Assembly (NCBI GenBank): GCA_023701205.1
Contig: JAMPXJ010000006.1
Coordinates: forward strand, 86,404-150,403
From: Oligoflexia bacterium
GTDB lineage: Bacteria; Bdellovibrionota; UBA1018
Length of the DNA: 64,000 bases
Direction: 5' to 3'
Both the position numbers and the translations under genes were made by a program. The notes beneath the pieces are model-generated. The model saw only the letters and a list, made by a program, of their open reading frames with translations, did no database searches and was not told the origin of the DNA. This document shows positions 1 to 64,000 of this stretch, one piece after another (positions within the stretch are counted from its first letter, which is position 1; each line of letters starts with the position of its first letter).

Positions 1-1
1 G

Positions 2-415
2 ACGAAGCTCCCTTTGCCGGAAGACGGGGAACCGCTCGCGCGCTTCGGTATCGCGGTCTGTCGCGCCCTCAAGAGCAATGCCGTGGCACTCGTGCGCGCG
101 ATCCCGGGCCTCGCCGGAGGATATCAGCTCGTGGGCGCTGGCCAGGGCCAGCCCAACCGGATCGAGGCGCTGCAGGCTCTGGCCATCCCGCGCGCGCAGG
201 CAGTCCTGCGCGAAGGTGGCGGTCGGCTCGGGGATTGCCTGCTGGTGAGCGATGCGTTTTTTCCATTCCGCGATACGGTGGATGCCGCGCATGCGGCGGG
301 GATTCGGATGATCGTGCAGCCCGGGGGCAGCATCAAGGACGCCGAGAGCATCGCGGCCTGCGATGAGCATGGCATCGCGATGGCGTTTACGGGGGTTCGG
401 CATTTCCGGCATTGA
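2..415 (+). CDS. purH: Bifunctional AICAR formyltransferase/IMP cyclohydrolase PurH, C-terminal fragment (5' end outside window)
   Basis: Translation ends ...VSDAFFPFRD...GGSIKD...AFTGVRHFRH, the conserved PurH C-terminus; the reading frame is open to the window edge. Confidence 0.85.
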   Translation, partial: TKLPLPEDGEPLARFGIAVCRALKSNAVALVRAIPGLAGGYQLVGAGQGQPNRIEALQALAIPRAQAVLREGGGRLGDCLLVSDAFFPFRDTVDAAHAAGIRMIVQPGGSIKDAESIAACDEHGIAMAFTGVRHFRH

Positions 416-597
416 ACTGAGGATTCCCGGAACCGCGCGCTAGCCGGTGTGGCATTAAGTCAAACTGTAGCAGAATAATGTGCAAACACGGAAACAGACG
501 TAAAAACAGTTAGTTAAGGCTTGCTTACTCATTCTGTAATAATTATGGACGCCCCTAATTTCACTGCTATAAAGGGCAAAATCAAAGGGGACTTACG

Positions 598-984
598 ATG
601 AAAAGAGTGTCGCTGCTGGCGTTTGTATTTCTTTGTTCCTCCGTTAATGCTTTTGCGGTTGAGCCTGTCGTTCAGTGTATGTGGCGGGACTCCAATGCCG
701 CAGCGAACGGCAACACCGAAAACAGGTTTAAACTTCCGCTGACGGGGAATGACGACATTCATCATTCATTCAAGTCCCCAGCAGATTCTGCAGTCACTTT
801 CACGGTTTCCTATACTCGTTCGTTCAACACCGTTGATACGTTTATTCGGGATGAAGAACTTGGTGTTGAAGCAATGGCAACTGAATGGATGAACGAACCC
901 AAAAAAAAAGCCATGTCTGCAGTCCGGCTTTCTACTCGTAAAGGGAGCTACATTCTTTCGTGTGCCATTGTTGGCGGCGAATGA
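598..984 (+). CDS. Hypothetical small secreted protein (low-GC island)
   Basis: N-terminal signal peptide MKRVSLLAFVFLCSSVNAFA|VEP with an AXA cleavage motif; local GC is far below the flanks; a purine-rich stretch sits upstream of the ATG. Confidence 0.5.
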   Translation: MKRVSLLAFVFLCSSVNAFAVEPVVQCMWRDSNAAANGNTENRFKLPLTGNDDIHHSFKSPADSAVTFTVSYTRSFNTVDTFIRDEELGVEAMATEWMNEPKKKAMSAVRLSTRKGSYILSCAIVGGE

Positions 985-1422
985 TCAAAAGAGAGAGTAG
1001 CCGTTATTCACGGCGATAAAGAGCCAGATGTGATGCTCCAGGTATTTTAGGTTCGGTGTGAATCCCCAGAATCGTCGCCTAAGTCGTGAGATCCTGGAGC
1101 GAAGAACCGCACATTTTTGATTTATACTGAACAGCGGGTCAAATGCCTTCGTGAGAGTTTTCCCGTTCTTCTGCTTTTTGTTCCACCAGCTCCCTGGATC
1201 TGGCTTGAGCGAAAAATCCTCCAAGTCCCCGTGTTTTTCAAAGCTTGAAAGAGCCCGCTCCCTGAGCTTCAAGTCGGAGCCACTGTGTTTTTGGTAGTTG
1301 GCGAACGGCAAAATCCTGTTCACCAGGGGCTCATATTCAACCCACTTGTCGCTCGCTATAGTGAAGTTCTTCTCGTCTTTGAAACGACATTGGTAAGATC
1401 CCGGAGCATTGCCTTTAGCCAA
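985..1422 (-). CDS. Hypothetical protein (low-GC island), convergent with and abutting the previous ORF
   Basis: 145-aa ORF in the AT-rich block with balanced composition (W,Y,F,K-rich); its stop is immediately adjacent to the stop of 598..984. Confidence 0.4.
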   Translation of the reverse strand: MAKGNAPGSYQCRFKDEKNFTIASDKWVEYEPLVNRILPFANYQKHSGSDLKLRERALSSFEKHGDLEDFSLKPDPGSWWNKKQKNGKTLTKAFDPLFSINQKCAVLRSRISRLRRRFWGFTPNLKYLEHHIWLFIAVNNGYSLF

Positions 1423-1563
1423 TTTCAGAAGTTAGAAAAAAACCCCGAACATTATTTCTCTACAGTTTGCATTAAGTAGCCGAAAATAAAGACGGATTTC
1501 CTTTTTCGAACCTAACAAGAGGAAGGGGTAGCGAGAAATGACGCAGCGTGTTATCAGGCGCCC

Positions 1564-2268
1564 ATGAATCATTTCCTTTCGCTATTCGCCCTGATCTTTT
1601 CTGTTTCGGCACCGGCCGCGGAGCTGTCGCAATCGAAGGCTTCGCCTTCAGAGGATTCCGCCGGTTTCGAGAACTTCTACCAGCGCGTGATGCAGATCCG
1701 TCAGGACTCTTCGCGCGAGAATGAGAGCCTGGTTTTTCACCCCGTCCCGTCCGGCCCTCGAGTTCGTCTCATGGGCGAGTGGGACCCGCAGAACTGGGGC
1801 ATTTCAGACTCGCGGAACGGCGACCTCGTCTTTCTGATCGGCCACCTGGAAGCCAGTCCGACTCGCCAGGAGATGAAGAAGTTCCATGGAATGATCAAAT
1901 GGGCGATCGATTCAGGGTTTCGCGCGGTGATGGACCCGGCGGCGCTGAACGAGGAGCTCCGGCAGACCGTGCGCTCCGACAGGACTTCCGTGGTCATCTG
2001 GTCGAGTCACGGTTCGGCCGATGGCCGCGTGTGGGACGCAAAGGAGCGTGCCGTGCCGGCCGATGCTTTCGCCGACCGCGCGGGCGATCTGTTGAAGATG
2101 TATGTCCTGAGCAATTGCTCCGGCGAGAATACCGTCAAGCATTACCGGTTCAAGCCGGGTAGCAGGCACGTTTATTGGGAAGGCAAGACGACCAGTCAGG
2201 CGCTTTTCAGCTATCTTTACTCCACCCTCTTTGACGATGGCCTGAGGGATCTCGGCTTTTCGCTGTAA
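1564..2268 (+). CDS. Secreted hypothetical protein, possible clan-CD (caspase/gingipain-like) cysteine peptidase fold
   Basis: Signal peptide MNHFLSLFALIFSVSAPAA; hydrophobic-block+His-Gly (VVIWSSHG) and hydrophobic-block+Cys (MYVLSNCSG) about 36 aa apart, the pattern of clan CD peptidases; assignment is inference. Confidence 0.55.
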   Translation: MNHFLSLFALIFSVSAPAAELSQSKASPSEDSAGFENFYQRVMQIRQDSSRENESLVFHPVPSGPRVRLMGEWDPQNWGISDSRNGDLVFLIGHLEASPTRQEMKKFHGMIKWAIDSGFRAVMDPAALNEELRQTVRSDRTSVVIWSSHGSADGRVWDAKERAVPADAFADRAGDLLKMYVLSNCSGENTVKHYRFKPGSRHVYWEGKTTSQALFSYLYSTLFDDGLRDLGFSL

Positions 2269-2358
2269 AACGCGGTTGCCGGATGTCTCTCTGCCGGAAA
2301 AAAGGTCGGCAGCAGGTATCCGGCATTCCGTCAATCAGCAAACCGGTTCAGAGCGGGC

Positions 2359-2949
2359 TTACGGCCGCAGTTCCGGCCGCGTTCCCATCAGCTCATTGAG
2401 CTGCAGCACGAACTCCACCGCCGCGCGCGCGTCCTTTCCCTCGGTGGGGCTGTTGCAGTAGAGCCTCCGGCCGTAGACCGTTTCGATCTCGATCCAGTGA
2501 GGACAGCTGTCCTTGGGTGAGGGAGTGGCCGAAGGGAGACCTAGCGCGAGCTGACTGACCTTTTGGCGAAGCCCGAGCTCGAGCTTCTCGTCCAGGCGGA
2601 TCATCAGCGCATTGCCGGCGTCCTCGGCCGTCGCGATGCGGGTCATCGTGGTCTCGGAAAGCCCGCGCTCGACCTTCCACACGATGAGGGCCTGCTCGAC
2701 ATGCGCGGCGATCCCTTCCTGGATATTCCAGATGAGGTCCTTGAATTCCGGTTCGGACTCTCCCGGCGCGGCGGAATCAAAGGGATTGGGCAGGATCGGC
2801 TGGAAAGTATCGGAGAGCGCCGGCGAGGGCTCGTCCGGCAATGGGCGCTTGCCGGCCGCTTGCGTCGGCTCGGAAAAGGTCAGAGCCGCCAGAAACGACA
2901 GGACCGAAAGCAAGGAAACGGAAATCAGGTTTTTGGATTCACTCGGCAT
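2359..2949 (-). CDS. Secreted hypothetical protein
   Basis: N-terminal signal peptide (LISVSLLSVLSFLAALTFSEPTQA); balanced composition; the antisense-frame ORFs are Arg/Gly-rich artefacts. Confidence 0.5.
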   Translation of the reverse strand: MPSESKNLISVSLLSVLSFLAALTFSEPTQAAGKRPLPDEPSPALSDTFQPILPNPFDSAAPGESEPEFKDLIWNIQEGIAAHVEQALIVWKVERGLSETTMTRIATAEDAGNALMIRLDEKLELGLRQKVSQLALGLPSATPSPKDSCPHWIEIETVYGRRLYCNSPTEGKDARAAVEFVLQLNELMGTRPELRP

Positions 2950-3172
2950 TTTTCCACCCCACCCAAAATTTTCAATACCTGATTTTGACGAACAGCAATC
3001 GATATGCCAGGGATTCGAGCCGCGAGCGTATTTGGAAATTCCATTTAAATCAAACCATTGTTAGTTTGTAGCCACCCAATGAGCGGGGCGTTTCGAGAGA
3101 TAAGTTGGCTCCGGTGACGAAATGGGACTATGGCCAGAAAGGGCCAGGCAATTTTCGGGAGACAGGGACACG

Positions 3173-4216
3173 ATGGCGGCCTTGGATTACGCGCAGTCGG
3201 GAGTGAATCGCGAAGCGGCGGACCGTCTGGTCGAACGGATCGCGCTCCTGGCGAAAGCCACCTTGAACCGGAGGGTGAAAGCCGCCGTGGGCGGGTACGC
3301 TTCCCTTTTCGAACTCGATCGGAAACGCTGGCTTGCCGCCTCGACCGATGGCGTGGGGACGAAGCTCAAGCTCGCGTTCCGGCTGCGCGAGCACCGGACG
3401 GTAGGCGTCGATCTGGTCGCGATGTCGGTGAACGACATTCTTTGCGTCGGCGCCGAGCCGCTTTTCTTCCTCGATTACTTCGCTACGGGCCGGCTCGATC
3501 CGGGAGTGGCCGAGCAGGTGCTCGAAGGGATCGTCGAGGGCTGCCGGCAGTCGGGCTGCGCGCTCGTGGGCGGCGAGACCGCCGAGATGCCGGAATTTTA
3601 CGCGGCGGGGGAATACGACCTGGGTGGCTTCGCCGTGGGGCTGGTCGAGCCCCGGCGGGCGCTGCCTTCGCGCGAGATCCGCGCGGGCGATGTGCTCGTG
3701 GGTCTGGGCTCGAGCGGCTGTCACAGCAACGGTTATAGCCTGCTCAGAAAGCTTCTGCCCGAGGGCGCCGAGGGCGACGCGCGGGCGCGTGAGCTGCTCA
3801 CGCCGACGCGGATCTATGTCAAGGCGGTGAGAAAGCTCCTGGAGCGCGGGTGGGTGAAAGGCCTGGCTCATATCACGGGCTCAGGCTACCTCAACGTGCC
3901 GCGCATGTCCGAACGGGTGAGTTATCGGATCTCGCTGCCGCCGCGCGCGGAGCTTCCCTCGATTTATGACTGGGTTCGCGAGCGTTCGGGACTGCCGTTT
4001 TCGGAGCTCGCGTGCACTTTCAATCTGGGGATCGGGATGGTGCTCGTCGTTCCGGCCCGTAAAGCGGAAGAAGCCGTGAAGCTCGCCCGGCGCGCGGGCG
4101 AGAAGGCCTGGATCATCGGCGAGGTGACGGGAAAGGCGCGGGGCCGGGATTCCTCGGTCGCGATCTCGCAGGAAGGCGAGACGGCGGTGCTGGATTATGG
4201 GTCTGATTCCGGCTGA
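3173..4216 (+). CDS. purM: Phosphoribosylformylglycinamidine cyclo-ligase (AIR synthetase) PurM
   Basis: DYAQSGVN..., STDGVGTKLKLAF, VNDILCVGAEPLFFLDYFATG motifs; start moved to the second ATG (3173) so the N-terminus aligns with the canonical PurM start. Confidence 0.9.
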   Translation: MAALDYAQSGVNREAADRLVERIALLAKATLNRRVKAAVGGYASLFELDRKRWLAASTDGVGTKLKLAFRLREHRTVGVDLVAMSVNDILCVGAEPLFFLDYFATGRLDPGVAEQVLEGIVEGCRQSGCALVGGETAEMPEFYAAGEYDLGGFAVGLVEPRRALPSREIRAGDVLVGLGSSGCHSNGYSLLRKLLPEGAEGDARARELLTPTRIYVKAVRKLLERGWVKGLAHITGSGYLNVPRMSERVSYRISLPPRAELPSIYDWVRERSGLPFSELACTFNLGIGMVLVVPARKAEEAVKLARRAGEKAWIIGEVTGKARGRDSSVAISQEGETAVLDYGSDSG

Positions 4217-6935
4217 ACTGATCCCGCTGGAGCGGCTCGCCGGCCTGAGCCCCGCGACCTGGCTTGCGGTGGGCCCGGGCTTCGCGCGCGAGGAGATCAA
4301 GGCGCTGCTGCTCGAATCAGGCTCCGCTTTCGTCGCGGATGCGGTGACGACCGCTCCGGAAATCGCGCGCAAGGTGCTCAACGCCTCGGGACGGTCGATC
4401 GGGAGCGAGGCCGTGCTGGAGAGCCTCGGACGCCAGGAGGTGCTGCGGCTGCTGCTCGGGGAGCGGCGGCTGAGTGCGCGCTTTCCCGAGCTCAAGAAGC
4501 TCCGCCGGCAGGGCGGCTTCTTCCGGCGGCTGGACCGCGCGCTTCAGGCGGGGCGGCTCGCCATCTCCCACGCCGAGGAGGAGGAGGCGATCCTCGGAAG
4601 GCTCGAGCAGCGTTTCGGGAAGAGCTCCCTTCGGGAGGAGTTGTCGCTGCTCGCGCGCGCGTACGAGGCGTGGCTCATGGGCTCGGAACTTTGGGATCCG
4701 CCGCTGCTGTTGCGCCAGGCCACCGAGGCGCTCGCGCGCGAATGGCCCGCGCGCCTGCAGCAGCCCGGGGAGATTCTCCATTTCACGATCCAGCAGCCCG
4801 AAAGCTTGGAGCGCACCTTCTGGGACGCGCTCTCGCGAACGGTGCCGGTTCGCCGGCCCGAATGGGGAACGCCCGCGGGGCCGGGCGTCCGGGAGGTTCG
4901 GTGGTCCTGGGAACGCTGGCATACGCTGGATGACGCCGCCGAAAGGCTGGCCGAATGCCTTGCCGCCGAGCGGGATCTTACCGGGCACGCGGTACTGCTG
5001 GCGGATTCTCCATCGGTGCGGCGTTCGCTCAAGCGCGCGCTGCGCGACTGGGGCGTGACCGAAGCCGATCCCCGCGATCCACTGAGGCTCCAGCAGGAGG
5101 AGGCCGTGAAGTGGGCTCTTCTGCCGCTGGAGCTGGTCGGACGCGGTTACGAGCGTGAGCAGGTCGTGGCCTGGATCCGCGGTTTTCTCTCGGACCCGGA
5201 GGCGCGGCGCGAGGGCCCGGGCTGGGTCGCGGAAACCAGCGCGCGGGGTCTGCGGCTGGGGCGACGCGGGTACCAAGGCGGGGCCTTGACTCCCGTGTTC
5301 ACTCGCCTGGAACGGCTGGAAGCGACGCTCGGCGGGCGAAAATCCTGCGATGAGCTCGCGAAAGCGCATCTCGCGCTTCTTCGCGAGAACCTCGATGAGC
5401 GCGGCGAGGCCGCCGCGGCGCTGGGATGGGCGCTCGGGTTTTTCGAGGAGCTTTGGGCGCGCTTCGGTCGAGAGCTCGAGATCCTCGGACTGCGTGATCG
5501 TCGTGCGCCCCCGCTTTATTGGCTCGAGCGGATCGTCGCGCGGGTGCAGGAAAGTCCGGCCCCCGTGGAGCGCGCGCGACCATCCGGCGGCTTGGCCGTC
5601 TACCGGCTGCAGCAGGCGCCGCTCCGGGGCGCGCGCAAGCTCTGGGTTTTCGGACTTTCCGGCCGCTGGCTTTCGGCGGAAGGGGTGGGGGATTACTTTT
5701 TCAGCGAGCGGGAGCGCGAGGTGCTTTCGGCGGAGTTCGCCGTGCGTTCGGGAATCCAGGCTCGGGCGGAGCGCCTCTCCGCGTTGCGCGCCTGGCTCGC
5801 CGGGGCGCAGGAAATCGCCCTGCTGGATGCGCTTCACGATCCCGACGGCGGCGAGCGCGAGCTGCTCACGCCGGTCTTGAAGGAATGGGGTGGCCCGCAC
5901 ACGCCTTCCGAGCCCCTGGACAAGGGGGCGCATCCGCGCTGGTCGGCGAGCTATGGAGCGCTTCGCCCGCTGCAGCCCCAGGAGGCACGGCTGCCGGCGC
6001 TGCCGGCGCGACCCGGCGCCAGCTGCCCGGAGATCACCGCGACCGCGCTCGATCGTTACAGCCGCTGCGCCTTCCAGGCCCTGGCGTTCGACCGCTGGAA
6101 GCTGCGCGATTCCCGCGAGCCCGACTGCGATCTCTGGCCGGATGCGCGCGGGAATATCCTGCACGAGGCGGTGCGGCTGCTCATTGAGGGACGTGACGAC
6201 GCCGGCGGTTTCTCGCTCAGTCCCGCCGAGGCGCTCGACCGCGCCTGGCGCCGCAAACCGCCCAAAGGCCTGCTCCGCAGCGCGAGTCTCGAGCGGCACC
6301 TGAGATCGCGCCTCGTCCAGGTGCTTGAGTCCTTCTGCGAGAAAGAACGCGAGTACCAGCGCCGCGCGGGCGCGCGGCCGCGGCTGCTCGACGATACGTC
6401 GCTTCGGCTCGAGCTGGGAGAGGTCGCGATCAAAGGCACCCCTGATCGCATCGACGAGATTTCCGAGGGGCTCTTCGTCATGGACTACAAGACCTCCGGA
6501 GGGCTCCCGAGCGGCGCGGACATGGTGGAACTGGGCTATCGCCTGCAGCTGCCTTTTTACGCGCTCGCGGCCGAGGAGCGGCTGGGAAGGCCCGTGCTCG
6601 GCGTCCAGTTCATCGAGCTCAGTCGCAAGGGCTCACGCTCGAGCGGGATCTTCTTCAAGCGCCACAACGGGAAAGAGCCCGGCAAGCTCACCCAGGTCCG
6701 CTCCAATTCCCGGAGCCTCCTGCCCGGCGAGCCCGGGGAGCTCTGGCCCGTGCTGCGCGAGCGGATCGCGGCGGAGGCGAAAGGTTTCGCCCGCGGAGAG
6801 TTCGCCGCCCGTCCCAAGCGGGGTGACCGGGAATGCCAGGGCTGCGTAGCCGGGGATCTGTGCGGATATCGCCGCCGGATCAGCGACGGGCTCACTGACG
6901 AGGCTTCCGAAAAAGCCGAGGGAGGCGCCGAATGA
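4197..6935 (+). CDS. addB: AddB/RexB-like subunit of a helicase-nuclease: PD-(D/E)XK RecB-family nuclease with Fe-S cysteines, no Walker A seen
   Basis: C-terminal RecB-nuclease motif ...DRIDEISEGLFVMDYKTSG...; Cys upstream (YSRCAF) plus CQGCVAGDLCGY downstream, as in the AddB Fe-S cluster; 20-nt overlap with purM stop; ATGA overlap with downstream addA. Confidence 0.75.
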   Translation: MGLIPAELIPLERLAGLSPATWLAVGPGFAREEIKALLLESGSAFVADAVTTAPEIARKVLNASGRSIGSEAVLESLGRQEVLRLLLGERRLSARFPELKKLRRQGGFFRRLDRALQAGRLAISHAEEEEAILGRLEQRFGKSSLREELSLLARAYEAWLMGSELWDPPLLLRQATEALAREWPARLQQPGEILHFTIQQPESLERTFWDALSRTVPVRRPEWGTPAGPGVREVRWSWERWHTLDDAAERLAECLAAERDLTGHAVLLADSPSVRRSLKRALRDWGVTEADPRDPLRLQQEEAVKWALLPLELVGRGYEREQVVAWIRGFLSDPEARREGPGWVAETSARGLRLGRRGYQGGALTPVFTRLERLEATLGGRKSCDELAKAHLALLRENLDERGEAAAALGWALGFFEELWARFGRELEILGLRDRRAPPLYWLERIVARVQESPAPVERARPSGGLAVYRLQQAPLRGARKLWVFGLSGRWLSAEGVGDYFFSEREREVLSAEFAVRSGIQARAERLSALRAWLAGAQEIALLDALHDPDGGERELLTPVLKEWGGPHTPSEPLDKGAHPRWSASYGALRPLQPQEARLPALPARPGASCPEITATALDRYSRCAFQALAFDRWKLRDSREPDCDLWPDARGNILHEAVRLLIEGRDDAGGFSLSPAEALDRAWRRKPPKGLLRSASLERHLRSRLVQVLESFCEKEREYQRRAGARPRLLDDTSLRLELGEVAIKGTPDRIDEISEGLFVMDYKTSGGLPSGADMVELGYRLQLPFYALAAEERLGRPVLGVQFIELSRKGSRSSGIFFKRHNGKEPGKLTQVRSNSRSLLPGEPGELWPVLRERIAAEAKGFARGEFAARPKRGDRECQGCVAGDLCGYRRRISDGLTDEASEKAEGGAE

Positions 6936-9793
6936 GCGGGGAAACGGCGCCAGCGACGAATCTCTCTCCCGAACAGCAGCAGGTGGTGGACACCTGGGGC
7001 AGGGGAATGGCCGTGCTCGCGGGCGCGGGCTCGGGCAAGACGACGACGCTCGTGCTCAAGTGCGCGGAGCTGCTCAGGCGCAGGCCCGACGCGCGCTTCG
7101 CGGCGGTTTCCTTCACGGAGCGTTCCGCCGGGGATCTCCGGCTCAAGCTCTCCGAGCGACTCTCGCTCGAGGGGGAGGGTGGCGCCCTGGGCGGACATTG
7201 GGTCATGACGATCCACGGCCTGTGCCGCGCGATCCTGCGCGAGTACCCGCGCGAGGCGGGATTCGACGGCGAGGAGACGATGCTCTCGGAAGCCGAAGGA
7301 CAGCTCCTGTGGGAACGCGCCATCGAGTCGCTCTGGTTCGATGAGCTGCCCCCGGAGGTCGCGCGCGGGCTGGACGCGCTGCTGGCGCGCGAGAGCCGCG
7401 CGAGCGTTTTCCAGCTCCTCAAGCGGGTGCGCGAGCTCGCCGGCTTCGGAGGCCTGGAGTCGCTCGCGCGTTCGGAGGACGAAGCCGCGCGCGCGCTCGC
7501 GGCGATCGCCGGTCACGTGCTCTCGCGCTTCGAGCGACTGAAGCGACGCCGCGGGGCGCTTGATTTCTCGGATCTCGAGCTCGGGGCGGATCGCGCCCTG
7601 GAACATGCCCACGTCCGGGAAGCCTTTCACCGCCGCTTCGAGCTGGTGCTGGTTGACGAGTTCCAGGACACCAACCCCCTGCAGGCGAGGATCATCCTCA
7701 GATTTTGCCGGCCCGATACCTCGAACCTCTGCGTCGTGGGCGACCCCAAGCAGTCGATCTACCGCTTCCGCGACGCCGACGTGAGCGTCTTCGAGGATTT
7801 CTGCCGCAGGCTTCCTTCGCGTCACGTGCTGAGCTGGAACTTCCGCAGCCGGCCCGGCATCATCGAGTTCGCAAACGCCGTCTGCGCGCGCGCGTTCGCG
7901 GAGCCGGACGCGGCGCAGGCCATGCCTTACGACGCGCTGGAGCCGCGGCGCGAAGCCGACCCCGGCGCGATTCCGGTCGGGCGCCTCGACGTGCGCTCGC
8001 CCGCGGAGCTCGCCGCCTGGATCGGCGCCGAAGCCGCGCGGGGGGTGCCTTTGCACGAGATGGCGCTGCTCGTGCGTCGCATCCGCGGCAACGAGAAGTG
8101 GTTCAAGGCCCTGACTGCGGCGGGAATCCCGATCGCCATCGGCAGCGGCGGCCTCTTCTGGGAGGATCCGAGAGCGCGCGAGCTCGTGGCTTTCCTGCGC
8201 TGGTGGGATCTGCCGGCGAACTCGCTTTCGGGCGCGGTTTTCCTGCGTGCGCCGTGGGTGGGCGTCGCGGACGCCGAGCTCGACGCCTGGCACGGGAAGG
8301 ACCCGACGCTTTGGTCGCCGTTTTTCGCCTCCTCCCATCCGCTCGCGCGGGCGTTGTCGCCGCTGCGGGAGCGACCCGTGCGCCCCGGCGAGCTGCTCGA
8401 GGCGCTGCTGGTCGACGAGGGGCTCGAGCGCGAGCTCGGTGCGGCGCTGCTGGGGCTTTGGCATCGCGCCGAGGAGCTTTCGCTTCGCGGGCTCGACTTC
8501 CATCAGGTCGTGCTCGAGCTTGCGCGCGCGATCGAGGAGGGTCGGCGCGAGCGCGACGTTCCGCCTCCGCGCAACCTCGGGCAGCTTCCGGTCCTGACCT
8601 TCCACTCCTCCAAGGGCCTGGAGTTCAAGCACGTGATCCTGATCGATCTGGGCGAGAAGCCGCGCGCGATGCCCGCACCGCTGCTTTTCTGGGATCGCGA
8701 GCGGGGTGCATATCTCGGTCCGCGCGACGGCGACGGCGAGCGCGACCGCAAGCATCCGGTGGAGAACGCATGGCGCGAGACGGAGCGGGCGCGGAATCTC
8801 GCGGAGAGCAAACGCATCTTCTACGTGGCGCTCACGCGCGCGCGCGAGCGCCTGGTGCTGGCGTGCCCCGAGCTCTCGGAAAAGGCGCGCGAAAAGGGCT
8901 TCGATCCCGCCAAGGTTTATGGCGAAGAGGACTGGCGCGGTTGGCTGGAGTGTTCGGGCATCCGGCTGCCGGCGCTCTCGTCGGCGGACTGGCCCGGCCC
9001 CGGTGCCTCGACGGCCGACTCCGGTGCGGGGGGGCGCCCTGTTACGGAGCGTTCACGGGCTCTCCCGTTGCGGAGACCCCGCCATAGCGTGACGGAATGG
9101 AATCTGCTCGCGAAATGCCCGCGCGCCTATGAGTGGATGCACGCGCGACCGCGGCGGGTACCTTGCGAGTCGGAGCCCGAGCAGGAGGGGATCCCGCAGG
9201 CGGATCTCGGGAGCCGGGCTCACGCGGCGCTGGAGCTCGGAAATGAGGAAGCCTTGCGCGCCCTCGAAGCGGAGTTCGGAGCCGAGCGTTTCCGGGCCGC
9301 GCCGGTGTTGGAGTGGCTGCGCTCCAGCCGGTGGATGCGGCCGGGGCTGCGCGCATGGAGCGAGCTCGCGTTCGAGGTGCCGGTGCGAGGCCCCCTGGGA
9401 CCCGAAGCGCTGGTGGGCTCGATCGACCGCCTCGCCCTGGATCCCGATTCGGAACGCTTCGCGGTGATCGACTTCAAGGTGACCGCGCGCGCGCGCGCGC
9501 CGCGGAGTCTGCTGGAGTCCTATCGTTTGCAGCTGGAGCTTTACGCATGGGCGATCCAGGCGCTGCAGCCCGGGCTCGATCGCGAGAAGCTCGAGGCGTG
9601 GATCGTGAATCTCTCGCCCGAAGGCGTTTCGGAGATCCGCGTACCGCTCGAAGACGTTCGCGGTCCCTCGCCCGAGGCCTTGGCTTCGGAGGCCGCGCGG
9701 ATCGTCGCAGGCGGGGAAGGAGAGGCTCGGCCGGGTTCCCATTGCCGGTACTGTCGGGTGCGGGTGCTCTGTCCTCGCGCCGAATCCGATTGA
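6932..9793 (+). CDS. addA: AddA/UvrD-family ATP-dependent helicase with C-terminal RecB-type nuclease domain
   Basis: Walker A GAGSGKTTTL; UvrD motifs (VDEFQDTNPLQ; ...TFHSSKGLEFKHV; FYVALTRAR); C-terminal nuclease motif AVIDFKVT and a cysteine cluster CRYCRVRVLCP. Confidence 0.85.
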   Translation: MSGETAPATNLSPEQQQVVDTWGRGMAVLAGAGSGKTTTLVLKCAELLRRRPDARFAAVSFTERSAGDLRLKLSERLSLEGEGGALGGHWVMTIHGLCRAILREYPREAGFDGEETMLSEAEGQLLWERAIESLWFDELPPEVARGLDALLARESRASVFQLLKRVRELAGFGGLESLARSEDEAARALAAIAGHVLSRFERLKRRRGALDFSDLELGADRALEHAHVREAFHRRFELVLVDEFQDTNPLQARIILRFCRPDTSNLCVVGDPKQSIYRFRDADVSVFEDFCRRLPSRHVLSWNFRSRPGIIEFANAVCARAFAEPDAAQAMPYDALEPRREADPGAIPVGRLDVRSPAELAAWIGAEAARGVPLHEMALLVRRIRGNEKWFKALTAAGIPIAIGSGGLFWEDPRARELVAFLRWWDLPANSLSGAVFLRAPWVGVADAELDAWHGKDPTLWSPFFASSHPLARALSPLRERPVRPGELLEALLVDEGLERELGAALLGLWHRAEELSLRGLDFHQVVLELARAIEEGRRERDVPPPRNLGQLPVLTFHSSKGLEFKHVILIDLGEKPRAMPAPLLFWDRERGAYLGPRDGDGERDRKHPVENAWRETERARNLAESKRIFYVALTRARERLVLACPELSEKAREKGFDPAKVYGEEDWRGWLECSGIRLPALSSADWPGPGASTADSGAGGRPVTERSRALPLRRPRHSVTEWNLLAKCPRAYEWMHARPRRVPCESEPEQEGIPQADLGSRAHAALELGNEEALRALEAEFGAERFRAAPVLEWLRSSRWMRPGLRAWSELAFEVPVRGPLGPEALVGSIDRLALDPDSERFAVIDFKVTARARAPRSLLESYRLQLELYAWAIQALQPGLDREKLEAWIVNLSPEGVSEIRVPLEDVRGPSPEALASEAARIVAGGEGEARPGSHCRYCRVRVLCPRAESD

Positions 9794-10732
9794 TTACTGC
9801 AGGGGCGGCGCTTCGGCGGGCGGTGTTTCGATGGGCGGAGCTTCGACAGGAGGCGTTTCAACGGGTGGCGCTTCCGCGGGCGGGAGGTCGGGCGTCGGCA
9901 GATCGGCGGGCGGCGCCTCGGGCTGCAGCGGGGGCTCGGGTAGCGGAGCCGTTTCACCCGCCGGCGCTTCCGCCGGAGGTGGCGCGACGGGCTCCTGAGG
10001 CGCTTCGGGCTGCGGCTGCTGCTCCGGCTCGGCCGGCTGTTCCTCGGTCGGCTGCTGCGTCGCTTCGGCGGCGCGCCGGGCGTCTTCAGCCGCGCGCTTC
10101 TGCCGGTAGACCATTTTCCAGGGTTTTTCCGGCTGCTCCAGGTAGAAAGGCATGCTGAGGCCCAGACTGACCTGGTTGTAATCGGCGGATTGCAGCAGGG
10201 GGAGGCTTTTTGGACGGGTGCCGGAGACATTCCCGAAAAGCATCCGATCATAGAAGAGATTGATCAGGAGTTTTTCCGAGAGGAAATAGCCCATTCCCAA
10301 GCGGAAAGCGAACTTGCCTCCCATGCTCATCGCGGCGTCCGTATAGCCGGACGCCAGTTGCAGGGTTCCGGTCAGTCGGAGCGGGATATACTTGAGGTTT
10401 CCGCCGATCGAGGCGCCGGCGGTAAAGATCATCCCGGACTGCTCAGGGGAGATTTCCGCCAGAAGCACCCCAGGCTCGATCGCAAAGAAAATATCCTGTC
10501 TTTCGATGCCCAATCTCACCGAGCCGCCGAAGCCGAACGTGAGGCCCGAGCCTGATGCTTCATCGAGCACCGAGGAGACGCCGAGCCCGCCGCTTACGAT
10601 CGGCTCGATGAGCATCGCAGCTCGCGCGGGCTGAGGCGCCAGCGGCAGGATCGAAAGGATGGCGAGAAGAGAAAGCTGTGAACGGATGCGCGAGGCGCGC
10701 GGCGCGGGATTTTTTCTGATCAGCTTTATCAT
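9794..10732 (-). CDS. Outer-membrane beta-barrel-like protein with C-terminal Pro/Glu/Ala-rich repeat domain
   Basis: Signal peptide (LSLLAILSILPLAPQPARA|A); alternating amphipathic strands (GFGGSVRLGIE, KFAFRLGMGYFLS, INLFYDRMLFG); C-terminal 100 aa of PPxEx repeats. Confidence 0.6.
   Translation of the reverse strand: MIKLIRKNPAPRASRIRSQLSLLAILSILPLAPQPARAAMLIEPIVSGGLGVSSVLDEASGSGLTFGFGGSVRLGIERQDIFFAIEPGVLLAEISPEQSGMIFTAGASIGGNLKYIPLRLTGTLQLASGYTDAAMSMGGKFAFRLGMGYFLSEKLLINLFYDRMLFGNVSGTRPKSLPLLQSADYNQVSLGLSMPFYLEQPEKPWKMVYRQKRAAEDARRAAEATQQPTEEQPAEPEQQPQPEAPQEPVAPPPAEAPAGETAPLPEPPLQPEAPPADLPTPDLPPAEAPPVETPPVEAPPIETPPAEAPPLQ
9803..9892. repeat. Six tandem imperfect 15-bp units encoding the PPAEA/PPVET repeats of the upstream OMP
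   Basis: gggcggcgcttcggc / gggcggtgtttcgat / gggcggagcttcgac / aggaggcgtttcaac / gggtggcgcttccgc / gggcgggaggtcggg read directly. Confidence 0.6.
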
Positions 10733-10885
10733 GAATTGTCTTCAGGATCGGTGGGCTCCCTTCTTTTGTCAAGAAGAGCGGCCCGGCGGAACGTCGAAAT
10801 CTTGACGGCGCGTTCGCGGGGTCTCGCGAACCGGACCAAAAAACTTGCTGGAATTCAGGGGAAAGAGTTAGACTTTTTTAAAGTC

Positions 10886-11716
10886 ATGAAAAGCCATGGA
10901 AATCTTTTGGAGAAGCCTACGGGAACGATCAATCCGACGGGAGTCGCGGCGGCAGCTCCGGAGCGCGCCGGACTCAGGGCCTGGTTTCTGAAGCTGCTGC
11001 TGATCCTGGTGGCGATGCTCTGGCTCACCCTGATCGGGGCGAGCTGGATGCAGGGCGCGGAGGCCGCGCAGGCCGGCGGCGGCGAGTCGCCGGCAGACGA
11101 GTACAGCTTCAAGTGGCTGGACCCCGAGAAGAAGATCTACGTTCTGCAGAACCGGAGATATCTCAAGGCCAATCGGCTGCTTTTGAGCGCGATGGCGGGG
11201 CCGGGGCTTTCGAATCCCTATCGTACGACCTTGAGCCTGGAGCCGCGCGCGGCTTTCTACTTCCGCGAGGATCTGGGCCTGGAGGTCTTCTATCGCCGCG
11301 GCTTCAACACCTCGAACAACGCTTTCAAGGCGCTGGTGGCGACGAATTCCGCGGTTTACCCGGTGATCCGCGAGATCCGCTCCGAGTACGGGGCATTGAT
11401 GCATTGGGTGCCCTGGTACGCGAAGATCAACGTCTTCAACAAGATCCTCTATTTCGACTGGTATCTTTCGGGCGGCGCCGGCCAGCTGCAGACCTGGGTC
11501 AACCGGGATGCGCGCTTCCCGGAAGGCGAGTTCCTGCAGCAGGATCTTTTCGGTCTCTTCCTGGGAACCGGTCATCAGTACCATCTTTCCCGCGGGCTGA
11601 CTGTGCGGCTGGATATCACGGGGGCCTTCTATCAGGCGCCGACTTTCGGGAGCACGGGGGATCAGGTGTGGTTCTCGGACTACAACTTCGGCTTCGGCCT
11701 GGGATTGCGGATCTGA
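10886..11716 (+). CDS. Outer-membrane beta-barrel-like protein (GltA/GltB-like candidate)
   Basis: Hydrophobic N-terminal segment then AEAAQA; amphipathic beta-strand pattern; C-terminal ...YNFGFGLGLRI typical of OM barrel termini; start chosen at the internal ATG 10886 (longest ORF starts 10736). Confidence 0.55.
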   Translation: MKSHGNLLEKPTGTINPTGVAAAAPERAGLRAWFLKLLLILVAMLWLTLIGASWMQGAEAAQAGGGESPADEYSFKWLDPEKKIYVLQNRRYLKANRLLLSAMAGPGLSNPYRTTLSLEPRAAFYFREDLGLEVFYRRGFNTSNNAFKALVATNSAVYPVIREIRSEYGALMHWVPWYAKINVFNKILYFDWYLSGGAGQLQTWVNRDARFPEGEFLQQDLFGLFLGTGHQYHLSRGLTVRLDITGAFYQAPTFGSTGDQVWFSDYNFGFGLGLRI

Positions 11717-13236
11717 TGCGCGCAGCGGCTCTGCTCATCGCGGCGACGGTTCTCTCGGGGGGCGTCGCGGGCGCCGAGGAGCTTTCGGGCGCGGCCGCGA
11801 TCCGGGATGCCCAGGCGCTTTACCGCTCGGGGCAGTATTTCAAGGCGGCGCGCTACGCTTTCAGCGCGAAGGAGGCGGATCCGGGCCTCGCGGCGGAATC
11901 GTATTCCTGGGTCGCGCGCGGGCTGATTCGCGCGCGCCTCTATCACTCGGCTTCCTATTTTTTCATCAAGACGCTTCAGCAGAAGGACAAGGCCGCCATC
12001 CGTCGCGTGCTCGTCGACACGCAGGAGCTCATGGTCCGGGTGGGGCCCGATCTGCTCCGGCGCTATCTCCTCCAGCACACGCAGCTCGAGGATTACGATG
12101 CGCTCAACCGAAGCGCCTATCTCTACGCGCTCGGCAAGGACGCGCTCCTCGGCGGCAAGGAGGAGAAGGCGGTCGGGTACCTGAGCGCCATGAGCCCCAA
12201 GAGCCCGCTCTGGCCTTATGCGCTGCAGCTCCGCGGCTCGGCCCAGGCGATCCTGGGACGGGGAGACGCGGCGCTCGGGGATTTCCGCGGCTGCGCGGCG
12301 CTTTCGGATTCGTCGCCGGAGCTCGAGGATCTCGAGGCGCGCTGCAGGGCGGGCGAGGCGCGCACCCTGTATCAGCTGAATCGCTTCGAGGAGGCCGATC
12401 TGACCTATGACCAGATTCCGAAGACGAGCCTGGTCTGGCCCGACATCCTTTTCGAGCAGGCGTGGAACGCCTTCGCGCGCAACGAGTTCAACCGCTCTCT
12501 GGGCAAGCTGGTTTCCTACAAGAGTCCCGCGCTGAGCTTCGTCTTCAATCCCGAGATCGAGGTCCTGCGCGCGCAGTCGTTCCTGGCGCTTTGCCTTTAT
12601 GCCGAGGCCAACGACGCGATCAACGATTTCAACGGGAGATACGCGGGCGTGGGGGAGAAGGTGAAACGCCTGGTCGAGGAGAATTCCTCGAACGTGGGCG
12701 CGTTCCATGCGCTCGGCAGGCAGGCGCTTCGCGCCTCGATCACTTCGAAGGACGGCGTGCAGCAGCTGCTCAACCGCTTCGTGCGCGGGCCCTACTTCCA
12801 GACGCTGGTCAAGGCCGAGGAGGCCGCGGCCGCGGAGCTGGCGGTGATCCGTCGCTTCGATGCCGCGCAGCCGGGAGTGACTCACGATCCGAGCAAGGGG
12901 TTCCCGGGCTTCCTCGCGCAGGTCCTGGCCTGGCGCGCGCACTCGGCGCGGATGCTGGGCGGCGTTTTCGTGAAGAACAGCCTCATGGATCACCACGCCG
13001 AGCTGCTCGCGAATTTCGACAAGATGTCCTTCATCAAGCTGGAGATGCTCAAGAGGGCCAAGGAGCAGATCCTGTTGAAGAGCCGCGCCCGGGCCGACCG
13101 CGGCTGGGGGAATATCGAGCCTTCGCGGCAGGATTACCAGTATTACTGGGGCTTCAACGGGGAGTTCTGGAACGACGAGCTCGGTGACTACGTCTTCGGG
13201 CTCGAGTCAGAGTGCGGAGGCCGGAATGGGGCGTGA
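11716..13236 (+). CDS. Secreted TPR-like protein (GltE/AglT-like candidate), 507 aa
   Basis: ATG overlaps the upstream stop (ATGA); signal peptide MRAAALLIAATVLSGGVAGA; helical-repeat-like sequence (AQALYRSGQYFKAARYAF..., ALQLRGSAQAILGRGDAA...); the antisense 438-aa ORF is an Arg/Leu-rich artefact. Confidence 0.65.
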   Translation: MRAAALLIAATVLSGGVAGAEELSGAAAIRDAQALYRSGQYFKAARYAFSAKEADPGLAAESYSWVARGLIRARLYHSASYFFIKTLQQKDKAAIRRVLVDTQELMVRVGPDLLRRYLLQHTQLEDYDALNRSAYLYALGKDALLGGKEEKAVGYLSAMSPKSPLWPYALQLRGSAQAILGRGDAALGDFRGCAALSDSSPELEDLEARCRAGEARTLYQLNRFEEADLTYDQIPKTSLVWPDILFEQAWNAFARNEFNRSLGKLVSYKSPALSFVFNPEIEVLRAQSFLALCLYAEANDAINDFNGRYAGVGEKVKRLVEENSSNVGAFHALGRQALRASITSKDGVQQLLNRFVRGPYFQTLVKAEEAAAAELAVIRRFDAAQPGVTHDPSKGFPGFLAQVLAWRAHSARMLGGVFVKNSLMDHHAELLANFDKMSFIKLEMLKRAKEQILLKSRARADRGWGNIEPSRQDYQYYWGFNGEFWNDELGDYVFGLESECGGRNGA

Positions 13237-16200
13237 GTACGCGATCCTGCCCGCGTTGCTGGCGTTGAGTCTCGCGGCCGGGGTGCCGACGGCGTCGACG
13301 CCCGCGTGGGCTGCGACGAGCGCCTACTCCGAAGCGGAGATCCGCTCGATCGAGACCCCGGACGAGGTCCGGGTGCGCGAGCTGCGCAATCAGGAAATCA
13401 CCCAGCTCAGGATCGCGCTGGGCCGGCGCCTGCCCAACAATCGCCGGGCCGATCTCTATTTCCGTCTCGCGGAGATCTACCTCGAAGCCTACCGCATGGA
13501 ATACCTGCTCGAGGGGCGGGCTCACGAGAAGCGCGTCGAGAGCGGTCGGCAGGAGAAGGGGATCGATCATTCCCGCTCGAGGCCTTATCTGAAGAGCGGC
13601 ATCGCCGCCAGCCGGGAGATCCTGCGCTTCGGGATTCCCTACCCGAAGCTGGATCAGGTGTATTTCTTCCTCGGCTTCAATCACGGGGAGCTCGGGGAGG
13701 AGAAAGAAAGCCTCCGCTATTTCGAGCAGCTCGTGCGCAAGTTCCCCGGTAGCGTTTTCGCGGCGGAAGCTTATCAGCAGATGGGCGACGCCGCGTTCGA
13801 CGCGGGCCAGTTCCGCAAGGCGCAGGGGCATTATGAGGCCGCCACCGAGCTCGCCGCGCGCAAGGGCGCGGGCGACGGGGCGGTGCTGCCCCGGGTGCTG
13901 CACAAGCTGGCCTGGTGCTATTACCGGATCCGGCAGCATGACCGCGCCGTGGAAACCATGAAGCGCGCGATCGCGGCCGCGCGCCGGAGCGACGAGAAGT
14001 TCCTCTCGCTGCGCGAGGAGGCGCTCCGAGACATGGCCGTCTTCATGACGGAGTCCGGAAAAGTGGATGAGGCGGTCGCGTATTTCCAGGAGGCCGCCGG
14101 CGACAAGAGCTTCTATCCGAGGCTGCTCGAGAAGCTGGGCCGGCAGTACGAGCGCGGAGTGGAGCCGGCGAAAGCCACGCAGGTCTACGAGTCGCTGCTG
14201 AAGACGCATCCGGGAAGCGACGCCGCCTTCCGGGTGCTGGTGAAGCTGGTGGACCTCGATTTGCGACGCGGGCGCCATCGCGAAGCCCTGGCCCGCCTGC
14301 GGGACCTTCGCCTGAAGTCCGGGGATGACGAGACACAGGTGGCCTCGCAGAACCTCCGCGCGATGGTGCGGCGGACCGCGACGGAGCATCACGAGAAGTT
14401 CCGTAAGGCCGCGGGCGAGACCGGCGGCTCCGCCCGTTCGAAGGCGTTGCCCGCCCTCGAGATCGCCGAGGCCTTTTACGAGGTCTATCTCGCGACCTTC
14501 CTCGCCCAGGATGATCCCCGCAAGGAGACGCCGGAGATCCAGATGTATCTGGCCGAGGTGAAACGGGATCTCGGCAAGTCCAAGGAAGCGTCGGCGCTGT
14601 ACCGCAAGGTCGTGGATTCGCGTGATTCGCGCTATGCGAAGGAGGCTGGCGCCCTTTGGACGGCGAGTCTCGCCGAGGCGATCCGCAAGGAAATCTCCCA
14701 GGGACAGGCCCAGGGCAAGTCGCAGGAACCCTCGGAGCTGGAACGCGAGTTCATCTCGGCCGCGGACGCGCTCCGGGACGCGATCGGGGACACCGCCGAG
14801 GGACGCGAGGCCGCGCTCAAGGCCGCCGAAGTGCTGGCCGGTTACAAGGGCACCCAGAAGGACGCGATCAAGCGCGTGGAGAAGATCATCGATCGCTGGC
14901 CCCGTTCCGCGCAGGCCGTGACGGCCGCCCGGCTGTGGCTGCAGCTGCTTTCGGATCGCGGCGCGGGCGCTCTCGACGAGCTGAGCGACGCGCTCAAGGA
15001 GCTGCGCGGGAACGGCGTGCTCCTCGCCGCCGATCAGGAGCACGGAAAAGGAAAGCTTCACGCGCAGCTCGCCGAGCTGGAGTCCCGCGTCCGAATCGCG
15101 ACGATTGCGTCGCATGAGAAGGAAATGGACTTCGCCGCCGCCGCGAAGGGGTACGAGGAGTTCGCCCGCGACGCGGCCCAGCGGGAGCTCGCGGAGAAGG
15201 CCTATGCCAACGCGATCGGCAGTCATCTGAAGGCCGGCGACGATGAGGCCGTCGAGCGCGTCGGCCAGGCCTGGCTCAAGCGTTTCCCGAAAAGCCCGAA
15301 GGCCGCGGAGTCCTTGCGGGCAGCGGCGACCCAGCAGCTGGTCGCGGGTCGCTTCGACAAGGCAGCGAGGCTTTTCGAGCGCCTCGGCACCGAGGGCGGT
15401 GAGGCGGATTCGCTGGAAACCTCCGCCCGCATCCATGAGGGGCTCGGCAATGCCGGGGCGCTGACGAGCGCACTCAAGGCCTACCTCGGGACCTATCAGA
15501 CTCCGCAGCGGCCGCAGCTCGCGCTGCAGCTCGCGCGGGCGCTCGAGGCCGCGGGTCAGGACAGCGAGGCTTCCCGTTACTATCGCTTGTGCATGAGCGG
15601 CAGCGGGGAGCTCGAAACCGAATGCGGCGCGCGGCTGGCCGATCTGCATCTGCGCTCCAAGAGCGTGGCCGAAGCCAAGGCGCTCTATCGCAAGGTCGGC
15701 AAGGGCGGGGATTCCCCGTGGGTCGGTTATGCGCGCTACATGCTGGCGTCGATTACGGAGCAGGAGGCGGCTTTTCAGCCGTTGTCGCTTCCGGAAGCCC
15801 GGCTGAAGAAAGCCATGAGCCAACGCCTGGCGTTCGTCGAGACGCTGAGCCGCGCATACAATTCCGCGGTCGAGGCGGGTGGGCCCTGGGCCATCGCCGC
15901 ACTGGACCGGCTGGCGGACTGGGTACTCAGGTTCGCTGACGAGGTGGATGCGATCGCGACGCCCCCGCAGGCCAGCCCCGCGGCGGTCGCGCAGTTCCGA
16001 AAAAGCCTGGCGAGCGTGAGCTTGCCGCTGCGGCGCAAGGCGCTTCAGACCTGGCAGCAGGCCTATGCGAAGTCGGCCGCGGCGGAGGCGCTCAGTCCGG
16101 CGCTCCCGGGCATCGCGGACCGGCTGGCCGACTTCAAGGTGGGAGGCATCGGCAAGGCTCAGGGATTCAGAGGCCGGTTCCGGCTCGCGGGCATTCCCGC

Positions 16201-16864
16201 GAACGGCGGCTCCGAGGGAGGCGCGGCCTTGGAGAAGACGCGCGAAAGGCTTGCGAAGAACCTGCAGGACGCCGGCGCCTGGGTCGATTACGGCAATCTG
16301 CTTTGGGGCCAAGGCAAGCCGTTGCTCTCGAAGCTGGCTTATGATCGCGCACTGGCGCTCAACGCGCGCAATCCCGCGGCACTGAACAACCGCGCCGTCG
16401 TGGAGCTGAGTCTCGCGGACGCCGAGGATGACTGGAGCCTGGCGGCGGGAGCTTACGAGCGTTTCAAGAGCGCGCTCCGGCAGGACGAGTTCTTCCTTCC
16501 GGCGAAGTTCAACCGGGCGGCCCTGCTGAACTATTACCGGATCTTCGCGAAGGCCAAACCGCTCTGGGAGCAGGTGCTCGCCAAGGGCGCCAATGCCGAC
16601 GCGCAGGAGGGTCTCGGGATCGCGCTGCAGGGGCTGGGCAAGTCCGAGGCCGCCGCGGAGGGCTTCCGCAAGGCGGCCGCATCCGGAGGCTCCGCCTCGC
16701 GTTTCGTGTTCGCCTATCACGAGGCCGCGCGGGAGCCGGAGAGCTGCCAGGCGCGGCTCGAAGAGCTCGATGCGGGCTCGCTTTCCGGCTTCGAGAAGGC
16801 CGCGGTCGAGCGCCTCAGGAAAACGTGTTCCATGCGACAACCAACCTCGGGGAAATCAAGATGA
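13226..16864 (+). CDS. Giant secreted TPR-repeat protein (~1212 aa; GltD/AgmU- or NfsD-like candidate)
   Basis: Signal peptide MGREYAILPALLALSLAAGVPTAS; numerous TPR-like repeats (AEAYQQMGDAAFDAGQFRKAQGHYEAA...); start overlaps the upstream stop; an equally long antisense ORF (13154..16840) is rejected on composition. Confidence 0.75.
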   Translation: MGREYAILPALLALSLAAGVPTASTPAWAATSAYSEAEIRSIETPDEVRVRELRNQEITQLRIALGRRLPNNRRADLYFRLAEIYLEAYRMEYLLEGRAHEKRVESGRQEKGIDHSRSRPYLKSGIAASREILRFGIPYPKLDQVYFFLGFNHGELGEEKESLRYFEQLVRKFPGSVFAAEAYQQMGDAAFDAGQFRKAQGHYEAATELAARKGAGDGAVLPRVLHKLAWCYYRIRQHDRAVETMKRAIAAARRSDEKFLSLREEALRDMAVFMTESGKVDEAVAYFQEAAGDKSFYPRLLEKLGRQYERGVEPAKATQVYESLLKTHPGSDAAFRVLVKLVDLDLRRGRHREALARLRDLRLKSGDDETQVASQNLRAMVRRTATEHHEKFRKAAGETGGSARSKALPALEIAEAFYEVYLATFLAQDDPRKETPEIQMYLAEVKRDLGKSKEASALYRKVVDSRDSRYAKEAGALWTASLAEAIRKEISQGQAQGKSQEPSELEREFISAADALRDAIGDTAEGREAALKAAEVLAGYKGTQKDAIKRVEKIIDRWPRSAQAVTAARLWLQLLSDRGAGALDELSDALKELRGNGVLLAADQEHGKGKLHAQLAELESRVRIATIASHEKEMDFAAAAKGYEEFARDAAQRELAEKAYANAIGSHLKAGDDEAVERVGQAWLKRFPKSPKAAESLRAAATQQLVAGRFDKAARLFERLGTEGGEADSLETSARIHEGLGNAGALTSALKAYLGTYQTPQRPQLALQLARALEAAGQDSEASRYYRLCMSGSGELETECGARLADLHLRSKSVAEAKALYRKVGKGGDSPWVGYARYMLASITEQEAAFQPLSLPEARLKKAMSQRLAFVETLSRAYNSAVEAGGPWAIAALDRLADWVLRFADEVDAIATPPQASPAAVAQFRKSLASVSLPLRRKALQTWQQAYAKSAAAEALSPALPGIADRLADFKVGGIGKAQGFRGRFRLAGIPANGGSEGGAALEKTRERLAKNLQDAGAWVDYGNLLWGQGKPLLSKLAYDRALALNARNPAALNNRAVVELSLADAEDDWSLAAGAYERFKSALRQDEFFLPAKFNRAALLNYYRIFAKAKPLWEQVLAKGANADAQEGLGIALQGLGKSEAAAEGFRKAAASGGSASRFVFAYHEAAREPESCQARLEELDAGSLSGFEKAAVERLRKTCSMRQPTSGKSR

Positions 16865-17172
16865 CTTCCGCTTTTCGCGTGCTGTTTTTCATACTGACTC
16901 TCGCGGCGATCGGGGGCGTCTCCTTCGCCGCGGGCCTCGCCTGGGCGATCTCGGCGGAAGCCGCGGAACGGGACGGCGGCAAGGGCCGTTCCAAGGTCGT
17001 CTATCCCGAGAAGACGGAGCTGGATTTCGAGGGGCTGGCGATCGAAGGCGAGATCCGCAATCCGGGGGAATTCTACTTCCAGCACCGCACCGAGGAGAAG
17101 TTCGACTCGCTCGTGAAGCGGCGGCGCGACTTCCACCGCGAGATGCTGCGCGACGCGGTACTGGGAAAATAA
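16861..17172 (+). CDS. Small secreted protein (GltF-like candidate), ~103 aa
   Basis: ATGA overlap with the giant TPR gene; signal peptide MTSAFRVLFFILTLAAIGGVSFAAGLAWA; immediately upstream of the FHA protein. Confidence 0.5.
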   Translation: MTSAFRVLFFILTLAAIGGVSFAAGLAWAISAEAAERDGGKGRSKVVYPEKTELDFEGLAIEGEIRNPGEFYFQHRTEEKFDSLVKRRRDFHREMLRDAVLGK

Positions 17173-17184
17173 CGGAGAAGCACC

Positions 17185-19269
17185 ATGGATCACGGCGAGC
17201 AGGGCCCAAACGACGAGACCGTCACCGAAACATCCCGCAACGCGCCCCTGGCGCGCAAGGCGGCGCTCTTCTCCCTCGAGGTTCCCGCGGGCGGCGCTCC
17301 GCTCGAGGCGGATCAACAGCGCGTCTTCCGCCTGGGCAAGGAGCGCATCGTCGTAGGCTCGGTCGTTTCGGCTGACGTCCGGCTCCTGGGCAAGGGCGTG
17401 GCCCCGCTTCACGCGGTGGTCGAGATCACGGGCGCGCTTTCGGGCGAGCCCGAGGCCACCGTATACGATCTGGCGAGCGATTCCGGCGTTTTCGTCAACG
17501 GTCGGAAGATCGTGACCGGCGCCCTGAAGCCGGGCGATCTGCTGCGGGTGGGGCCGCACGAGCTTCGCTTCTCGATCAGCGACGCCGAGAAGGTGGTGCC
17601 GCGCGAGCGGGTGCGCGAGGCCGAAGGCCGCAAGCTCTATCTCAATCCCGATGAGGACCTGGCGCCGCTTCTGCTTCAGAGCGACGGCGAGGTGGATAAG
17701 ATCTTCGACTTCAGCCCGTGTCGCAAACGGGCGCTCGCGGTCGTGATGTCCTGGCACGGGACGATCATCGACGTGGAGCATTTCGTGAAGGAGAAATCCG
17801 TCACCGTCGGCGCCAACCGCAGGAGCGATTTCGCCATTCCGCCGCTGCTCTCGTCGAGCCGCTACGCGATCGTCACGCGGAGCGGGGAGGACTTCGTCCT
17901 GAATCTCGATCCGCAGATGAAAGGCGTGATCCAGCGCAAAGGCAAGCTCGAGACGTTCGAGGGGATCCGCGAAGGCGCATCGGTCGCCGGGCCGCAGAGC
18001 TATGGCATCCCGATCGGCAACGAGGATTTCGCCAAGGTTTCCATCGGCGACGTCGACTTCTACCTGAGCTACACCGACGCGCCCCCGCGCGTGAAGGCGG
18101 GCCGGCTGCTCGATCGCGATCCCTTCTTCCTGCGGGTCTTCGCGACTTCCCTGCTTTTCACCGCGGTCACGATCGGGGCCATGCTCAACGCCAACGTCCC
18201 GCAGAACCTCGAGGCCGAGCAGATCCCCGAGCGGATCGCGACGATCCTCTATCAGCCGGAGAAATACAGCGCACGCCCGAAGCGTGCGCCTGAGCCCTCG
18301 AGGCCCGAGCCCGTGAGAGCCGAGACCGCGAGGCCGCAGCCCAAGCCCACGCAGGTGGCGAAGCTCGACCTTCAGCCGAATCCGGCGAACGCCAAGAAGC
18401 CCGTGCCCAAGGAAATGAACGTGGGCGCGAAGCCCGAGGTCGCGAAGAATCCGGGCGGCTCCAAGAAGAAAAGCCCGGGCCAACGCGAGGCCAAGGAAGG
18501 ACGCGGCGCGCGCGCCAAGGGTACCGAAGGCAAGAGAGGCAGTCCCAAGGCCGCTCCTGGCGACAAGCCTCAGGACAGGGCGATGCGCGCATCGGCGCAG
18601 GGAGGTCCGGGGCGCGGCGGGGGCGCAAGCCAGGTCGAGAGCATCGGCAACGTGGACTTCCTGAGCTCCGCGGGCGCGAAGATTTCAGACATCCTCGGCA
18701 ACAGCGCCGAGAAGCTCGGCAAGGGCGGTGAGCGACTCAAGGGCTTCGGCGGTTTCACCACGCAAGGGGGCGGGGGGCTCGCGCTCTCCGGTGACGGCAA
18801 GGGCGGCGGCGGGACGGCCGATTCCCTGGGCGGCCTCGCCACGAGCGGTACCGGCGGCGGGCGAGTGGGCACCGGCAAGGGCGCCGCGGGCTTGGGCAGC
18901 GGCATGATCGGAGGCAAGGCGCGCGTGGCGATCCGCACGGGCGGTCCCGAGGAGGCTGTCGTCATGGGCTCCATCGACGCCAGCGCGGTCGAAGCCGCGC
19001 TGCTCGCGCACCGGGACGAGTTCCGGCTCTGCTACGAAAAGGAAATCAACGCCGAGACGCCTGATCTTGCGGGCCGCGTGAGCACGAGCTTCGTGATCGG
19101 CTCCACGGGCCGAGTGACCCAGGCGGGCATCGAGTCGACGACCCTGAAGCACGCCAATACCGAGCGCTGCGTGCTGAACGTGATCCGGCGGATCGACTTC
19201 CCGATCCCGCGCGGGGCGGGCATCGTGCAGGTTACCTATCCGTTCAAGTTCAATCCGACGCGGCGCTAG
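17185..19269 (+). CDS. FHA-domain / single-TM / Pro-Lys-rich and Gly-rich linker / TonB_C-like periplasmic domain protein (GltG/PglI-like candidate)
   Basis: FHA-like N-terminus (VFRLGKERIVVGSVVSADVRLLGKGVAPLHAVVE...VYDLASDSGVFVNGRKI...LRVGPHELRF); TM helix FFLRVFATSLLFTAVTIGAML; PKP/KPE-rich then GGxG-rich linkers; C-terminal TonB_C-like pattern (...STSFVIGSTGRV...CVLNVIRRIDFPIPRG...VTYPFKF); SD ggagaag before ATG. Confidence 0.75.
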   Translation: MDHGEQGPNDETVTETSRNAPLARKAALFSLEVPAGGAPLEADQQRVFRLGKERIVVGSVVSADVRLLGKGVAPLHAVVEITGALSGEPEATVYDLASDSGVFVNGRKIVTGALKPGDLLRVGPHELRFSISDAEKVVPRERVREAEGRKLYLNPDEDLAPLLLQSDGEVDKIFDFSPCRKRALAVVMSWHGTIIDVEHFVKEKSVTVGANRRSDFAIPPLLSSSRYAIVTRSGEDFVLNLDPQMKGVIQRKGKLETFEGIREGASVAGPQSYGIPIGNEDFAKVSIGDVDFYLSYTDAPPRVKAGRLLDRDPFFLRVFATSLLFTAVTIGAMLNANVPQNLEAEQIPERIATILYQPEKYSARPKRAPEPSRPEPVRAETARPQPKPTQVAKLDLQPNPANAKKPVPKEMNVGAKPEVAKNPGGSKKKSPGQREAKEGRGARAKGTEGKRGSPKAAPGDKPQDRAMRASAQGGPGRGGGASQVESIGNVDFLSSAGAKISDILGNSAEKLGKGGERLKGFGGFTTQGGGGLALSGDGKGGGGTADSLGGLATSGTGGGRVGTGKGAAGLGSGMIGGKARVAIRTGGPEEAVVMGSIDASAVEAALLAHRDEFRLCYEKEINAETPDLAGRVSTSFVIGSTGRVTQAGIESTTLKHANTERCVLNVIRRIDFPIPRGAGIVQVTYPFKFNPTRR

Positions 19270-19279
19270 TACTGCGTCC

Positions 19280-19403
19280 GCGAGGAGACTATCCTAACTC
19301 AGCTCAGGCTCGCGGGGGACATCCTGTCCACAACAAACCCTCGCCTGGACCCTCCTGGTCCAGCTCGGCTTATCAGCTGAGCTGAGTAGGATAGTCTCCT
19401 CGC
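19280..19403. repeat. Near-perfect 27/28-bp inverted repeat separated by 69 nt, between convergent genes
   Basis: Arm1 19280-19307 GCGAGGAGACTATCCTAACTCAGCTCAG; arm2 19377-19403 CTGAGCTGAGTAGGATAGTCTCCTCGC (reverse complement with a single 1-nt indel); smaller hairpins inside (ggaccctcctggtcc) and downstream (aggcccggcatagcgggcct; ggctcgctttgcgagcc). Confidence 0.7.
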
Positions 19404-19483
19404 TCCATTCCTCGTCTAGGCCCGGCATAGCGGGCCTAAGGTACTGGCTCGCTTTGCGAGCCTCGCACGGAGCGAGGAGGCGA

Positions 19484-20056
19484 CTACTCCTTCTTAAGCG
19501 CGAGGAACCGGAAGACCTTGTAGCCGGCGGCGGCCGAGGTGTACATCACGCGCCGAACCGTCTCGTACTGCACGCGTTTGTCGGCCTGGATGGCCAGGAC
19601 GCCCTCGAACGGCAGGGGGTTGCCCTTCTCGTCGCGGGTCTTGGACTTCGCGCGCAGCAGCTCGGCCTTGTCCCGCGCCTTCGTCAAGGCGTCATAGAGC
19701 GGCACGATCCGGCGTCCGCCCTCGTCGAGGTCCGTTTTCCTGAATTCGTAGCTCGGTCCCGAGCCATCGAGGCTCGCCGCCGTCTGCACGAACTCGAGGA
19801 TGCGCTCGTTCTCGAAAGTGACCGCCTCGGGCGTGATGATGACCTGCAGGCTCTCCGGGGGCATTTCCTCCGAACGCGAGATCGGAAGCTGCATGCCCGG
19901 GACGGTGGTAAAGGTATTGATCGTCGTCGAGTAGCTCTTCAGGAGGAAAACGACGATGATCACCAGCACGTCCATCATGCTCGTGAGCTGGAGCTCGAAG
20001 ACCTGATTGATCTTGCGCCGGCCCCGGCGCGAGCGGATCGAGCGGTGGAAGGCCAT
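19484..20056 (-). CDS. ExbD/TolR-family biopolymer transport protein (AglS-like candidate)
   Basis: Basic N-terminus, single TM (LTSMMDVLVIIVVFLL), periplasmic ExbD-like domain; ATGA overlap with the upstream ExbD gene. Confidence 0.8.
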   Translation of the reverse strand: MAFHRSIRSRRGRRKINQVFELQLTSMMDVLVIIVVFLLKSYSTTINTFTTVPGMQLPISRSEEMPPESLQVIITPEAVTFENERILEFVQTAASLDGSGPSYEFRKTDLDEGGRRIVPLYDALTKARDKAELLRAKSKTRDEKGNPLPFEGVLAIQADKRVQYETVRRVMYTSAAAGYKVFRFLALKKE

Positions 20057-20613
20057 CAGCTGTCCCCTCCCGGCGCGGAAAGCAGGTTTCCGAAGATGAT
20101 CTCCGGGAAAAGCTTCTTCACGGCTTCATCGTTGCCGCTCTGGGGGTTGCGGGCGAAGATCGGGGCATCCGTCGCCTCGACGGCCCGTGCGGAGTCCATC
20201 AGCGAGACCAGGACGTCGTAGGTCGTGGCCGCGTGAGGAACGAGCACGAGCTTCGTCTCATTGGGGAAGAGCTTCTTGATCTCGAGCAGCCCTGAGTGGA
20301 TGCCGGCGATGTCGGGCTGGCCAGGCAGCGCGTGGGGGATCTTCTTCGAGGCGAACTTCTCGAACGGGCTCCACAGCTCGGTGTCCGACTCGTGGACCGA
20401 GACGGTGAGCTGCAGGGGCTTCTCCTTGAGCTGCTCCTCCATCTCCTTTTCGCTCGAGATGGGGAAGGGCGACTCGATGTGCACGATCGAGAGGAACGAG
20501 GTCGTGAAAAGGAGGAATCCGATCAGCGTGACCATGGTGTCGAGGATCGGCACCAGGTTGAGGTTGATCCCTTCGGCGGAGGATTTGCGGCGGGAGCTCG
20601 GGCGCTTGAGCAC
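20056..20613 (-). CDS. ExbD/TolR-family biopolymer transport protein (AglQ-like candidate)
   Basis: INLNLVPILDTMVTLIGFLLF TM and ExbD-like periplasmic domain; 6 nt downstream of the TolQ-like gene. Confidence 0.75.
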   Translation of the reverse strand: MLKRPSSRRKSSAEGINLNLVPILDTMVTLIGFLLFTTSFLSIVHIESPFPISSEKEMEEQLKEKPLQLTVSVHESDTELWSPFEKFASKKIPHALPGQPDIAGIHSGLLEIKKLFPNETKLVLVPHAATTYDVLVSLMDSARAVEATDAPIFARNPQSGNDEAVKKLFPEIIFGNLLSAPGGDS

Positions 20614-20619
20614 GGCCCG

Positions 20620-21288
20620 TCACTCCGCCTTCTGCGCGCCCTGGCGGTACTTGCGTGCCGAGAGCAGATCCAGGAGCTTCACGCCGAACTCATCGATCTC
20701 CTCGAGCAGGCGGCTGGCCTGGTTCGAGAGGATGCTGTGGGCGATCATCGTGAAGATCGCGGTGATCAGGCCGAACGCCGTGGCGTTCATGGCCTCCGAA
20801 ATACCCGCCGAAAGGATCGCTTGCCGCTGCGCCGGATCCGCCTGCGCGATCGCCGCGAAGGACTTGATCAGGCCGCTGATGGTGCCCAGGAGGCCCAGCA
20901 GGGTGGCGATATTGGCGATCAGGGCGAGATAGGGAAGGCGCCGCTCGAGCTTCGGGATCATCTCCAGGCTCGTGGCATCGATCGCGTTCTGGATCTGGTT
21001 CTCGTCGCGCGAAGCGCGTTGCAGCCCGGCTTTGATGACCTTGGCCAGGGCCTTGTTGCCCCCGCCGTTACAGAGGCGGATCGCGCCGTCGATGTCGTTG
21101 GCCAGGATGTATTTCTGGACCTCGAACATGAAGGAGGCTCCGTCGACGTTGTACTGGATATAGAGCCGGTAAGCCCGCTCGATCGTCAAGGCGACGGAAA
21201 CGGCCAGGGAGATCGCGATGGGGATCATCCAGGCTCCGCCTGTTTGGAAGGCCGCGATCATGCTGTTGATGAAGCTCGTTTGTTCCAT
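20620..21288 (-). CDS. MotA/TolQ/ExbB-family proton channel (AglR-like candidate)
   Basis: Three TM segments and conserved C-terminal TolQ/ExbB region (LALIANIATLLGLLGTISGLI...AISEAMNATAFGLITAIFTMIAHSIL); heads a three-gene operon. Confidence 0.85.
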   Translation of the reverse strand: MEQTSFINSMIAAFQTGGAWMIPIAISLAVSVALTIERAYRLYIQYNVDGASFMFEVQKYILANDIDGAIRLCNGGGNKALAKVIKAGLQRASRDENQIQNAIDATSLEMIPKLERRLPYLALIANIATLLGLLGTISGLIKSFAAIAQADPAQRQAILSAGISEAMNATAFGLITAIFTMIAHSILSNQASRLLEEIDEFGVKLLDLLSARKYRQGAQKAE

Positions 21289-21404
21289 GAGCTTGGGTCT
21301 CCTTCGAATGGACGCGCGTGAAATGGGCGCGAGTATTGGAATTCCTTAGTTAAAGGATAACGGATTTGACGAGGCGGTCAATGGATTAACCCGCGGGGAA
21401 GGGC

Positions 21405-21441
21405 AAAAAAGAAGGGGCCGCCTCTTTCGAGGAAGCCCCCC
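21405..21441 (-). terminator. Rho-independent terminator downstream of trxA (minus strand)
   Basis: Minus-strand RNA GGGGCUUCCUCGAAAGAGGCGGCCCC followed by UUCUUUUUUG: GC-rich stem with GAAA loop and U-tract. Confidence 0.5.
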
Positions 21442-21466
21442 TCATGGATCTTCAAAGCACAAGATC

Positions 21467-21799
21467 TCAAAGATGCTTCTGGACCACCTGGCTGAGCGTG
21501 TCTTTCGGGTGATTGCCCACGAGCTGATCGACGAGCTGGCCGTTCTTGAAAAACAGGACCGTCGGAATCCCGCGGATGTGATAGCGGCTCGGCGTCGCCG
21601 GATTCTCGTCGACGTTCATCTTGTAGACATTCATCTTGCCGGCGAATTCATCGGCGAGGGCGTCGATGGTGGGACCGAGCAGGCGGCAAGGGCCGCACCA
21701 TTCGGCCCAGAAATCGACGAGCGCAAGCTGCGCGGATTTCAGGACTTCGGATTCGAAATTGCCGTCAGTCGCGGCACGGACATTGGGTGAATTTGCCAT
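21467..21799 (-). CDS. trxA: Thioredoxin
   Basis: WCGPC active site, 110 aa, canonical thioredoxin length and fold signature. Confidence 0.9.
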   Translation of the reverse strand: MANSPNVRAATDGNFESEVLKSAQLALVDFWAEWCGPCRLLGPTIDALADEFAGKMNVYKMNVDENPATPSRYHIRGIPTVLFFKNGQLVDQLVGNHPKDTLSQVVQKHL

Positions 21800-22009
21800 G
21801 AAAGATTCCTCTCTTCTCAGTGATCTCTAGGTAATCCCGATTGACCCAAAATAGCTGCCAAAAAAGCCGTGTCAAAAAAGTTTGCCAAAAAGTTTGGTGA
21901 AAAGGTCATTTCCTAATAAAATCGGCTTTAGCGTGATCGGGTTACCATTTTTCCTGAAAATGGTCGAGAGATTTAGTTTATAATTCCGTATGGTTGGGAT
22001 TGAAAGTTC

Positions 22010-22486
22010 ATGCTAGTCGCACTCAGCTTGGATCTGAAACCGGTTCCCGCACGTCAGAAAGTCGGCGTGCTCAACCGTGTTTCCGCCAAAATGATCGATA
22101 TCCTCCTGATCATCGGCGTCGCGGCGATTCTGCCCTACCCCCTGGGGCCGCTCCTCGCGTTTCTCTACAGCCTTTTGGCCGATGGATTGAATTTCGGCCC
22201 GTTTGCCGGACAGAGCGTCGGCAAGCGCCTCATGCGGCTGCAGGTGGTCAACGTCAAGACCCGCAAGCCTGCCAGCTACCGTGACTCGATGCTTCGCAAT
22301 ACCCCGGTCGGGGTGGCGACCTTTTTCGCGATCATTCCGGTGTGGGGCTGGCTCATCCTGGTCCTGGTCGGGGTGCCTCTCATGGTCATGGAGATCTACC
22401 TGATGATGAGCGTCGAGGCCGGCCATCGCCTGGGCGACGTGATGGGGGATTCCGAGGTCATCGAATTGCCGCGCCAGAGCAGCTAA
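22010..22486 (+). CDS. RDD-family membrane protein
   Basis: Hydrophobic segments with conserved R...D..D spacing (RLMRLQVVNVKTRKPASYRDSMLRN) typical of the RDD family. Confidence 0.55.
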   Translation: MLVALSLDLKPVPARQKVGVLNRVSAKMIDILLIIGVAAILPYPLGPLLAFLYSLLADGLNFGPFAGQSVGKRLMRLQVVNVKTRKPASYRDSMLRNTPVGVATFFAIIPVWGWLILVLVGVPLMVMEIYLMMSVEAGHRLGDVMGDSEVIELPRQSS

Positions 22487-22527
22487 CGGGTGCGGCCCAG
22501 GTTTTTGTTGTGCTATGAGGGGAGGAT

Positions 22528-25461
22528 ATGTCCAAGCCCCTCTTCGCCGATCCGGAGCACACGCTCTATCTCCTCGACATCAGCTCCTTCATCTTCCGGG
22601 CCTTCTTCGCGATCCGTTCCCTGAGCACGCGAAGCGGCGAGCCCGTGAATGCGGTGTACGGAGTGGCCACGATGCTCGCCCGGATCGCCGAGGAGGCGCG
22701 CCCGCAGTACCTCGCGGTGGCTTACGATTCCCCGGAGCCTTCGTTCCGCGAGGAGCTCTATGCGGAGTACAAGGCCAATCGCTCGGAGCCCCCCGAGGAC
22801 CTCATCCCTCAGTTCGCGCGGATCGAGGAGCTGGTGCGGCGCTTCGAGATCCATTCCTACCGCATGCCCGGTCTCGAAGCCGATGACCTGATCGCAACAC
22901 TCGCGCGCAAGTGGTGCGCGGAATCGCCTGTGAACCGCGCCGTGATCGTGACGGGCGACAAGGATCTCATGCAGCTCGTGGATGAGCGTACGCGGGTCTG
23001 GGACACGATGGCGCAGAAAATTTACGGCCCGGACGAGGTCTTCGAGAAGATGGGCGTGCGCCCCGATCAGATCCGCGATTACCTCGGGCTGGTCGGCGAC
23101 AGCTCCGACAATATCCCCGGAGTGGCGGGGGTCGGCCCCAAGACCGCCGCGGAGCTGCTCAAGGAGTACGGCGATCTCGACCGCATCCTGGCCGCGGCCG
23201 CCGTCGGCAAGATCAAGGGCAAGCGCGGCGAGACGCTCGCCGCGAGCGAGAAGGTGGCGCGGCTTTCGGCGGAGCTTGCGACCGTGCGCTCGGACCTGGA
23301 CGTTCAGCTCCGGCGAGACGAGCTCGTCTACCGCTTTCATGTCAACGAGAAGTGCCGGGACTTCCTGCTCTCGATGGACTTCAACTCGCTCGTGGCGCGT
23401 TGGGCGAAGGACGCTCAGGAAGGGGTGGTCAACGGAGTGAAGGCGTCTGTCCCTCTCGCCACGCAGGCCGCGTCTCCGAAAACCGCGGAACTTGCGACCA
23501 CCGGGCAGGCCTCCTTCGCGCTGGAGGCACCGGGTTTCGCCGGCGCGGCTCCGCCTGCTGCTGATTCCGCCCCTCCGGTCACGCCTGCCTCCGCGCCCGC
23601 TCCCGCGACCGTGAATCTTCCCGCGCTCGTGGGCCCGGACAAGATCTTCCGCACAGTGAATACCGAAGACGATTTCCAGGCGCTGCTCGCCGCCCTCGAG
23701 AAGGCGCACGAGGTGGGCTTCGATCTGGAGACCACCTCGCTCAATCCGCGCCAGGCCGAGATCGTGGGCTTCGCCCTTTGCCATGACCCGAAGTTCGCCT
23801 GCTACGTACCCGTGGGCCATCGCCCAAGCCTCGCGGGTCCGCCCGTGGAGCAGCTTTCGCTTTCGCGCGTGCTCGAAGGGCTCCGGCCTTTCCTGGAGGA
23901 TCCCCGCCGCAAGAAGATCGGGCAGAACCTCAAGTACGACTGGAACGTCCTGGCCGCTCACGGCGTGCATGCCGACGGGATCGGCGCCGACACGATGGTC
24001 GCCGCCTACGTGCTCGATCCCGAGGGGCGGCACAACCTGGCGACCCTGGCCGCCTCTTATCTCGACTATTCGGTGCTCACCTACGAGCAGGTCTGCGGCA
24101 AAGGCAAGGACGCGCTTTCCTTCGATCAGGTGCCCATCGATCTTGCGACCCGGTATTCGGCCGAGGACGCCTGGATCGCCATGCGGCTCTGGCTCCAGCT
24201 CAAGGAGCGCCTCGCGCAGGAGCGCTTAATGGAGGTCTTCGCGCGCGTGGATCTCCCGCTCGTGCAGGTGCTGGCCGACATGGAGTCCGAGGGCGTCTCG
24301 ATCGATACGGAGTGGCTGCGGCAGCTCTCCGAGGAATTTTCGCGCGAGCTGCGCGCGATCGAAAGCCGTATCCAGGCTTACACCTCGGGCCCGATCAACC
24401 TCAATTCCCCCAAGCAGCTCGCTGTGCTGCTCTTTGAGCAGCTCAAGCTCCCGGTGCAGGGCAAGACCAAAACGGGCTACTCCACCGATGCGCAGGTGCT
24501 CGAGACGCTCGCGCCGCTGCACGAGGTTCCGCGGCTGCTGCTGGAGTACCGCGAGATCTCCAAGCTCAAGGGGACGTACGTCGATCCGCTTCCGCTGATG
24601 CGCGATTCGAAGACGGGAAAGATCCACGCGAGCTTCCACCAGACGGTGGCCGCCACGGGGCGGCTTTCGAGCTCCGAACCCAATCTCCAGAACATCCCGA
24701 TCCGGACGGAGCGCGGGCGTAAGATCCGCCGAGCCTTCGTCCCCTCGCCGGGGAATGTCCTGGTTGCGGCCGACTACAGCCAGATCGAACTCCGGCTGCT
24801 CGCGCACATGAGCGGGGATCCGGAGCTCGGGCGCGCGTTCCGCGAGGACGAGGACGTCCATCGACAGACCGCCGCCGAGATCTTCCGCATTCCGGGCGCG
24901 GAGGTCGACGAGCGCCAGCGCGGCATTGCCAAGGCGATCAACTTCGGCCTGATGTACGGCAAGACCGCCTTCGGGCTCGCGCAGGAGCTCAAGATCTCCC
25001 GCAAGGAGGCGCAGGAGACGATCGACCGCTACTTCCAGCGCTACGGCGCCGTGAAGCGCTTCCTCGATCAGCAGATCCTCGACGCGCGCGAGAACGGCTA
25101 TGTCACGACGCTTCTTGGCCGCAAGCGCGCGCTTCCCGATATCGCTTCCAGGAATCAGGCGATCCGCAACAACGCCGAGCGCATGGCCATGAACTCGCCC
25201 ATCCAGGGCACGGCCGCGGATCTCATGAAGCTCGCGATGACCGAGCTCGCGCACCGCCTGCGCGGCGAAGGCCTGCGCTCGAAGCTCATCATCCAGGTCC
25301 ACGACGAGGTCGTGCTCGATTGCCCGCGCGAGGAGGCCGAAGCCGTCAAGGCGCTCGTGACCCGCGTGATGGAATCCTCGGGCGATGGGCATCTGGGCAT
25401 GAAGCTCTCCGTCCCCCTGCGCGTGAACGCGGCGGTCGGGGCGAACTGGATGGATCTGTAG
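22528..25461 (+). CDS. polA: DNA polymerase I
   Basis: 5'-nuclease N-terminus (LYLLDISSFIFRAFFA), 3'-5' exo and polymerase motifs (RRAFVP...DYSQIELR; KAINFGLMYG; QVHDE); 977 aa. Confidence 0.95.
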   Translation: MSKPLFADPEHTLYLLDISSFIFRAFFAIRSLSTRSGEPVNAVYGVATMLARIAEEARPQYLAVAYDSPEPSFREELYAEYKANRSEPPEDLIPQFARIEELVRRFEIHSYRMPGLEADDLIATLARKWCAESPVNRAVIVTGDKDLMQLVDERTRVWDTMAQKIYGPDEVFEKMGVRPDQIRDYLGLVGDSSDNIPGVAGVGPKTAAELLKEYGDLDRILAAAAVGKIKGKRGETLAASEKVARLSAELATVRSDLDVQLRRDELVYRFHVNEKCRDFLLSMDFNSLVARWAKDAQEGVVNGVKASVPLATQAASPKTAELATTGQASFALEAPGFAGAAPPAADSAPPVTPASAPAPATVNLPALVGPDKIFRTVNTEDDFQALLAALEKAHEVGFDLETTSLNPRQAEIVGFALCHDPKFACYVPVGHRPSLAGPPVEQLSLSRVLEGLRPFLEDPRRKKIGQNLKYDWNVLAAHGVHADGIGADTMVAAYVLDPEGRHNLATLAASYLDYSVLTYEQVCGKGKDALSFDQVPIDLATRYSAEDAWIAMRLWLQLKERLAQERLMEVFARVDLPLVQVLADMESEGVSIDTEWLRQLSEEFSRELRAIESRIQAYTSGPINLNSPKQLAVLLFEQLKLPVQGKTKTGYSTDAQVLETLAPLHEVPRLLLEYREISKLKGTYVDPLPLMRDSKTGKIHASFHQTVAATGRLSSSEPNLQNIPIRTERGRKIRRAFVPSPGNVLVAADYSQIELRLLAHMSGDPELGRAFREDEDVHRQTAAEIFRIPGAEVDERQRGIAKAINFGLMYGKTAFGLAQELKISRKEAQETIDRYFQRYGAVKRFLDQQILDARENGYVTTLLGRKRALPDIASRNQAIRNNAERMAMNSPIQGTAADLMKLAMTELAHRLRGEGLRSKLIIQVHDEVVLDCPREEAEAVKALVTRVMESSGDGHLGMKLSVPLRVNAAVGANWMDL

Positions 25462-25537
25462 CCCATCGCGCTCCCTCGCTTCGCTCGGGCTGGCGCCATC
25501 CATGGCGCGCAAGCCCCCTCACGATACCTTGAACGGG

Positions 25538-26188
25538 CTAAGCTCCGCAGAGCAGCGATTCGTCCAGCGAGCGCCAGCCTTCCACGGCCCGGTCGACCGA
25601 GGAGGCCCGCCCTGCGCTGAAAAGGAGCGCGTGTCTTCCGTCAGCGGATACGCCATAGCTCAGTGCATGGTTTGGGTTCGTGCGCACGGTTTTGCAAAAA
25701 CGGCCTGACTTCAAAAGGGTGAAGCCGTAGGAGTGCAGTAAGCCCAGGCGGTCTTCGGAGAACTCCACGATCAAATAGAGTGTCGCCACTGGTGCGCCCA
25801 AGAATCGACCGAGTACGCCCGAAATCGTGGGAGGGAAGTCCAGCGTCGCGTTTTTCCCGCTTAGGCCTTTCGCGGAGAGAATCAGGCCCTCATTCACAAA
25901 GTAGTTCTCATCGCAGATTTCCGTTCCCCGGACGTGTACGCAATTGGTTTCGAAATTGTCAGTTATCCGGGAGGTGATCGTACCTCCGTGAGGCGGAACG
26001 AAGTTGTGCAGCGGTTCCGTGCTGTTTACCGGTAAGCTGGCGGGCAATAACCGGATCTCGCTCGCGGGTAGCTTGGCGGCCGGAAGATCCGCGATAGGAA
26101 TGGATGGGGGCTGTTCCGCGCAGCCGCCAAGCAGGAGTCCGAAGCCGATGCTGACAACTAGCGCCGAATTCCGTCTTAACGGATTCAT
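25538..26188 (-). CDS. Hypothetical lipoprotein (reduced-GC region)
   Basis: Signal peptide plus lipobox LLGGC; no recognisable catalytic motifs. Confidence 0.5.
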   Translation of the reverse strand: MNPLRRNSALVVSIGFGLLLGGCAEQPPSIPIADLPAAKLPASEIRLLPASLPVNSTEPLHNFVPPHGGTITSRITDNFETNCVHVRGTEICDENYFVNEGLILSAKGLSGKNATLDFPPTISGVLGRFLGAPVATLYLIVEFSEDRLGLLHSYGFTLLKSGRFCKTVRTNPNHALSYGVSADGRHALLFSAGRASSVDRAVEGWRSLDESLLCGA

Positions 26189-26251
26189 TCAAGGGAGGGT
26201 AACATACGTCTCAAGTTGCCTGCCAGCTGGAAGGCCGGTTAGGATTGCTTT

Positions 26252-26893
26252 ATGCGATTTCTAATTCTGCTGATCTCTTCCTTTGTTGTGAACGCCTCGG
26301 AGGCCGACACGGTTTCCAAGATGCTTGACGCTGATAGGGCCACGGAGCAGGCGCTCTTCAAGCAGGCCGGGGGAGTGTTCAGTCGGCCAAAGCCCGGAAC
26401 GCTCAAGCTCAAGCTCACGAACGGGAAGGAAAAGGAGTTCCTGGATAATCCCAGCGATGGAGATACTCACGTCAACTATGCTCTTCAGAAGCTTTATCCC
26501 AAAGCGGGGTTCGCCCTCCTTCATCTGGCACTCTACGAAGGGGAAGATTACCTGCTGCTCCGGCTTTCAGATGGCTGGAATACCGTCCTTCCGGATCTTC
26601 CGGTCTGGTCTCCCGATTTCGCCTTTTTCGCGATTGCACACGACGGCGGCGAGGCCCAGTATACGCCGGATGAGGTGGCGATCTGGAGTTGTGCGGCCAC
26701 CGAGCGCGGATGCGAAAGGATCTGGCAGACCCCGAGGGACCCGGAGACACGCGTTTCTACCTATGCGGGGCGGCGCGCCTTGTGGAAATCCAAAAACACG
26801 GTGGAGCTCACGATGAGTCGCAACGACAAGTCGTTCAGCGCCGTGTGCATGTGCCAGATCAAGGCCTGCCGCTGCAGTCCCGATCCTCAGTAA
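26252..26893 (+). CDS. Secreted hypothetical protein; 3' end lies inside repeat copy A
   Basis: Signal peptide MRFLILLISSFVVNASEA; ~50% GC; last ~9 codons (CRCSPDPQ) are encoded by the repeat. Confidence 0.5.
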   Translation: MRFLILLISSFVVNASEADTVSKMLDADRATEQALFKQAGGVFSRPKPGTLKLKLTNGKEKEFLDNPSDGDTHVNYALQKLYPKAGFALLHLALYEGEDYLLLRLSDGWNTVLPDLPVWSPDFAFFAIAHDGGEAQYTPDEVAIWSCAATERGCERIWQTPRDPETRVSTYAGRRALWKSKNTVELTMSRNDKSFSAVCMCQIKACRCSPDPQ

Positions 26894-26951
26894 ATCGGCC
26901 CGAGCGGGCGCCGCCCGATCCTTCGTAACGCGTCCGGAAGCGCAGCCACGG
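26862..26951. repeat. Copy A of a ~75-90 bp repeat (AGGCCTGCCGCTGCAGTCCCGATCCTCAGTAAAYCGGCCCGAGCGGGCGCCGCCCGATCCTTCGYAACG...GCGCAGCCACGG)
   Basis: Near-identical to 31293-31386 and partially to 29051-29123, seen by direct comparison. Confidence 0.65.
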
Positions 26952-27491
26952 TGATCGGGGTCGGAAGGTTCTCTCGTATTTCTGGTCAAATCCGCACGAA
27001 AAATCGTTTGTTCGCGATCACTTGGCCATTGGAAGAAGGATTCGGTCCTGAAGGAAAGAATCAGTGTTGCCGTACCTTTGGGATAAAGAGTCGACTTTCC
27101 ATGTCTTGCATTGGCTTCAAAGATTGGCTTCAGTTTGGAATCGTTGAACTCCGCTCCCAGAGAATCAATCTCCTCAGGCGAGAGCTCTTGAAAAAGGTAT
27201 CCGACGGCCGCGAACTCGCGTGCTTCTGCTGACGTAGCGGCGCGCCGCTCTTTAGCGATAACCGATACCGCAAGAAAGAAAGCCGACCGACTTCTCCACG
27301 GCGGGTGTAGTCCCCAAGATCCCGCTGCGTGATTTCTGCGGAAATGCTGAAGGGGTCGGATTACAGCGACGCGGGGCGAGGCGCGCGGATGCGTCGTGCC
27401 GACGAGGGCGCGCTTTCTTAACGGCCCGGGAGTGGCAAGCGCCCCCGAGCGAACCTGTTTTTCCAGAAACGACTTCAGATAACTGAACAAA

Positions 27492-28979
27492 ATGCCGATT
27501 AACTCAGATGTGGGCTATTTTCTGTGGCTTCTACCCTTAGCTCTCCTCCTTTCGTCGGACCTCCGGGCTACCGAAGACCCCTGCGCGACTTCCGCAACTC
27601 GCACGGCCGCCGCTCCTGACGAGCAGATCCTGAAGATAGAGCAGCTCGCAACCACTCTCGCGGAAGACCTTCGCCCGAAGCACCGCGCGTATCTCGGGCC
27701 CGAGGAGCTTCGGGAGCAAGACACACGGACCCTGGCCAAGTTGCTTGTGACTCGTCTCCGAGAGGGGTGTGAAGCTCCCAAAGAAACCGGCGCATCCAGC
27801 AAGGATCTTCAAGCGGACGTCATCATGATGGTTCCTCACGCCAATTTTGAGGGGATCGCGCGTTTTGGATTTCTCAACCAGCACAAGACTCAAGCCTCGA
27901 TCGGAGCTTCGGACCGAAAGGGCCGCTTTCTCGCGGAACAGGACTTCTCCTTGATGCGCCTTCCTTACAGCGACAAAGGCAAGGAGCTATTGCCCAAGTA
28001 CGCCATCTTGAACCTGAAGGGCGGGGACTTCGGAAAATTTTCGCTTCCGGCGCACTACGGCGATGTAGCGGTGGTTTTCAAGCCTGAGGTGAAGCAGAGA
28101 ATGATCTGGAGCTACACTGACAGTCTAGGGACGGACAAATCGCGCCGGCGTCTGCGCCGCCCCCCGATGACCGCGCAGTACGAAACACCGGAAGCAAACA
28201 GGAAGGCTTGCTACGGATATTGCGAAGCGCAGATCTGGGGCGCCCTCGACCTGACGGATGTCGCCTACCTGATGATCAAGGAAGGGGATAAGGTTCCGGA
28301 GTCGCTCAAGAAGCTGGGAGTCCCGGTCTATTTTTATCGTCCCGAGCCCAATCCGGAACACGCCGCCGGCTTCACCCGGCTGGAGCAGGCTGTAGCGGGA
28401 AATCCAGCCAGGATCAAACGCCCGGATGTCCTCACTTTGAGCGAAATCGAAAAGGCGAAGAATGAACCTGCCGTGAGGGATATTCCAAAGCCATTCCCCA
28501 ATCCGATAAAAAGTATCTTGGTAAGCAAGGAACAAAGCATCCTCTCCGAAAGCGAGCTCCTTGAGCGGATCAGCTCCCCAGAATCCACTCCCGCTGATCG
28601 TGAATCCGATTCGGCATTCGACCCCAAGGAGCAATTGGTCGCCGAGTTGGCCACCCGACCTAAGACGCCAGCGGTGATCCGCAAGCTCAAGGAACTGATG
28701 ACGGATTCCTCCGTTCATATTCGCTCCCAAGCGGCCTATGGTTTAAGCGAGCTTCCTTGGAGCGAATTCAAACGCATCGCCTTGCACTGTCTGAAGGACT
28801 CGTCGGAGGTCGTGAAGCTGGAATGCCTCGCCCTGGTGGCGGATCACCTCACGGACGACGCCGATATCGCCAAGGCGATCAGGGAGCTTGAAGCCGCCGA
28901 GGGTGATTCAAAACTCAAGGATTGGATCAAGGTCTTGCAGGCGAAGCGTCTTTGCGATTCCATGGCTTCCGAGAGGTGA
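27492..28979 (+). CDS. Secreted protein of unknown function with C-terminal HEAT/ARM-like repeats (low-GC island)
   Basis: Signal peptide MPINSDVGYFLWLLPLALLLSS; C-terminal helical repeats (PAVIRKLKELMTDSSVHIRSQAAYGLSEL...); ~50% GC. Confidence 0.55.
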   Translation: MPINSDVGYFLWLLPLALLLSSDLRATEDPCATSATRTAAAPDEQILKIEQLATTLAEDLRPKHRAYLGPEELREQDTRTLAKLLVTRLREGCEAPKETGASSKDLQADVIMMVPHANFEGIARFGFLNQHKTQASIGASDRKGRFLAEQDFSLMRLPYSDKGKELLPKYAILNLKGGDFGKFSLPAHYGDVAVVFKPEVKQRMIWSYTDSLGTDKSRRRLRRPPMTAQYETPEANRKACYGYCEAQIWGALDLTDVAYLMIKEGDKVPESLKKLGVPVYFYRPEPNPEHAAGFTRLEQAVAGNPARIKRPDVLTLSEIEKAKNEPAVRDIPKPFPNPIKSILVSKEQSILSESELLERISSPESTPADRESDSAFDPKEQLVAELATRPKTPAVIRKLKELMTDSSVHIRSQAAYGLSELPWSEFKRIALHCLKDSSEVVKLECLALVADHLTDDADIAKAIRELEAAEGDSKLKDWIKVLQAKRLCDSMASER

Positions 28980-29050
28980 GGAACGCCGTATACCCATCCT
29001 TGCGCCCTAGGCTGACGGAAAAAAGTTTAACGCTGTTTGCCAGTCTCGTG

Positions 29051-29123
29051 CCTCAGTAAACCGGCCCGAGCGGACACCGCCCGGTCCTTCGCAGGGTCTG
29101 CGTGCGAAAGCCCGGCCACGGCA
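29051..29123. repeat. Copy B (5'-truncated, more diverged) of the island repeat
   Basis: cctcagtaaaccggcccgagcgg...ccgcccggtccttcgcagggtctgcgtgcgaaagcccggccacggca aligns with copies A and C. Confidence 0.55.
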
Positions 29124-29372
29124 GGTGCGTCGTCGTTCATAATGCAATGCAACGTGAAGTGCGCTATTTTTCAAGCCCGCTGTGTTCATGGACGAAAGGT
29201 AACTGATGGGATTCACCGCCCAAATACGGTCACTCATTCATGCGGTCACGATCCTCGGATGCCTTCTGACCTCGTATGATGCCTCGGCGACAGGGGGGCC
29301 TCCGAGCGCCCACGGCTATCCCCCATCCCTGAGCACCAACTGAGCGAGCAAGCCCTGGCTCGTCAGGGCCGA

Positions 29373-29822
29373 GTGATCGAGTTTCGAAAAATCCAGGATT
29401 TCACCCGGAAGTTCGGTTCTCAAGCGGCGCTCGCCCGCGAGTCCTTCCTCGATTGGCTTCAATACGTCCATGCCGACGTGGAGCGCGAAGGCGGCAACAA
29501 GGGTATCTTGCCCGAGCTTTTTGACTATGATCTCGACCGCATTTTTCATCCGGACCAGCCCGTCAAGATTCAATACGTCGAAAATGGCAAAGGAACCGCC
29601 GAGAACTTTCTGGAGTTCCTGACGCGCGAATTTCCCGGGACGCGTTGGCAGGTAGAAAAGGTTGCCGCTCTCGATTCTTTCCCAGCCGATGTCCGGACGA
29701 TGGCATCGCGAAAAATGCCGCCCATCGAGATGAAGGCGGAGGTCGCGGCGAATCTGGATCAGCTGGTAAGCTATATGCTCAAGCCACGCGCTACGACTTG
29801 GATCCGCCGGAAAAGGAGTTGA
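29373..29822 (+). CDS. Hypothetical protein (GTG start); possibly the N-terminal part of a frameshifted longer gene
   Basis: Protein-like 149-aa ORF in frame 0; overlaps the next ORF (other frame) by ~180 nt. Confidence 0.4.
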   Translation: MIEFRKIQDFTRKFGSQAALARESFLDWLQYVHADVEREGGNKGILPELFDYDLDRIFHPDQPVKIQYVENGKGTAENFLEFLTREFPGTRWQVEKVAALDSFPADVRTMASRKMPPIEMKAEVAANLDQLVSYMLKPRATTWIRRKRS

Positions 29823-31294
29823 AGGAGTTCATTTCAAAGCTCGGACCCCTCACCAGGAAAAACGCCGTGTCATCAGCGCGCCTTGACCAGCTCAGATCCG
29901 AGCTGGCCTCGCTGTTCTATGGCGCAACGAATTTCGAGCGGGCTTATCCGATCTTTTCACGGGTCGGTTTCGATTCCTTCATGAAGAAGCTCTCCTTTGC
30001 GCATGAGGGAGATTTCGATGGGGAACTGGATAAGTGGTTCAGCAAGGAGTACGTGAAGTGGTCGCCCGCTAAAAAGGAGGGACCCAACGACTGGATGTTC
30101 GAGACGCTTGTTCACAACACCAACAGAGAAAGCTACTGGCAGCTGGAAAGGAATCCTTTCGGGGTGTTGAACGCGGTTTATTCTAGTCGTAATGACGGCT
30201 TTGGTCATGCCGAATCCGGCGACGGCTTCTATGTTTTCGGCAAAGCGCCGCCCTATGCCGCCTATGGGGAAAATCGAATCTATTTTCGAACGGCTCAAAC
30301 GCCCGACACGGCCGCGCTTCGAAGAGGGTCGGCCCTGAAAGACGAGGCGACGATCCTCTATGCCGAGGACTTCCGAATCATCCCGGAAACCTTTCCTTCG
30401 AGTCCCGCCGCCCTGGCGGACGCATTCGTTCGTCCCGAGTCCTTCGCCGACCCGGGAAATCCGGGAAAGATAACGGTGCTTCACCGGCGAATCGATCGCA
30501 ACTGGAGTCCGGAGCTTGTGCGCGAGCTGGATAGAGCACTCGCGGAACGGCCGGATAACCTGCTCTACTATCTTCAGCTAAAAAAGGGTCCGGAATGGGA
30601 CGGACTAAAACGCTTGATTGACTCCAGGGTCGCGGCGAGGACGCTGACGGATGAGGAGCTTTTTGGTTTATTCAGCATGCGACAGTGGAAGCAGGCACCA
30701 GAGATGAGCAAGTGGGTCAGGGAACTTGCCAAGGACGAAGCCCGGTTTGCGCGCCTTGCGACAGGCTTAGCGGCCGCCAACCGATCCTTTGATACGACAG
30801 GAAATCACTTCGCTCAGGCTCTTTTGGAGATCGGAGAAAGGAATCTGGCCAATCAGGCGCTCAGGCAGGCGATGCAGGTACCTCGGCTGCGTAGCAAGAT
30901 GATTGACGTGGTTTTCACCCAGGAGTCGTCGGCAGGCGCCAAGAGGATCTTCGCGCAGCAGGTGAAGTTGGCGCTCAAGGAGAAACATCACTTACCCGTA
31001 ATGACGCTTTTGGATTCGGTTTATCGGAAGCCGCACTCGGTCGCGTTCGAGGACCATCTCGAAGAGATCTGCGCCTATGTGAAGAGGACGAATGACTCGC
31101 AGCTGAACGACGCGTTGATCCGGGCGCTATATCAGGGCCCGGACACCGCACGGCGCTTGCAGCGGCCTGAGATCCGGGCGCTGTTGGATGACAAAGCATT
31201 CCGGAGCAGGCTTTCGGCGCACGCGCGGCAGCAGCTTCTTGAGATCGAGAAGGCGCCATTGAAGTGCACGAAGGCTTTTGAGGGTCTGAATTAG
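29645..31294 (+). CDS. Hypothetical protein, start uncertain; the first ~50 codons look non-genuine, and a -1 frameshift join to 29373.. or a TTG start at 29818 are both possible
   Basis: Long balanced-composition ORF ending in TAG 52 nt upstream of repeat copy C (31347-31410); N-terminal MAGRKGCRSRFFPSRCPDDG... is low-complexity. Confidence 0.5.
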   Translation: MAGRKGCRSRFFPSRCPDDGIAKNAAHRDEGGGRGESGSAGKLYAQATRYDLDPPEKELKEFISKLGPLTRKNAVSSARLDQLRSELASLFYGATNFERAYPIFSRVGFDSFMKKLSFAHEGDFDGELDKWFSKEYVKWSPAKKEGPNDWMFETLVHNTNRESYWQLERNPFGVLNAVYSSRNDGFGHAESGDGFYVFGKAPPYAAYGENRIYFRTAQTPDTAALRRGSALKDEATILYAEDFRIIPETFPSSPAALADAFVRPESFADPGNPGKITVLHRRIDRNWSPELVRELDRALAERPDNLLYYLQLKKGPEWDGLKRLIDSRVAARTLTDEELFGLFSMRQWKQAPEMSKWVRELAKDEARFARLATGLAAANRSFDTTGNHFAQALLEIGERNLANQALRQAMQVPRLRSKMIDVVFTQESSAGAKRIFAQQVKLALKEKHHLPVMTLLDSVYRKPHSVAFEDHLEEICAYVKRTNDSQLNDALIRALYQGPDTARRLQRPEIRALLDDKAFRSRLSAHARQQLLEIEKAPLKCTKAFEGLN

Positions 31295-31317
31295 GCCTGC
31301 CGCTGCAGTCCCGATCC

Positions 31318-31836
31318 TCAGTAAACCGGCCCGAGCGGGCGCCGCCCGATCCTTCGCAACGTCTGCGTGCGAAAGCGCAGCCACGGCACATGCGCGGCGC
31401 GCTCGGCCTGGAGCCCGAGCTGCGAGGGCAGGGGAAGCTTTCTCACCCACGCCGCCGCCTGCGCCACGGCCTCCTCGACGAGCACGGTTCCGGTGTCGCC
31501 GCCGGGCCCGGGAATTCGCGAGTCGAGGTCAATCGGGCTTTCGATGAATGCACGATAATGCGGGTAGGCCCAAAGATGGAATTCCAGCACCGCCGGAAGC
31601 CCGAACTCGCGCACGGCGCCTTCGAGCTCCTGGTAGGCCGAGCCCCCTGAAGACTGCGGGGCCAGGAGCTTTTCGGCATGCAGCTCGATCGGCGCGGAGG
31701 CGGGGCGTTCGGCCTCGCGCTCGCCGGCTTCCTCGAGCACCTCGAGTAGCCGCTCCTCGCCCAGAAGCGCCGCGAGCCGCCGCAGCGTTTCCGCATGGGC
31801 TTCCAGGAGCTGGCAGAGGAATTCCACGATCCGCAT
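31318..31836 (-). CDS. Hypothetical protein (3' end runs into repeat copy C)
   Basis: Balanced composition versus the Arg/Pro-rich opposite frame; high GC, so core genome. Confidence 0.4.
   Translation of the reverse strand: MRIVEFLCQLLEAHAETLRRLAALLGEERLLEVLEEAGEREAERPASAPIELHAEKLLAPQSSGGSAYQELEGAVREFGLPAVLEFHLWAYPHYRAFIESPIDLDSRIPGPGGDTGTVLVEEAVAQAAAWVRKLPLPSQLGLQAERAAHVPWLRFRTQTLRRIGRRPLGPVY
31347..31410. repeat. Copy C of the island repeat, apparent right boundary of the low-GC block; its own 5'/3' ends were not resolved
   Basis: Near-identical to copy A over ~70 nt by direct comparison; also contributes the 3' end of the minus-strand ORF 31318..31836. Confidence 0.65.
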
Positions 31837-31842
31837 TCCCGC

Positions 31843-32529
31843 TCAGTACCTCTTCGGGGTGAAGACCGCCCGCCAATGCGCGGGCGTCGGCGCGGTGATC
31901 GTGCCCCCCGGCCATTCCGCGATGCCGCGCGAAAGCTCGTTGGGATCGGTGAAGCGCGGATCCAGGATCACGTACCACTGCCCGCGCCAGAGCGCGTCGT
32001 CCGGGTTGTCCGTCCTGCTCTCGAGAAACCCCGCGTTCTCGGTGAAGAGCACGATCCCGTGTGGCCAGAGCTGTTCGGTGAGCGTCTGATTCCACCTCTC
32101 GATCAGCGGGATCTGCACCCACGCGTCGAGGATCCAGAAACGCCAGCCCAGGGAGCAGGCCTGGGCCGCGAGCGCGTTCTCCCAGATGCGGTCATAGCGC
32201 TCGAGCTTTTCCTTGGGAATAAAGCTGAAGAGCGCGTCGGGCAGCACGCGCGTGCGCTTTCGGGCGGAAGAGGCCGGGCGTTCGATCAGCTCGGTGAGAT
32301 CCCCGTCGAGACTGGCGCTCAGCCGGAGCTCCTGGACCCGGGTTTCCCATTCGCCGAGGCGCCTGGCCTCGTCGCGCTGCCCTTTGGCCAGGCAGCCGGA
32401 CTTGCGCGCGTGGATCGCGCGATGGATATCCCGGAGCACCGCAAGCTTGAGCAGGAAGGCCGAAGGCCCGCCGCTCTCGCCGATCTGCTTCCAGAGATCG
32501 GTACTGCGCTCGAGAAGGGGGTGGATCAT
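31843..32529 (-). CDS. Hypothetical protein
   Basis: W/F/Y-containing balanced ORF; ATGA overlap with the upstream gene; opposite-strand ORF 31795..32565 rejected on composition. Confidence 0.5.
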   Translation of the reverse strand: MIHPLLERSTDLWKQIGESGGPSAFLLKLAVLRDIHRAIHARKSGCLAKGQRDEARRLGEWETRVQELRLSASLDGDLTELIERPASSARKRTRVLPDALFSFIPKEKLERYDRIWENALAAQACSLGWRFWILDAWVQIPLIERWNQTLTEQLWPHGIVLFTENAGFLESRTDNPDDALWRGQWYVILDPRFTDPNELSRGIAEWPGGTITAPTPAHWRAVFTPKRY

Positions 32530-32936
32530 GACTCGTCCGAAGGTTTCGGCCGCAGGATGGGATAGCTGATGCCCGGGCCCTTGCGGAAATTCGGCGCCTT
32601 CTTGGGCTGCGCCTGGACCTCGGGCGCGGCAAGCGGCGCGAACGCGGAAAGCGGCTTGAGCTCGCGCTGCGCCTGCACGGTGCCGCGGTGGAATTCCAGC
32701 AGCGCATCGATCACGCCCTGATCCTTGAGCGCGGGTTGGTACTCCTGGCGCGCCGTCACCGGACGCGGAGCGGGGGGCCTGGCAGCCCTCCCTGACAGCC
32801 GGGCTCGTGCTGCGGCTAGGGCGCTGGACTTGGGCGCGGCCGGGGTTTCGGGCGCGGCGGGTGCGGCCTTGGCGACCGGGATGCTTTCACGCGCGATCGC
32901 GGCCAGGGAGCCCAGGAGCTGCAACGACTGCTGCAT
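32526..32936 (-). CDS. Hypothetical Ala/Pro-rich protein (start at internal ATG 32936; the longer ORF overlaps its neighbour)
   Basis: MQQSLQLLGSLAAIARE...; stop overlaps the downstream start (ATGA). Confidence 0.35.
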   Translation of the reverse strand: MQQSLQLLGSLAAIARESIPVAKAAPAAPETPAAPKSSALAAARARLSGRAARPPAPRPVTARQEYQPALKDQGVIDALLEFHRGTVQAQRELKPLSAFAPLAAPEVQAQPKKAPNFRKGPGISYPILRPKPSDES

Positions 32937-33025
32937 CTGAGTGAATCCCGGGGCCGGCCCCGGCTCCAGGCGCTGCGAGTGAGAGAGGAGAGCGCGCGCG
33001 AGGTTCGCGAGCTCCTGTTTTTTCT

Positions 33026-33475
33026 TCAGGCCAGAATCCAAAGATCGACCTCCTTGAACTGCCGGGCGATGAACTCCTCGCTCGCGTTGCCGAAGTCCCT
33101 GCGGGAGATCCCGACTTTGGGGATCTTGAGCGAGGCCAGGTTCTTTTTCAGCGCTTGGATCGTTTCGGCCGGGGGCAGGTGGCGTTCCCCGGGGCGATGG
33201 GCGGAGCCGGCTCCGGCGAGGATCAGGTGATAGGTTATTCCGTGGCGGGTGAAGGGAAAATACGCGCATTCCCCCGGGGCTCCGGTGATCGCGCCCGAAC
33301 GCAGGTTGCGCGACAGCGCGCCCTGAAAACGCCAGTCCATCAGGCCCGCCAGTCCCTGCAGCGGGCGTTCGTTCTCGTGAAAGGTCACGACGAGACCTGC
33401 GACTTCGCCTTCAAAGAGGGCCTGTTCGGCCGGGATATCCAGGGAATGATGGACGTGTTTGCTCGCGGAACTCAC
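33026..33475 (-). CDS. Hypothetical protein
   Basis: 149-aa balanced ORF upstream of, and co-oriented with, the two genes above. Confidence 0.45.
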   Translation of the reverse strand: MSSASKHVHHSLDIPAEQALFEGEVAGLVVTFHENERPLQGLAGLMDWRFQGALSRNLRSGAITGAPGECAYFPFTRHGITYHLILAGAGSAHRPGERHLPPAETIQALKKNLASLKIPKVGISRRDFGNASEEFIARQFKEVDLWILA

Positions 33476-33558
33476 CCGATCAGTTTAACCGGTTCGGGAG
33501 GCGGCCCGCAAGCTTGGCGCGGCCCCGGGAGCGCGTCCGTGGGCAGAAACTGCCGAGC

Positions 33559-34008
33559 TCAGTCCTGGGCGGTCCGGGGGGCTTTGCGGAGAGCATCCAG
33601 AATCCCATTGACGAAAGCGGGGGTTTCCGCGCTTCCGAACTCCTTGGCCAGCTCGATCGCCTCGTCGATGACCACGGAGGCGGGGACCTCGGGCTTGATC
33701 AGAGTCAGCTCATAAGCCGCCATGCGAAGCAGCGCCCGGTCGATGAAGGCCATGCGCGCGAGCTTCCAGTTGGCGGCATGGGTCTCGAGCAGCCCGTCGA
33801 TCGCGGGCCCGTTCTGGAGCGTCCCGGCCACGAGCTGGGAGGCGTACTCGCGGATGCCCTGGGGCGTCTGGAAGTGCTCGAAATGTCCCTGCAGCTCGCG
33901 AACGAGTTCCGCGCCAGCTGGCGCGGGCTGGCCGGTGGACTGGGCCTTGACGTCGAATCGATAGAGGATCTGCAACGCGACTTCGCGCGCCTTGTGCCGT
34001 GATTTCAT
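33559..34008 (-). CDS. nusB: Transcription antitermination factor NusB
   Basis: MKSRHKAREVALQILY... N-terminus and ...AFVNGILD... C-terminal motif typical of NusB; 149 aa. Confidence 0.85.
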   Translation of the reverse strand: MKSRHKAREVALQILYRFDVKAQSTGQPAPAGAELVRELQGHFEHFQTPQGIREYASQLVAGTLQNGPAIDGLLETHAANWKLARMAFIDRALLRMAAYELTLIKPEVPASVVIDEAIELAKEFGSAETPAFVNGILDALRKAPRTAQD

Positions 34009-34517
34009 ACTTTGCTTTCGTTGGAATGGATGAAGGGAAACTCAAGGTGCACGGCGTCGCCGGAGCTGGCGCTCGGGATGCCCTGCAGCTCGGCCACGAA
34101 CTCCTCGACGTCGCGGAAGTCGCGGTAAACCGAGGCGAAGCGCACATAAGCGACCTTGTCGAGGCTCTGCAGGTGGATCATGACCATCTGGCCGATCGTG
34201 CGGGCCGGGATCTCCTTGAGGCCGTAGCTCTGCACCTTCTTCTCGATGGCATTGACCGCTTCCTCGATCTTCTGCATCGGGACCGAGCGCTTCTGGCAGG
34301 CTTTCTGGATGCCCTCGAGGACCTTGGCGCGGTTGTAATCCTCGCGCCGGCCGTCCTTCTTGATGACCACGGGCATGACCTCCTCGACCCGCTCATAGGT
34401 CGTGAAGCGGCCTTCACAGCGCGCGCAGGCGCGACGCCGGCGGATCATGTCCCCGGGCTGGTTCATCCGCGAGTCGATGACCTTGGTGTCAGGTGTGGAG
34501 CAAAAAGGGCATTTCAC
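34005..34517 (-). CDS. nrdR: Transcriptional repressor NrdR (GTG start; the longest ORF would start at TTG 34553)
   Basis: N-terminal zinc ribbon KCPFCS...CARCEGRFTTYE and ATP-cone (VIKKDGRREDYNRAKV); 4-nt overlap with nusB. Confidence 0.8.
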   Translation of the reverse strand: MKCPFCSTPDTKVIDSRMNQPGDMIRRRRACARCEGRFTTYERVEEVMPVVIKKDGRREDYNRAKVLEGIQKACQKRSVPMQKIEEAVNAIEKKVQSYGLKEIPARTIGQMVMIHLQSLDKVAYVRFASVYRDFRDVEEFVAELQGIPSASSGDAVHLEFPFIHSNESKV

Positions 34518-34569
34518 TCTTTTGCTTGTAGCTGATCCGGGGAAAGCGATCAACCCTCGTCGCGCCCGC

Positions 34570-35883
34570 TCAGCCGTAAAGCGGGAATTTCCCGCAGAGT
34601 TCCCGGACTTCCGCCCGGATGCGCCCGAGCTGCGCGGCTTCGCCCCGGGCCTGCAGCGCCTGCCGGATCCAGACGCCGATCTGCCGCATCTCCGCCTTGC
34701 CCATCCCCCGCGTTGTGATCGCCGGAACGCCGATGCGGATGCCGCTGGTGACGAACGGGCTGCGTTTTTCGTTCGGAACCGTGTTCTTGTTGACCGTGAT
34801 CCCCGCCTGATCGAGCCAGGCTTCGGCCTCTTTACCCGAAATGGAGCCGTCGAGAGAGGCAGTCAGGTCGATGAGCATCAGATGGTTGTCCGTGCCGCCG
34901 CTCACGAGCTTGAATCCCTGGCTCATCAGGGCGTCAGCCAGCGCACGCGCGTTTTCCAGGATCTGCTTTTGGTAGGCCTGGAACTCGGGAGTGAGCGCTT
35001 CGCCGAAGGAGACGGCCTTGGCCGCGATCACGTGCATGAGCGGGCCGCCCTGGATCCCCGGGAAGATCTGGGAATTGACGGCTTTCAGCCGATCGGCAGC
35101 GGTTCCGAGGGTCTCTCCGGGGGAAGGGCCCCGGCCGACCAGGATCAGCCCGCCCCGCGGTCCGCGAAGCGTCTTATGGGTGGTCGAGGTCGTATAGGTC
35201 GTATGGGGAAGCGGGGAAGGGTGCAGGCCCGCCGCGACCAGCCCGGCGATATGGGCCATGTCGACCACGAGGTGCGCGCCGGTTTCGCGCGCGATCCCGC
35301 CCAGGGCTTCGAAATCGATGATCCGCGGATAAGCGCTTGCGCCCGCGACGATGACTTTTGGCTTTTCCCTGCGGGCAAGCTCCCGGATCTGATCGTAATC
35401 GAGCCGCTCCGTCGCCGGATCGAGCCCATAGCTCACCACCCTGAACAGGCGGCCGCTGAAATTCACGGGGCTTCCGTGAGTCAGGTGCCCGCCATGCGAG
35501 AGGCTCATGCCCAGCATCGTGTCACCCGGGCTCATGAGCGCGAGGTACGCGGCCATGTTGGCCTGCGAGCCCGAATGCGCCTGGACGTTCGCGGCCTCGG
35601 CTCCGAAGAGCCGGCAGACGCGCTCGATCGCGGCCGCTTCGATCTGATCGGCGAACTCGCAACCGCCGTAGTAGCGCTTGCCCGGGTAGCCTTCGGCGTA
35701 CTTGTTGGTGAGGATGGAGCCTTGGGCTTCCAGGACCGCGCGGCTGACGTAGTTTTCCGAAGCGATGAGCTCCAGGCCCGTCTCCTCCCGCTCATGCTCG
35801 CGCCCGATCGCCGCATGAATCACGGGATCGGCGGATTGGAGATCGCTCAGGAATTTCTTCGAAGAGTCATGGGGCATCGTCAT
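34570..35883 (-). CDS. glyA: Serine hydroxymethyltransferase
   Basis: [40 protein letters not shown] motifs. Confidence 0.95.
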
Positions 35884-36359
35884 TTGGATTTTGTCTCGAG
35901 TCGTTCGATTTTTTCCACGCGGGTCCGGTGACGGTCGTCTCCGCTGAAGGGGGTTTCAAGCCAGACCTTTGCGATTTCCGCGCCGTATTCGGGCGCCACG
36001 AAACGGGAGCCCAGGCAAAGGACGTTGGTGTCGTTATGCTCGCGAGCGAGGCGGGCGGCCACCGGGTTCTCGACCGCCGCCGCGCGGATGCCGCGGATCT
36101 TGTTCGCCGCGATGCTCATGCCGATGCCGCTGCCGCAGATGAGGATCCCGCGCGGCACGTCGCCGTCGGAAACGCGGCGAGCGAGCTTTTCGGCGAAATC
36201 GGGATAATCCACGCGATTGCCGTTGATGGGGCCGAGGTCCTCCCAGTCCCACTCCGGCAGGGACTTCTGGATCGCGGCCTTGAGCTCGATTCCGGCATGA
36301 TCGGAGGCGATGAGGACCTTTCGCGTCCGGGGAGCGCGCTTCGAAGGTGATCTGGCCAT
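35880..36359 (-). CDS. rpiB: Ribose-5-phosphate isomerase B
   Basis: [11 protein letters not shown]...[17 protein letters not shown]... RpiB/LacAB signature; ATGA overlap with glyA. Confidence 0.85.
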
Positions 36360-36394
36360 TGAAGTCTCCTTTCGCGGAGCTTGTGCGACCCGGT

Positions 36395-37726
36395 TCAGAC
36401 CTTGCCGAAGATCAGGCTCGCGTTGGTTCCGCCAAAGCCGAAGCTATTGGAAAGTGCGTAGCGCACGGGCTTTTCGACGGTCCGGTTGGCCGTGAAATCC
36501 AGCCCAAGCTCGGCGCAGCCCGGATCGAGGGTCTCCAGGTTGATCGTGGGAGGAATGCGGCCTTCGCGGATCGCGAGAATCGAGAACATCGCCTCGATCG
36601 CGCCTGCCGCTCCAAGCAAGTGGCCGGTCATGGACTTGGTCGAGCTGATGTGAAGGTGCTTGGCTCCGTTCGGGAAAAGCCGTGCGACCGCGCGGGCCTC
36701 TTCGACATCGCCCGCGGGCGTCGAAGTTCCATGCGCGTTGATATAGCCCACCTCTTCGGGATTGATGCCGGCGTCCTTCAGCGCCATGGCCATGGCGCGT
36801 CGCCCGCCTTCGCCTTCCGGAGCCGGGGAGGTCATGTGATAGGCATCGCCTGAAAGACCATAGCCCACGATCTCGGCGTATACCTTGGCGCCACGCTTTT
36901 TGGCGTGTTCGTATTCCTCGAGGATCAGGATCGCCGCGCCTTCGCCCATGACGAAGCCGTCACGCGCGACATCGAACGGGCGGGAACCCTTTTCAGGGGC
37001 GTCGTTGCGCGTCGAAAGCGCGCGCATCGCCGCGAAGCCGCCGATCCCGAGCGGGGAGATGACCGCTTCGGCGCCGCCGCTCACCATGATGTCCGCGTCC
37101 CCGCGAATGATCTGCTTGAACGACTCGCCCAGTGAGTGGGCGCTCGAGGAGCAGGCGGTGACGTTACAGAGGTTCGGGCCCTGGAGGTTCAGCAGGATGC
37201 TGAGCTGGCCCGCGGCCATGTTCGGAATGACCTGCGGAATGAAGTAAGGAGTGATCCTGCGATAACCTTTGGTCATCAGCTCGGTATGGACATCCGCGAT
37301 CTCCGGGAGTCCGCCCATGCCGACACCGATGTTCACGCCGAGCCGGTCCGGATCGATCTTCGAGCGGATCGCGTCGAGCCCCGAGTCGCCGTAGGCCTCC
37401 AGCCCCGCCGCGAGCGCGAAATGCACATAGCGGCCGACGCGCCGGGCTTCCTTGGCGTTCGCGGCCTGCGTAACCGCGTACTCCGGGCTGGCCGGGTTGG
37501 GATGAAAGGGTCCGACGGCACGAGTGACATCGAAGCCTTTCACCTCCGCGGCGAAGGTCACCGGGCAGTCCTTCGGGTCGAACAGCTTGATCGTCGCCGC
37601 GCCCGAGCGCCCTTCCAGCGAGTTCCGCCACGTCTCCTGGGCGGAAAGGCCCAGGGGACTGACTGCTCCCATTCCGGTGATGACAACGCGGCGTTTGTTC
37701 ATTTTGACGGAGTTAGAGACAGTCAT
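36395..37726 (-). CDS. fabF: 3-oxoacyl-ACP synthase II
   Basis: KAS II motifs (active-site Cys in NVTACSSSAHS; HGTSTPAGD; GHLLGAAG), 443 aa. Confidence 0.95.
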   Translation of the reverse strand: MTVSNSVKMNKRRVVITGMGAVSPLGLSAQETWRNSLEGRSGAATIKLFDPKDCPVTFAAEVKGFDVTRAVGPFHPNPASPEYAVTQAANAKEARRVGRYVHFALAAGLEAYGDSGLDAIRSKIDPDRLGVNIGVGMGGLPEIADVHTELMTKGYRRITPYFIPQVIPNMAAGQLSILLNLQGPNLCNVTACSSSAHSLGESFKQIIRGDADIMVSGGAEAVISPLGIGGFAAMRALSTRNDAPEKGSRPFDVARDGFVMGEGAAILILEEYEHAKKRGAKVYAEIVGYGLSGDAYHMTSPAPEGEGGRRAMAMALKDAGINPEEVGYINAHGTSTPAGDVEEARAVARLFPNGAKHLHISSTKSMTGHLLGAAGAIEAMFSILAIREGRIPPTINLETLDPGCAELGLDFTANRTVEKPVRYALSNSFGFGGTNASLIFGKV

Positions 37727-37739
37727 TCCCTCGAAAACC

Positions 37740-37988
37740 TCAGTTGTTCGCCTTGGAAGCGACGTATTTCACGACATCGCCGACGGTCTTCATTTTCTCG
37801 GCGTCCTCATCCGGGATGTCCAGATCGAACTCCTCTTCCATCGTCATGACGAGCTCGACGATGTCGAGGCTGTCGGCGCCGAGATCGTCGATGAACGAAG
37901 CGGTCTGGGTGACTTTTTCCGGCTCGACGGCGAGCTGGTCACAGATGATGGTTTTGACTCTTTCTTCAACGGAAGCTGACATTTTCAT
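37740..37988 (-). CDS. acpP: Acyl carrier protein
   Basis: [14 protein letters not shown] phosphopantetheine-attachment motif, 82 aa. Confidence 0.9.
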
Positions 37989-38199
37989 TCTCCTCTATAG
38001 GTCCGGAGCTCCGCTCGGCTTTGCCTCGCTTGACTCCCGGACCCCCCTTCGGGGGCCCCTTTTTTCGGCGCTTCGCGCCTCGTTCTTTGCGGCTTTGCCG
38101 CTTTTTCGCCTTGGCTGGTGCCAAGGCTTTCATCTACAAACCCAAACTTACTGAACTGTTACTGAAACTGAAACCCAAACTGAACCTGTTGCCCAACGA

Positions 38200-38961
38200 T
38201 CACATGTACATCCCGCCATTCACCCCGATGACTTGCCCGGTAATGTAGCGGCTCGCGGGTGAGGCGAGAAAGGAGACCAGGGAAGCGATATCTTCCGGCT
38301 CGCCCAAGAATCCGAGTGGGACGGTCCGCAGAATGTCTTCTTTTTGCGCTTCAGTCAAGACCCCTGTCATATCGGTCACGATAAAGCCTGGGGTGACGAC
38401 ATTGACCCGGACCTGCCGGCTGGCGAGCTCCTTGGCCACGCTCTTGCTGAACCCGATCAGTCCCGCTTTTGCGGCGGAATAGGCGCTCTGGCCGGCATTT
38501 CCCATTTCGCCGATCACGGATGAGATCTGGATGATGCTGCCCTTGCGTTCGCGCATCATCTGGTTGGCCGCGGCGCGCGTGCAGTAGATTGCGCCCTTGA
38601 GATCCACGGAGAGGACCTTTTCGAGGTCTTCGTCCTTCATCCGGATCAGCAGGCCATCGATCGTGATCCCGGCATTGTTCACGAGCACGGAGAGCCTTCC
38701 GAACGTCTTGGCGATCCACTCGAACTTCTCGTTCACCTGCGCGGAATCGGCGACGTTGAACTGGCAGAGGTCTGCCGCTCCGCCCTCGGCCCGGATCCGC
38801 GTCTGCAGCTCGCGGGCCTTCTCCTCGTTCGAGCCGTAGTTGAGGATCACGTGGTAACCTTCACGGGCGAGCCGGGAGGCGATCCCCGCGCCGATGCCGC
38901 GCGAGGCGCCGGTGACGAGCGCGATCGGTTTCTTCTCGGGAAGCTGCGTAGCCTGCATCAC
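38200..38961 (-). CDS. fabG: 3-oxoacyl-ACP reductase
   Basis: SDR motifs TGASRGIG...NNAGI...YSAAKAG; position between fabD and acpP. Confidence 0.9.
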   Translation of the reverse strand: MMQATQLPEKKPIALVTGASRGIGAGIASRLAREGYHVILNYGSNEEKARELQTRIRAEGGAADLCQFNVADSAQVNEKFEWIAKTFGRLSVLVNNAGITIDGLLIRMKDEDLEKVLSVDLKGAIYCTRAAANQMMRERKGSIIQISSVIGEMGNAGQSAYSAAKAGLIGFSKSVAKELASRQVRVNVVTPGFIVTDMTGVLTEAQKEDILRTVPLGFLGEPEDIASLVSFLASPASRYITGQVIGVNGGMYM

Positions 38962-39983
38962 GGGTTCTCCTTGAGGAAAGTTTCGAGCGCCTTGAGGGTG
39001 GCGGAGTCCGACATGCCTGCGGTGTGGCAGGGCTTGCCGGCCTGCTTGGCGATGCGCTTGGCGAGCCCCGCGAGCACGGCACCCGGGCCGAACTCGACCG
39101 CGTGCCCAAAGCCCGCGTCGAGCAGGCCCGTCACGGATTGGCTCCAGAGCACCGGGTGATCCACCTGTTCGACGAGGAGCTCGAAGACCAGCCCGGCTTC
39201 CTGCGTGAGCCGTCCGGTGCGGTTGGGGACATAGGGACAGAAAGGGGACCTGGGCTTTTCTGCCGCGGAGGACTGGGCGAAGAGCTCTCCCATCCGGTCT
39301 CGCGCTTTGCGCATGAGCCTGCAGTGGAACGGGGCGCTCACCGAGAGCGGAATGGCCTTGGCGCCGGCGAAATCCCCGCCGCCCTTGATCAGGGCGATCG
39401 CCTCGCCGACCGCGTCCGTCGAGCCCGCGATCACGATCTGCCCGGGGGCGTTGAAGTTGGCCGGTTCCACGATCGCCTCGACCGTGACGTCGGAGTATTC
39501 GCCCTGCGCGCGCCGGGTCTTGGCTTGGCTCGTCGCGGCCGCGCAGAGCTTTCCGACGACCGCGTCTTCCATGCCGAGGATCGCCGCCATCGTGCCCTGG
39601 CCCGCGGGCACCGCCGCCTGCATCGCGCGGCCACGTTCGCGGACCCAGCGTACGGCGGTGGCGAGGGGAAGCGACTCCGCCGCGACTAACGCCGAATATT
39701 CGCCAAGCGAGTGCCCCGCCACGGCCGAAGGACGCGCGCCAAGCTCGGTGGTCGCCACGCGGAACGCCGCGATCGAGGCCGTGAGCAGGCAGGGCTGCGT
39801 GTTTTCAGTCAAGGTCAGATCGCTCTCGGGACCCTCGAAGCAGAGTTTGCGAAGGTTCACGCTGATGGCATCGGAGGCTTCCTCGAAAACCTCCTGCGCC
39901 ACGCGGAACTGCGAGACCAGATCTTTGGCCATGCCCACCTGCTGGGAGCCCTGGCCGGGAAAAAACGCGACGAACTTATTCAT
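38958..39983 (-). CDS. fabD: Malonyl-CoA:ACP transacylase
   Basis: FFPGQGSQ...GHSLGEYSALV active-site motif. Confidence 0.9.
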   Translation of the reverse strand: MNKFVAFFPGQGSQQVGMAKDLVSQFRVAQEVFEEASDAISVNLRKLCFEGPESDLTLTENTQPCLLTASIAAFRVATTELGARPSAVAGHSLGEYSALVAAESLPLATAVRWVRERGRAMQAAVPAGQGTMAAILGMEDAVVGKLCAAATSQAKTRRAQGEYSDVTVEAIVEPANFNAPGQIVIAGSTDAVGEAIALIKGGGDFAGAKAIPLSVSAPFHCRLMRKARDRMGELFAQSSAAEKPRSPFCPYVPNRTGRLTQEAGLVFELLVEQVDHPVLWSQSVTGLLDAGFGHAVEFGPGAVLAGLAKRIAKQAGKPCHTAGMSDSATLKALETFLKENP

Positions 39984-40002
39984 GGCTATCTGCCTTTCGT
40001 GG

Positions 40003-41010
40003 TTACCAGCGGATCAGCATCGAGCCGAAGGTCAGGCCCGCGCCGAAGACATCGAAGAGCACGGTGTGTCCCGGCCTGATCCTTCCGTCGCGCACGGCCT
40101 CGTCCAGCATGGTCGGAACCGAGGCCGAGGAGGTGTTGCCGTAACGGTCGACGTTGACGAGGACCTTTTCCATGGGAAGATCCAGGCGCTTCGCGACCGC
40201 CTCGATGATCCGCAGATTCGCCTGGTGCGGAATCACCCAGTCGACATCCGAGAGCTTCATCTGGTTGGCTTCGAGCGCGCGCACGGCGTAATCGGCCAGG
40301 GTCTTCACCGCGACCTTGAAGATCTCGCGGCCTTTCATGTTCATCTTATGGAGGCGCTGGGCATAGACTTCCGGGGTAACCTCCATGTTAGAGCCGCCGG
40401 CCACGACCTGGAAGAGCTCCCACAGATTTCCGTCCATCCCGAGATGGCTCGAAAGGATCCGGTGCGGTGACTCGCTCGAGGTGCGCTCGACGACGACCGC
40501 GCCCGCGCCGTCGCCGAAGAGGATCGCCGAAGAGCGGTCCTCCCAGTTGTTCATCCGGCTCAGCACTTCGGAGCCCACGACGAGCGCCGTCTTCACCTGG
40601 CCGGTCTTGATGTACTGATCCGCCATCGACATCCCGTAAACCCAGCTCGAGCAGGCGGCGTTCACATCCACGCCCCAGGCCTGCGGGGCGCCAAGCTTCT
40701 GCTGGAGCCAGCAGGAAGAGGTCGGTACGGGCGTGTCCGGCGAGACCGATCCGTAAACGATCATGTCGATGTCCGTGGATTTCTTGCCGGCCATCTCCAG
40801 GGCGCGGATCGCCGCGCGACAGGCGAGCGAGGAGTTCTGCTCCGAGGGGTCGCCCTCGCGCGAGACGTGCCGCTGGCGGATCCCGGTGCGCTCGACGATC
40901 CAGTCATTGGTGGTGTCGAGGGTCTTGGTGAGATCCTCGTTGGTGACGATCCGTTCGGGGAAGTAGGAGCCTGTCCCCGTGATTTTTGATGAAAAGAGCG
41001 AGGTACTCAT
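40003..41010 (-). CDS. fabH: 3-oxoacyl-ACP synthase III
   Basis: KAS III motifs (AACSSWVYG; ...VIPHQANLRII...; GNTSSASVP). Confidence 0.9.
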   Translation of the reverse strand: MSTSLFSSKITGTGSYFPERIVTNEDLTKTLDTTNDWIVERTGIRQRHVSREGDPSEQNSSLACRAAIRALEMAGKKSTDIDMIVYGSVSPDTPVPTSSCWLQQKLGAPQAWGVDVNAACSSWVYGMSMADQYIKTGQVKTALVVGSEVLSRMNNWEDRSSAILFGDGAGAVVVERTSSESPHRILSSHLGMDGNLWELFQVVAGGSNMEVTPEVYAQRLHKMNMKGREIFKVAVKTLADYAVRALEANQMKLSDVDWVIPHQANLRIIEAVAKRLDLPMEKVLVNVDRYGNTSSASVPTMLDEAVRDGRIRPGHTVLFDVFGAGLTFGSMLIRW

Positions 41011-41315
41011 CTGAGTGCTTTGCCTCCGTGATTCGAGTGCGTTTTCAGGAAAATCGGGAAACGGCTCACGAGATGCGCCCCGGGCGGGAGCTGTGCGCGC
41101 GCGAGCCTGGCGCGACCGGCGGGAGCCAGCCGTAATGAAGGCGAAGAGTCAGAAGCTTCAGGCGAAAAGCCGAAGCGGATCCGGCGGCGCGGGCGCGAAG
41201 GGTCTTGCCCTTGGTCGGGAAGGGTGAACCAGCTTGCTTGAAAGAGAGAAGGCCTTTCATACCCTTGCGGCGGTAAGGGGGGGGCCCCCCCTTCCGCTGA
41301 CTCAGAGAGTGGCTT

Positions 41316-41513
41316 TTACGCCTGAATCTCCGCTTTTTTCGAGGGCAGAACGGCCTTGCCGTCATAGTGGCCGCAAGCACAGACGCGATGAGGGCGGGTC
41401 ATTTCGCTGCAGGCCGGGCAGGTCACGACCGTCGGCTTGGCGAGGGCGTTGCCGGCGGCGAAACGGCGCATGTTGCGGCGGCTGCGGGAGATTTTCTTCT
41501 TTGGAGTTGCCAT
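41316..41513 (-). CDS. rpmF: 50S ribosomal protein L32
   Basis: MATPKKKISRSRRNMRR... with CPACSE...CACGHY zinc-ribbon; 65 aa. Confidence 0.85.
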   Translation of the reverse strand: MATPKKKISRSRRNMRRFAAGNALAKPTVVTCPACSEMTRPHRVCACGHYDGKAVLPSKKAEIQA

Positions 41514-41556
41514 GGTTTCCTCTCTTTTTGAGTTTCAGTTTCGTTGAGCCGGGCCT

Positions 41557-42186
41557 TCAAGAACCGACTTTAAAATCCCGCAGCGCCGAAAACGGCGAGC
41601 TGGAAATGATTTTCGAGCAGGCACAGCGGCCCGCGTTCAGGTCCGCGCCGCAGTTGGCGCAGATGCCGTTGCAGGCTTCCCGGCACAGCGGCTGGAAGGG
41701 AAGCTGGAGGCGCAACTGTTCCGTCAGAATGTCCCCGAGGTCAATATAATCGTGTGAAAGATAGGTGATATCCAGGTCCGCGCCGCCGCTGTCATTGGAA
41801 GAGTCGTGCGCGTGGCGCGCAAAGCCCTTGTTCTGGCCCGCCGGACGGCCCGCGCCCTCGAGATGGCCGACTCCGGCCATCACCGGATCCTGGCAGAAGA
41901 GTCCCGAGAAGCTGATATCGCAGTCCAGATTGAACGGGTTCGCGCAGCGGCTGCAGAGCAGGCGCAGATGCGTGGCCACGGTGCCCGAGACCACGATGAC
42001 CTCATCGACCTTACGCAAGTTGAAATGCACGCGGACCGGACGGCGCGCGGTCGCGCGCGTGGGATTGAGCGGACGCTCCTCGTCCACGCATTCCACGGCA
42101 TCGATCACCCAGGTGTCCTCCTGGGTGAAGTCGAGTTCGGTATCCTGATCTGTGATCTCGTGTAAATAAATTCTCATAGCGAACAA
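41557..42186 (-). CDS. yceD: YceD/DUF177-family protein (large-subunit rRNA accumulation)
   Basis: Upstream partner of rpmF; C-terminal CREACNGICANCGADLNAGRCAC cysteine cluster typical of DUF177. Confidence 0.7.
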   Translation of the reverse strand: MFAMRIYLHEITDQDTELDFTQEDTWVIDAVECVDEERPLNPTRATARRPVRVHFNLRKVDEVIVVSGTVATHLRLLCSRCANPFNLDCDISFSGLFCQDPVMAGVGHLEGAGRPAGQNKGFARHAHDSSNDSGGADLDITYLSHDYIDLGDILTEQLRLQLPFQPLCREACNGICANCGADLNAGRCACSKIISSSPFSALRDFKVGS

Positions 42187-42281
42187 CGAATACTCAGGGC
42201 AGCCGAACTCGTCCGGAAACGGTCCTTTCGCCGGGTAATCGAGGGTCGGACATTAGCCGGGGTTAAGCATCGAGTCAACCG

Positions 42282-43433
42282 CTAAAGCTCAGGTATTGGC
42301 CGGTAACTCTCCGGATTCCGGGATTTTCGCCAGAGGACCTTCCTGCCAAGAAGGACAGCCGGATCCAATCCCAAGGCGGCGAGCGGGAATCGGGTCACGC
42401 AGTCCAGGCTGCTTTTCAGGACTTTTTCCGGTTCCTGTCCGGTAGCGCGTGCCTCGAATGTCACCCAGCGTCCGAAAGATTCGCTGAGAAGCATTCCTCC
42501 GCCGGCGAGCGCCCCGCTTTCGAGTCGCGAGGCACCGTCGGCCAGCTGGATCGTGAGTGGCCCGAAGCCATGTTTGCTTTGCGTATCCGTGGCGGCGGCC
42601 GGCGTCGCGTCGGAGACGAAACAGATCGGGCAACCCGCATGGAGTCGGCGGGTCCAACGGATCAACGTGGGGCTCAGGTGAATCTGATCCGGGATCAGCT
42701 CAATATAGACGTCGGGGCGGCCAAGCGCGGCTCCCAAGGGGCCCGGCGCGCGGTGATGGAAGCCCAGCGCATTCCAGGCATGCGTGACCCCCCTGAAGCC
42801 CTGGTCAAAAGCGGCCCGCGCCTCGGCCTCAGAGGCCCTGGAATGGCCAAGCGAAAGCACGATTCCCTTCTTCCTGCAGAAGCGGCTTGCGTCCCTCAGG
42901 ACGGCGGGTTCGAGAGTTTCCGGGGCCATCGTCAGGATTTTCAAGGTCCCCTGGCTCGCTTCCCAGAGCGAACGGAGCTCTTCGGGAGTCAAAGGGCGGA
43001 TCCCCTCGGGAGGATGGGCACCGATGGCTTCCGGGTGCAGGAAAGGGCCTTCCAGATGGATTCCCAACGGGAGGGCGCCCCGAGTGCCTTCGGCCGGACG
43101 GCGAATCCATTCGCCGAGCCGCGAAACCACCTCGTGCAGCTCCTTGCTGGGCGCCGAGAGGGTGGTCGGACAAAAGGCTGCAATGCCTTTTTGCCAAAGC
43201 AGTTCGGCCAAGCGATCCAGCTCCGGAGGAGCGGCTTGCATCAGATCGATGCCGAATGCCCCGTGAAAATGGAGGTCTACCAGTCCGAAGGAGCGGATAG
43301 GACGAGGAAATTTCTTGACGGGGCTATTGTGGCGTGGCACCCAACAAACGTACCACAGGATTTTCGTCGTCACATCAAGGGACCCAAATGGCAAAGAAAA
43401 CTTCCTCCAAGCCGGCTCATAAGCCGGCTTCAA
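42282..43433 (-). CDS. NagA-like amidohydrolase (N-acetylglucosamine-6-phosphate deacetylase family); start uncertain
   Basis: LVDLHFHGAFGID metal-binding HxH, GIHLEGPFL, AHPPE, THAWNA motifs; the annotated start would overlap the divergent gene at 43388 by 45 nt. Confidence 0.55.
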   Translation of the reverse strand: MKPAYEPAWRKFSLPFGSLDVTTKILWYVCWVPRHNSPVKKFPRPIRSFGLVDLHFHGAFGIDLMQAAPPELDRLAELLWQKGIAAFCPTTLSAPSKELHEVVSRLGEWIRRPAEGTRGALPLGIHLEGPFLHPEAIGAHPPEGIRPLTPEELRSLWEASQGTLKILTMAPETLEPAVLRDASRFCRKKGIVLSLGHSRASEAEARAAFDQGFRGVTHAWNALGFHHRAPGPLGAALGRPDVYIELIPDQIHLSPTLIRWTRRLHAGCPICFVSDATPAAATDTQSKHGFGPLTIQLADGASRLESGALAGGGMLLSESFGRWVTFEARATGQEPEKVLKSSLDCVTRFPLAALGLDPAVLLGRKVLWRKSRNPESYRPIPEL

Positions 43434-44110
43434 AAGCGGCTCATAAGCCCCTGGTCAAGCTGGCGCAGAAAGCTGTCGCGAAGCTTGCATTGAAGAGCTC
43501 GTTGAAGAAAAAGAAACCCGAAGTCAAAGCCAAGCCTGCGGTAGCCAAGCCCAGCGCCAAGGTGACTCACCCCAAAAAGGGGCTGGAGAAAGCCCCGACG
43601 GCGCCTGCCAAGCATGGCGGCGCCAAGCAAAATGGCGTTAAGGCCGAGGCGAAGATCGATGCGAAGGCGCTCAAGGTCGCGCACGCCCCCAAAGCCGCGC
43701 CGATTGCCGCGGCGAAGCCCCTCTCGGCTAAGGCCGCGCGTCAGGCGGCCAAGGCTGCCGCTGATGCCGAAGCGGTCTGCCGCGAGGTCGCCTGCGAGGG
43801 TCTGGCCACCTCCGCCGGCTATTGCCGGCTGCACTACATCAAGAACTGGAAGAAGATCAAGCGCAAGGAAGTCATCCTCAAGGAAGGCAAGCTCAACCAG
43901 TACATCGAAGAGCTGGTCGTGAAGTATCCGGACAAATACCTCGAGGCGATCCGCCAGGATCTGGCCAGCGACAAGGACTTCGCCAAGGTGATTTACGATC
44001 TGGATCTGGATGAGTCGGTGGATGAGTTCGATGTCGAGGGCGAGAATGCCGATGCGATCATCGATTCGATCAAGAGGGACTTCGACGACGAGGGCGACAC
44101 CGGCTTTTGA
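43388..44110 (+). CDS. Histone-H1-like Lys/Ala-rich protein with central C4 zinc-ribbon-like motif and acidic C-terminus
   Basis: KPAxK/AKxA repeats over ~130 aa, then CREVACEG...CRLHY, then an Asp/Glu-rich tail; start at the second ATG (MAKKTSS). Confidence 0.55.
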   Translation: MAKKTSSKPAHKPASKAAHKPLVKLAQKAVAKLALKSSLKKKKPEVKAKPAVAKPSAKVTHPKKGLEKAPTAPAKHGGAKQNGVKAEAKIDAKALKVAHAPKAAPIAAAKPLSAKAARQAAKAAADAEAVCREVACEGLATSAGYCRLHYIKNWKKIKRKEVILKEGKLNQYIEELVVKYPDKYLEAIRQDLASDKDFAKVIYDLDLDESVDEFDVEGENADAIIDSIKRDFDDEGDTGF

Positions 44111-44178
44111 CCGGTCCCGATCCTGCACATTTCCGGTATGACTCCGCCAGCGGGCCGCGGAGCGACCGGAGGTTCGTC

Positions 44179-44577
44179 ATGATCGGATCGAGACTGGGGC
44201 GTTTCGTCTTACTCAGCCTGCTTGCGGGCACTGGCGCGTTTGCCCAGATAGGAACGCCGTCGCCTTCACCTACCGCGGGCCGGCAGGTTTATGTATTTCG
44301 TTTCGCGCCCGAGTTGAGCAGGCTTTTCGTCGAAGGAGCCACCTTCCAGGACGAAGCGGCGGATCGCACCGAGGACGGTTGCGAGCTGGTCGTTGCCGAG
44401 AACGGTCCCTTGGTCTGCATCAAGAAAGATTCTTGCACGAATGACAGGCCCGCCTGCGGGGTGATCTTCGAAGGGCCCGCCGGACTCGCGCTGCCTCAGG
44501 TGGCCGAACTCGAGCCGCTCAGCCCGGGCACCGCGCGGCTCGGCCTCAGGGCGGCTGAAGCGCTTCATTCCCGTTAA
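44179..44577 (+). CDS. Small secreted hypothetical protein (Cys-containing)
   Basis: Signal peptide MIGSRLGRFVLLSLLAGTGAFAQ; 4 Cys in the mature part. Confidence 0.4.
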   Translation: MIGSRLGRFVLLSLLAGTGAFAQIGTPSPSPTAGRQVYVFRFAPELSRLFVEGATFQDEAADRTEDGCELVVAENGPLVCIKKDSCTNDRPACGVIFEGPAGLALPQVAELEPLSPGTARLGLRAAEALHSR

Positions 44578-44641
44578 CGGTACCTTGCTCCTACCTCGCG
44601 AGATTCCGGCCTGTGACTGCTTTTGAGGAGCTTCGAGGGCT

Positions 44642-45325
44642 TTAATGAAGCGTTCCGCGCGGCGGCTTCCTCGCCGCGGCAGGTGTCTTCGGTGCTGAGT
44701 CCTGGGCTTCCTCGTCTTTGTCCTCGTCGTCGCGCAGGTCCTTTTCGTCGAGATTTTTCGGGCCCGTGAAAAAGCGGCTCTTCGTCGCCTCCTCGGCTTC
44801 CTCCGCGCGCTTGCGGTATTGGGGATCGTTCTTCGCGAGCCAGTCCTCGGTCATCTCATCGAGCGCCGGATTCGCCTTGTCCGCCTTGATGTGGATCCTG
44901 AATTTCTCCACCTGCACCGGCGTCCATTCGAACGGCACGTTCTCGAGCGCGGAGAGCGATTCGTCTGCGAGGTGCTCGAGGCGTTTGACATCGCCGGGCA
45001 CGAGCAGCTGCTGATAGACGGTTGCGATCGCGTCGACGCACGCGGCGAGCAGCTCCTCGATCGTCGGGACGCTCGCGCGCGGATCGTAGTCGCTGCTGGC
45101 ATAGACGCTGGTGGCGGCGAGCTGGCCCTCCTGGTGAAGCGAGACGCAAAGGACGATCTCGGTGAGGTGGATGTCGCCCCGGGCTTCGAACCGCGGCTTA
45201 TTGGCGATCTTCGCGAAAGCGCGCAGCCCTTCGTCGAAATTGGTCGTGAACACCTCGGAGACCATCCGGAGATAGTCCAGCGGCAAAGGGCTCGATCGGC
45301 CCGGCGCATTTTTGCGGTTTTCCAT
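44642..45325 (-). CDS. Hypothetical cytoplasmic protein with acidic C-terminus
   Basis: Balanced ORF immediately downstream of htrA on the same strand (stop/start share position 45325). Confidence 0.45.
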   Translation of the reverse strand: MENRKNAPGRSSPLPLDYLRMVSEVFTTNFDEGLRAFAKIANKPRFEARGDIHLTEIVLCVSLHQEGQLAATSVYASSDYDPRASVPTIEELLAACVDAIATVYQQLLVPGDVKRLEHLADESLSALENVPFEWTPVQVEKFRIHIKADKANPALDEMTEDWLAKNDPQYRKRAEEAEEATKSRFFTGPKNLDEKDLRDDEDKDEEAQDSAPKTPAAARKPPRGTLH

Positions 45326-46443
45326 CAGAGAATTCCTTTCGGGACGGTGTCGAGGCGGGGCAGCTCCTCGAGCCTGAGTTTCACATCCAGGGTTCGGCGC
45401 CCGCGGCGTACCTTCGCGGTCACGTTCTCGGTCGGGCGATGTTTGGCGAGCGCTCGTTCGATATCGAAGGGCTCAATGACTTCCGTTTCTCCGATCGAGA
45501 TCAGGATATCGCCCTGGCGCAAGCCCGCGCGATCCGCCGGACCATCGTTCACGAGATTGTAGACTAGGACACCCTGGGTCACCGGCAGGTCATAATATTG
45601 AGCCATCGGCGGGGTGATCCGCTCGCCCAGGATTCCAAGCCAGGGGCGGGGGACGCGGCCGTAGCGCTTCAGGTCGGGCAGCAGTCGCTTGGCCTCGTTG
45701 ATCGGGATGGCGAAGCCCAGGCCTCCGCTCTGGCCGGTGCGCGAGTAGATGACGGTGTTGATTCCGACGACCTCGCCAGAAAGGTTGAAGAGCGGTCCGC
45801 CGGAATTGCCCGGATTGATGGACGCGTCCGTCTGCAGGAAGTTGTCGAAGGGTCCTTGCCCGATCGTGCGGTTTTTCGCGCTGATGATTCCAGTGGTGAC
45901 GGTGTGCTGGAGCCCGAAGGGGTTGCCCACGGCAAAAACCGTTTCCGCGATGCGGACGGCGTCGGAGTTCCCGAGCGGCACGGGCACGAGGCCTTCCGGA
46001 ACCTTGCGTTCCTTGTCGCGCAGCTGCAGGAGCGCCAGATCCGTTTTCTGGTCCTTTCCGATGATCTTGGCGCGGAGGACCCGCTTATCGAGCAAAGTGA
46101 CGCTCACCTCGCTCGCATGCTCGACGACGTGACCGTTGGTGATCACGAATCCGTCTTTGTCGATGATGAAGCCGGTGCCGAGCGAAGTCTGGGTCTGACG
46201 GCGTTCCTGCGGGAGGCCCCAGAAGTGAAGAAACTCGTCCATACCGAAGATCGGCCGCGTGAGAACCGTGACCGAGCTGATGTTGACGACCCCGGGGAGG
46301 ATCCTCTCGACGAGGTCCGGAAGATGGGGCACGGGCGGAGGCGCCGCCATCGCCGCGCCGGCCCCCAATAACAGGCAGAAGGGAAGCAGCCCGAAGGCAG
46401 GCGGAAGGAAAGCCGTGGCGAAAGACGCGGGTTTCATAGGCAA
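45325..46443 (-). CDS. HtrA/DegP-family periplasmic serine endoprotease with one PDZ domain
   Basis: Signal peptide; catalytic motifs ...VITNGHVVEHA..., ...DLALLQL..., ...GNSGGPLFN...; C-terminal PDZ (GVLVYNLVNDGPADRAGLRQGDILISIG). Confidence 0.85.
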   Translation of the reverse strand: MPMKPASFATAFLPPAFGLLPFCLLLGAGAAMAAPPPVPHLPDLVERILPGVVNISSVTVLTRPIFGMDEFLHFWGLPQERRQTQTSLGTGFIIDKDGFVITNGHVVEHASEVSVTLLDKRVLRAKIIGKDQKTDLALLQLRDKERKVPEGLVPVPLGNSDAVRIAETVFAVGNPFGLQHTVTTGIISAKNRTIGQGPFDNFLQTDASINPGNSGGPLFNLSGEVVGINTVIYSRTGQSGGLGFAIPINEAKRLLPDLKRYGRVPRPWLGILGERITPPMAQYYDLPVTQGVLVYNLVNDGPADRAGLRQGDILISIGETEVIEPFDIERALAKHRPTENVTAKVRRGRRTLDVKLRLEELPRLDTVPKGIL

Positions 46444-46597
46444 GCTGTTCTAATCCCTTGCTTTGCCGCTGGTCAAAGCCAAAACAGGCGTGCGAAGCCT
46501 TTGCAGTGCGTCAGAGACTGGAGGACTGAAGATTTCGGGTGGAAAGTTCGGGGCCGAAGGATTAGTTTCGGGGAATTCCAATTTTGAAAGGGAGAAG

Positions 46598-47806
46598 ATG
46601 ATGAGCCAGCAAAATGCTTCACAGACCAGTCAGAACGTTGTGATCGTCGGCATGGCCCGCACGGCTTTGGGAAGCTTCCAAGGATCGCTCGCGGGCGTTC
46701 CGGCGGCGAAGCTCGGAGCGGCGGCGATCGCCGGTGCCCTGAAGAGGGCAGGCGTGGAGCCTGAGCAGGTCACGGACGTCTTCATGGGTAACGTCCTGCA
46801 GGCGGGACAAGGGCAGGCACCGGCACGGCAGGCGGGCATTTACGCGGGCTTGCCGAAGTCATTCGCGGCGACGACCGTGCACAAGGTCTGCGGCTCCGGC
46901 ATGCAGTCGGTGATCCTAGCGAGCCAGGCGATCCGGCTCGGGGACGCCGAGGTGGTGGTCGCGGGCGGCATGGAGAACATGAGCCAGTCGCCCTACCTCG
47001 TGCAGAACGCGCGGGGCGGCTTCCGCATGGGGCATCAGCAGTTCGTCGATTCGATGATTCATGACGGCCTGTGGGACCCGTATAACAACCAGCATATGGG
47101 CAATTGCGCGGAGCTGTGCGCGAAGGAGTTCCAGTTCACCCGGCAGGCGCAGGACGAGTTCGCGATCGAGAGCTTCAGGCGCGCCCAGGAGGCTCAAAAG
47201 AGCGGCAAGTTCGCGAAGGAAATCGTTCCGGTGGAGATCGCCGGCAGGAAAGGCGAGCTCCTGCGCGTGGATACGGACGAAGGCCCGGGCAAGGTCGCCT
47301 TCGACAAGATCCCGACCCTCAAGCCGGCCTTCGACAAGGCCGGTACCGTGACGGCCGCCAACGCGTCCACCATCAATGACGGCGCCGCAGCGCTCGTGCT
47401 GATGACGGCCGAGAAGGCGAAGAGCCTCGGCCTGAAGCCCCTGGCGCGCGTGGTGTCTTATGACCGCTTCGCTCAGGACCCGGTGTGGTTTACGACCGCT
47501 CCGGCCGAGGCTATGCGCCGGGCGATGAAGAAGGCGAGCTGGGATGTCGCCGGCGTCGACCTCTTCGAGGTCAACGAAGCGTTCGCCGTGGTGGCCATGG
47601 CCGCGCAGAAGGACCTCGCGATCCCTTCCTCTAAGCTCAATGTCTGGGGCGGCGCGATCTCGTTGGGTCACCCGATCGGCGCGAGCGGGGCCCGCATCAT
47701 CGTGACGCTGCTCTCGGCGCTGGAGGATCGCGGACTCAAGCGCGGCGTGGCCGGCATTTGCATCGGCGGCGGCGAGGCGACGGCGATCTGCGTGGAGCGC
47801 ATCTGA
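46598..47806 (+). CDS. Acetyl-CoA C-acetyltransferase (thiolase II)
   Basis: VIVGMARTALGSFQGSL, active-site motifs NKVCGSGMQS, ...NEAFAVV..., GHPIGASGARI, CIGGGEA; start at ATG 46598 after SD gggagaag. Confidence 0.9.
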   Translation: MMSQQNASQTSQNVVIVGMARTALGSFQGSLAGVPAAKLGAAAIAGALKRAGVEPEQVTDVFMGNVLQAGQGQAPARQAGIYAGLPKSFAATTVHKVCGSGMQSVILASQAIRLGDAEVVVAGGMENMSQSPYLVQNARGGFRMGHQQFVDSMIHDGLWDPYNNQHMGNCAELCAKEFQFTRQAQDEFAIESFRRAQEAQKSGKFAKEIVPVEIAGRKGELLRVDTDEGPGKVAFDKIPTLKPAFDKAGTVTAANASTINDGAAALVLMTAEKAKSLGLKPLARVVSYDRFAQDPVWFTTAPAEAMRRAMKKASWDVAGVDLFEVNEAFAVVAMAAQKDLAIPSSKLNVWGGAISLGHPIGASGARIIVTLLSALEDRGLKRGVAGICIGGGEATAICVERI

Positions 47807-48150
47807 TGAAGAAGATCTTGATGTGCGCGGCGGTCGCGCTTGTGACCTACGCGGTTGTGGCGCAGGGCCAGGAGGGCCATCCGGGCCATCCGGGACAACC
47901 ACCGGGGCATGGCGGGGCCGAGCACTTCGAGCAGTATTGCTCAGGCTGCCATGGGAGCGACGGAATCAGCGGGGCAGAGCACATTCCCAATCTCGCCGGG
48001 CAGAAGAAGGAATACATCGCGCTTCAGCTTCGGGATTTTCGCGATAAGAAGCGCCCGGGGACGGTGATGCCGGCGATGGCGGCGAATCTTCAGGATAGCC
48101 ACATCGAGGGGATCGCGGCTTTCGTCAGCTCCCTGGGGTGCGGGCGCTAA
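47806..48150 (+). CDS. Mono-haem class I c-type cytochrome
   Basis: Signal peptide MKKILMCAAVALVTYAVVAQG; single CSGCHG haem motif and downstream Met (TVMPAM); ATGA overlap with the thiolase gene. Confidence 0.8.
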   Translation: MKKILMCAAVALVTYAVVAQGQEGHPGHPGQPPGHGGAEHFEQYCSGCHGSDGISGAEHIPNLAGQKKEYIALQLRDFRDKKRPGTVMPAMAANLQDSHIEGIAAFVSSLGCGR

Positions 48151-48171
48151 GCGCTTGATGGGGCTGGAGTG

Positions 48172-50346
48172 CTAAGACTTGGGGTCCAGCGCGAGGAAAG
48201 TATCGAGAGGAGGGAGTCCTTCATTGGGCCGCCCCTCCGCTCCTACTGCCGGAACCTCCATGAGGTCGTCGCAGTAGCCCAGGTGGTACCCTGGAGTGTG
48301 GTCATCCTTGCAGAATAGGTAGCGATCATCCCCTGCTGAACCGTTGGGAACGAAAAGCTGCGGATGATCAAAAGGCGCCTTTTCATTCCGCACCCTTTCG
48401 TCCGTCAGGGTCAGTAAAAAGGCGACGAGCTGCCTTTGTTTGTCCGGGGCACCTCTGAGGCCTCCGATGGGATCGATGTCGGGGTCTAGGTTGAACGCGT
48501 TGGTGACGGGGAAGTTCCCCCCGCGAGTGTAGAACTCCACCACCTGCCTGAGGGTGGCCGCGTCACCATTGTGGAAATACGGTCCCGTGAGCTCGACGTT
48601 GCGGAGCCCGGGCGCCTTTTGAGACCCGTCCACGGCCACTTCGGTATCAGCTGGAACGCCAGGGGGAAGATCGGGGACGAAGACGGCCACACCGGAAGGA
48701 AGCAACCCGAGCGCCTTGAGCTTGGCGAGACGGACCACCGAAAGCGGATAGGATTTGCCAGTCAGCGGATTGAGCTGAGGCGCGGAATTACCTCGGGCGA
48801 CATCTTCGTTATTCGGCACGAATCCTGGCTCCGCGGCGTCGGTGCTTCCCGCCGGGCGGACACCGACATTGTAGAAGCCGTTGTCATAGATGATGTTCTT
48901 GCGGTTGCTGATATCCATGAACTCGATGAGGTTGACGGGCAGGAAGCCTGGCGCCTGGGCGATCTTGTCTTGGCGCACGTTCCTCACCGAGTGATTCATG
49001 AACTCGGGAGCTTGGTGGCAGTTGTTGCACTTCCCTTCACCCAGGAAGATGCCGAAGCCTTTGGCTTCCTCTTCGGTGAACTTGTCCCGGCCTTCCGCTA
49101 CGCGGTCGAACTTTGCGTCATCGGAGACGAGAGTCGCTTCATAAAGCTGGATCGCGAGCCCGAAGAACAAGGAGAAGTTCGCTTCCATCTGCGTGAACTC
49201 GTTTTCGCCGAGGTCCTGCGTGTGCTTCGGTCTGGAGACGATCTCGGGCACGCCCGGGAGGAAATAGTAGGTCGCCGAATCGCCCGGATCCGGGCGATGC
49301 AGGTATTCGGGAATCGTCGTGAACCTGACCGCCTGGTCGTCACTATCCCACCATTTGTCGATGAAGGCCCGGCGGATAAGCTCTCCGTAGCTGATGTTGA
49401 GGCCGCGGCCGGCGGAGTAGGGACCGAGCACGCTGTCCTCCGGGCTCACGTACTGGATCGCGAGGGGTTGCAGCGCGAGCAGTTTTCTCCCGATCTTAGG
49501 AAAGGTGCGGCCGAGAGAGGACATCTCAAAATCGCTGCCCGGAGGTCCCACTGCCTGCGAGGCGAGGCTGGCATCGGGAATGCGTACTTTCGTCGGTTGG
49601 AGTCCTGTGGCGCCATTCAGGAACACGCGAGCGGTCTCATCGAGTTCGCCGAAGGGATTGACGCCATTGAAAATGTTTCGCGCGCGCCCATCCCAGAAGC
49701 TTGAAAAGTTGAAGATCGAGTTGATCACGGTCGGCGTGTTGCGAGGCTCGACTCGTCGCGTGCTCTTGCCATGGACATTGAAGACGGGATCGAATAGGAA
49801 ATTCGCCCTTTCATAGGAGGTGCCGCGAACGATCCTGGTAAATTCGAAATGGCGGACTCCCTGCGAAGACATGACGTCGTTGATGTTCGAGGTGAACTTG
49901 TTCCCGGGATCCTTTTCGAAGCCGGGCTCATCCGGAAGCTTGAATGAGGTCAATGGGAAGTGCTTACTGGAAACGGTAGAGTTTGGGCCGCCGAGTTGAA
50001 AGGAAGTATCGTTCGCAAGAAGTCCGGGACTGATACTGTTCTTGATGCGGTTGTCCGCGCCCGCATGGAAATGACAGCTTGCGCAGGCCTGGATACCGGA
50101 GCTTCCCACTTGCATGTCCCAGAACAGTGCTTTTCCCAGCGCGATGGCGGATCTCTTGTCCTTTACGAACTCCCGGAGATTTACCGGTTCCGGAACGCTG
50201 ATGGTCTTCAGCGAGGTCAGAGGGGAGTCGGTTTCGGCCGCACCTCCGGCACCGAGCACCGAAAGCGACACGGCAAGGCAGGATGCAACGGCTATAGCTC
50301 GGACGGGATTGCGTTTCGCTGGAAGTGATTTCGTGGAGACGTTCAT
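48172..50346 (-). CDS. Di-haem cytochrome c peroxidase-family protein (enlarged, 724 aa)
   Basis: Signal peptide; two CxxCH motifs (CASCHF early in the protein, KCNNCHQAPEF in the C-terminal half) in CCP/MauG-like contexts (WDMQVGSSGIQACASCH). Confidence 0.7.
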   Translation of the reverse strand: MNVSTKSLPAKRNPVRAIAVASCLAVSLSVLGAGGAAETDSPLTSLKTISVPEPVNLREFVKDKRSAIALGKALFWDMQVGSSGIQACASCHFHAGADNRIKNSISPGLLANDTSFQLGGPNSTVSSKHFPLTSFKLPDEPGFEKDPGNKFTSNINDVMSSQGVRHFEFTRIVRGTSYERANFLFDPVFNVHGKSTRRVEPRNTPTVINSIFNFSSFWDGRARNIFNGVNPFGELDETARVFLNGATGLQPTKVRIPDASLASQAVGPPGSDFEMSSLGRTFPKIGRKLLALQPLAIQYVSPEDSVLGPYSAGRGLNISYGELIRRAFIDKWWDSDDQAVRFTTIPEYLHRPDPGDSATYYFLPGVPEIVSRPKHTQDLGENEFTQMEANFSLFFGLAIQLYEATLVSDDAKFDRVAEGRDKFTEEEAKGFGIFLGEGKCNNCHQAPEFMNHSVRNVRQDKIAQAPGFLPVNLIEFMDISNRKNIIYDNGFYNVGVRPAGSTDAAEPGFVPNNEDVARGNSAPQLNPLTGKSYPLSVVRLAKLKALGLLPSGVAVFVPDLPPGVPADTEVAVDGSQKAPGLRNVELTGPYFHNGDAATLRQVVEFYTRGGNFPVTNAFNLDPDIDPIGGLRGAPDKQRQLVAFLLTLTDERVRNEKAPFDHPQLFVPNGSAGDDRYLFCKDDHTPGYHLGYCDDLMEVPAVGAEGRPNEGLPPLDTFLALDPKS

Positions 50347-50471
50347 GGTAACTCCTCGGAGACTTTGCGGTGGCTTCCGCTTGCCGATGGCGATAGTGGA
50401 GCCGGGTACTCATCCCGGCGGGTCGCTCGCCGTTGCAATCGAAGTACCAACTGCGGAGGTGAGGAATGGAG

Positions 50472-52937
50472 TCAAATAACCCGAATTTCAAGCAAGCGGA
50501 GGCAAGGCTTGCCCGCCTTGCGCGAGGCTTCGCGCGGAATCTCGAAGAGGGCTTCCCAGTCGTTGTGCCCCTCGGCATCGATGAGGGTCTGCTGAAGCCT
50601 CCAAGGGTCCGAGTCCGTCTGGAGGCGCGTGTGCGCGGCTCCGCGGGCGGGCGTGTCGGTGCGCAGGCGCCCATGCCCGAGCTCATATTCCTTCATCGTG
50701 CGTTCGAGGGCGTCAGCGCTCCAGTGCTGTGCGGACTCGGGTTCGAGCAACGCGGCTGCGACGGCGTAATCGCGGCAGGCCAGCGCCCGGAGGAAGCGGA
50801 AGACCTCGTTGCGCGCCTGGATCGTGAAAGCTTTCGGACTCTCGGTGGGCGTGGGTGCAACAGCGGCGGATTCGGGCGCGGGTGCGAGCGCGGCCAGAGG
50901 GTTCCTGAGCTTTTCCCATTCATCGAGGAGACTTGAGTCGACCTCCCGGAGCATCGTCCCGAAGTACTCGATCATCGTGAAGAGCTCGTCGTTCTTGGCG
51001 TAATCGGGCACGGTCTGGACCAGCGTCTTGTAAACGTCCGAGAGATAGCGCAGCAAGAGCCCCTCGGCGCGCTGAAGCTCGTAATCGCGGATGTACTCGG
51101 CGAAGCTCTGGAAGTTCTCGAGCATCTCGCGCGCGATGGACTTGGGGCGGATGTTCTCCTGGCCGACCCAGGGATGCCTCGCCGCGAACTCGTTGAACGT
51201 CGCGTAGATGAAATCGCGGTTGGGCTTGGGGTACTCGAGCTTCTCGAGCTCTTCCATGCGTTCCTCGTACTCCATGCCGAGCTCCTTGAGCTCGCGGAGC
51301 TTTTCGCCCTTGAGCCGATCGAGCTGCTTGCGCAAGACGAGGTCAGGATTCTCCAGGATGGACTCGACGAGCGTGAGCAGGTCCAAGGCGTAATCCGGAT
51401 GATCCGGGTCGAGCCGCTCGATCGTGTCCACGAGGTAAAGCGAAAGCGCGTGATTGAGCGAGAAATCCTCCTGCAGGTCCACGTTCACGCGCAACGGAGC
51501 GAGGGTGATGATCTTCTTCTCGACCAGGGAGCGGAAGAGCTGGAAGGCCGTTTTTCCGAGCGCTTTCTGAGTGCCTGGAGCCTCGTGGCACGAGCGGAGC
51601 AGTTCGCGCATGGCGCGGCAGCCGTCCTCGTTTTCGCGGCCGAGGACCTGAAGCAGCATTCCGTGGCTCACCTTGAAGCGCGAAAGCAGCGCCTCGGGCT
51701 GTCCCTTGGAAAGTTTCTCGAAGGTCTCTTTATTCCACGGGAGATACCCTTTTTCGGGAGGCTTGCGCTTGACGATCTTCCGGAGCTTCTTGGGGTCACC
51801 CGCGGCCTTCTGCTCCATCCGGAGATTCTCGACGACGTGCTCGGGCGCCTGGACGACGACCGTGCCGCGGTCATCGAAGCCGCGCCGCCCGGCGCGCCCG
51901 GCGATCTGCTGGAAGTCGCGCACGGTCAGGATCGTGGTCTTCTCGCCGTCGAACTTGCAGAGCTTCGTGAAGAGCACGGTACGGATGGGTACGTTCACGC
52001 CCACGCCCAGTGTGTCCGTGCCGCAGATGACTTTCAAAAGGCCGCGTTGCGCGAGCTTCTCCACGAGCACGCGGTAGCGGGGGAGGAGTCCCGCATGGTG
52101 GATGCCCACGCCATGCTTGAGGAGCCTCTGGATCTCGCGCCCGTAGGGGCTCGAGAACCGGGATCCGCAAAGGGCGTCGGCGAGGACGCGCTTCTCCTCC
52201 TTCGTGCAGTAGTCAGTTGAAAGGAGGTTCTGGGCCTCCTCGGCGCATTCGCGCTGGGTGAAGTTCACGAGATAGATCGGCGCGCGCCCGCGCGCTACGA
52301 GGTCGGTGATGGTCTCGTGCAACGGGGTCTCGCGATACTCGAAGTCCAGGGGAACCGGGCGCTCCGAGGAGCGCACGACCACGGTCTCGCGACCATTGAG
52401 ACCGGTCAGCCCCTTCTCGAAACGCTCGGTTTCTCCGAGGGTAGCCGACATGAGCAGAAAACGCGTGTTCTTGAGCGTGAGCAGGGGGATCTGCCAGGCC
52501 ACCCCGCGCTCGCGATCCGAGTAGAAGTGGAACTCGTCGAGGACCGCGTCCTCCACGGGGGCGTTCGCCCCGTGCCGGAGCGCATCGTTGGCCAGGATCT
52601 CGGCCGTACAGCAGATGATGGGCGCGCCGGGATTGACCGAAGCGTCGCCGGTGATCATTCCCACCTGCTCGGGGCCGAAGTCGCGGCAAAGCGCGAGGAA
52701 CTTCTCGTTGACGAGCGCCTTGATCGGGCAGGTGTAAAAAGAGCGCCGGCCTTCGGCGAGCGCCTGAAAATGCAGCGCGGTCGCGACCAGGGACTTTCCC
52801 GAGCCGGTCGGGGTGTTGAGAATGACGTTCTTGCCCGAGTAGAGCTCGAGGATGGCCTCTTCCTGCGCGGGATAGAGCTCGAGGTTTTTTCCGCGGACGT
52901 GCTCGAGAAAGCGATCGAGGACCTCGCCTGTGCTCAT
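50472..52937 (-). CDS. DExH-box (Ski2-like) ATP-dependent helicase with long C-terminal extension (DUF3516-like)
   Basis: Walker [20 protein letters not shown], and motif [12 protein letters not shown]; 821 aa. Confidence 0.85.
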
Positions 52938-53569
52938 CTGGCCTTCTCGCCTCCGGCCATCTTCTCATGGATGGCGCGGGCTTCGGCGCTGGCTTGGGTT
53001 TTCAGCTCGGCAAGCTCCGGGGCGAGCCCGGCGTAGCGCTCGGTGACCCATTCTGCATGCAGCAGGCACATCGCTTCGGCCGCCGGGAGCGTGCCCGTGG
53101 GCTTGGGTTCGACGCAGGCTTTGAGCTGCGTCAGGAACTCGCGGGCGTGGCTCTCGCTTTCGAGCGCGATCGTCAGGCGGGCGCCGAGCTCCGCGCCAAA
53201 GCTCACGAGCGCCGGTGGCGTCACATGAGGCTCGCGCGCGATCTCGTCCCGGACCCTGGGGAGCTCGGGAATGTTGACGGGCGTGCGAAAAAGGCTTTCG
53301 GCCTGCGCGCGGTCAATGTCTTCGAGTGCGGCCGGGGGGGCGCCGGACGGGAGCGGCGAGGCCGCGGAGCCTGTTTCGATGGCGGCCGGGCTCTTCGTTA
53401 GAGAATCCTGGCGAGAGGTCTCACCTGGCGAAGAATGGGTCGCCAGGGCCCCGCGTTCGGGAGTTTCACCCGGTTCGAGAAGCGTTCTACCGGACAGGAG
53501 CGCCCAAAGTCCGAGCGCGACTCCGAGCAGGGTGAGGGTGATCAGCAGTCGGATCTGGCCAGGCCGCAT
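52934..53569 (-). CDS. Hypothetical membrane-anchored protein
   Basis: N-terminal TM ([20 protein letters not shown]); overlaps the helicase start by 4 nt. Confidence 0.4.
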
Positions 53570-53571
53570 TC

Positions 53572-54612
53572 TTAGCGTTGTACACTGTCTTTGCTGCTCA
53601 GGTCCAGAGGGCCCGCTTCGGCATCGACGAGGAGCCGGCCGAACGAATCCGCGGCCGAGGCGCTCAGGAGGCTCGAGTGCTTGATGATCCGCTTGGCGTC
53701 CTCGGGGGAGTTGCGGTGATAGGTCATCGCGGCCGCCGTATACACTGCGCCGAAGTAATAAGCTCCGTAGACGAAATCATCACAGGCCGCCAGTCCCGCA
53801 AGCGCGTGCCCCTTGGGGCAGCGCGTGTGGAGGTGTCCGCAGCGGCGATTGCGGTAGTTCTCATCGAACTCCTTGCCGTTGCGGGAGGCGCGCGCGACCT
53901 CGATATCCGAGGGCGTCAGCCCGGTCGGGCAGTCGGAGTGCCGTGCCTCATGGACCAGGATGGATTGCCGAAGCTCGGTCGGAAGCTTGAGCTTGAGGGG
54001 ACCGATGATCTTCTCGGCTTCTTTGTAGCCTGGGCCGAACATCATCAGGCCCGCGCGCGAGCCCTGGATCGGGAACAGCTTCTTGCCCACCCGGCAGGAG
54101 ACCTCGGCTTCGTTCACCGCGGAGAGCAACCACACGGCCGTGCCGATGTTCGCGGCACCCATTTCGGCTTTTGCGCTCGATTCGGGGGCTTCGGCAGGCC
54201 TTGACGGTTCCTGGGCTGGCTCTTCGCCGCCTCCAAAGAAGGCCGTGTATTTGAGCTCCTTCGGGAAGGTGCAGCGCGAGGACAATTCAGCATCATCGAC
54301 GGCGGGCATGAAAGCCTTCAGTCGTGTATTGAGATAGCTGATGGGCGAATCGCCTTTGTTCGGAGTGAAAAGCCGCTGGGCCCGGAGATCGCCGCGGACA
54401 ATCGCGCTCTGGTTGCCCGACATCGCTATGAGGTCCCTGACCAGGAGCTCCATCGAAGAGACGGGAACTTCAGGATCGACCGTGACGTTCACGCCGATTT
54501 TCGCGAGCTGAGCTTCAGCCTCGAGCGCGGCTTTTTCGTTTTCACAGGCGGTGAAAACCAGAAGGGAAATCAGCGAAAGGGGAAAGGCCATCCGTCCAAG
54601 GTTCTTAAGCAT
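53572..54612 (-). CDS. Putative lipoprotein with HEXXH zinc-metallopeptidase motif
   Basis: Lipobox LLVFTAC; SILVHEARHSDC contains HEARH; function is inferred from the motif only. Confidence 0.45.
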   Translation of the reverse strand: MLKNLGRMAFPLSLISLLVFTACENEKAALEAEAQLAKIGVNVTVDPEVPVSSMELLVRDLIAMSGNQSAIVRGDLRAQRLFTPNKGDSPISYLNTRLKAFMPAVDDAELSSRCTFPKELKYTAFFGGGEEPAQEPSRPAEAPESSAKAEMGAANIGTAVWLLSAVNEAEVSCRVGKKLFPIQGSRAGLMMFGPGYKEAEKIIGPLKLKLPTELRQSILVHEARHSDCPTGLTPSDIEVARASRNGKEFDENYRNRRCGHLHTRCPKGHALAGLAACDDFVYGAYYFGAVYTAAAMTYHRNSPEDAKRIIKHSSLLSASAADSFGRLLVDAEAGPLDLSSKDSVQR

Positions 54613-54678
54613 GACGCGGTGTGTAACTCATCTAACTTTGAAAGACAACCGAAAATATCGGATATAGGAATTGGCCTG

Positions 54679-55479
54679 ATGCATGCCAGGCTGATACAGA
54701 AAAAGATGATGAATCCCAGATCAGCAATCGCCGCTATCGAGCGTGCCGGCGTTCTTCTTGTATTTCCTTTAAATAACAAGAAGATGCCAGCTTCTCTTTG
54801 GTCTCACTTTCATCCCCGCAAAAAGATGATTTGGGAATGGGATGAGGAAGGGGACGACCGTGTCGCGGATCTCTGGCACCTGCGTGCTGAGCTCTCGACG
54901 AGCCGCAAGGTGGTTTACACGAAATGGTACCAAGGGCGGGCGACGTATTTTTCGCGCCCCGTTTTTGCCGCTCTCTTGCGGCTGAGCAATCCCGACGGCG
55001 TTGCGCGCGAGCGGCTGAGCGTTTCGGCACGCAAAATTCTGGAAATCCTCGAGGGCGAGTCGCCTCTTTCCACCCGCGAGCTCAAGCGCCAGGCCGGGCT
55101 TCAGGGGCGCGCGAACGAGCGCAGCTATGAGAAGGCGCTGCGCGAGCTTTGGGAGCGGCTTCTGATCGTGGCCTATGGCGAAGTCGAGGAGGGGGCGTTT
55201 CCTTCGCTCGCGGTCGGCGCGACGAGCGTGCTCTTCGAGGAGCTTTATCGCGAGGGGCTCAGGCTTGAGCCTGCGGTGGCGCTCGATCGCGTGCGGGCGG
55301 TGCTCGCCGAGGACAATCCGTTTTACCGGTTTTTTCTGAAGCTGCGCGCGCGGCAGGAGCTCGGGCCGATCCCGGGCACGGGACGCGAGGCCCGCAAAAA
55401 AGGAGCTCGCCGCGAGGGTGCGCGCCGGGGTGCGGGCGCGCGCGGGGATCTTCGGGTGGTTCGTTTCGAGGATCTGTGA
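54679..55479 (+). CDS. Hypothetical protein (possible winged-helix domain); start uncertain
   Basis: Balanced composition; divergent from the lipoprotein gene; Arg-rich C-terminal tail. Confidence 0.35.
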   Translation: MHARLIQKKMMNPRSAIAAIERAGVLLVFPLNNKKMPASLWSHFHPRKKMIWEWDEEGDDRVADLWHLRAELSTSRKVVYTKWYQGRATYFSRPVFAALLRLSNPDGVARERLSVSARKILEILEGESPLSTRELKRQAGLQGRANERSYEKALRELWERLLIVAYGEVEEGAFPSLAVGATSVLFEELYREGLRLEPAVALDRVRAVLAEDNPFYRFFLKLRARQELGPIPGTGREARKKGARREGARRGAGARGDLRVVRFEDL

Positions 55480-55493
55480 GGTCTGGTTAAAGT

Positions 55494-56168
55494 CTAGTTC
55501 TGATACTCGGGATAGCCGGTATTCTTCAGGCAGTTTTGCTGGAATCCATTCCCTAGCTCCGTGCAACCGCTGGAGCAGGCGTCCCATCTCTGATGGTACT
55601 CCTTCATCATTGTCTCCGTCCGCTCAGAAGGAGGTGGCAGATTGGGCAGCGAATCTCGGCAGTTGTCGTGGCACTTTCGGGATTCCGAAGCCCCCTTTTC
55701 TTCACAACCCGCGATGGCGTTCTTGCGCGCCCTCAAGGCCGGTGCTTGCTTCCATCCACGATAGGTCGCGTGGCTCCAGACAACGGCATCCCAGGCGAAA
55801 CAGGCGGCCGCGATGATGAAGACCGCGTTTCGCCATCGGGACTTTTGGAGCCATTTTCCGAGAAAATAGGCTCCGGCAAGAGTCGTCGCGAATATCAGCG
55901 GTACCACCAGAAGCGATCCCAGCCTGTTCAACGGTGGAGCGAGGACGATCCAGGCATCCGAATGGCCTCGAATCGGCAGGAAGCTCAGCAAAGAATAATA
56001 GATCCAATGGAGAGGAAGCCGGAGCCATCCGAATACTTCGCTGAACGAATGATTCGGCTCCGGCCAGATATCCCGCGCCAGGAAGACGCTCTGCCTAAGC
56101 CAGCTTCGGAAGCAATCGAAGGTGACCCAAAGCAGGAGAACGGCTTGAAGCGGAATGCGCGGCAACAT
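55494..56168 (-). CDS. Hypothetical multi-pass membrane protein with Cys-rich C-terminal tail
   Basis: Several hydrophobic helices; C-terminal ...CEEKG...CHDNC...CSSGC...NC. Confidence 0.4.
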   Translation of the reverse strand: MLPRIPLQAVLLLWVTFDCFRSWLRQSVFLARDIWPEPNHSFSEVFGWLRLPLHWIYYSLLSFLPIRGHSDAWIVLAPPLNRLGSLLVVPLIFATTLAGAYFLGKWLQKSRWRNAVFIIAAACFAWDAVVWSHATYRGWKQAPALRARKNAIAGCEEKGASESRKCHDNCRDSLPNLPPPSERTETMMKEYHQRWDACSSGCTELGNGFQQNCLKNTGYPEYQN

Positions 56169-56233
56169 TCCTTGAGACTACACGGAAGGCGGTTGCGCGT
56201 GTAGTTTGGAATTCCAACCGGCCCTCACAACAC

Positions 56234-57829
56234 TCACAGCCAGCACTTCCCGGAATCACTTGATCTCCAATCGACTTCCACCCAGGTGTCTTCCTTCAGT
56301 CTCACGGGTTGCGGACCTCGGAAGAGCTGGGACTCATATTTGATGACCTGTCCTTTGGGCAGGTAAAGCTCGCCATTGCTACCAACGCGAGTGGGGTCTT
56401 TGAGCTGAACGGTCTCATCTTTCCAGCTCCAGTCGCCGGAGTTCCGAACGGGCACCCGGCAGGTCAGGGTTGTGGGGAGTCCTTGGCACTGGGTGAGGGT
56501 TCCGTCTGCGGCTTTGCCCGCGCAGCTTACCCAATAGGGGCCCAGGCCCAGCGCTTCAACGACATTTGAAGCACCGCCATCGAATTCGATCACGCGAAGC
56601 TCGAGTTTTCCCCGATCAGAAGAGGTCACCTCGTAGGAAAGCTTGCGGAGCCCATTCCAGGTGAAGGTGCTCTTGCGGGCGCGGCCGTCAGGCTTATCCT
56701 GAAGCTCGAGCGTGCACTGAGCGTCGGGAATGGTTGATTCGAGCGTGATGGCGGCGCCCTTCGAGAAGGTCGAAATGCCCCGGCAGCTCAAATGCACATC
56801 GGCTTTCGCGTGTAGGAAATCCTTGAATTCGAAGCTGCTGGTTTGAAGCCCGCTCCAGTGGAAGATCCCTTTGTTGGATTCGTAGCGAAGAGACGCAGGT
56901 GCGAAGGCACGGATCACCAAACTATCGAGGGAAAGAGTTTCGCCGGGCGTCTGGGTCAGCTCGCCTTTTCCTTCACATCTTTCGGATAAGGTTGCACTGA
57001 AAACCTGTTCGAAAAACTTTTCCTTTCCAGACGACTCGCGGATCGGCCACCAATCCCTTTGGCAGCGCGCCTCCACGCGTTTGCCAGGCAGAGCTGCCCA
57101 GGCCGAATTGAATGAGGTAAAGGCTTTCAAATTCTCTTCAGGAAACGGGAAGTACTCTGAATCTCCATTGTAAACGGTTCCGCCACCCCAATCCCAATCT
57201 CGATAGATGCTTCTCATGTTTATGCTCGCCTCGAAATATTCCCGCATCGTGGCTTCGGAAAGCATGATCTGATTGAGGTGCCGGACGCGCAGGCTCTGCG
57301 GGTTTCCTCGGTTTGCGATCGCTTCGCGGAAGATCAGCTCATGCAGCACCAGCGCGGCACGGTTGTCGCTGTCCATGAGATCCCAGAGATCCAGGTCGAT
57401 GGTGTAGCGCTTGTACACGGTGCCCAGGTTCGCATCGGCGAGCTGCACGGCGATCTGCTTGATCTCGCAGCCGCGCGGGATCACGACGATCCCCTCGTCC
57501 GAGACGTTGGGGAGCTGGGCGCGGACAAAGAGCGTCTCGCTCTCGAAGGTCTCCAGCCACTGCCGATAAAGCTCGGTGCGGAAGGGGCTCCGGCTTGACC
57601 AGCGATCGAGGATGGCCTGAACCTTCTGCCGGTAATCGGCATGGGGAGGACCGAGCTGAAGCTTGCGGCCGCCGAGCTGAGCCTCGTAGAGGTCGACCAG
57701 GATGGCCTTGGCCCCCGAGGCGTTGGGGCAGTAAAAGATATCGCCGCCGTTGCCGAGCTCGTTGCCGGCCCAGCCGGGCAAGGACGCCGTTAAGGCTAAA
57801 GTCGCGATGAAAGCGGATTTAATTCTCAC
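56234..57829 (-). CDS. Secreted hypothetical protein (531 aa)
   Basis: Signal peptide MRIKSAFIATLALTASLPGWA; Trp/Cys-rich; no recognised motifs. Confidence 0.5.
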   Translation of the reverse strand: MRIKSAFIATLALTASLPGWAGNELGNGGDIFYCPNASGAKAILVDLYEAQLGGRKLQLGPPHADYRQKVQAILDRWSSRSPFRTELYRQWLETFESETLFVRAQLPNVSDEGIVVIPRGCEIKQIAVQLADANLGTVYKRYTIDLDLWDLMDSDNRAALVLHELIFREAIANRGNPQSLRVRHLNQIMLSEATMREYFEASINMRSIYRDWDWGGGTVYNGDSEYFPFPEENLKAFTSFNSAWAALPGKRVEARCQRDWWPIRESSGKEKFFEQVFSATLSERCEGKGELTQTPGETLSLDSLVIRAFAPASLRYESNKGIFHWSGLQTSSFEFKDFLHAKADVHLSCRGISTFSKGAAITLESTIPDAQCTLELQDKPDGRARKSTFTWNGLRKLSYEVTSSDRGKLELRVIEFDGGASNVVEALGLGPYWVSCAGKAADGTLTQCQGLPTTLTCRVPVRNSGDWSWKDETVQLKDPTRVGSNGELYLPKGQVIKYESQLFRGPQPVRLKEDTWVEVDWRSSDSGKCWL

Positions 57830-58619
57830 GGGAACGTTCTCCTTTTGAGTTGTTCGGAATCGGGGAGAGCTCAGTCAACGGGATGAGCTGGATCTGAAGG
57901 CGATAAACTTCGCTCGGGTTCTTGCCGCGCTCGAGCAGCTGGGCGAGCTTGCGGCGGAAGTCCTTGATCAGCGCCTTGGCCTCGTTCAGGCGCGCAGGAT
58001 CGGCGGCCAAGGTGATCGAGGTGATGTCGCGAAGCTCAAGCGGGATCCGCTCAAGCCCCTCGATGGCCTGCTCGAGCTGCCTGCGGTGCGCCTTGCGGAG
58101 CGCGGCGTTTTGCACGCCGTCGCTCGAGCGCACGCCTTGCGCATGCGTGGGTGTGAGCTTGCCGTCTTTTTCGGTGATGAGTCCCAGGTCCTGGAGCAGC
58201 CTCAGTGAGTGCGTGACCTCGGTGACCGAGGAGCGCAGCCGCGCGGCGATCCAGCGCGGCTCGCGGCGGAAGCCCCGGGTTTCCATCAGGCTCAGGAGCG
58301 TGAAATGAATCGGCTCGGAGATCAGCTCGAAGACCTTCTGATCGAGAAGCTCGGGGGCCGAAGGGGCGGGAATCGAGGCCTGCGCGAGCGAGAGCCCAAG
58401 CCAATGAGCCTGCTCCACGGGGGAGAGCCCAAGCCTGTTCATGATCCGATGCGCGGCCTTCGGGGTGACGGATCTCTGGCCCGAGAAGTACTGCGAAAGC
58501 CGCCCGGAGCCGACGTTCAGGTCCCGGCTGAAGCTCCGGAGGCTGTAGGCCGCGTTGCGGGCGCGGCGGGTGCGGTACTCGCGCCCGAGCTGATCGAGGA
58601 AGGGACGGCTGATATCCAT
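57819..58619 (-). CDS. TIGR02147-like HTH protein (family expanded in Bdellovibrio-like genomes, from memory)
   Basis: N-terminal ...YRTRRARNAAYSLRSFSRDLNVGSG... resembles the family's N-terminal signature; start set at the internal ATG 58619. Confidence 0.45.
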   Translation of the reverse strand: MDISRPFLDQLGREYRTRRARNAAYSLRSFSRDLNVGSGRLSQYFSGQRSVTPKAAHRIMNRLGLSPVEQAHWLGLSLAQASIPAPSAPELLDQKVFELISEPIHFTLLSLMETRGFRREPRWIAARLRSSVTEVTHSLRLLQDLGLITEKDGKLTPTHAQGVRSSDGVQNAALRKAHRRQLEQAIEGLERIPLELRDITSITLAADPARLNEAKALIKDFRRKLAQLLERGKNPSEVYRLQIQLIPLTELSPIPNNSKGERSREN

Positions 58620-58713
58620 GCGGCAGGGCTTAGCACGCCTTTTCAGGGGTGGAAAGGGATTTGGAAGCAAAGTGCTTCCAAAATGGAAGCGGGCTTGCGC
58701 TTGCCGACGCGTT

Positions 58714-60129
58714 TCACGGCGGAGGAGCCTCATTCGAGAGCTCGATCTCCACGTAAGTCGACGTCGCGGGCCGAACAGCGGCTTGGACTTCCTGGCGCGC
58801 GAATCCGGGAGCGCGCACCCGGAGGCGGACGCTGGGATTGGCCGGGAGGTTCGTTCGCGACCCGGCCTCGTTCTCGATCTTCGCGCGTTCGGGGCGGAGG
58901 TAACCCATATAGTAGAAGCGGGCTTCGTTGGGGAACTCGGCCGCGCCGCGGGCCGGCGCCTTGCCGTGCGAATAGAGCTCCAAGGGATCCGCGAGCCGCA
59001 AGCCGTTCTGCGAAGGAGGGAGTTCGATGGAGACCTCCTCCGGGCGCAAAGGTACGCCTTGTGGCGCTCGGATCGAGAGCTCGAGCATGAAAGAAGTGAG
59101 GGGAGAGGGAAGGGGCGGGCCTTCGGGGACCGGACGGCCCTGCAGGTGGTCCGCCACGATCTTGAAAGTCGGGTGCCTGCAATTGGGGTTGCTCACGCAA
59201 CGCTCGGGGACCTGCGCGATACCCGGGAAGTTTTCGGATTCGGGCAGGGGCGACAGATGGAGCGCCTCGACGACGCGAAAGGGCGCGAACTCCATGAAGC
59301 CCACCGTTGCGGGCCGATGGGGTTTCTGAGTCAGGTGAATGAAGTCGAAACGCGCGGAAGGAAGCGGCACGGCCGAGTCATCCTCGTATTCCCTGGCATC
59401 CGAAGCGAACGGGGCCAGCAGCTTGAGCTGAGTCGCGATCGCCGCGATATTGAGCAGGCGCACGCGGGATTGGATTTCGCCGCGCACCCTTGCGAACTCC
59501 TCGTCAACCGCCAGGCGCCGGAAACGGGTGATCGTATGGCTGCCAAAGCTCATTTCCTGCAGCTCCTGCGGCCCGAAAGGCAGCGGGAAAGGTACGCCCA
59601 GGGAATCCGCGAGCCGGCGAACCGTAGAGCCGAAAACGGCCGTCTTGGCACCCCAGAATGGGGTTCCGAGTGTGATGAACGCGTCGATGCGCGAGGCGAA
59701 CTCGGGATGGAAGCGGCTGTCACCCGCGAAAGCGCGCGCGAGCCAGATCGTGCCGACCAGTCCTCCTTGGGAGTGCATCACAAGCGAGATGCGATCTCCC
59801 TCACCCAATTCTCCGGAGCGATCGAAATAGGATTTCAGGAATTCGCCGAACTCCTGGGCGAAGGTATAGGTGTTCTTTCCCGCACTGCCGGTATCGTATT
59901 CGAAAGGCACGACTTCCAGGCCGCGCGCCTCGAGAGCGGGCTTCATCGAGCCAAAATGCCCCGCGTTCCCTCCGATGCCATGGATCAAAAAGACAACGTG
60001 GCGGGTTGTGAACGCTAAGTCGTAGGCTGCGGCGGGCGCCCGCAGCGCGCGACGCCAATGATCCGCGCTCAAAAGCGCGGCGATACCTGAAATCGCGAGT
60101 CCCAGGGCGAGTGCTCGGCTTTTCTTCAT
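58714..60129 (-). CDS. Secreted alpha/beta-hydrolase (lipase/esterase-like)
   Basis: Signal peptide MKKSRALALGLAISGIAALLSA; nucleophile elbow LVMHSQGG (GxSxG variant) after HGIGG oxyanion-hole-like motif. Confidence 0.65.
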   Translation of the reverse strand: MKKSRALALGLAISGIAALLSADHWRRALRAPAAAYDLAFTTRHVVFLIHGIGGNAGHFGSMKPALEARGLEVVPFEYDTGSAGKNTYTFAQEFGEFLKSYFDRSGELGEGDRISLVMHSQGGLVGTIWLARAFAGDSRFHPEFASRIDAFITLGTPFWGAKTAVFGSTVRRLADSLGVPFPLPFGPQELQEMSFGSHTITRFRRLAVDEEFARVRGEIQSRVRLLNIAAIATQLKLLAPFASDAREYEDDSAVPLPSARFDFIHLTQKPHRPATVGFMEFAPFRVVEALHLSPLPESENFPGIAQVPERCVSNPNCRHPTFKIVADHLQGRPVPEGPPLPSPLTSFMLELSIRAPQGVPLRPEEVSIELPPSQNGLRLADPLELYSHGKAPARGAAEFPNEARFYYMGYLRPERAKIENEAGSRTNLPANPSVRLRVRAPGFARQEVQAAVRPATSTYVEIELSNEAPPP

Positions 60130-60224
60130 AGAGCCAGGGTAACATAAGGGCATGGAGGAGTTGAAGCCGGGGTTGCAAGGAAGGCTCCGGTTCCGCATAG
60201 TGTCCTGAGAGAGGCATCCCTCGG

Positions 60225-60533
60225 ATGAAGAAGATTCCAGGCGATTATCAGGTCCATGTCTTCGTGTGCACGAACGAGAAAAAAGCCGGTGAGTGCTGCG
60301 CGGCCCGGGGCGGCGCTGAGGTCCATCGCGAGCTGAAGGAGTGGGCCAAGGGGCACCCTGAATGGAAGGGGCGAATCCGAATCAATCGTTCCGGCTGCCT
60401 TGACCGCTGCAGCGAGGGCGTGGCCGTGGCCATTTACCCGCAAAACGAATGGTGTCTCGAGGTCAACGCGGAAAATCTTCAGGAAGTGAAAGAGAAGATC
60501 GGGGCCCTGATGAGGGGCGCTCAGCGGAAGTAA
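60225..60533 (+). CDS. Thioredoxin-like [2Fe-2S] ferredoxin family protein
   Basis: Four Cys in the arrangement VFVCTNE..GECCA....SGCLDRC typical of thioredoxin-like 2Fe-2S ferredoxins; 102 aa. Confidence 0.6.
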   Translation: MKKIPGDYQVHVFVCTNEKKAGECCAARGGAEVHRELKEWAKGHPEWKGRIRINRSGCLDRCSEGVAVAIYPQNEWCLEVNAENLQEVKEKIGALMRGAQRK

Positions 60534-60799
60534 GACTTCACCACGCTCAGCAGCTTCTCGGCCGCGCGAGTCTGCTCGGCCGTGGGGCGGAGCGCGGGAT
60601 CGATCACGTGCTCGTAGACGTGGCCTTCGATGAGCTCGCCCATCAGCCCATTGAGCGCCCCCCGGCAGGAGGCGACCGTCTGCAGGAGCTCGACGCAGTC
60701 GTCTTCCTCCTCGAGGGCCTTCTCGATCGCCGAGACCTGGCCCTTGATGCGGCGGATGCGGGCCAGGAGCTTTTCCTTATCCTTGATCGCGTGAGCCAT
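60521..60799 (-). CDS. rcnR: CsoR/RcnR/FrmR-family metal-sensing transcriptional repressor
   Basis: 92 aa; ...RIKGQVSAIEKALEEE..C.ELLQTV.SCRGALNGL... matches the DUF156 fold pattern with a conserved Cys; divergent from a Ni/Co efflux gene. Confidence 0.75.
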   Translation of the reverse strand: MAHAIKDKEKLLARIRRIKGQVSAIEKALEEEDDCVELLQTVASCRGALNGLMGELIEGHVYEHVIDPALRPTAEQTRAAEKLLSVVKSYFR

Positions 60800-60806
60800 G
60801 ATGACG

Positions 60807-60839
60807 CTTGTATAGTATAGGGGGGTAGACTATACAAGG
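60807..60839. promoter_or_regulatory. Candidate RcnR operator: 13-bp inverted repeat flanking a G6 tract (CTTGTATAGTATA-GGGGGG-TAGACTATACAAG)
   Basis: Read directly in the 43-bp divergent rcnR-rcnA intergenic region; 12/13 arm positions complementary; G-tract-centred palindromes are the known operator type for this family. Confidence 0.55.
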
Positions 60840-60842
60840 GGC

Positions 60843-61793
60843 ATGATCGAGAATCCGTTGAGCTGGGTTTATTTTCCGACTGCGGTTGCTTTGGGCGCGT
60901 TGCACGCGCTCGAGCCGGGCCACGCCAAGACGCTGACCGCGGCCTACCTGATCGGCATCAAGGGCACGCGCCGGGATGCGTTTCTGCTCGGGCTTTCGGT
61001 GGCGTTCACCCATAGCCTCGTGGTCATCGCGATCGCGGCGGGAGCGCTCTGGGTCGGGCAGGAGGCGTTCACGAAGGACGTGACCCATTATCTGCAGCTC
61101 GGGAGCGGCGTGCTGGTCGTGGCGCTCGGGAGCTGGATGCTTTTCAAGCGCCTGCGGCAGATGCGGCGGGCGCAGATGCGGGCTCGGTCGCGGGTGCCGG
61201 GCCGGGAGGGCGAGGTCCACGCCGCATACCAGATTGCTTTTGTGCCGGCATCTCCGCACGTATCCCGGCCCGTTTCCCAGTCTGTCGCAATGACCTTCAA
61301 GCCGCTTTCTTCCGGAGCGCATTCTCATCATCATCACGGCCACGACCACGGGCATGACCATCATCATGGCTACGATCACGGGCATGCTCACGATCACCAC
61401 GACCATGATCATGACCACGACCTGATGACCGACGACGAACACGCGCGCGCGCACGCGGCGACGATCCCGGATTACGCCAAGCGCGGCGAGCGCCCGAGCT
61501 GGCAGCAGATCCTGGCTTTCGGCGCGGCAGGCGGGATGATCCCGTGCCCGGCTTCGATCACGGTGATGCTGCTCGCGCTTTCGATCGGGAAAGTCGCCTC
61601 CGGGCTGCTCGCGGTGGCGGGCTTCAGCCTCGGACTGGCGCTGGCGCTCGTGGGCATCGGCCTCATGGTCGTGGCGGGCCTCAATCGGCTGAGCCATACC
61701 GGCAAATTCGACTGGCTTTCGGCTCAGGCACCGGTCCTGAGCGCCGGAGTCGTGATCCTCTCGGGTGTGGCGGCGCTCGTCTTCGCTCATTGA
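60843..61793 (+). CDS. rcnA: RcnA/NicO-family nickel/cobalt efflux permease with His-rich loop
   Basis: HALEPGHAKT motif near TM1, six TM segments, cytoplasmic loop HSHHHHGHDHGHDHHHGYDHGHAHDHHDHDHDHD. Confidence 0.8.
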   Translation: MIENPLSWVYFPTAVALGALHALEPGHAKTLTAAYLIGIKGTRRDAFLLGLSVAFTHSLVVIAIAAGALWVGQEAFTKDVTHYLQLGSGVLVVALGSWMLFKRLRQMRRAQMRARSRVPGREGEVHAAYQIAFVPASPHVSRPVSQSVAMTFKPLSSGAHSHHHHGHDHGHDHHHGYDHGHAHDHHDHDHDHDLMTDDEHARAHAATIPDYAKRGERPSWQQILAFGAAGGMIPCPASITVMLLALSIGKVASGLLAVAGFSLGLALALVGIGLMVVAGLNRLSHTGKFDWLSAQAPVLSAGVVILSGVAALVFAH

Positions 61794-61884
61794 AGAGGAT
61801 GACGCGTCGGGCCGTCCGCTATTTCTTGCGATTACCCCTGTTTTGAGGCCAAATGAGGCCCATCATTTTCGAGGGGGCACTCAC

Positions 61885-62604
61885 ATGATCAACAAAGTCG
61901 TGAAAGACGCGCGCGAGGCCGTGAAGGACATTCCCGACAACGCCACGCTCGCCATCGGCGGGTTCGGGCTCTGCGGGATTCCGGAGAACTGCATTTCCGC
62001 GCTCGTCGAAAAGGGCATCCGGAATCTCACCTGCATCTCCAACAACGCGGGCGTCGATGATTTCGGCATCGGCCTGATGCTGCAAAAGCGCCAGGTCAAG
62101 AAGATGATCTCGAGCTACGTGGGCGAGAACAAGCTTTTCGAGACGCTGCTGCTTTCGGGCGAGCTCGAGGTGGAGATGACGCCGCAGGGGACCTTGGCCG
62201 AGAAGCTGCGCGCGGGCGGCGCGGGAATTCCGGCGTTCTTCACCGCGACGGGCGTCGGAACAGTCGTGGCCGAGGGCAAGGAGATCAAGAATTTCGACGG
62301 GCGGCCATACGTGCTCGAGCGCTCGCTCACGGCGGATTTCGCGCTTGTCAAGGCGTGGAAGGGCGATGCGATGGGGAACCTCCTGTTCCGCAAGACGGCG
62401 CGCAACTTCAACCCGCTTTGCGCGATGGCGGGCCGGATCACCATCGCCGAGGTCGAGGAGCTCGTGCCGGTGGGCACGTTCGACCCGGACCAGATCCATC
62501 TGCCCGGGATTTACGTGAAACGGATTTTCCAGGGAACGAACTACGTCAAGCGCATCGAGCGCCGGACGGTGGCCGCGGCGGGCATGGCTCGCCCGCGCGC
62601 CTGA
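61885..62604 (+). CDS. scoA: Succinyl-CoA:3-ketoacid CoA transferase subunit A
   Basis: IPDNATLAIGGFGLCGIPE...SENG.. family signature of CoA-transferase family I alpha subunit. Confidence 0.85.
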   Translation: MINKVVKDAREAVKDIPDNATLAIGGFGLCGIPENCISALVEKGIRNLTCISNNAGVDDFGIGLMLQKRQVKKMISSYVGENKLFETLLLSGELEVEMTPQGTLAEKLRAGGAGIPAFFTATGVGTVVAEGKEIKNFDGRPYVLERSLTADFALVKAWKGDAMGNLLFRKTARNFNPLCAMAGRITIAEVEELVPVGTFDPDQIHLPGIYVKRIFQGTNYVKRIERRTVAAAGMARPRA

Positions 62605-62616
62605 AAGGAGCCTTCC

Positions 62617-63276
62617 ATGCCCGCACTCACTCGTGAACAGATTGCCCAGCGGATCGCGCGCGAGCTGCGCGACGGCTACTACGTGAACCTCGGGATCGGG
62701 ATCCCCACGCTCGTCGCGAACTACATTCCCTCCGGCATGTCGGTCGTGCTCCAGAGCGAGAACGGGATCCTGGGCATGGGCCCGTATCCCACGGAGGCCG
62801 AGGTCGACGCCGACCTCATCAACGCCGGCAAGGAGACCGTGACGGTGATCCCGGGCGCGGCCTATATGTCGAGCGCTGATTCCTTCGCGATGATCCGCGG
62901 CGGAAAGGTCGACCTGACGGTCCTGGGCGCGATGGAGGTCGACGAGACCGGCAGCATCGCCAACTGGATGGTTCCGGGCAAAATGGTGAAGGGGATGGGC
63001 GGGGCGATGGATCTCGTCGCGGGCGCCAAGAACGTCGTCGTGGCCATGCAGCATGTGGCGAAAGACGGCTCGAGCAAGGTGCTGCCCAAGTGCACGCTCC
63101 CGCTGACCGGCATCAACTGCGTGAACAAGATCGTTTCGGAGCTCGCCGTGATCGACGTCACGCGCGAGGGGCTCGTGCTGCGCGAGCGGGCGCCGGGGAT
63201 CTCCGTCGAGGAGATCCGCAAGGCGACGGCGGCGAAGCTTCATATTCCGGGCGAGGTTCCGGAGATGAGGTTCTGA
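62617..63276 (+). CDS. scoB: Succinyl-CoA:3-ketoacid CoA transferase subunit B
   Basis: [10 protein letters not shown]...SENGILG...catalytic Glu context ([11 protein letters not shown]) of beta subunit. Confidence 0.85.
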
Positions 63277-63349
63277 GCTTCAGGCCCGAAGGCGAGCGCC
63301 CGCGCGCAGGTCCCAGCTGATTTCAGCGCCGGCAGGTAAGGTCGCATAA

Positions 63350-63961
63350 ATGTCTCCGAAGCGCCCAAAACGTTCGGTGCTCTTCGAGCGGAAAACACGA
63401 AGGCTCGTGGTTCGCCCGCTCGTGAGCTCTGATGATCTCGCCTGGAAGGCGGCATATTCGACGATGCTGCCGAAAAGGAATGCCTTTGACCCGACGAATC
63501 GCAAGCCGCGGGAGCTTTCGGTTCGGAGGTTTCGGGCAGATCTCAAGTCACGGAATGAGGGGATGGCGGCGGATCGATATTACGGTTTCGGGGTTTTCCA
63601 TCGGAAATCGGGAGAGCTGGTCGGTCAGGTCGGCATCATGGATGTCCAGCGGGGAATCTCCCAAAGCGCTTATCTCGGTTACGTGATCTTCAATCGTTAC
63701 TGGAACCAGGGCTTCGGAAAAGAGGCCGTGAGGGCGGCCGTTGATATCGCGTTCCGGGACCTGAGGCTTCATCGCGTCGAGGCGGGAATCAGGCCGCGGA
63801 ACCGCCGATCGATCCTGCTCGCGCGATCACTCGGCTTTCGCAAAGAAGGATTGAAAAAGCGCGCCGTTCTGATGCATGGCGAGTGGGTCGATCTCGTGAT
63901 GTACAGCGCGACGACCGAGGACTTCGGAATCCGCTGGAGGGGCAGGGTGGATCAGCGCTGA
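63350..63961 (+). CDS. GNAT-family N-acetyltransferase (RimJ/RimL-like)
   Basis: RLVVRPL...; acetyl-CoA binding motif ...NQGFGKEAVRAAVDIAF..LRLHRVEA. Confidence 0.7.
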   Translation: MSPKRPKRSVLFERKTRRLVVRPLVSSDDLAWKAAYSTMLPKRNAFDPTNRKPRELSVRRFRADLKSRNEGMAADRYYGFGVFHRKSGELVGQVGIMDVQRGISQSAYLGYVIFNRYWNQGFGKEAVRAAVDIAFRDLRLHRVEAGIRPRNRRSILLARSLGFRKEGLKKRAVLMHGEWVDLVMYSATTEDFGIRWRGRVDQR

Positions 63962-64000
63962 TCCCGGTTTCGGGCCGGTGCTCGGTTGGGGCGACGCTAT

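Follow-up and report, generated by a model that had tools for sequence, protein, structure and literature searches.

The repeats found in a low-GC block beside polA in an uncultured Oligoflexia genome are copies of the 3' end of a neighboring host gene. We read them as att-type duplications produced by tandem integration of circular foreign elements at that gene end, with a probability of roughly 0.55. The block lies within a 64-kb window, by which we mean the whole stretch of DNA analyzed, between polA and an opposite-strand gene encoding a 172-amino-acid (172-aa) protein. Each repeat reproduces the final 22 to 24 codons of the 172-aa gene, its stop codon, and about 25 nt beyond. There are three such direct repeats in the window (A, B, and C), each about 90 to 100 nt long. 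Copies A and B bound unit Y, and copies B and C bound unit Z; these units are 2.1 to 2.3 kb long and hold one gene each. The features of the region are as follows.

22528-25461, plus strand: polA (DNA polymerase I), 977 aa, the left edge of the insertion.
25462-25537, no strand: spacer stretch of 76 nt with a host-like GC content of 69.7%, holding the hairpin GCGCCATCCATGGCGC.
25538-26188, minus strand: first gene of segment X, 216 aa, lipoprotein-like, with the N terminus ...LLLGGC.
26252-26893, plus strand: second gene of segment X, 213 aa, with a signal-peptide-like N terminus.
26863-26951, minus strand: copy A, a duplicate of the 172-aa gene tail that is displaced and decayed.
26952-27491, no strand: noncoding or remnant part of unit Y, from the ORF search.
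27492-28979, plus strand: cargo gene of unit Y, 495 aa, with a hydrophobic, signal-peptide-like N terminus.
29029/29041-29129, minus strand: copy B, a displaced gene-tail copy that keeps the reading frame with five substitutions (HLPWPGFRTQTLRRTGRCPLGPVY, then stop).
29207-31294, plus strand: cargo pseudogene of unit Z, for a rare Bdellovibrionota protein.
31294-31394, minus strand: copy C, the functioning end of the 172-aa gene (codons about 149 to 172, the stop codon, and about 24 to 25 nt downstream).
31318-31836, minus strand: target gene, 172 aa, conserved in Oligoflexia and Bdellovibrionota.

We compared the window with its closest relative, GCA_023700925.1 (83% amino acid identity). Homology is lost at 25454 and comes back at 31317, and in the relative the stop codons of polA and the 172-aa gene are 17 nt apart. 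Therefore, the whole 5.86 kb (about 5.9 kb) between these two genes is an insertion. In seven other relatives the spacer runs from a 4-nt overlap to 82 nt and is 10 nt or less in six of them. Across all relatives it ranges from 0 to 7.5 kb, making this junction a variable spot across the phylum. The polA product is 75% identical to that of a relative (L003) that bears Pfam polA domains, and its C terminus, NWMDL followed by stop, is typical among relatives. By synteny, the 172-aa gene ends a conserved cluster, nrdR-nusB-hyp-hyp-hyp, that usually lies tail to tail with polA. Its protein is modeled as all-helical (pLDDT, 88.7), and a fold search with this model gave no informative match. We found 245 homologs, and the best 120 of the 245 span 90 to 100% of the query. 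The C-terminal tail HVPWLRFRT..RIGRRPLGPVY is kept in more than 100 homologs, with W152, F155, L160, G164, and R166 invariant in those aligned. Copy C, which contains the stop codon (TGA at 31318-31320, minus strand), has every one of these residues.

The cargo of the block is foreign DNA. At 57.3%, the GC content of 25462-31293 is lower than in any 5.8-kb window taken from outside the block (minimum, 60.5%; mean, 63.9%), and GC and GC3 are both lower than in the host. The original prediction, made from the sequence alone, had described a low-GC block after polA with three repeat copies. Our alignments and GC windows confirmed the block and its repeats, and the lowered GC and GC3 together with the empty site in relatives show its foreign character. 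The predicted GC contrast of 68% versus 50 to 55% is real, but the measured values are about 66 to 69% versus 56 to 58%. The repeats themselves have a host-like GC content of 70.8%. When about 60 loci that surround the 172-aa gene in relatives were surveyed, none had a homolog of the block genes. The nearest relatives of these genes are just 44 to 57% identical and lie at unrelated positions. It had been proposed that the cassette-like reading would be refuted if relatives had these genes at equal GC and with no repeats beside them. This comparison is inapplicable at the roughly 60 loci, where the genes are absent, and the few cargo homologs found elsewhere (L033 to L036) have no tail repeat beside them.

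The repeat copies are alike in sequence because they were copied from the host gene. Copies A and B match the tail of the 172-aa gene codon for codon, stop codon included. The 64 kb contain exactly three instances of a 23-nt core, CCTCAGTAAAYCGGCCCGAGCGG, versus zero expected from 100 shuffles, and Smith-Waterman alignment on both strands found no further or weaker copies in the window. The starts of the copies are spaced by 2166 and 2265 nt. Copy A is 91% identical to copy C (85/93), rising to 97% (68/70) across the first 70 nt on the stop-codon side. It reads PWLRFRT, a 4-nt deletion that shifts the frame, LRRIGRRPLGPIY and a stop codon, and then 25 nt that equal copy C. In the coding part, most of the changes that separate A from C are synonymous (TTC/TTT, CGG/CGC, and TTA/TTG), as expected if both formerly functioned as gene ends. 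Copy B is 87% identical to copy C in a gapless 89-nt core, uniformly along its length, and 79% identical when the left flank is included. Its amino acid changes are nonconservative, as expected of a displaced copy. These alignments also redraw two of the boundaries first proposed. Copy B exists but reaches beyond the 29051-29123 given for it. Copy C had been placed at 31347-31410, 52 nt past the TAG of the last gene; it begins right after that TAG, and the interval proposed covers just its right half.

That a repeat copy follows each same-strand gene had been taken as a sign of integron-like cassettes. It would also suit a REP/MITE-like element or an RNA or terminator element serving the plus-strand genes. 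We regard all of these as scarcely credible. When the three copies were folded as single strands with RNA and DNA parameters, the proposed check for attC-like bulged hairpins, they folded no better than shuffled sequence on either strand (z, -1.6 to +1.1). By inspection, the aligned copies hold neither R''/R' core sites (RYYYAAC ... GTTRRRY) nor a 28-bp dif-like site. The sole palindrome seen, CGGGCG-C-CGCCCG, has a 1-nt center and is disrupted in copy B. No terminator-like site was found within the repeats, and no Rfam family or tRNA was found in the 64-kb window. In integrons, attC sites vary in sequence between cassettes and conserve their structure, a single-strand hairpin that pairs R''-L'' with L'-R'. 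The repeats here are instead conserved in sequence and come from the coding tail of an opposite-strand host gene. The units do resemble integron cassettes in being short, single-gene, and uniformly oriented, with a repeat after each and no recombinase inside. However, they lack the attC hairpin and core sites, just two of them have copies on both sides, and neither the scanned ORFs of the window nor the relative's syntenic annotation revealed an intI, attI, or Pc. The integron-like reading therefore fails. A ubiquitous or dispersed REP/MITE-like repeat was likewise rejected, as there are only three copies in 64 kb, unstructured and all within the block. The pattern of a repeat "after each gene" comes from reading along the plus strand; what the copies bound is units Y and Z. 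A repeat trailing every gene of one strand can thus be no more than a tail duplicated from an opposite-strand gene.

We next describe the contents of the block, for which signal peptides were assessed by eye. The 495-aa protein of unit Y appears to combine a putative SopF-like (DUF3626) alpha/beta domain with C-terminal HEAT/ARM repeats. Elsewhere in unit Y, the minus strand of 26966-27271 is protein-like and stop-free, has no start codon, and continues into copy A. It gave just two junk-like matches among 1.8 billion representative proteins. The array is decaying. The unit Z gene, whose start at 29207 encodes an apparent signal peptide and whose TAG directly adjoins copy C, is broken by two frameshifts, one near the G6 tract at 29293-29298 and the other at about 29780-29800. 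Both recur in an independent assembly (L037). The protein has just two non-self homologs, and in one of them (L036) the frame is single and uninterrupted. Of the three same-strand genes first proposed, the third is not intact, and there is a fourth gene on the minus strand. In segment X (25538-26862), neither ORF matched a family in Pfam, NCBIfam, or PHROGs. The 216-aa ORF is also called as a gene in a contig of the independent Logan assembly (L002) and has a GC3 of 0.69, versus 0.75 to 0.92 in host genes. The final nine codons and stop of the 213-aa ORF fall within copy A, and the ORF map agrees with the original prediction on this point. Segment X has no repeat copy on its polA side and is probably a separate, earlier occupant of the variable spacer.

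The repeats most likely mark recombination junctions. In tandem integration, each incoming element would have brought its own version of the 172-aa gene tail: some 24 codons, the stop, and the next 25 nt or so. A crossover near the gene-proximal edge of homology (around CCACGG, 31379-31394) would have kept the 172-aa gene intact and displaced the previous tail outward. The resulting order would be copy A, unit Y, copy B, unit Z, and copy C fused to the gene. The two bounded units are now without an integrase and decaying, like cis-mobilizable elements (CIMEs). We infer site-specific recombination, the order and number of events, and the position of the crossover, which the copies do not locate, A being 97% identical to C at the stop-codon side and B evenly 87%. 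Several observations weigh against tandem integration: no recombinase was found in the window, the units are unusually small for decayed islands (2.1 to 2.3 kb with one gene), and segment X has no bounding copy toward polA. As originally predicted, Pfam scans found no integrase, transposase, or other recombinase in the window; these scans covered ORFs outside 17 to 41 kb plus the block and three adjacent genes, and the rest of the syntenic region was judged from the relative's annotation. We found no integration or transfer genes within the units and no phage genes in the block. No related integrase-bearing element was found beside the 172-aa gene in about 60 related loci, a survey with 25 of 61 families listed. 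Searches of phage and plasmid collections and of IMG/VR likewise gave no element with an integrase for this att site. None of the roughly 60 related loci had a second gene-tail copy, and so the sampled genomes offer no evidence for a recurrent family of elements, a further point against tandem integration.

The lack of a recombinase in the window would be explained if circularized DNA from a related strain, anchored by about 100 bp of gene tail, had entered by a single Campbell-type crossover via host RecA, which would duplicate the anchor without a dedicated enzyme. The copies are homologous over the full 100 nt or so and not just over a short core, copy A has the TTC CGG states of the relatives' native tail, which would suit anchors derived from genomes of relatives, and the spacer varies in length among relatives. 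We nevertheless consider this unlikely. About 100 bp at 80 to 90% identity is a poor substrate for RecA crossover, the event must have occurred at least twice at one spot, and no relative has such a duplication. It also leaves unexplained why unrelated foreign genes would be linked to this gene tail.

Because the source is a metagenome-assembled genome, the low-GC block could also derive from another organism or strain and have been joined to the contig via the repeat. The same run, assembled independently in Logan, yielded the block at 100% identity, with A-Y-B-Z-C on one contig. The Logan contigs end in sequence common to A and C, and L002 begins 20 nt past the polA stop, so that the junction of polA with segment X is without independent support. 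However, copies A and B are homologs of the lineage's own gene tail, and the block must therefore have sat beside such a gene. In the NCBI record, the 495-aa gene is NDJ89_05695 and the 172-aa gene is NDJ89_05710; this spacing, with two tags between for the third gene, would fit one contiguous record. We judge an assembly artifact very improbable.

Copies A and C have exact 27- to 32-mers in common, and the assembly graph therefore also fits a circular Y-B-Z form. This would suit an active cassette system in which one-gene modules of about 2 kb, bounded by gene tails, are moved by a recombinase whose gene lies elsewhere in the genome. Such a system would be a functional counterpart of integron cassettes, pdif modules, and Xer-dependent IMEX elements. 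IMEX elements at dif and the pdif modules of Acinetobacter plasmids lack an integrase, carry repeated recombination sites, and can form tandem arrays; dif itself is 28 bp, with two 11-nt arms around a 6- to 8-nt spacer. The array shares with these modules its lack of an integrase, its bounding repeats, and its tandem arrangement, and its units are alike in size (2166 and 2265 nt), gene number, and orientation, with no recombinase nearby. Unlike theirs, its site is a coding tail, neither structured nor palindromic and, by inspection, without a dif-like motif. There are just two bounded units in one genome, no more arrays in about 60 related loci, and no tail copy adjoining the cargo homologs elsewhere. 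An active system is thus decidedly unlikely. More doubtful still is that Oligoflexia have an integrase-less cassette system of secreted-protein modules of about 2 kb tagged with the 3' end of a conserved chromosomal gene. If true, such a system would amount to a gene-capture platform comparable to an integron but based on a coding att site rather than attC hairpins, with a recombinase encoded elsewhere inserting, excising, and stacking modules at that gene.

Tandem integration has precedents. Decayed integrative elements accrete in tandem at the 3' end of fda in Streptococcus thermophilus, as in the ICESt1/CIME elements (PMC5704250). As with the attL, attI, and attR repeats of CIMEs, the direct repeats described here duplicate the end of their target gene and outnumber the units by one (N+1 for N), and the gene-proximal copy leaves the gene intact. 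As in CIMEs, too, the units are decaying and without integration or transfer genes, and the site is empty in related genomes. In contrast to CIMEs, the units are of very small size, the searches gave no functional ICE, IME, or prophage related to the array, and the duplication is long and diverged (about 90 to 100 nt, 80 to 91% identity), where CIMEs have a short core of identical sequence. The host also differs, being a lineage of uncultured Oligoflexia, as does the target, a gene specific to that lineage.

In Escherichia coli, the cryptic element e14 and phage 21 integrate in icd and give their target gene a substitute 3' end. The array resembles them in having a diverged copy, of about 100 nt or more, of a gene end, with the gene functional and its old end displaced. 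Unlike the block, in which no integrase or phage gene is present, e14 and phage 21 extend over tens of kilobases and carry an integrase gene of their own. The array is best read as another instance of a familiar phenomenon, the scar that integrated mobile elements commonly leave. The mobile elements of Oligoflexia are almost unknown, and the 3' end of the 172-aa gene beside polA is likely an integration site in these uncultured bacteria. The putative SopF-like and HEAT protein, with its apparent signal peptide, is horizontally acquired cargo and could bear on the action of these presumed predators upon their prey.

Next to polA, the 76-nt stretch at 25462-25537 matches nothing elsewhere in the window or in the fetched loci. 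It was considered as a fourth repeat copy and set aside, as it aligns to A, B, and C no better than shuffled sequence does.

We found a 5.86-kb block of lower GC content directly after polA (22528-25461, plus strand). The GC content of 25462-31293 is 57.3%, while all other 5.8-kb windows of the sequence are at least 60.5% and the immediate flanks are 66 to 70%. The original prediction had drawn this drop more sharply; the lower GC is real, but the contrast was overstated. The block contains all three copies of a direct repeat of about 90 to 100 nt, which are host-like (70.8% GC) within a block of 56 to 58% GC. A 23-nt core occurs exactly 3 times in the 64 kb and 0 times in 100 shuffles, and Smith-Waterman searches of both strands found no further weaker copies elsewhere in the window. 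All three predicted copies are real, but C had been misplaced by about 50 nt, since it directly adjoins the last gene's TAG.

26863-26951, copy A
29029/29041-29129, copy B
31294-31394, copy C (3' end of the 172-aa gene, 31318-31836, minus strand)
CCTCAGTAAAYCGGCCCGAGCGG, a short stretch of the repeat

On the minus strand, copy C consists of codons ~149 to 172 of the 172-aa ORF (HVPWLRFRTQTLRRIGRRPLGPVY), its TGA stop (31318-31320), and a further ~24 nt. The 172-aa protein has 245 homologs in Oligoflexia and Bdellovibrionota MAGs and in metagenomes; the best 120 of these align over 90 to 100% of the query. Few parts of the protein are as well conserved as the tail, in which W152, F155, L160, G164, and R166 are invariant. 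Copy C is therefore a functional part of a host gene, and the other two copies match this tail codon for codon. Copy A matches C at 91% identity (85/93; 68/70 in the first 70 nt) and has a 4-nt deletion; it reads PWLRFRT, the deletion, and then LRRIGRRPLGPIY and a stop, and its other differences from C are mostly synonymous. Copy B shares 87% identity with C in the gapless core; it is in frame, with five substitutions (V>L, L>P, R>G, I>T, and R>C), invariant R166 among the residues changed. On the stop-codon side A and C are 97% identical, whereas they diverge on the gene side, where A has TTC CGG, as in the native tails of relatives; the divergence of B from C is even throughout. This pattern is compatible with elements from related hosts, gene conversion between copies, or import of a prebuilt array. 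The last nine codons of the 213-aa gene of segment X (see below) fall within the ~25 nt of intergenic sequence in the duplicated segment, which would explain why the repeat appears to belong to the plus-strand genes.

The original prediction likened the repeats to the recombination sites of integron cassette arrays, leaving the mechanism open, and proposed aligning and folding them in search of attC-like hairpins. Folded as single strands under RNA as well as DNA parameters, the copies did not outperform shuffles in either orientation, and an attC or other structured element was rejected on this ground. The window contains no Rfam family at gathering score, tRNA, or tmRNA, so a known RNA or tRNA was rejected as an integration target; there is no terminator-like site in the repeats. 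The copies are duplicates of a gene tail, and the integron-like interpretation is unsupported, although the observation itself is real.

The proposed comparison of synteny downstream of polA revealed a near-empty junction in the closest genome. This genome, GCA_023700925.1, is an Oligoflexia MAG from the same sample whose homolog of the 172-aa protein is 83% identical. Its gene order is as in the window (nrdR, nusB, three hypothetical genes, and the 174-aa homolog, with polA convergent), and the stop codons of polA and the 174-aa homolog are just 17 nt apart. DNA homology with the window ends at 25454 and restarts at 31317. We then compared some 60 more loci, taken from collections of genomes and metagenomes and from exact-protein look-ups; in most of them polA is the convergent neighbor. 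Both gene ends are present in 24 related loci; their spacers extend from a 4-nt overlap up to 7.5 kb, and 8 of them are 82 nt or shorter. Longer spacers hold unrelated lineage-specific genes (M19 dipeptidase and LemA/TPM recurring; secreted proteins) with the same GC content as their flanks and without repeats. None of the ~60 loci has a second tail copy or homologs of the block genes. Therefore, what lies at this junction varies within Bdellovibrionota, and the duplicated tail and low-GC cargo are, among the ~60 related loci compared, specific to the window's genome. Elsewhere, the closest relative's locus (L003) has an M29 peptidase (16408-17631) missing from the otherwise syntenic window at 19260-19486 and a GAF-HisKA-HATPase kinase (5767-7044) likewise missing at 34537-34566. 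DUF4423 + HTH proteins are encoded at 57819-58733 and also at 1104-1952 of L071, a fetched locus, near a relative's nrdR cluster.

Direct repeats that copy a gene's 3' end and bound foreign DNA, with the gene intact on one side and an empty site in relatives, are the classic outcome of 3'-end integration, in which the element brings a substitute gene end. Three copies around two units are the outcome of tandem accretion. In the window, elements would have integrated in the 3' end of the 172-aa gene, each supplying a substitute end, and tandem accretion would have produced A-Y-B-Z-C, where Y and Z are the units from A to B and from B to C. The array is without a recombinase, shows decay in its displaced ends, and includes one cargo pseudogene; this state fits a cis-mobilizable element (CIME) model. 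Because of the tandem-accretion pattern and the decayed, recombinase-free state, we read A-Y-B-Z-C as a CIME-like tandem, with a probability of roughly 55%. Campbell-type homologous integration, by which the units would have entered through homologous recombination, we consider unlikely. The feature is a fresh example, from a poorly known lineage, of a well-known type of scar.

Pfam scans in search of a recombinase covered the block, three genes next to it, and the ORFs beyond the syntenic core; the rest of the syntenic region was covered through the relative's precomputed Pfam annotation. No recombinase was found in the window or in the relatives' spacers, in agreement with the earlier remark that no integrase is visible. 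In all the DNA fetched, tblastn with XerD and lambda Int as queries gave no hit, which is a weak test. An active cassette system mobilized in trans, in which the recombinase would act from elsewhere, is still less probable than homologous integration.

Segment X (25538-26862), on the polA side, has no bounding copy there in alignments to A, B, and C. It was probably in the spacer already, before the array. A fourth, degenerate copy by polA was rejected, as 25455-25620 aligned to A, B, and C no better than shuffles. Replacement of the polA end by insertion of X was also rejected: the left flank of A matches the relative's polA end at 7/8 positions, but the window's polA C terminus (NWMDL and stop) is typical of relatives, and we took the match for chance. 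The 76 nt after the polA stop (25462-25537) are host-like (69.7% GC), contain the hairpin GCGCCATCCATGGCGC, and match nothing in the rest of the window or the fetched loci. Logan contig L002 begins at 25481, inside this stretch, hinting at an assembly-graph branch point.

The Logan assembly of the same run (SRR23907158) covers 25481-26891, 26865-31322, and 31296-35686 in three contigs at 100% identity, with breaks in sequence common to A and C. We judge an assembly chimera very improbable. The independent contigs start past the polA-X junction, and a look-up of the exact polA product turned up no Logan contig that would span it.

The four block genes, including a 216-aa lipoprotein-like ORF (25538-26188, minus strand) missed originally, are mutually unrelated, and none has a family above threshold in Pfam, NCBIfam, or PHROGs. 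They are neither paralogs of each other nor residents of relatives' spacers. The 495-aa protein (27492-28979) has 74 homologs at 30 to 49% identity. Elusimicrobiota is the source of the few that bear a source name, while the closest homolog (P0122) is in a Bdellovibrionota MAG. Some homologs carry PF12294/DUF3626, the known DUF3626 protein being SopF (PMC6682159). The 495-aa protein has a signal-peptide-like N terminus, a SopF-like (DUF3626) putative ADP-ribosyltransferase domain, and C-terminal HEAT repeats; NCBI annotates a 323-aa version only.

The third gene (29207-31294), originally described as a secreted-protein gene at 29373/29645-31294, is broken by two frameshifts. It has only two non-self homologs (57% and 46% identity). 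The Bacteriovorax homolog (L036) is intact in one continuous frame; the window's gene needs one frame change in or close to the G6 tract (29293-29298) and another around 29790. Both recur in an independent assembly, and therefore the third gene is a pseudogene. The 57%-identical homolog (L035, another sample) has an in-frame stop. No tail copy lies beside cargo homologs elsewhere (L033-L036), and the block has no match in phage, plasmid, or IMG/VR collections, so these origins were set aside. A protein-like, stop-free stretch of 102 codons at 26966-27271 (minus strand) lacks a start codon and runs into copy A; it could be what is left of a gene in unit Y. It was rejected as an integrase remnant, because a comparison with 1.8 billion representative proteins gave two junk-like matches only and no credible homolog.

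Within the repeat unit lies an internal direct repeat, CCCGATCCT(C/T)(A/C)GTAA (26879-26903 and 26914-26938; also in C at 31310-31361). Its copies are 35 nt apart and flank a near-palindrome, CGGGCG-C-CGCCCG; the first, in the noncoding part, has no counterpart in the native sequence of the relative. This internal repeat may bind a recombinase or be due to chance. The gene 3 TAG in copy C (31292-31323) is in frame with the ACRCSPDPQ-stop codons ending the 213-aa gene in A (26861-26893), probably a coincidence with accidental odds of one in three. A 28-nt stretch in gene 3 (30769-30796) matches part of the repeat at 79%, probably by chance.
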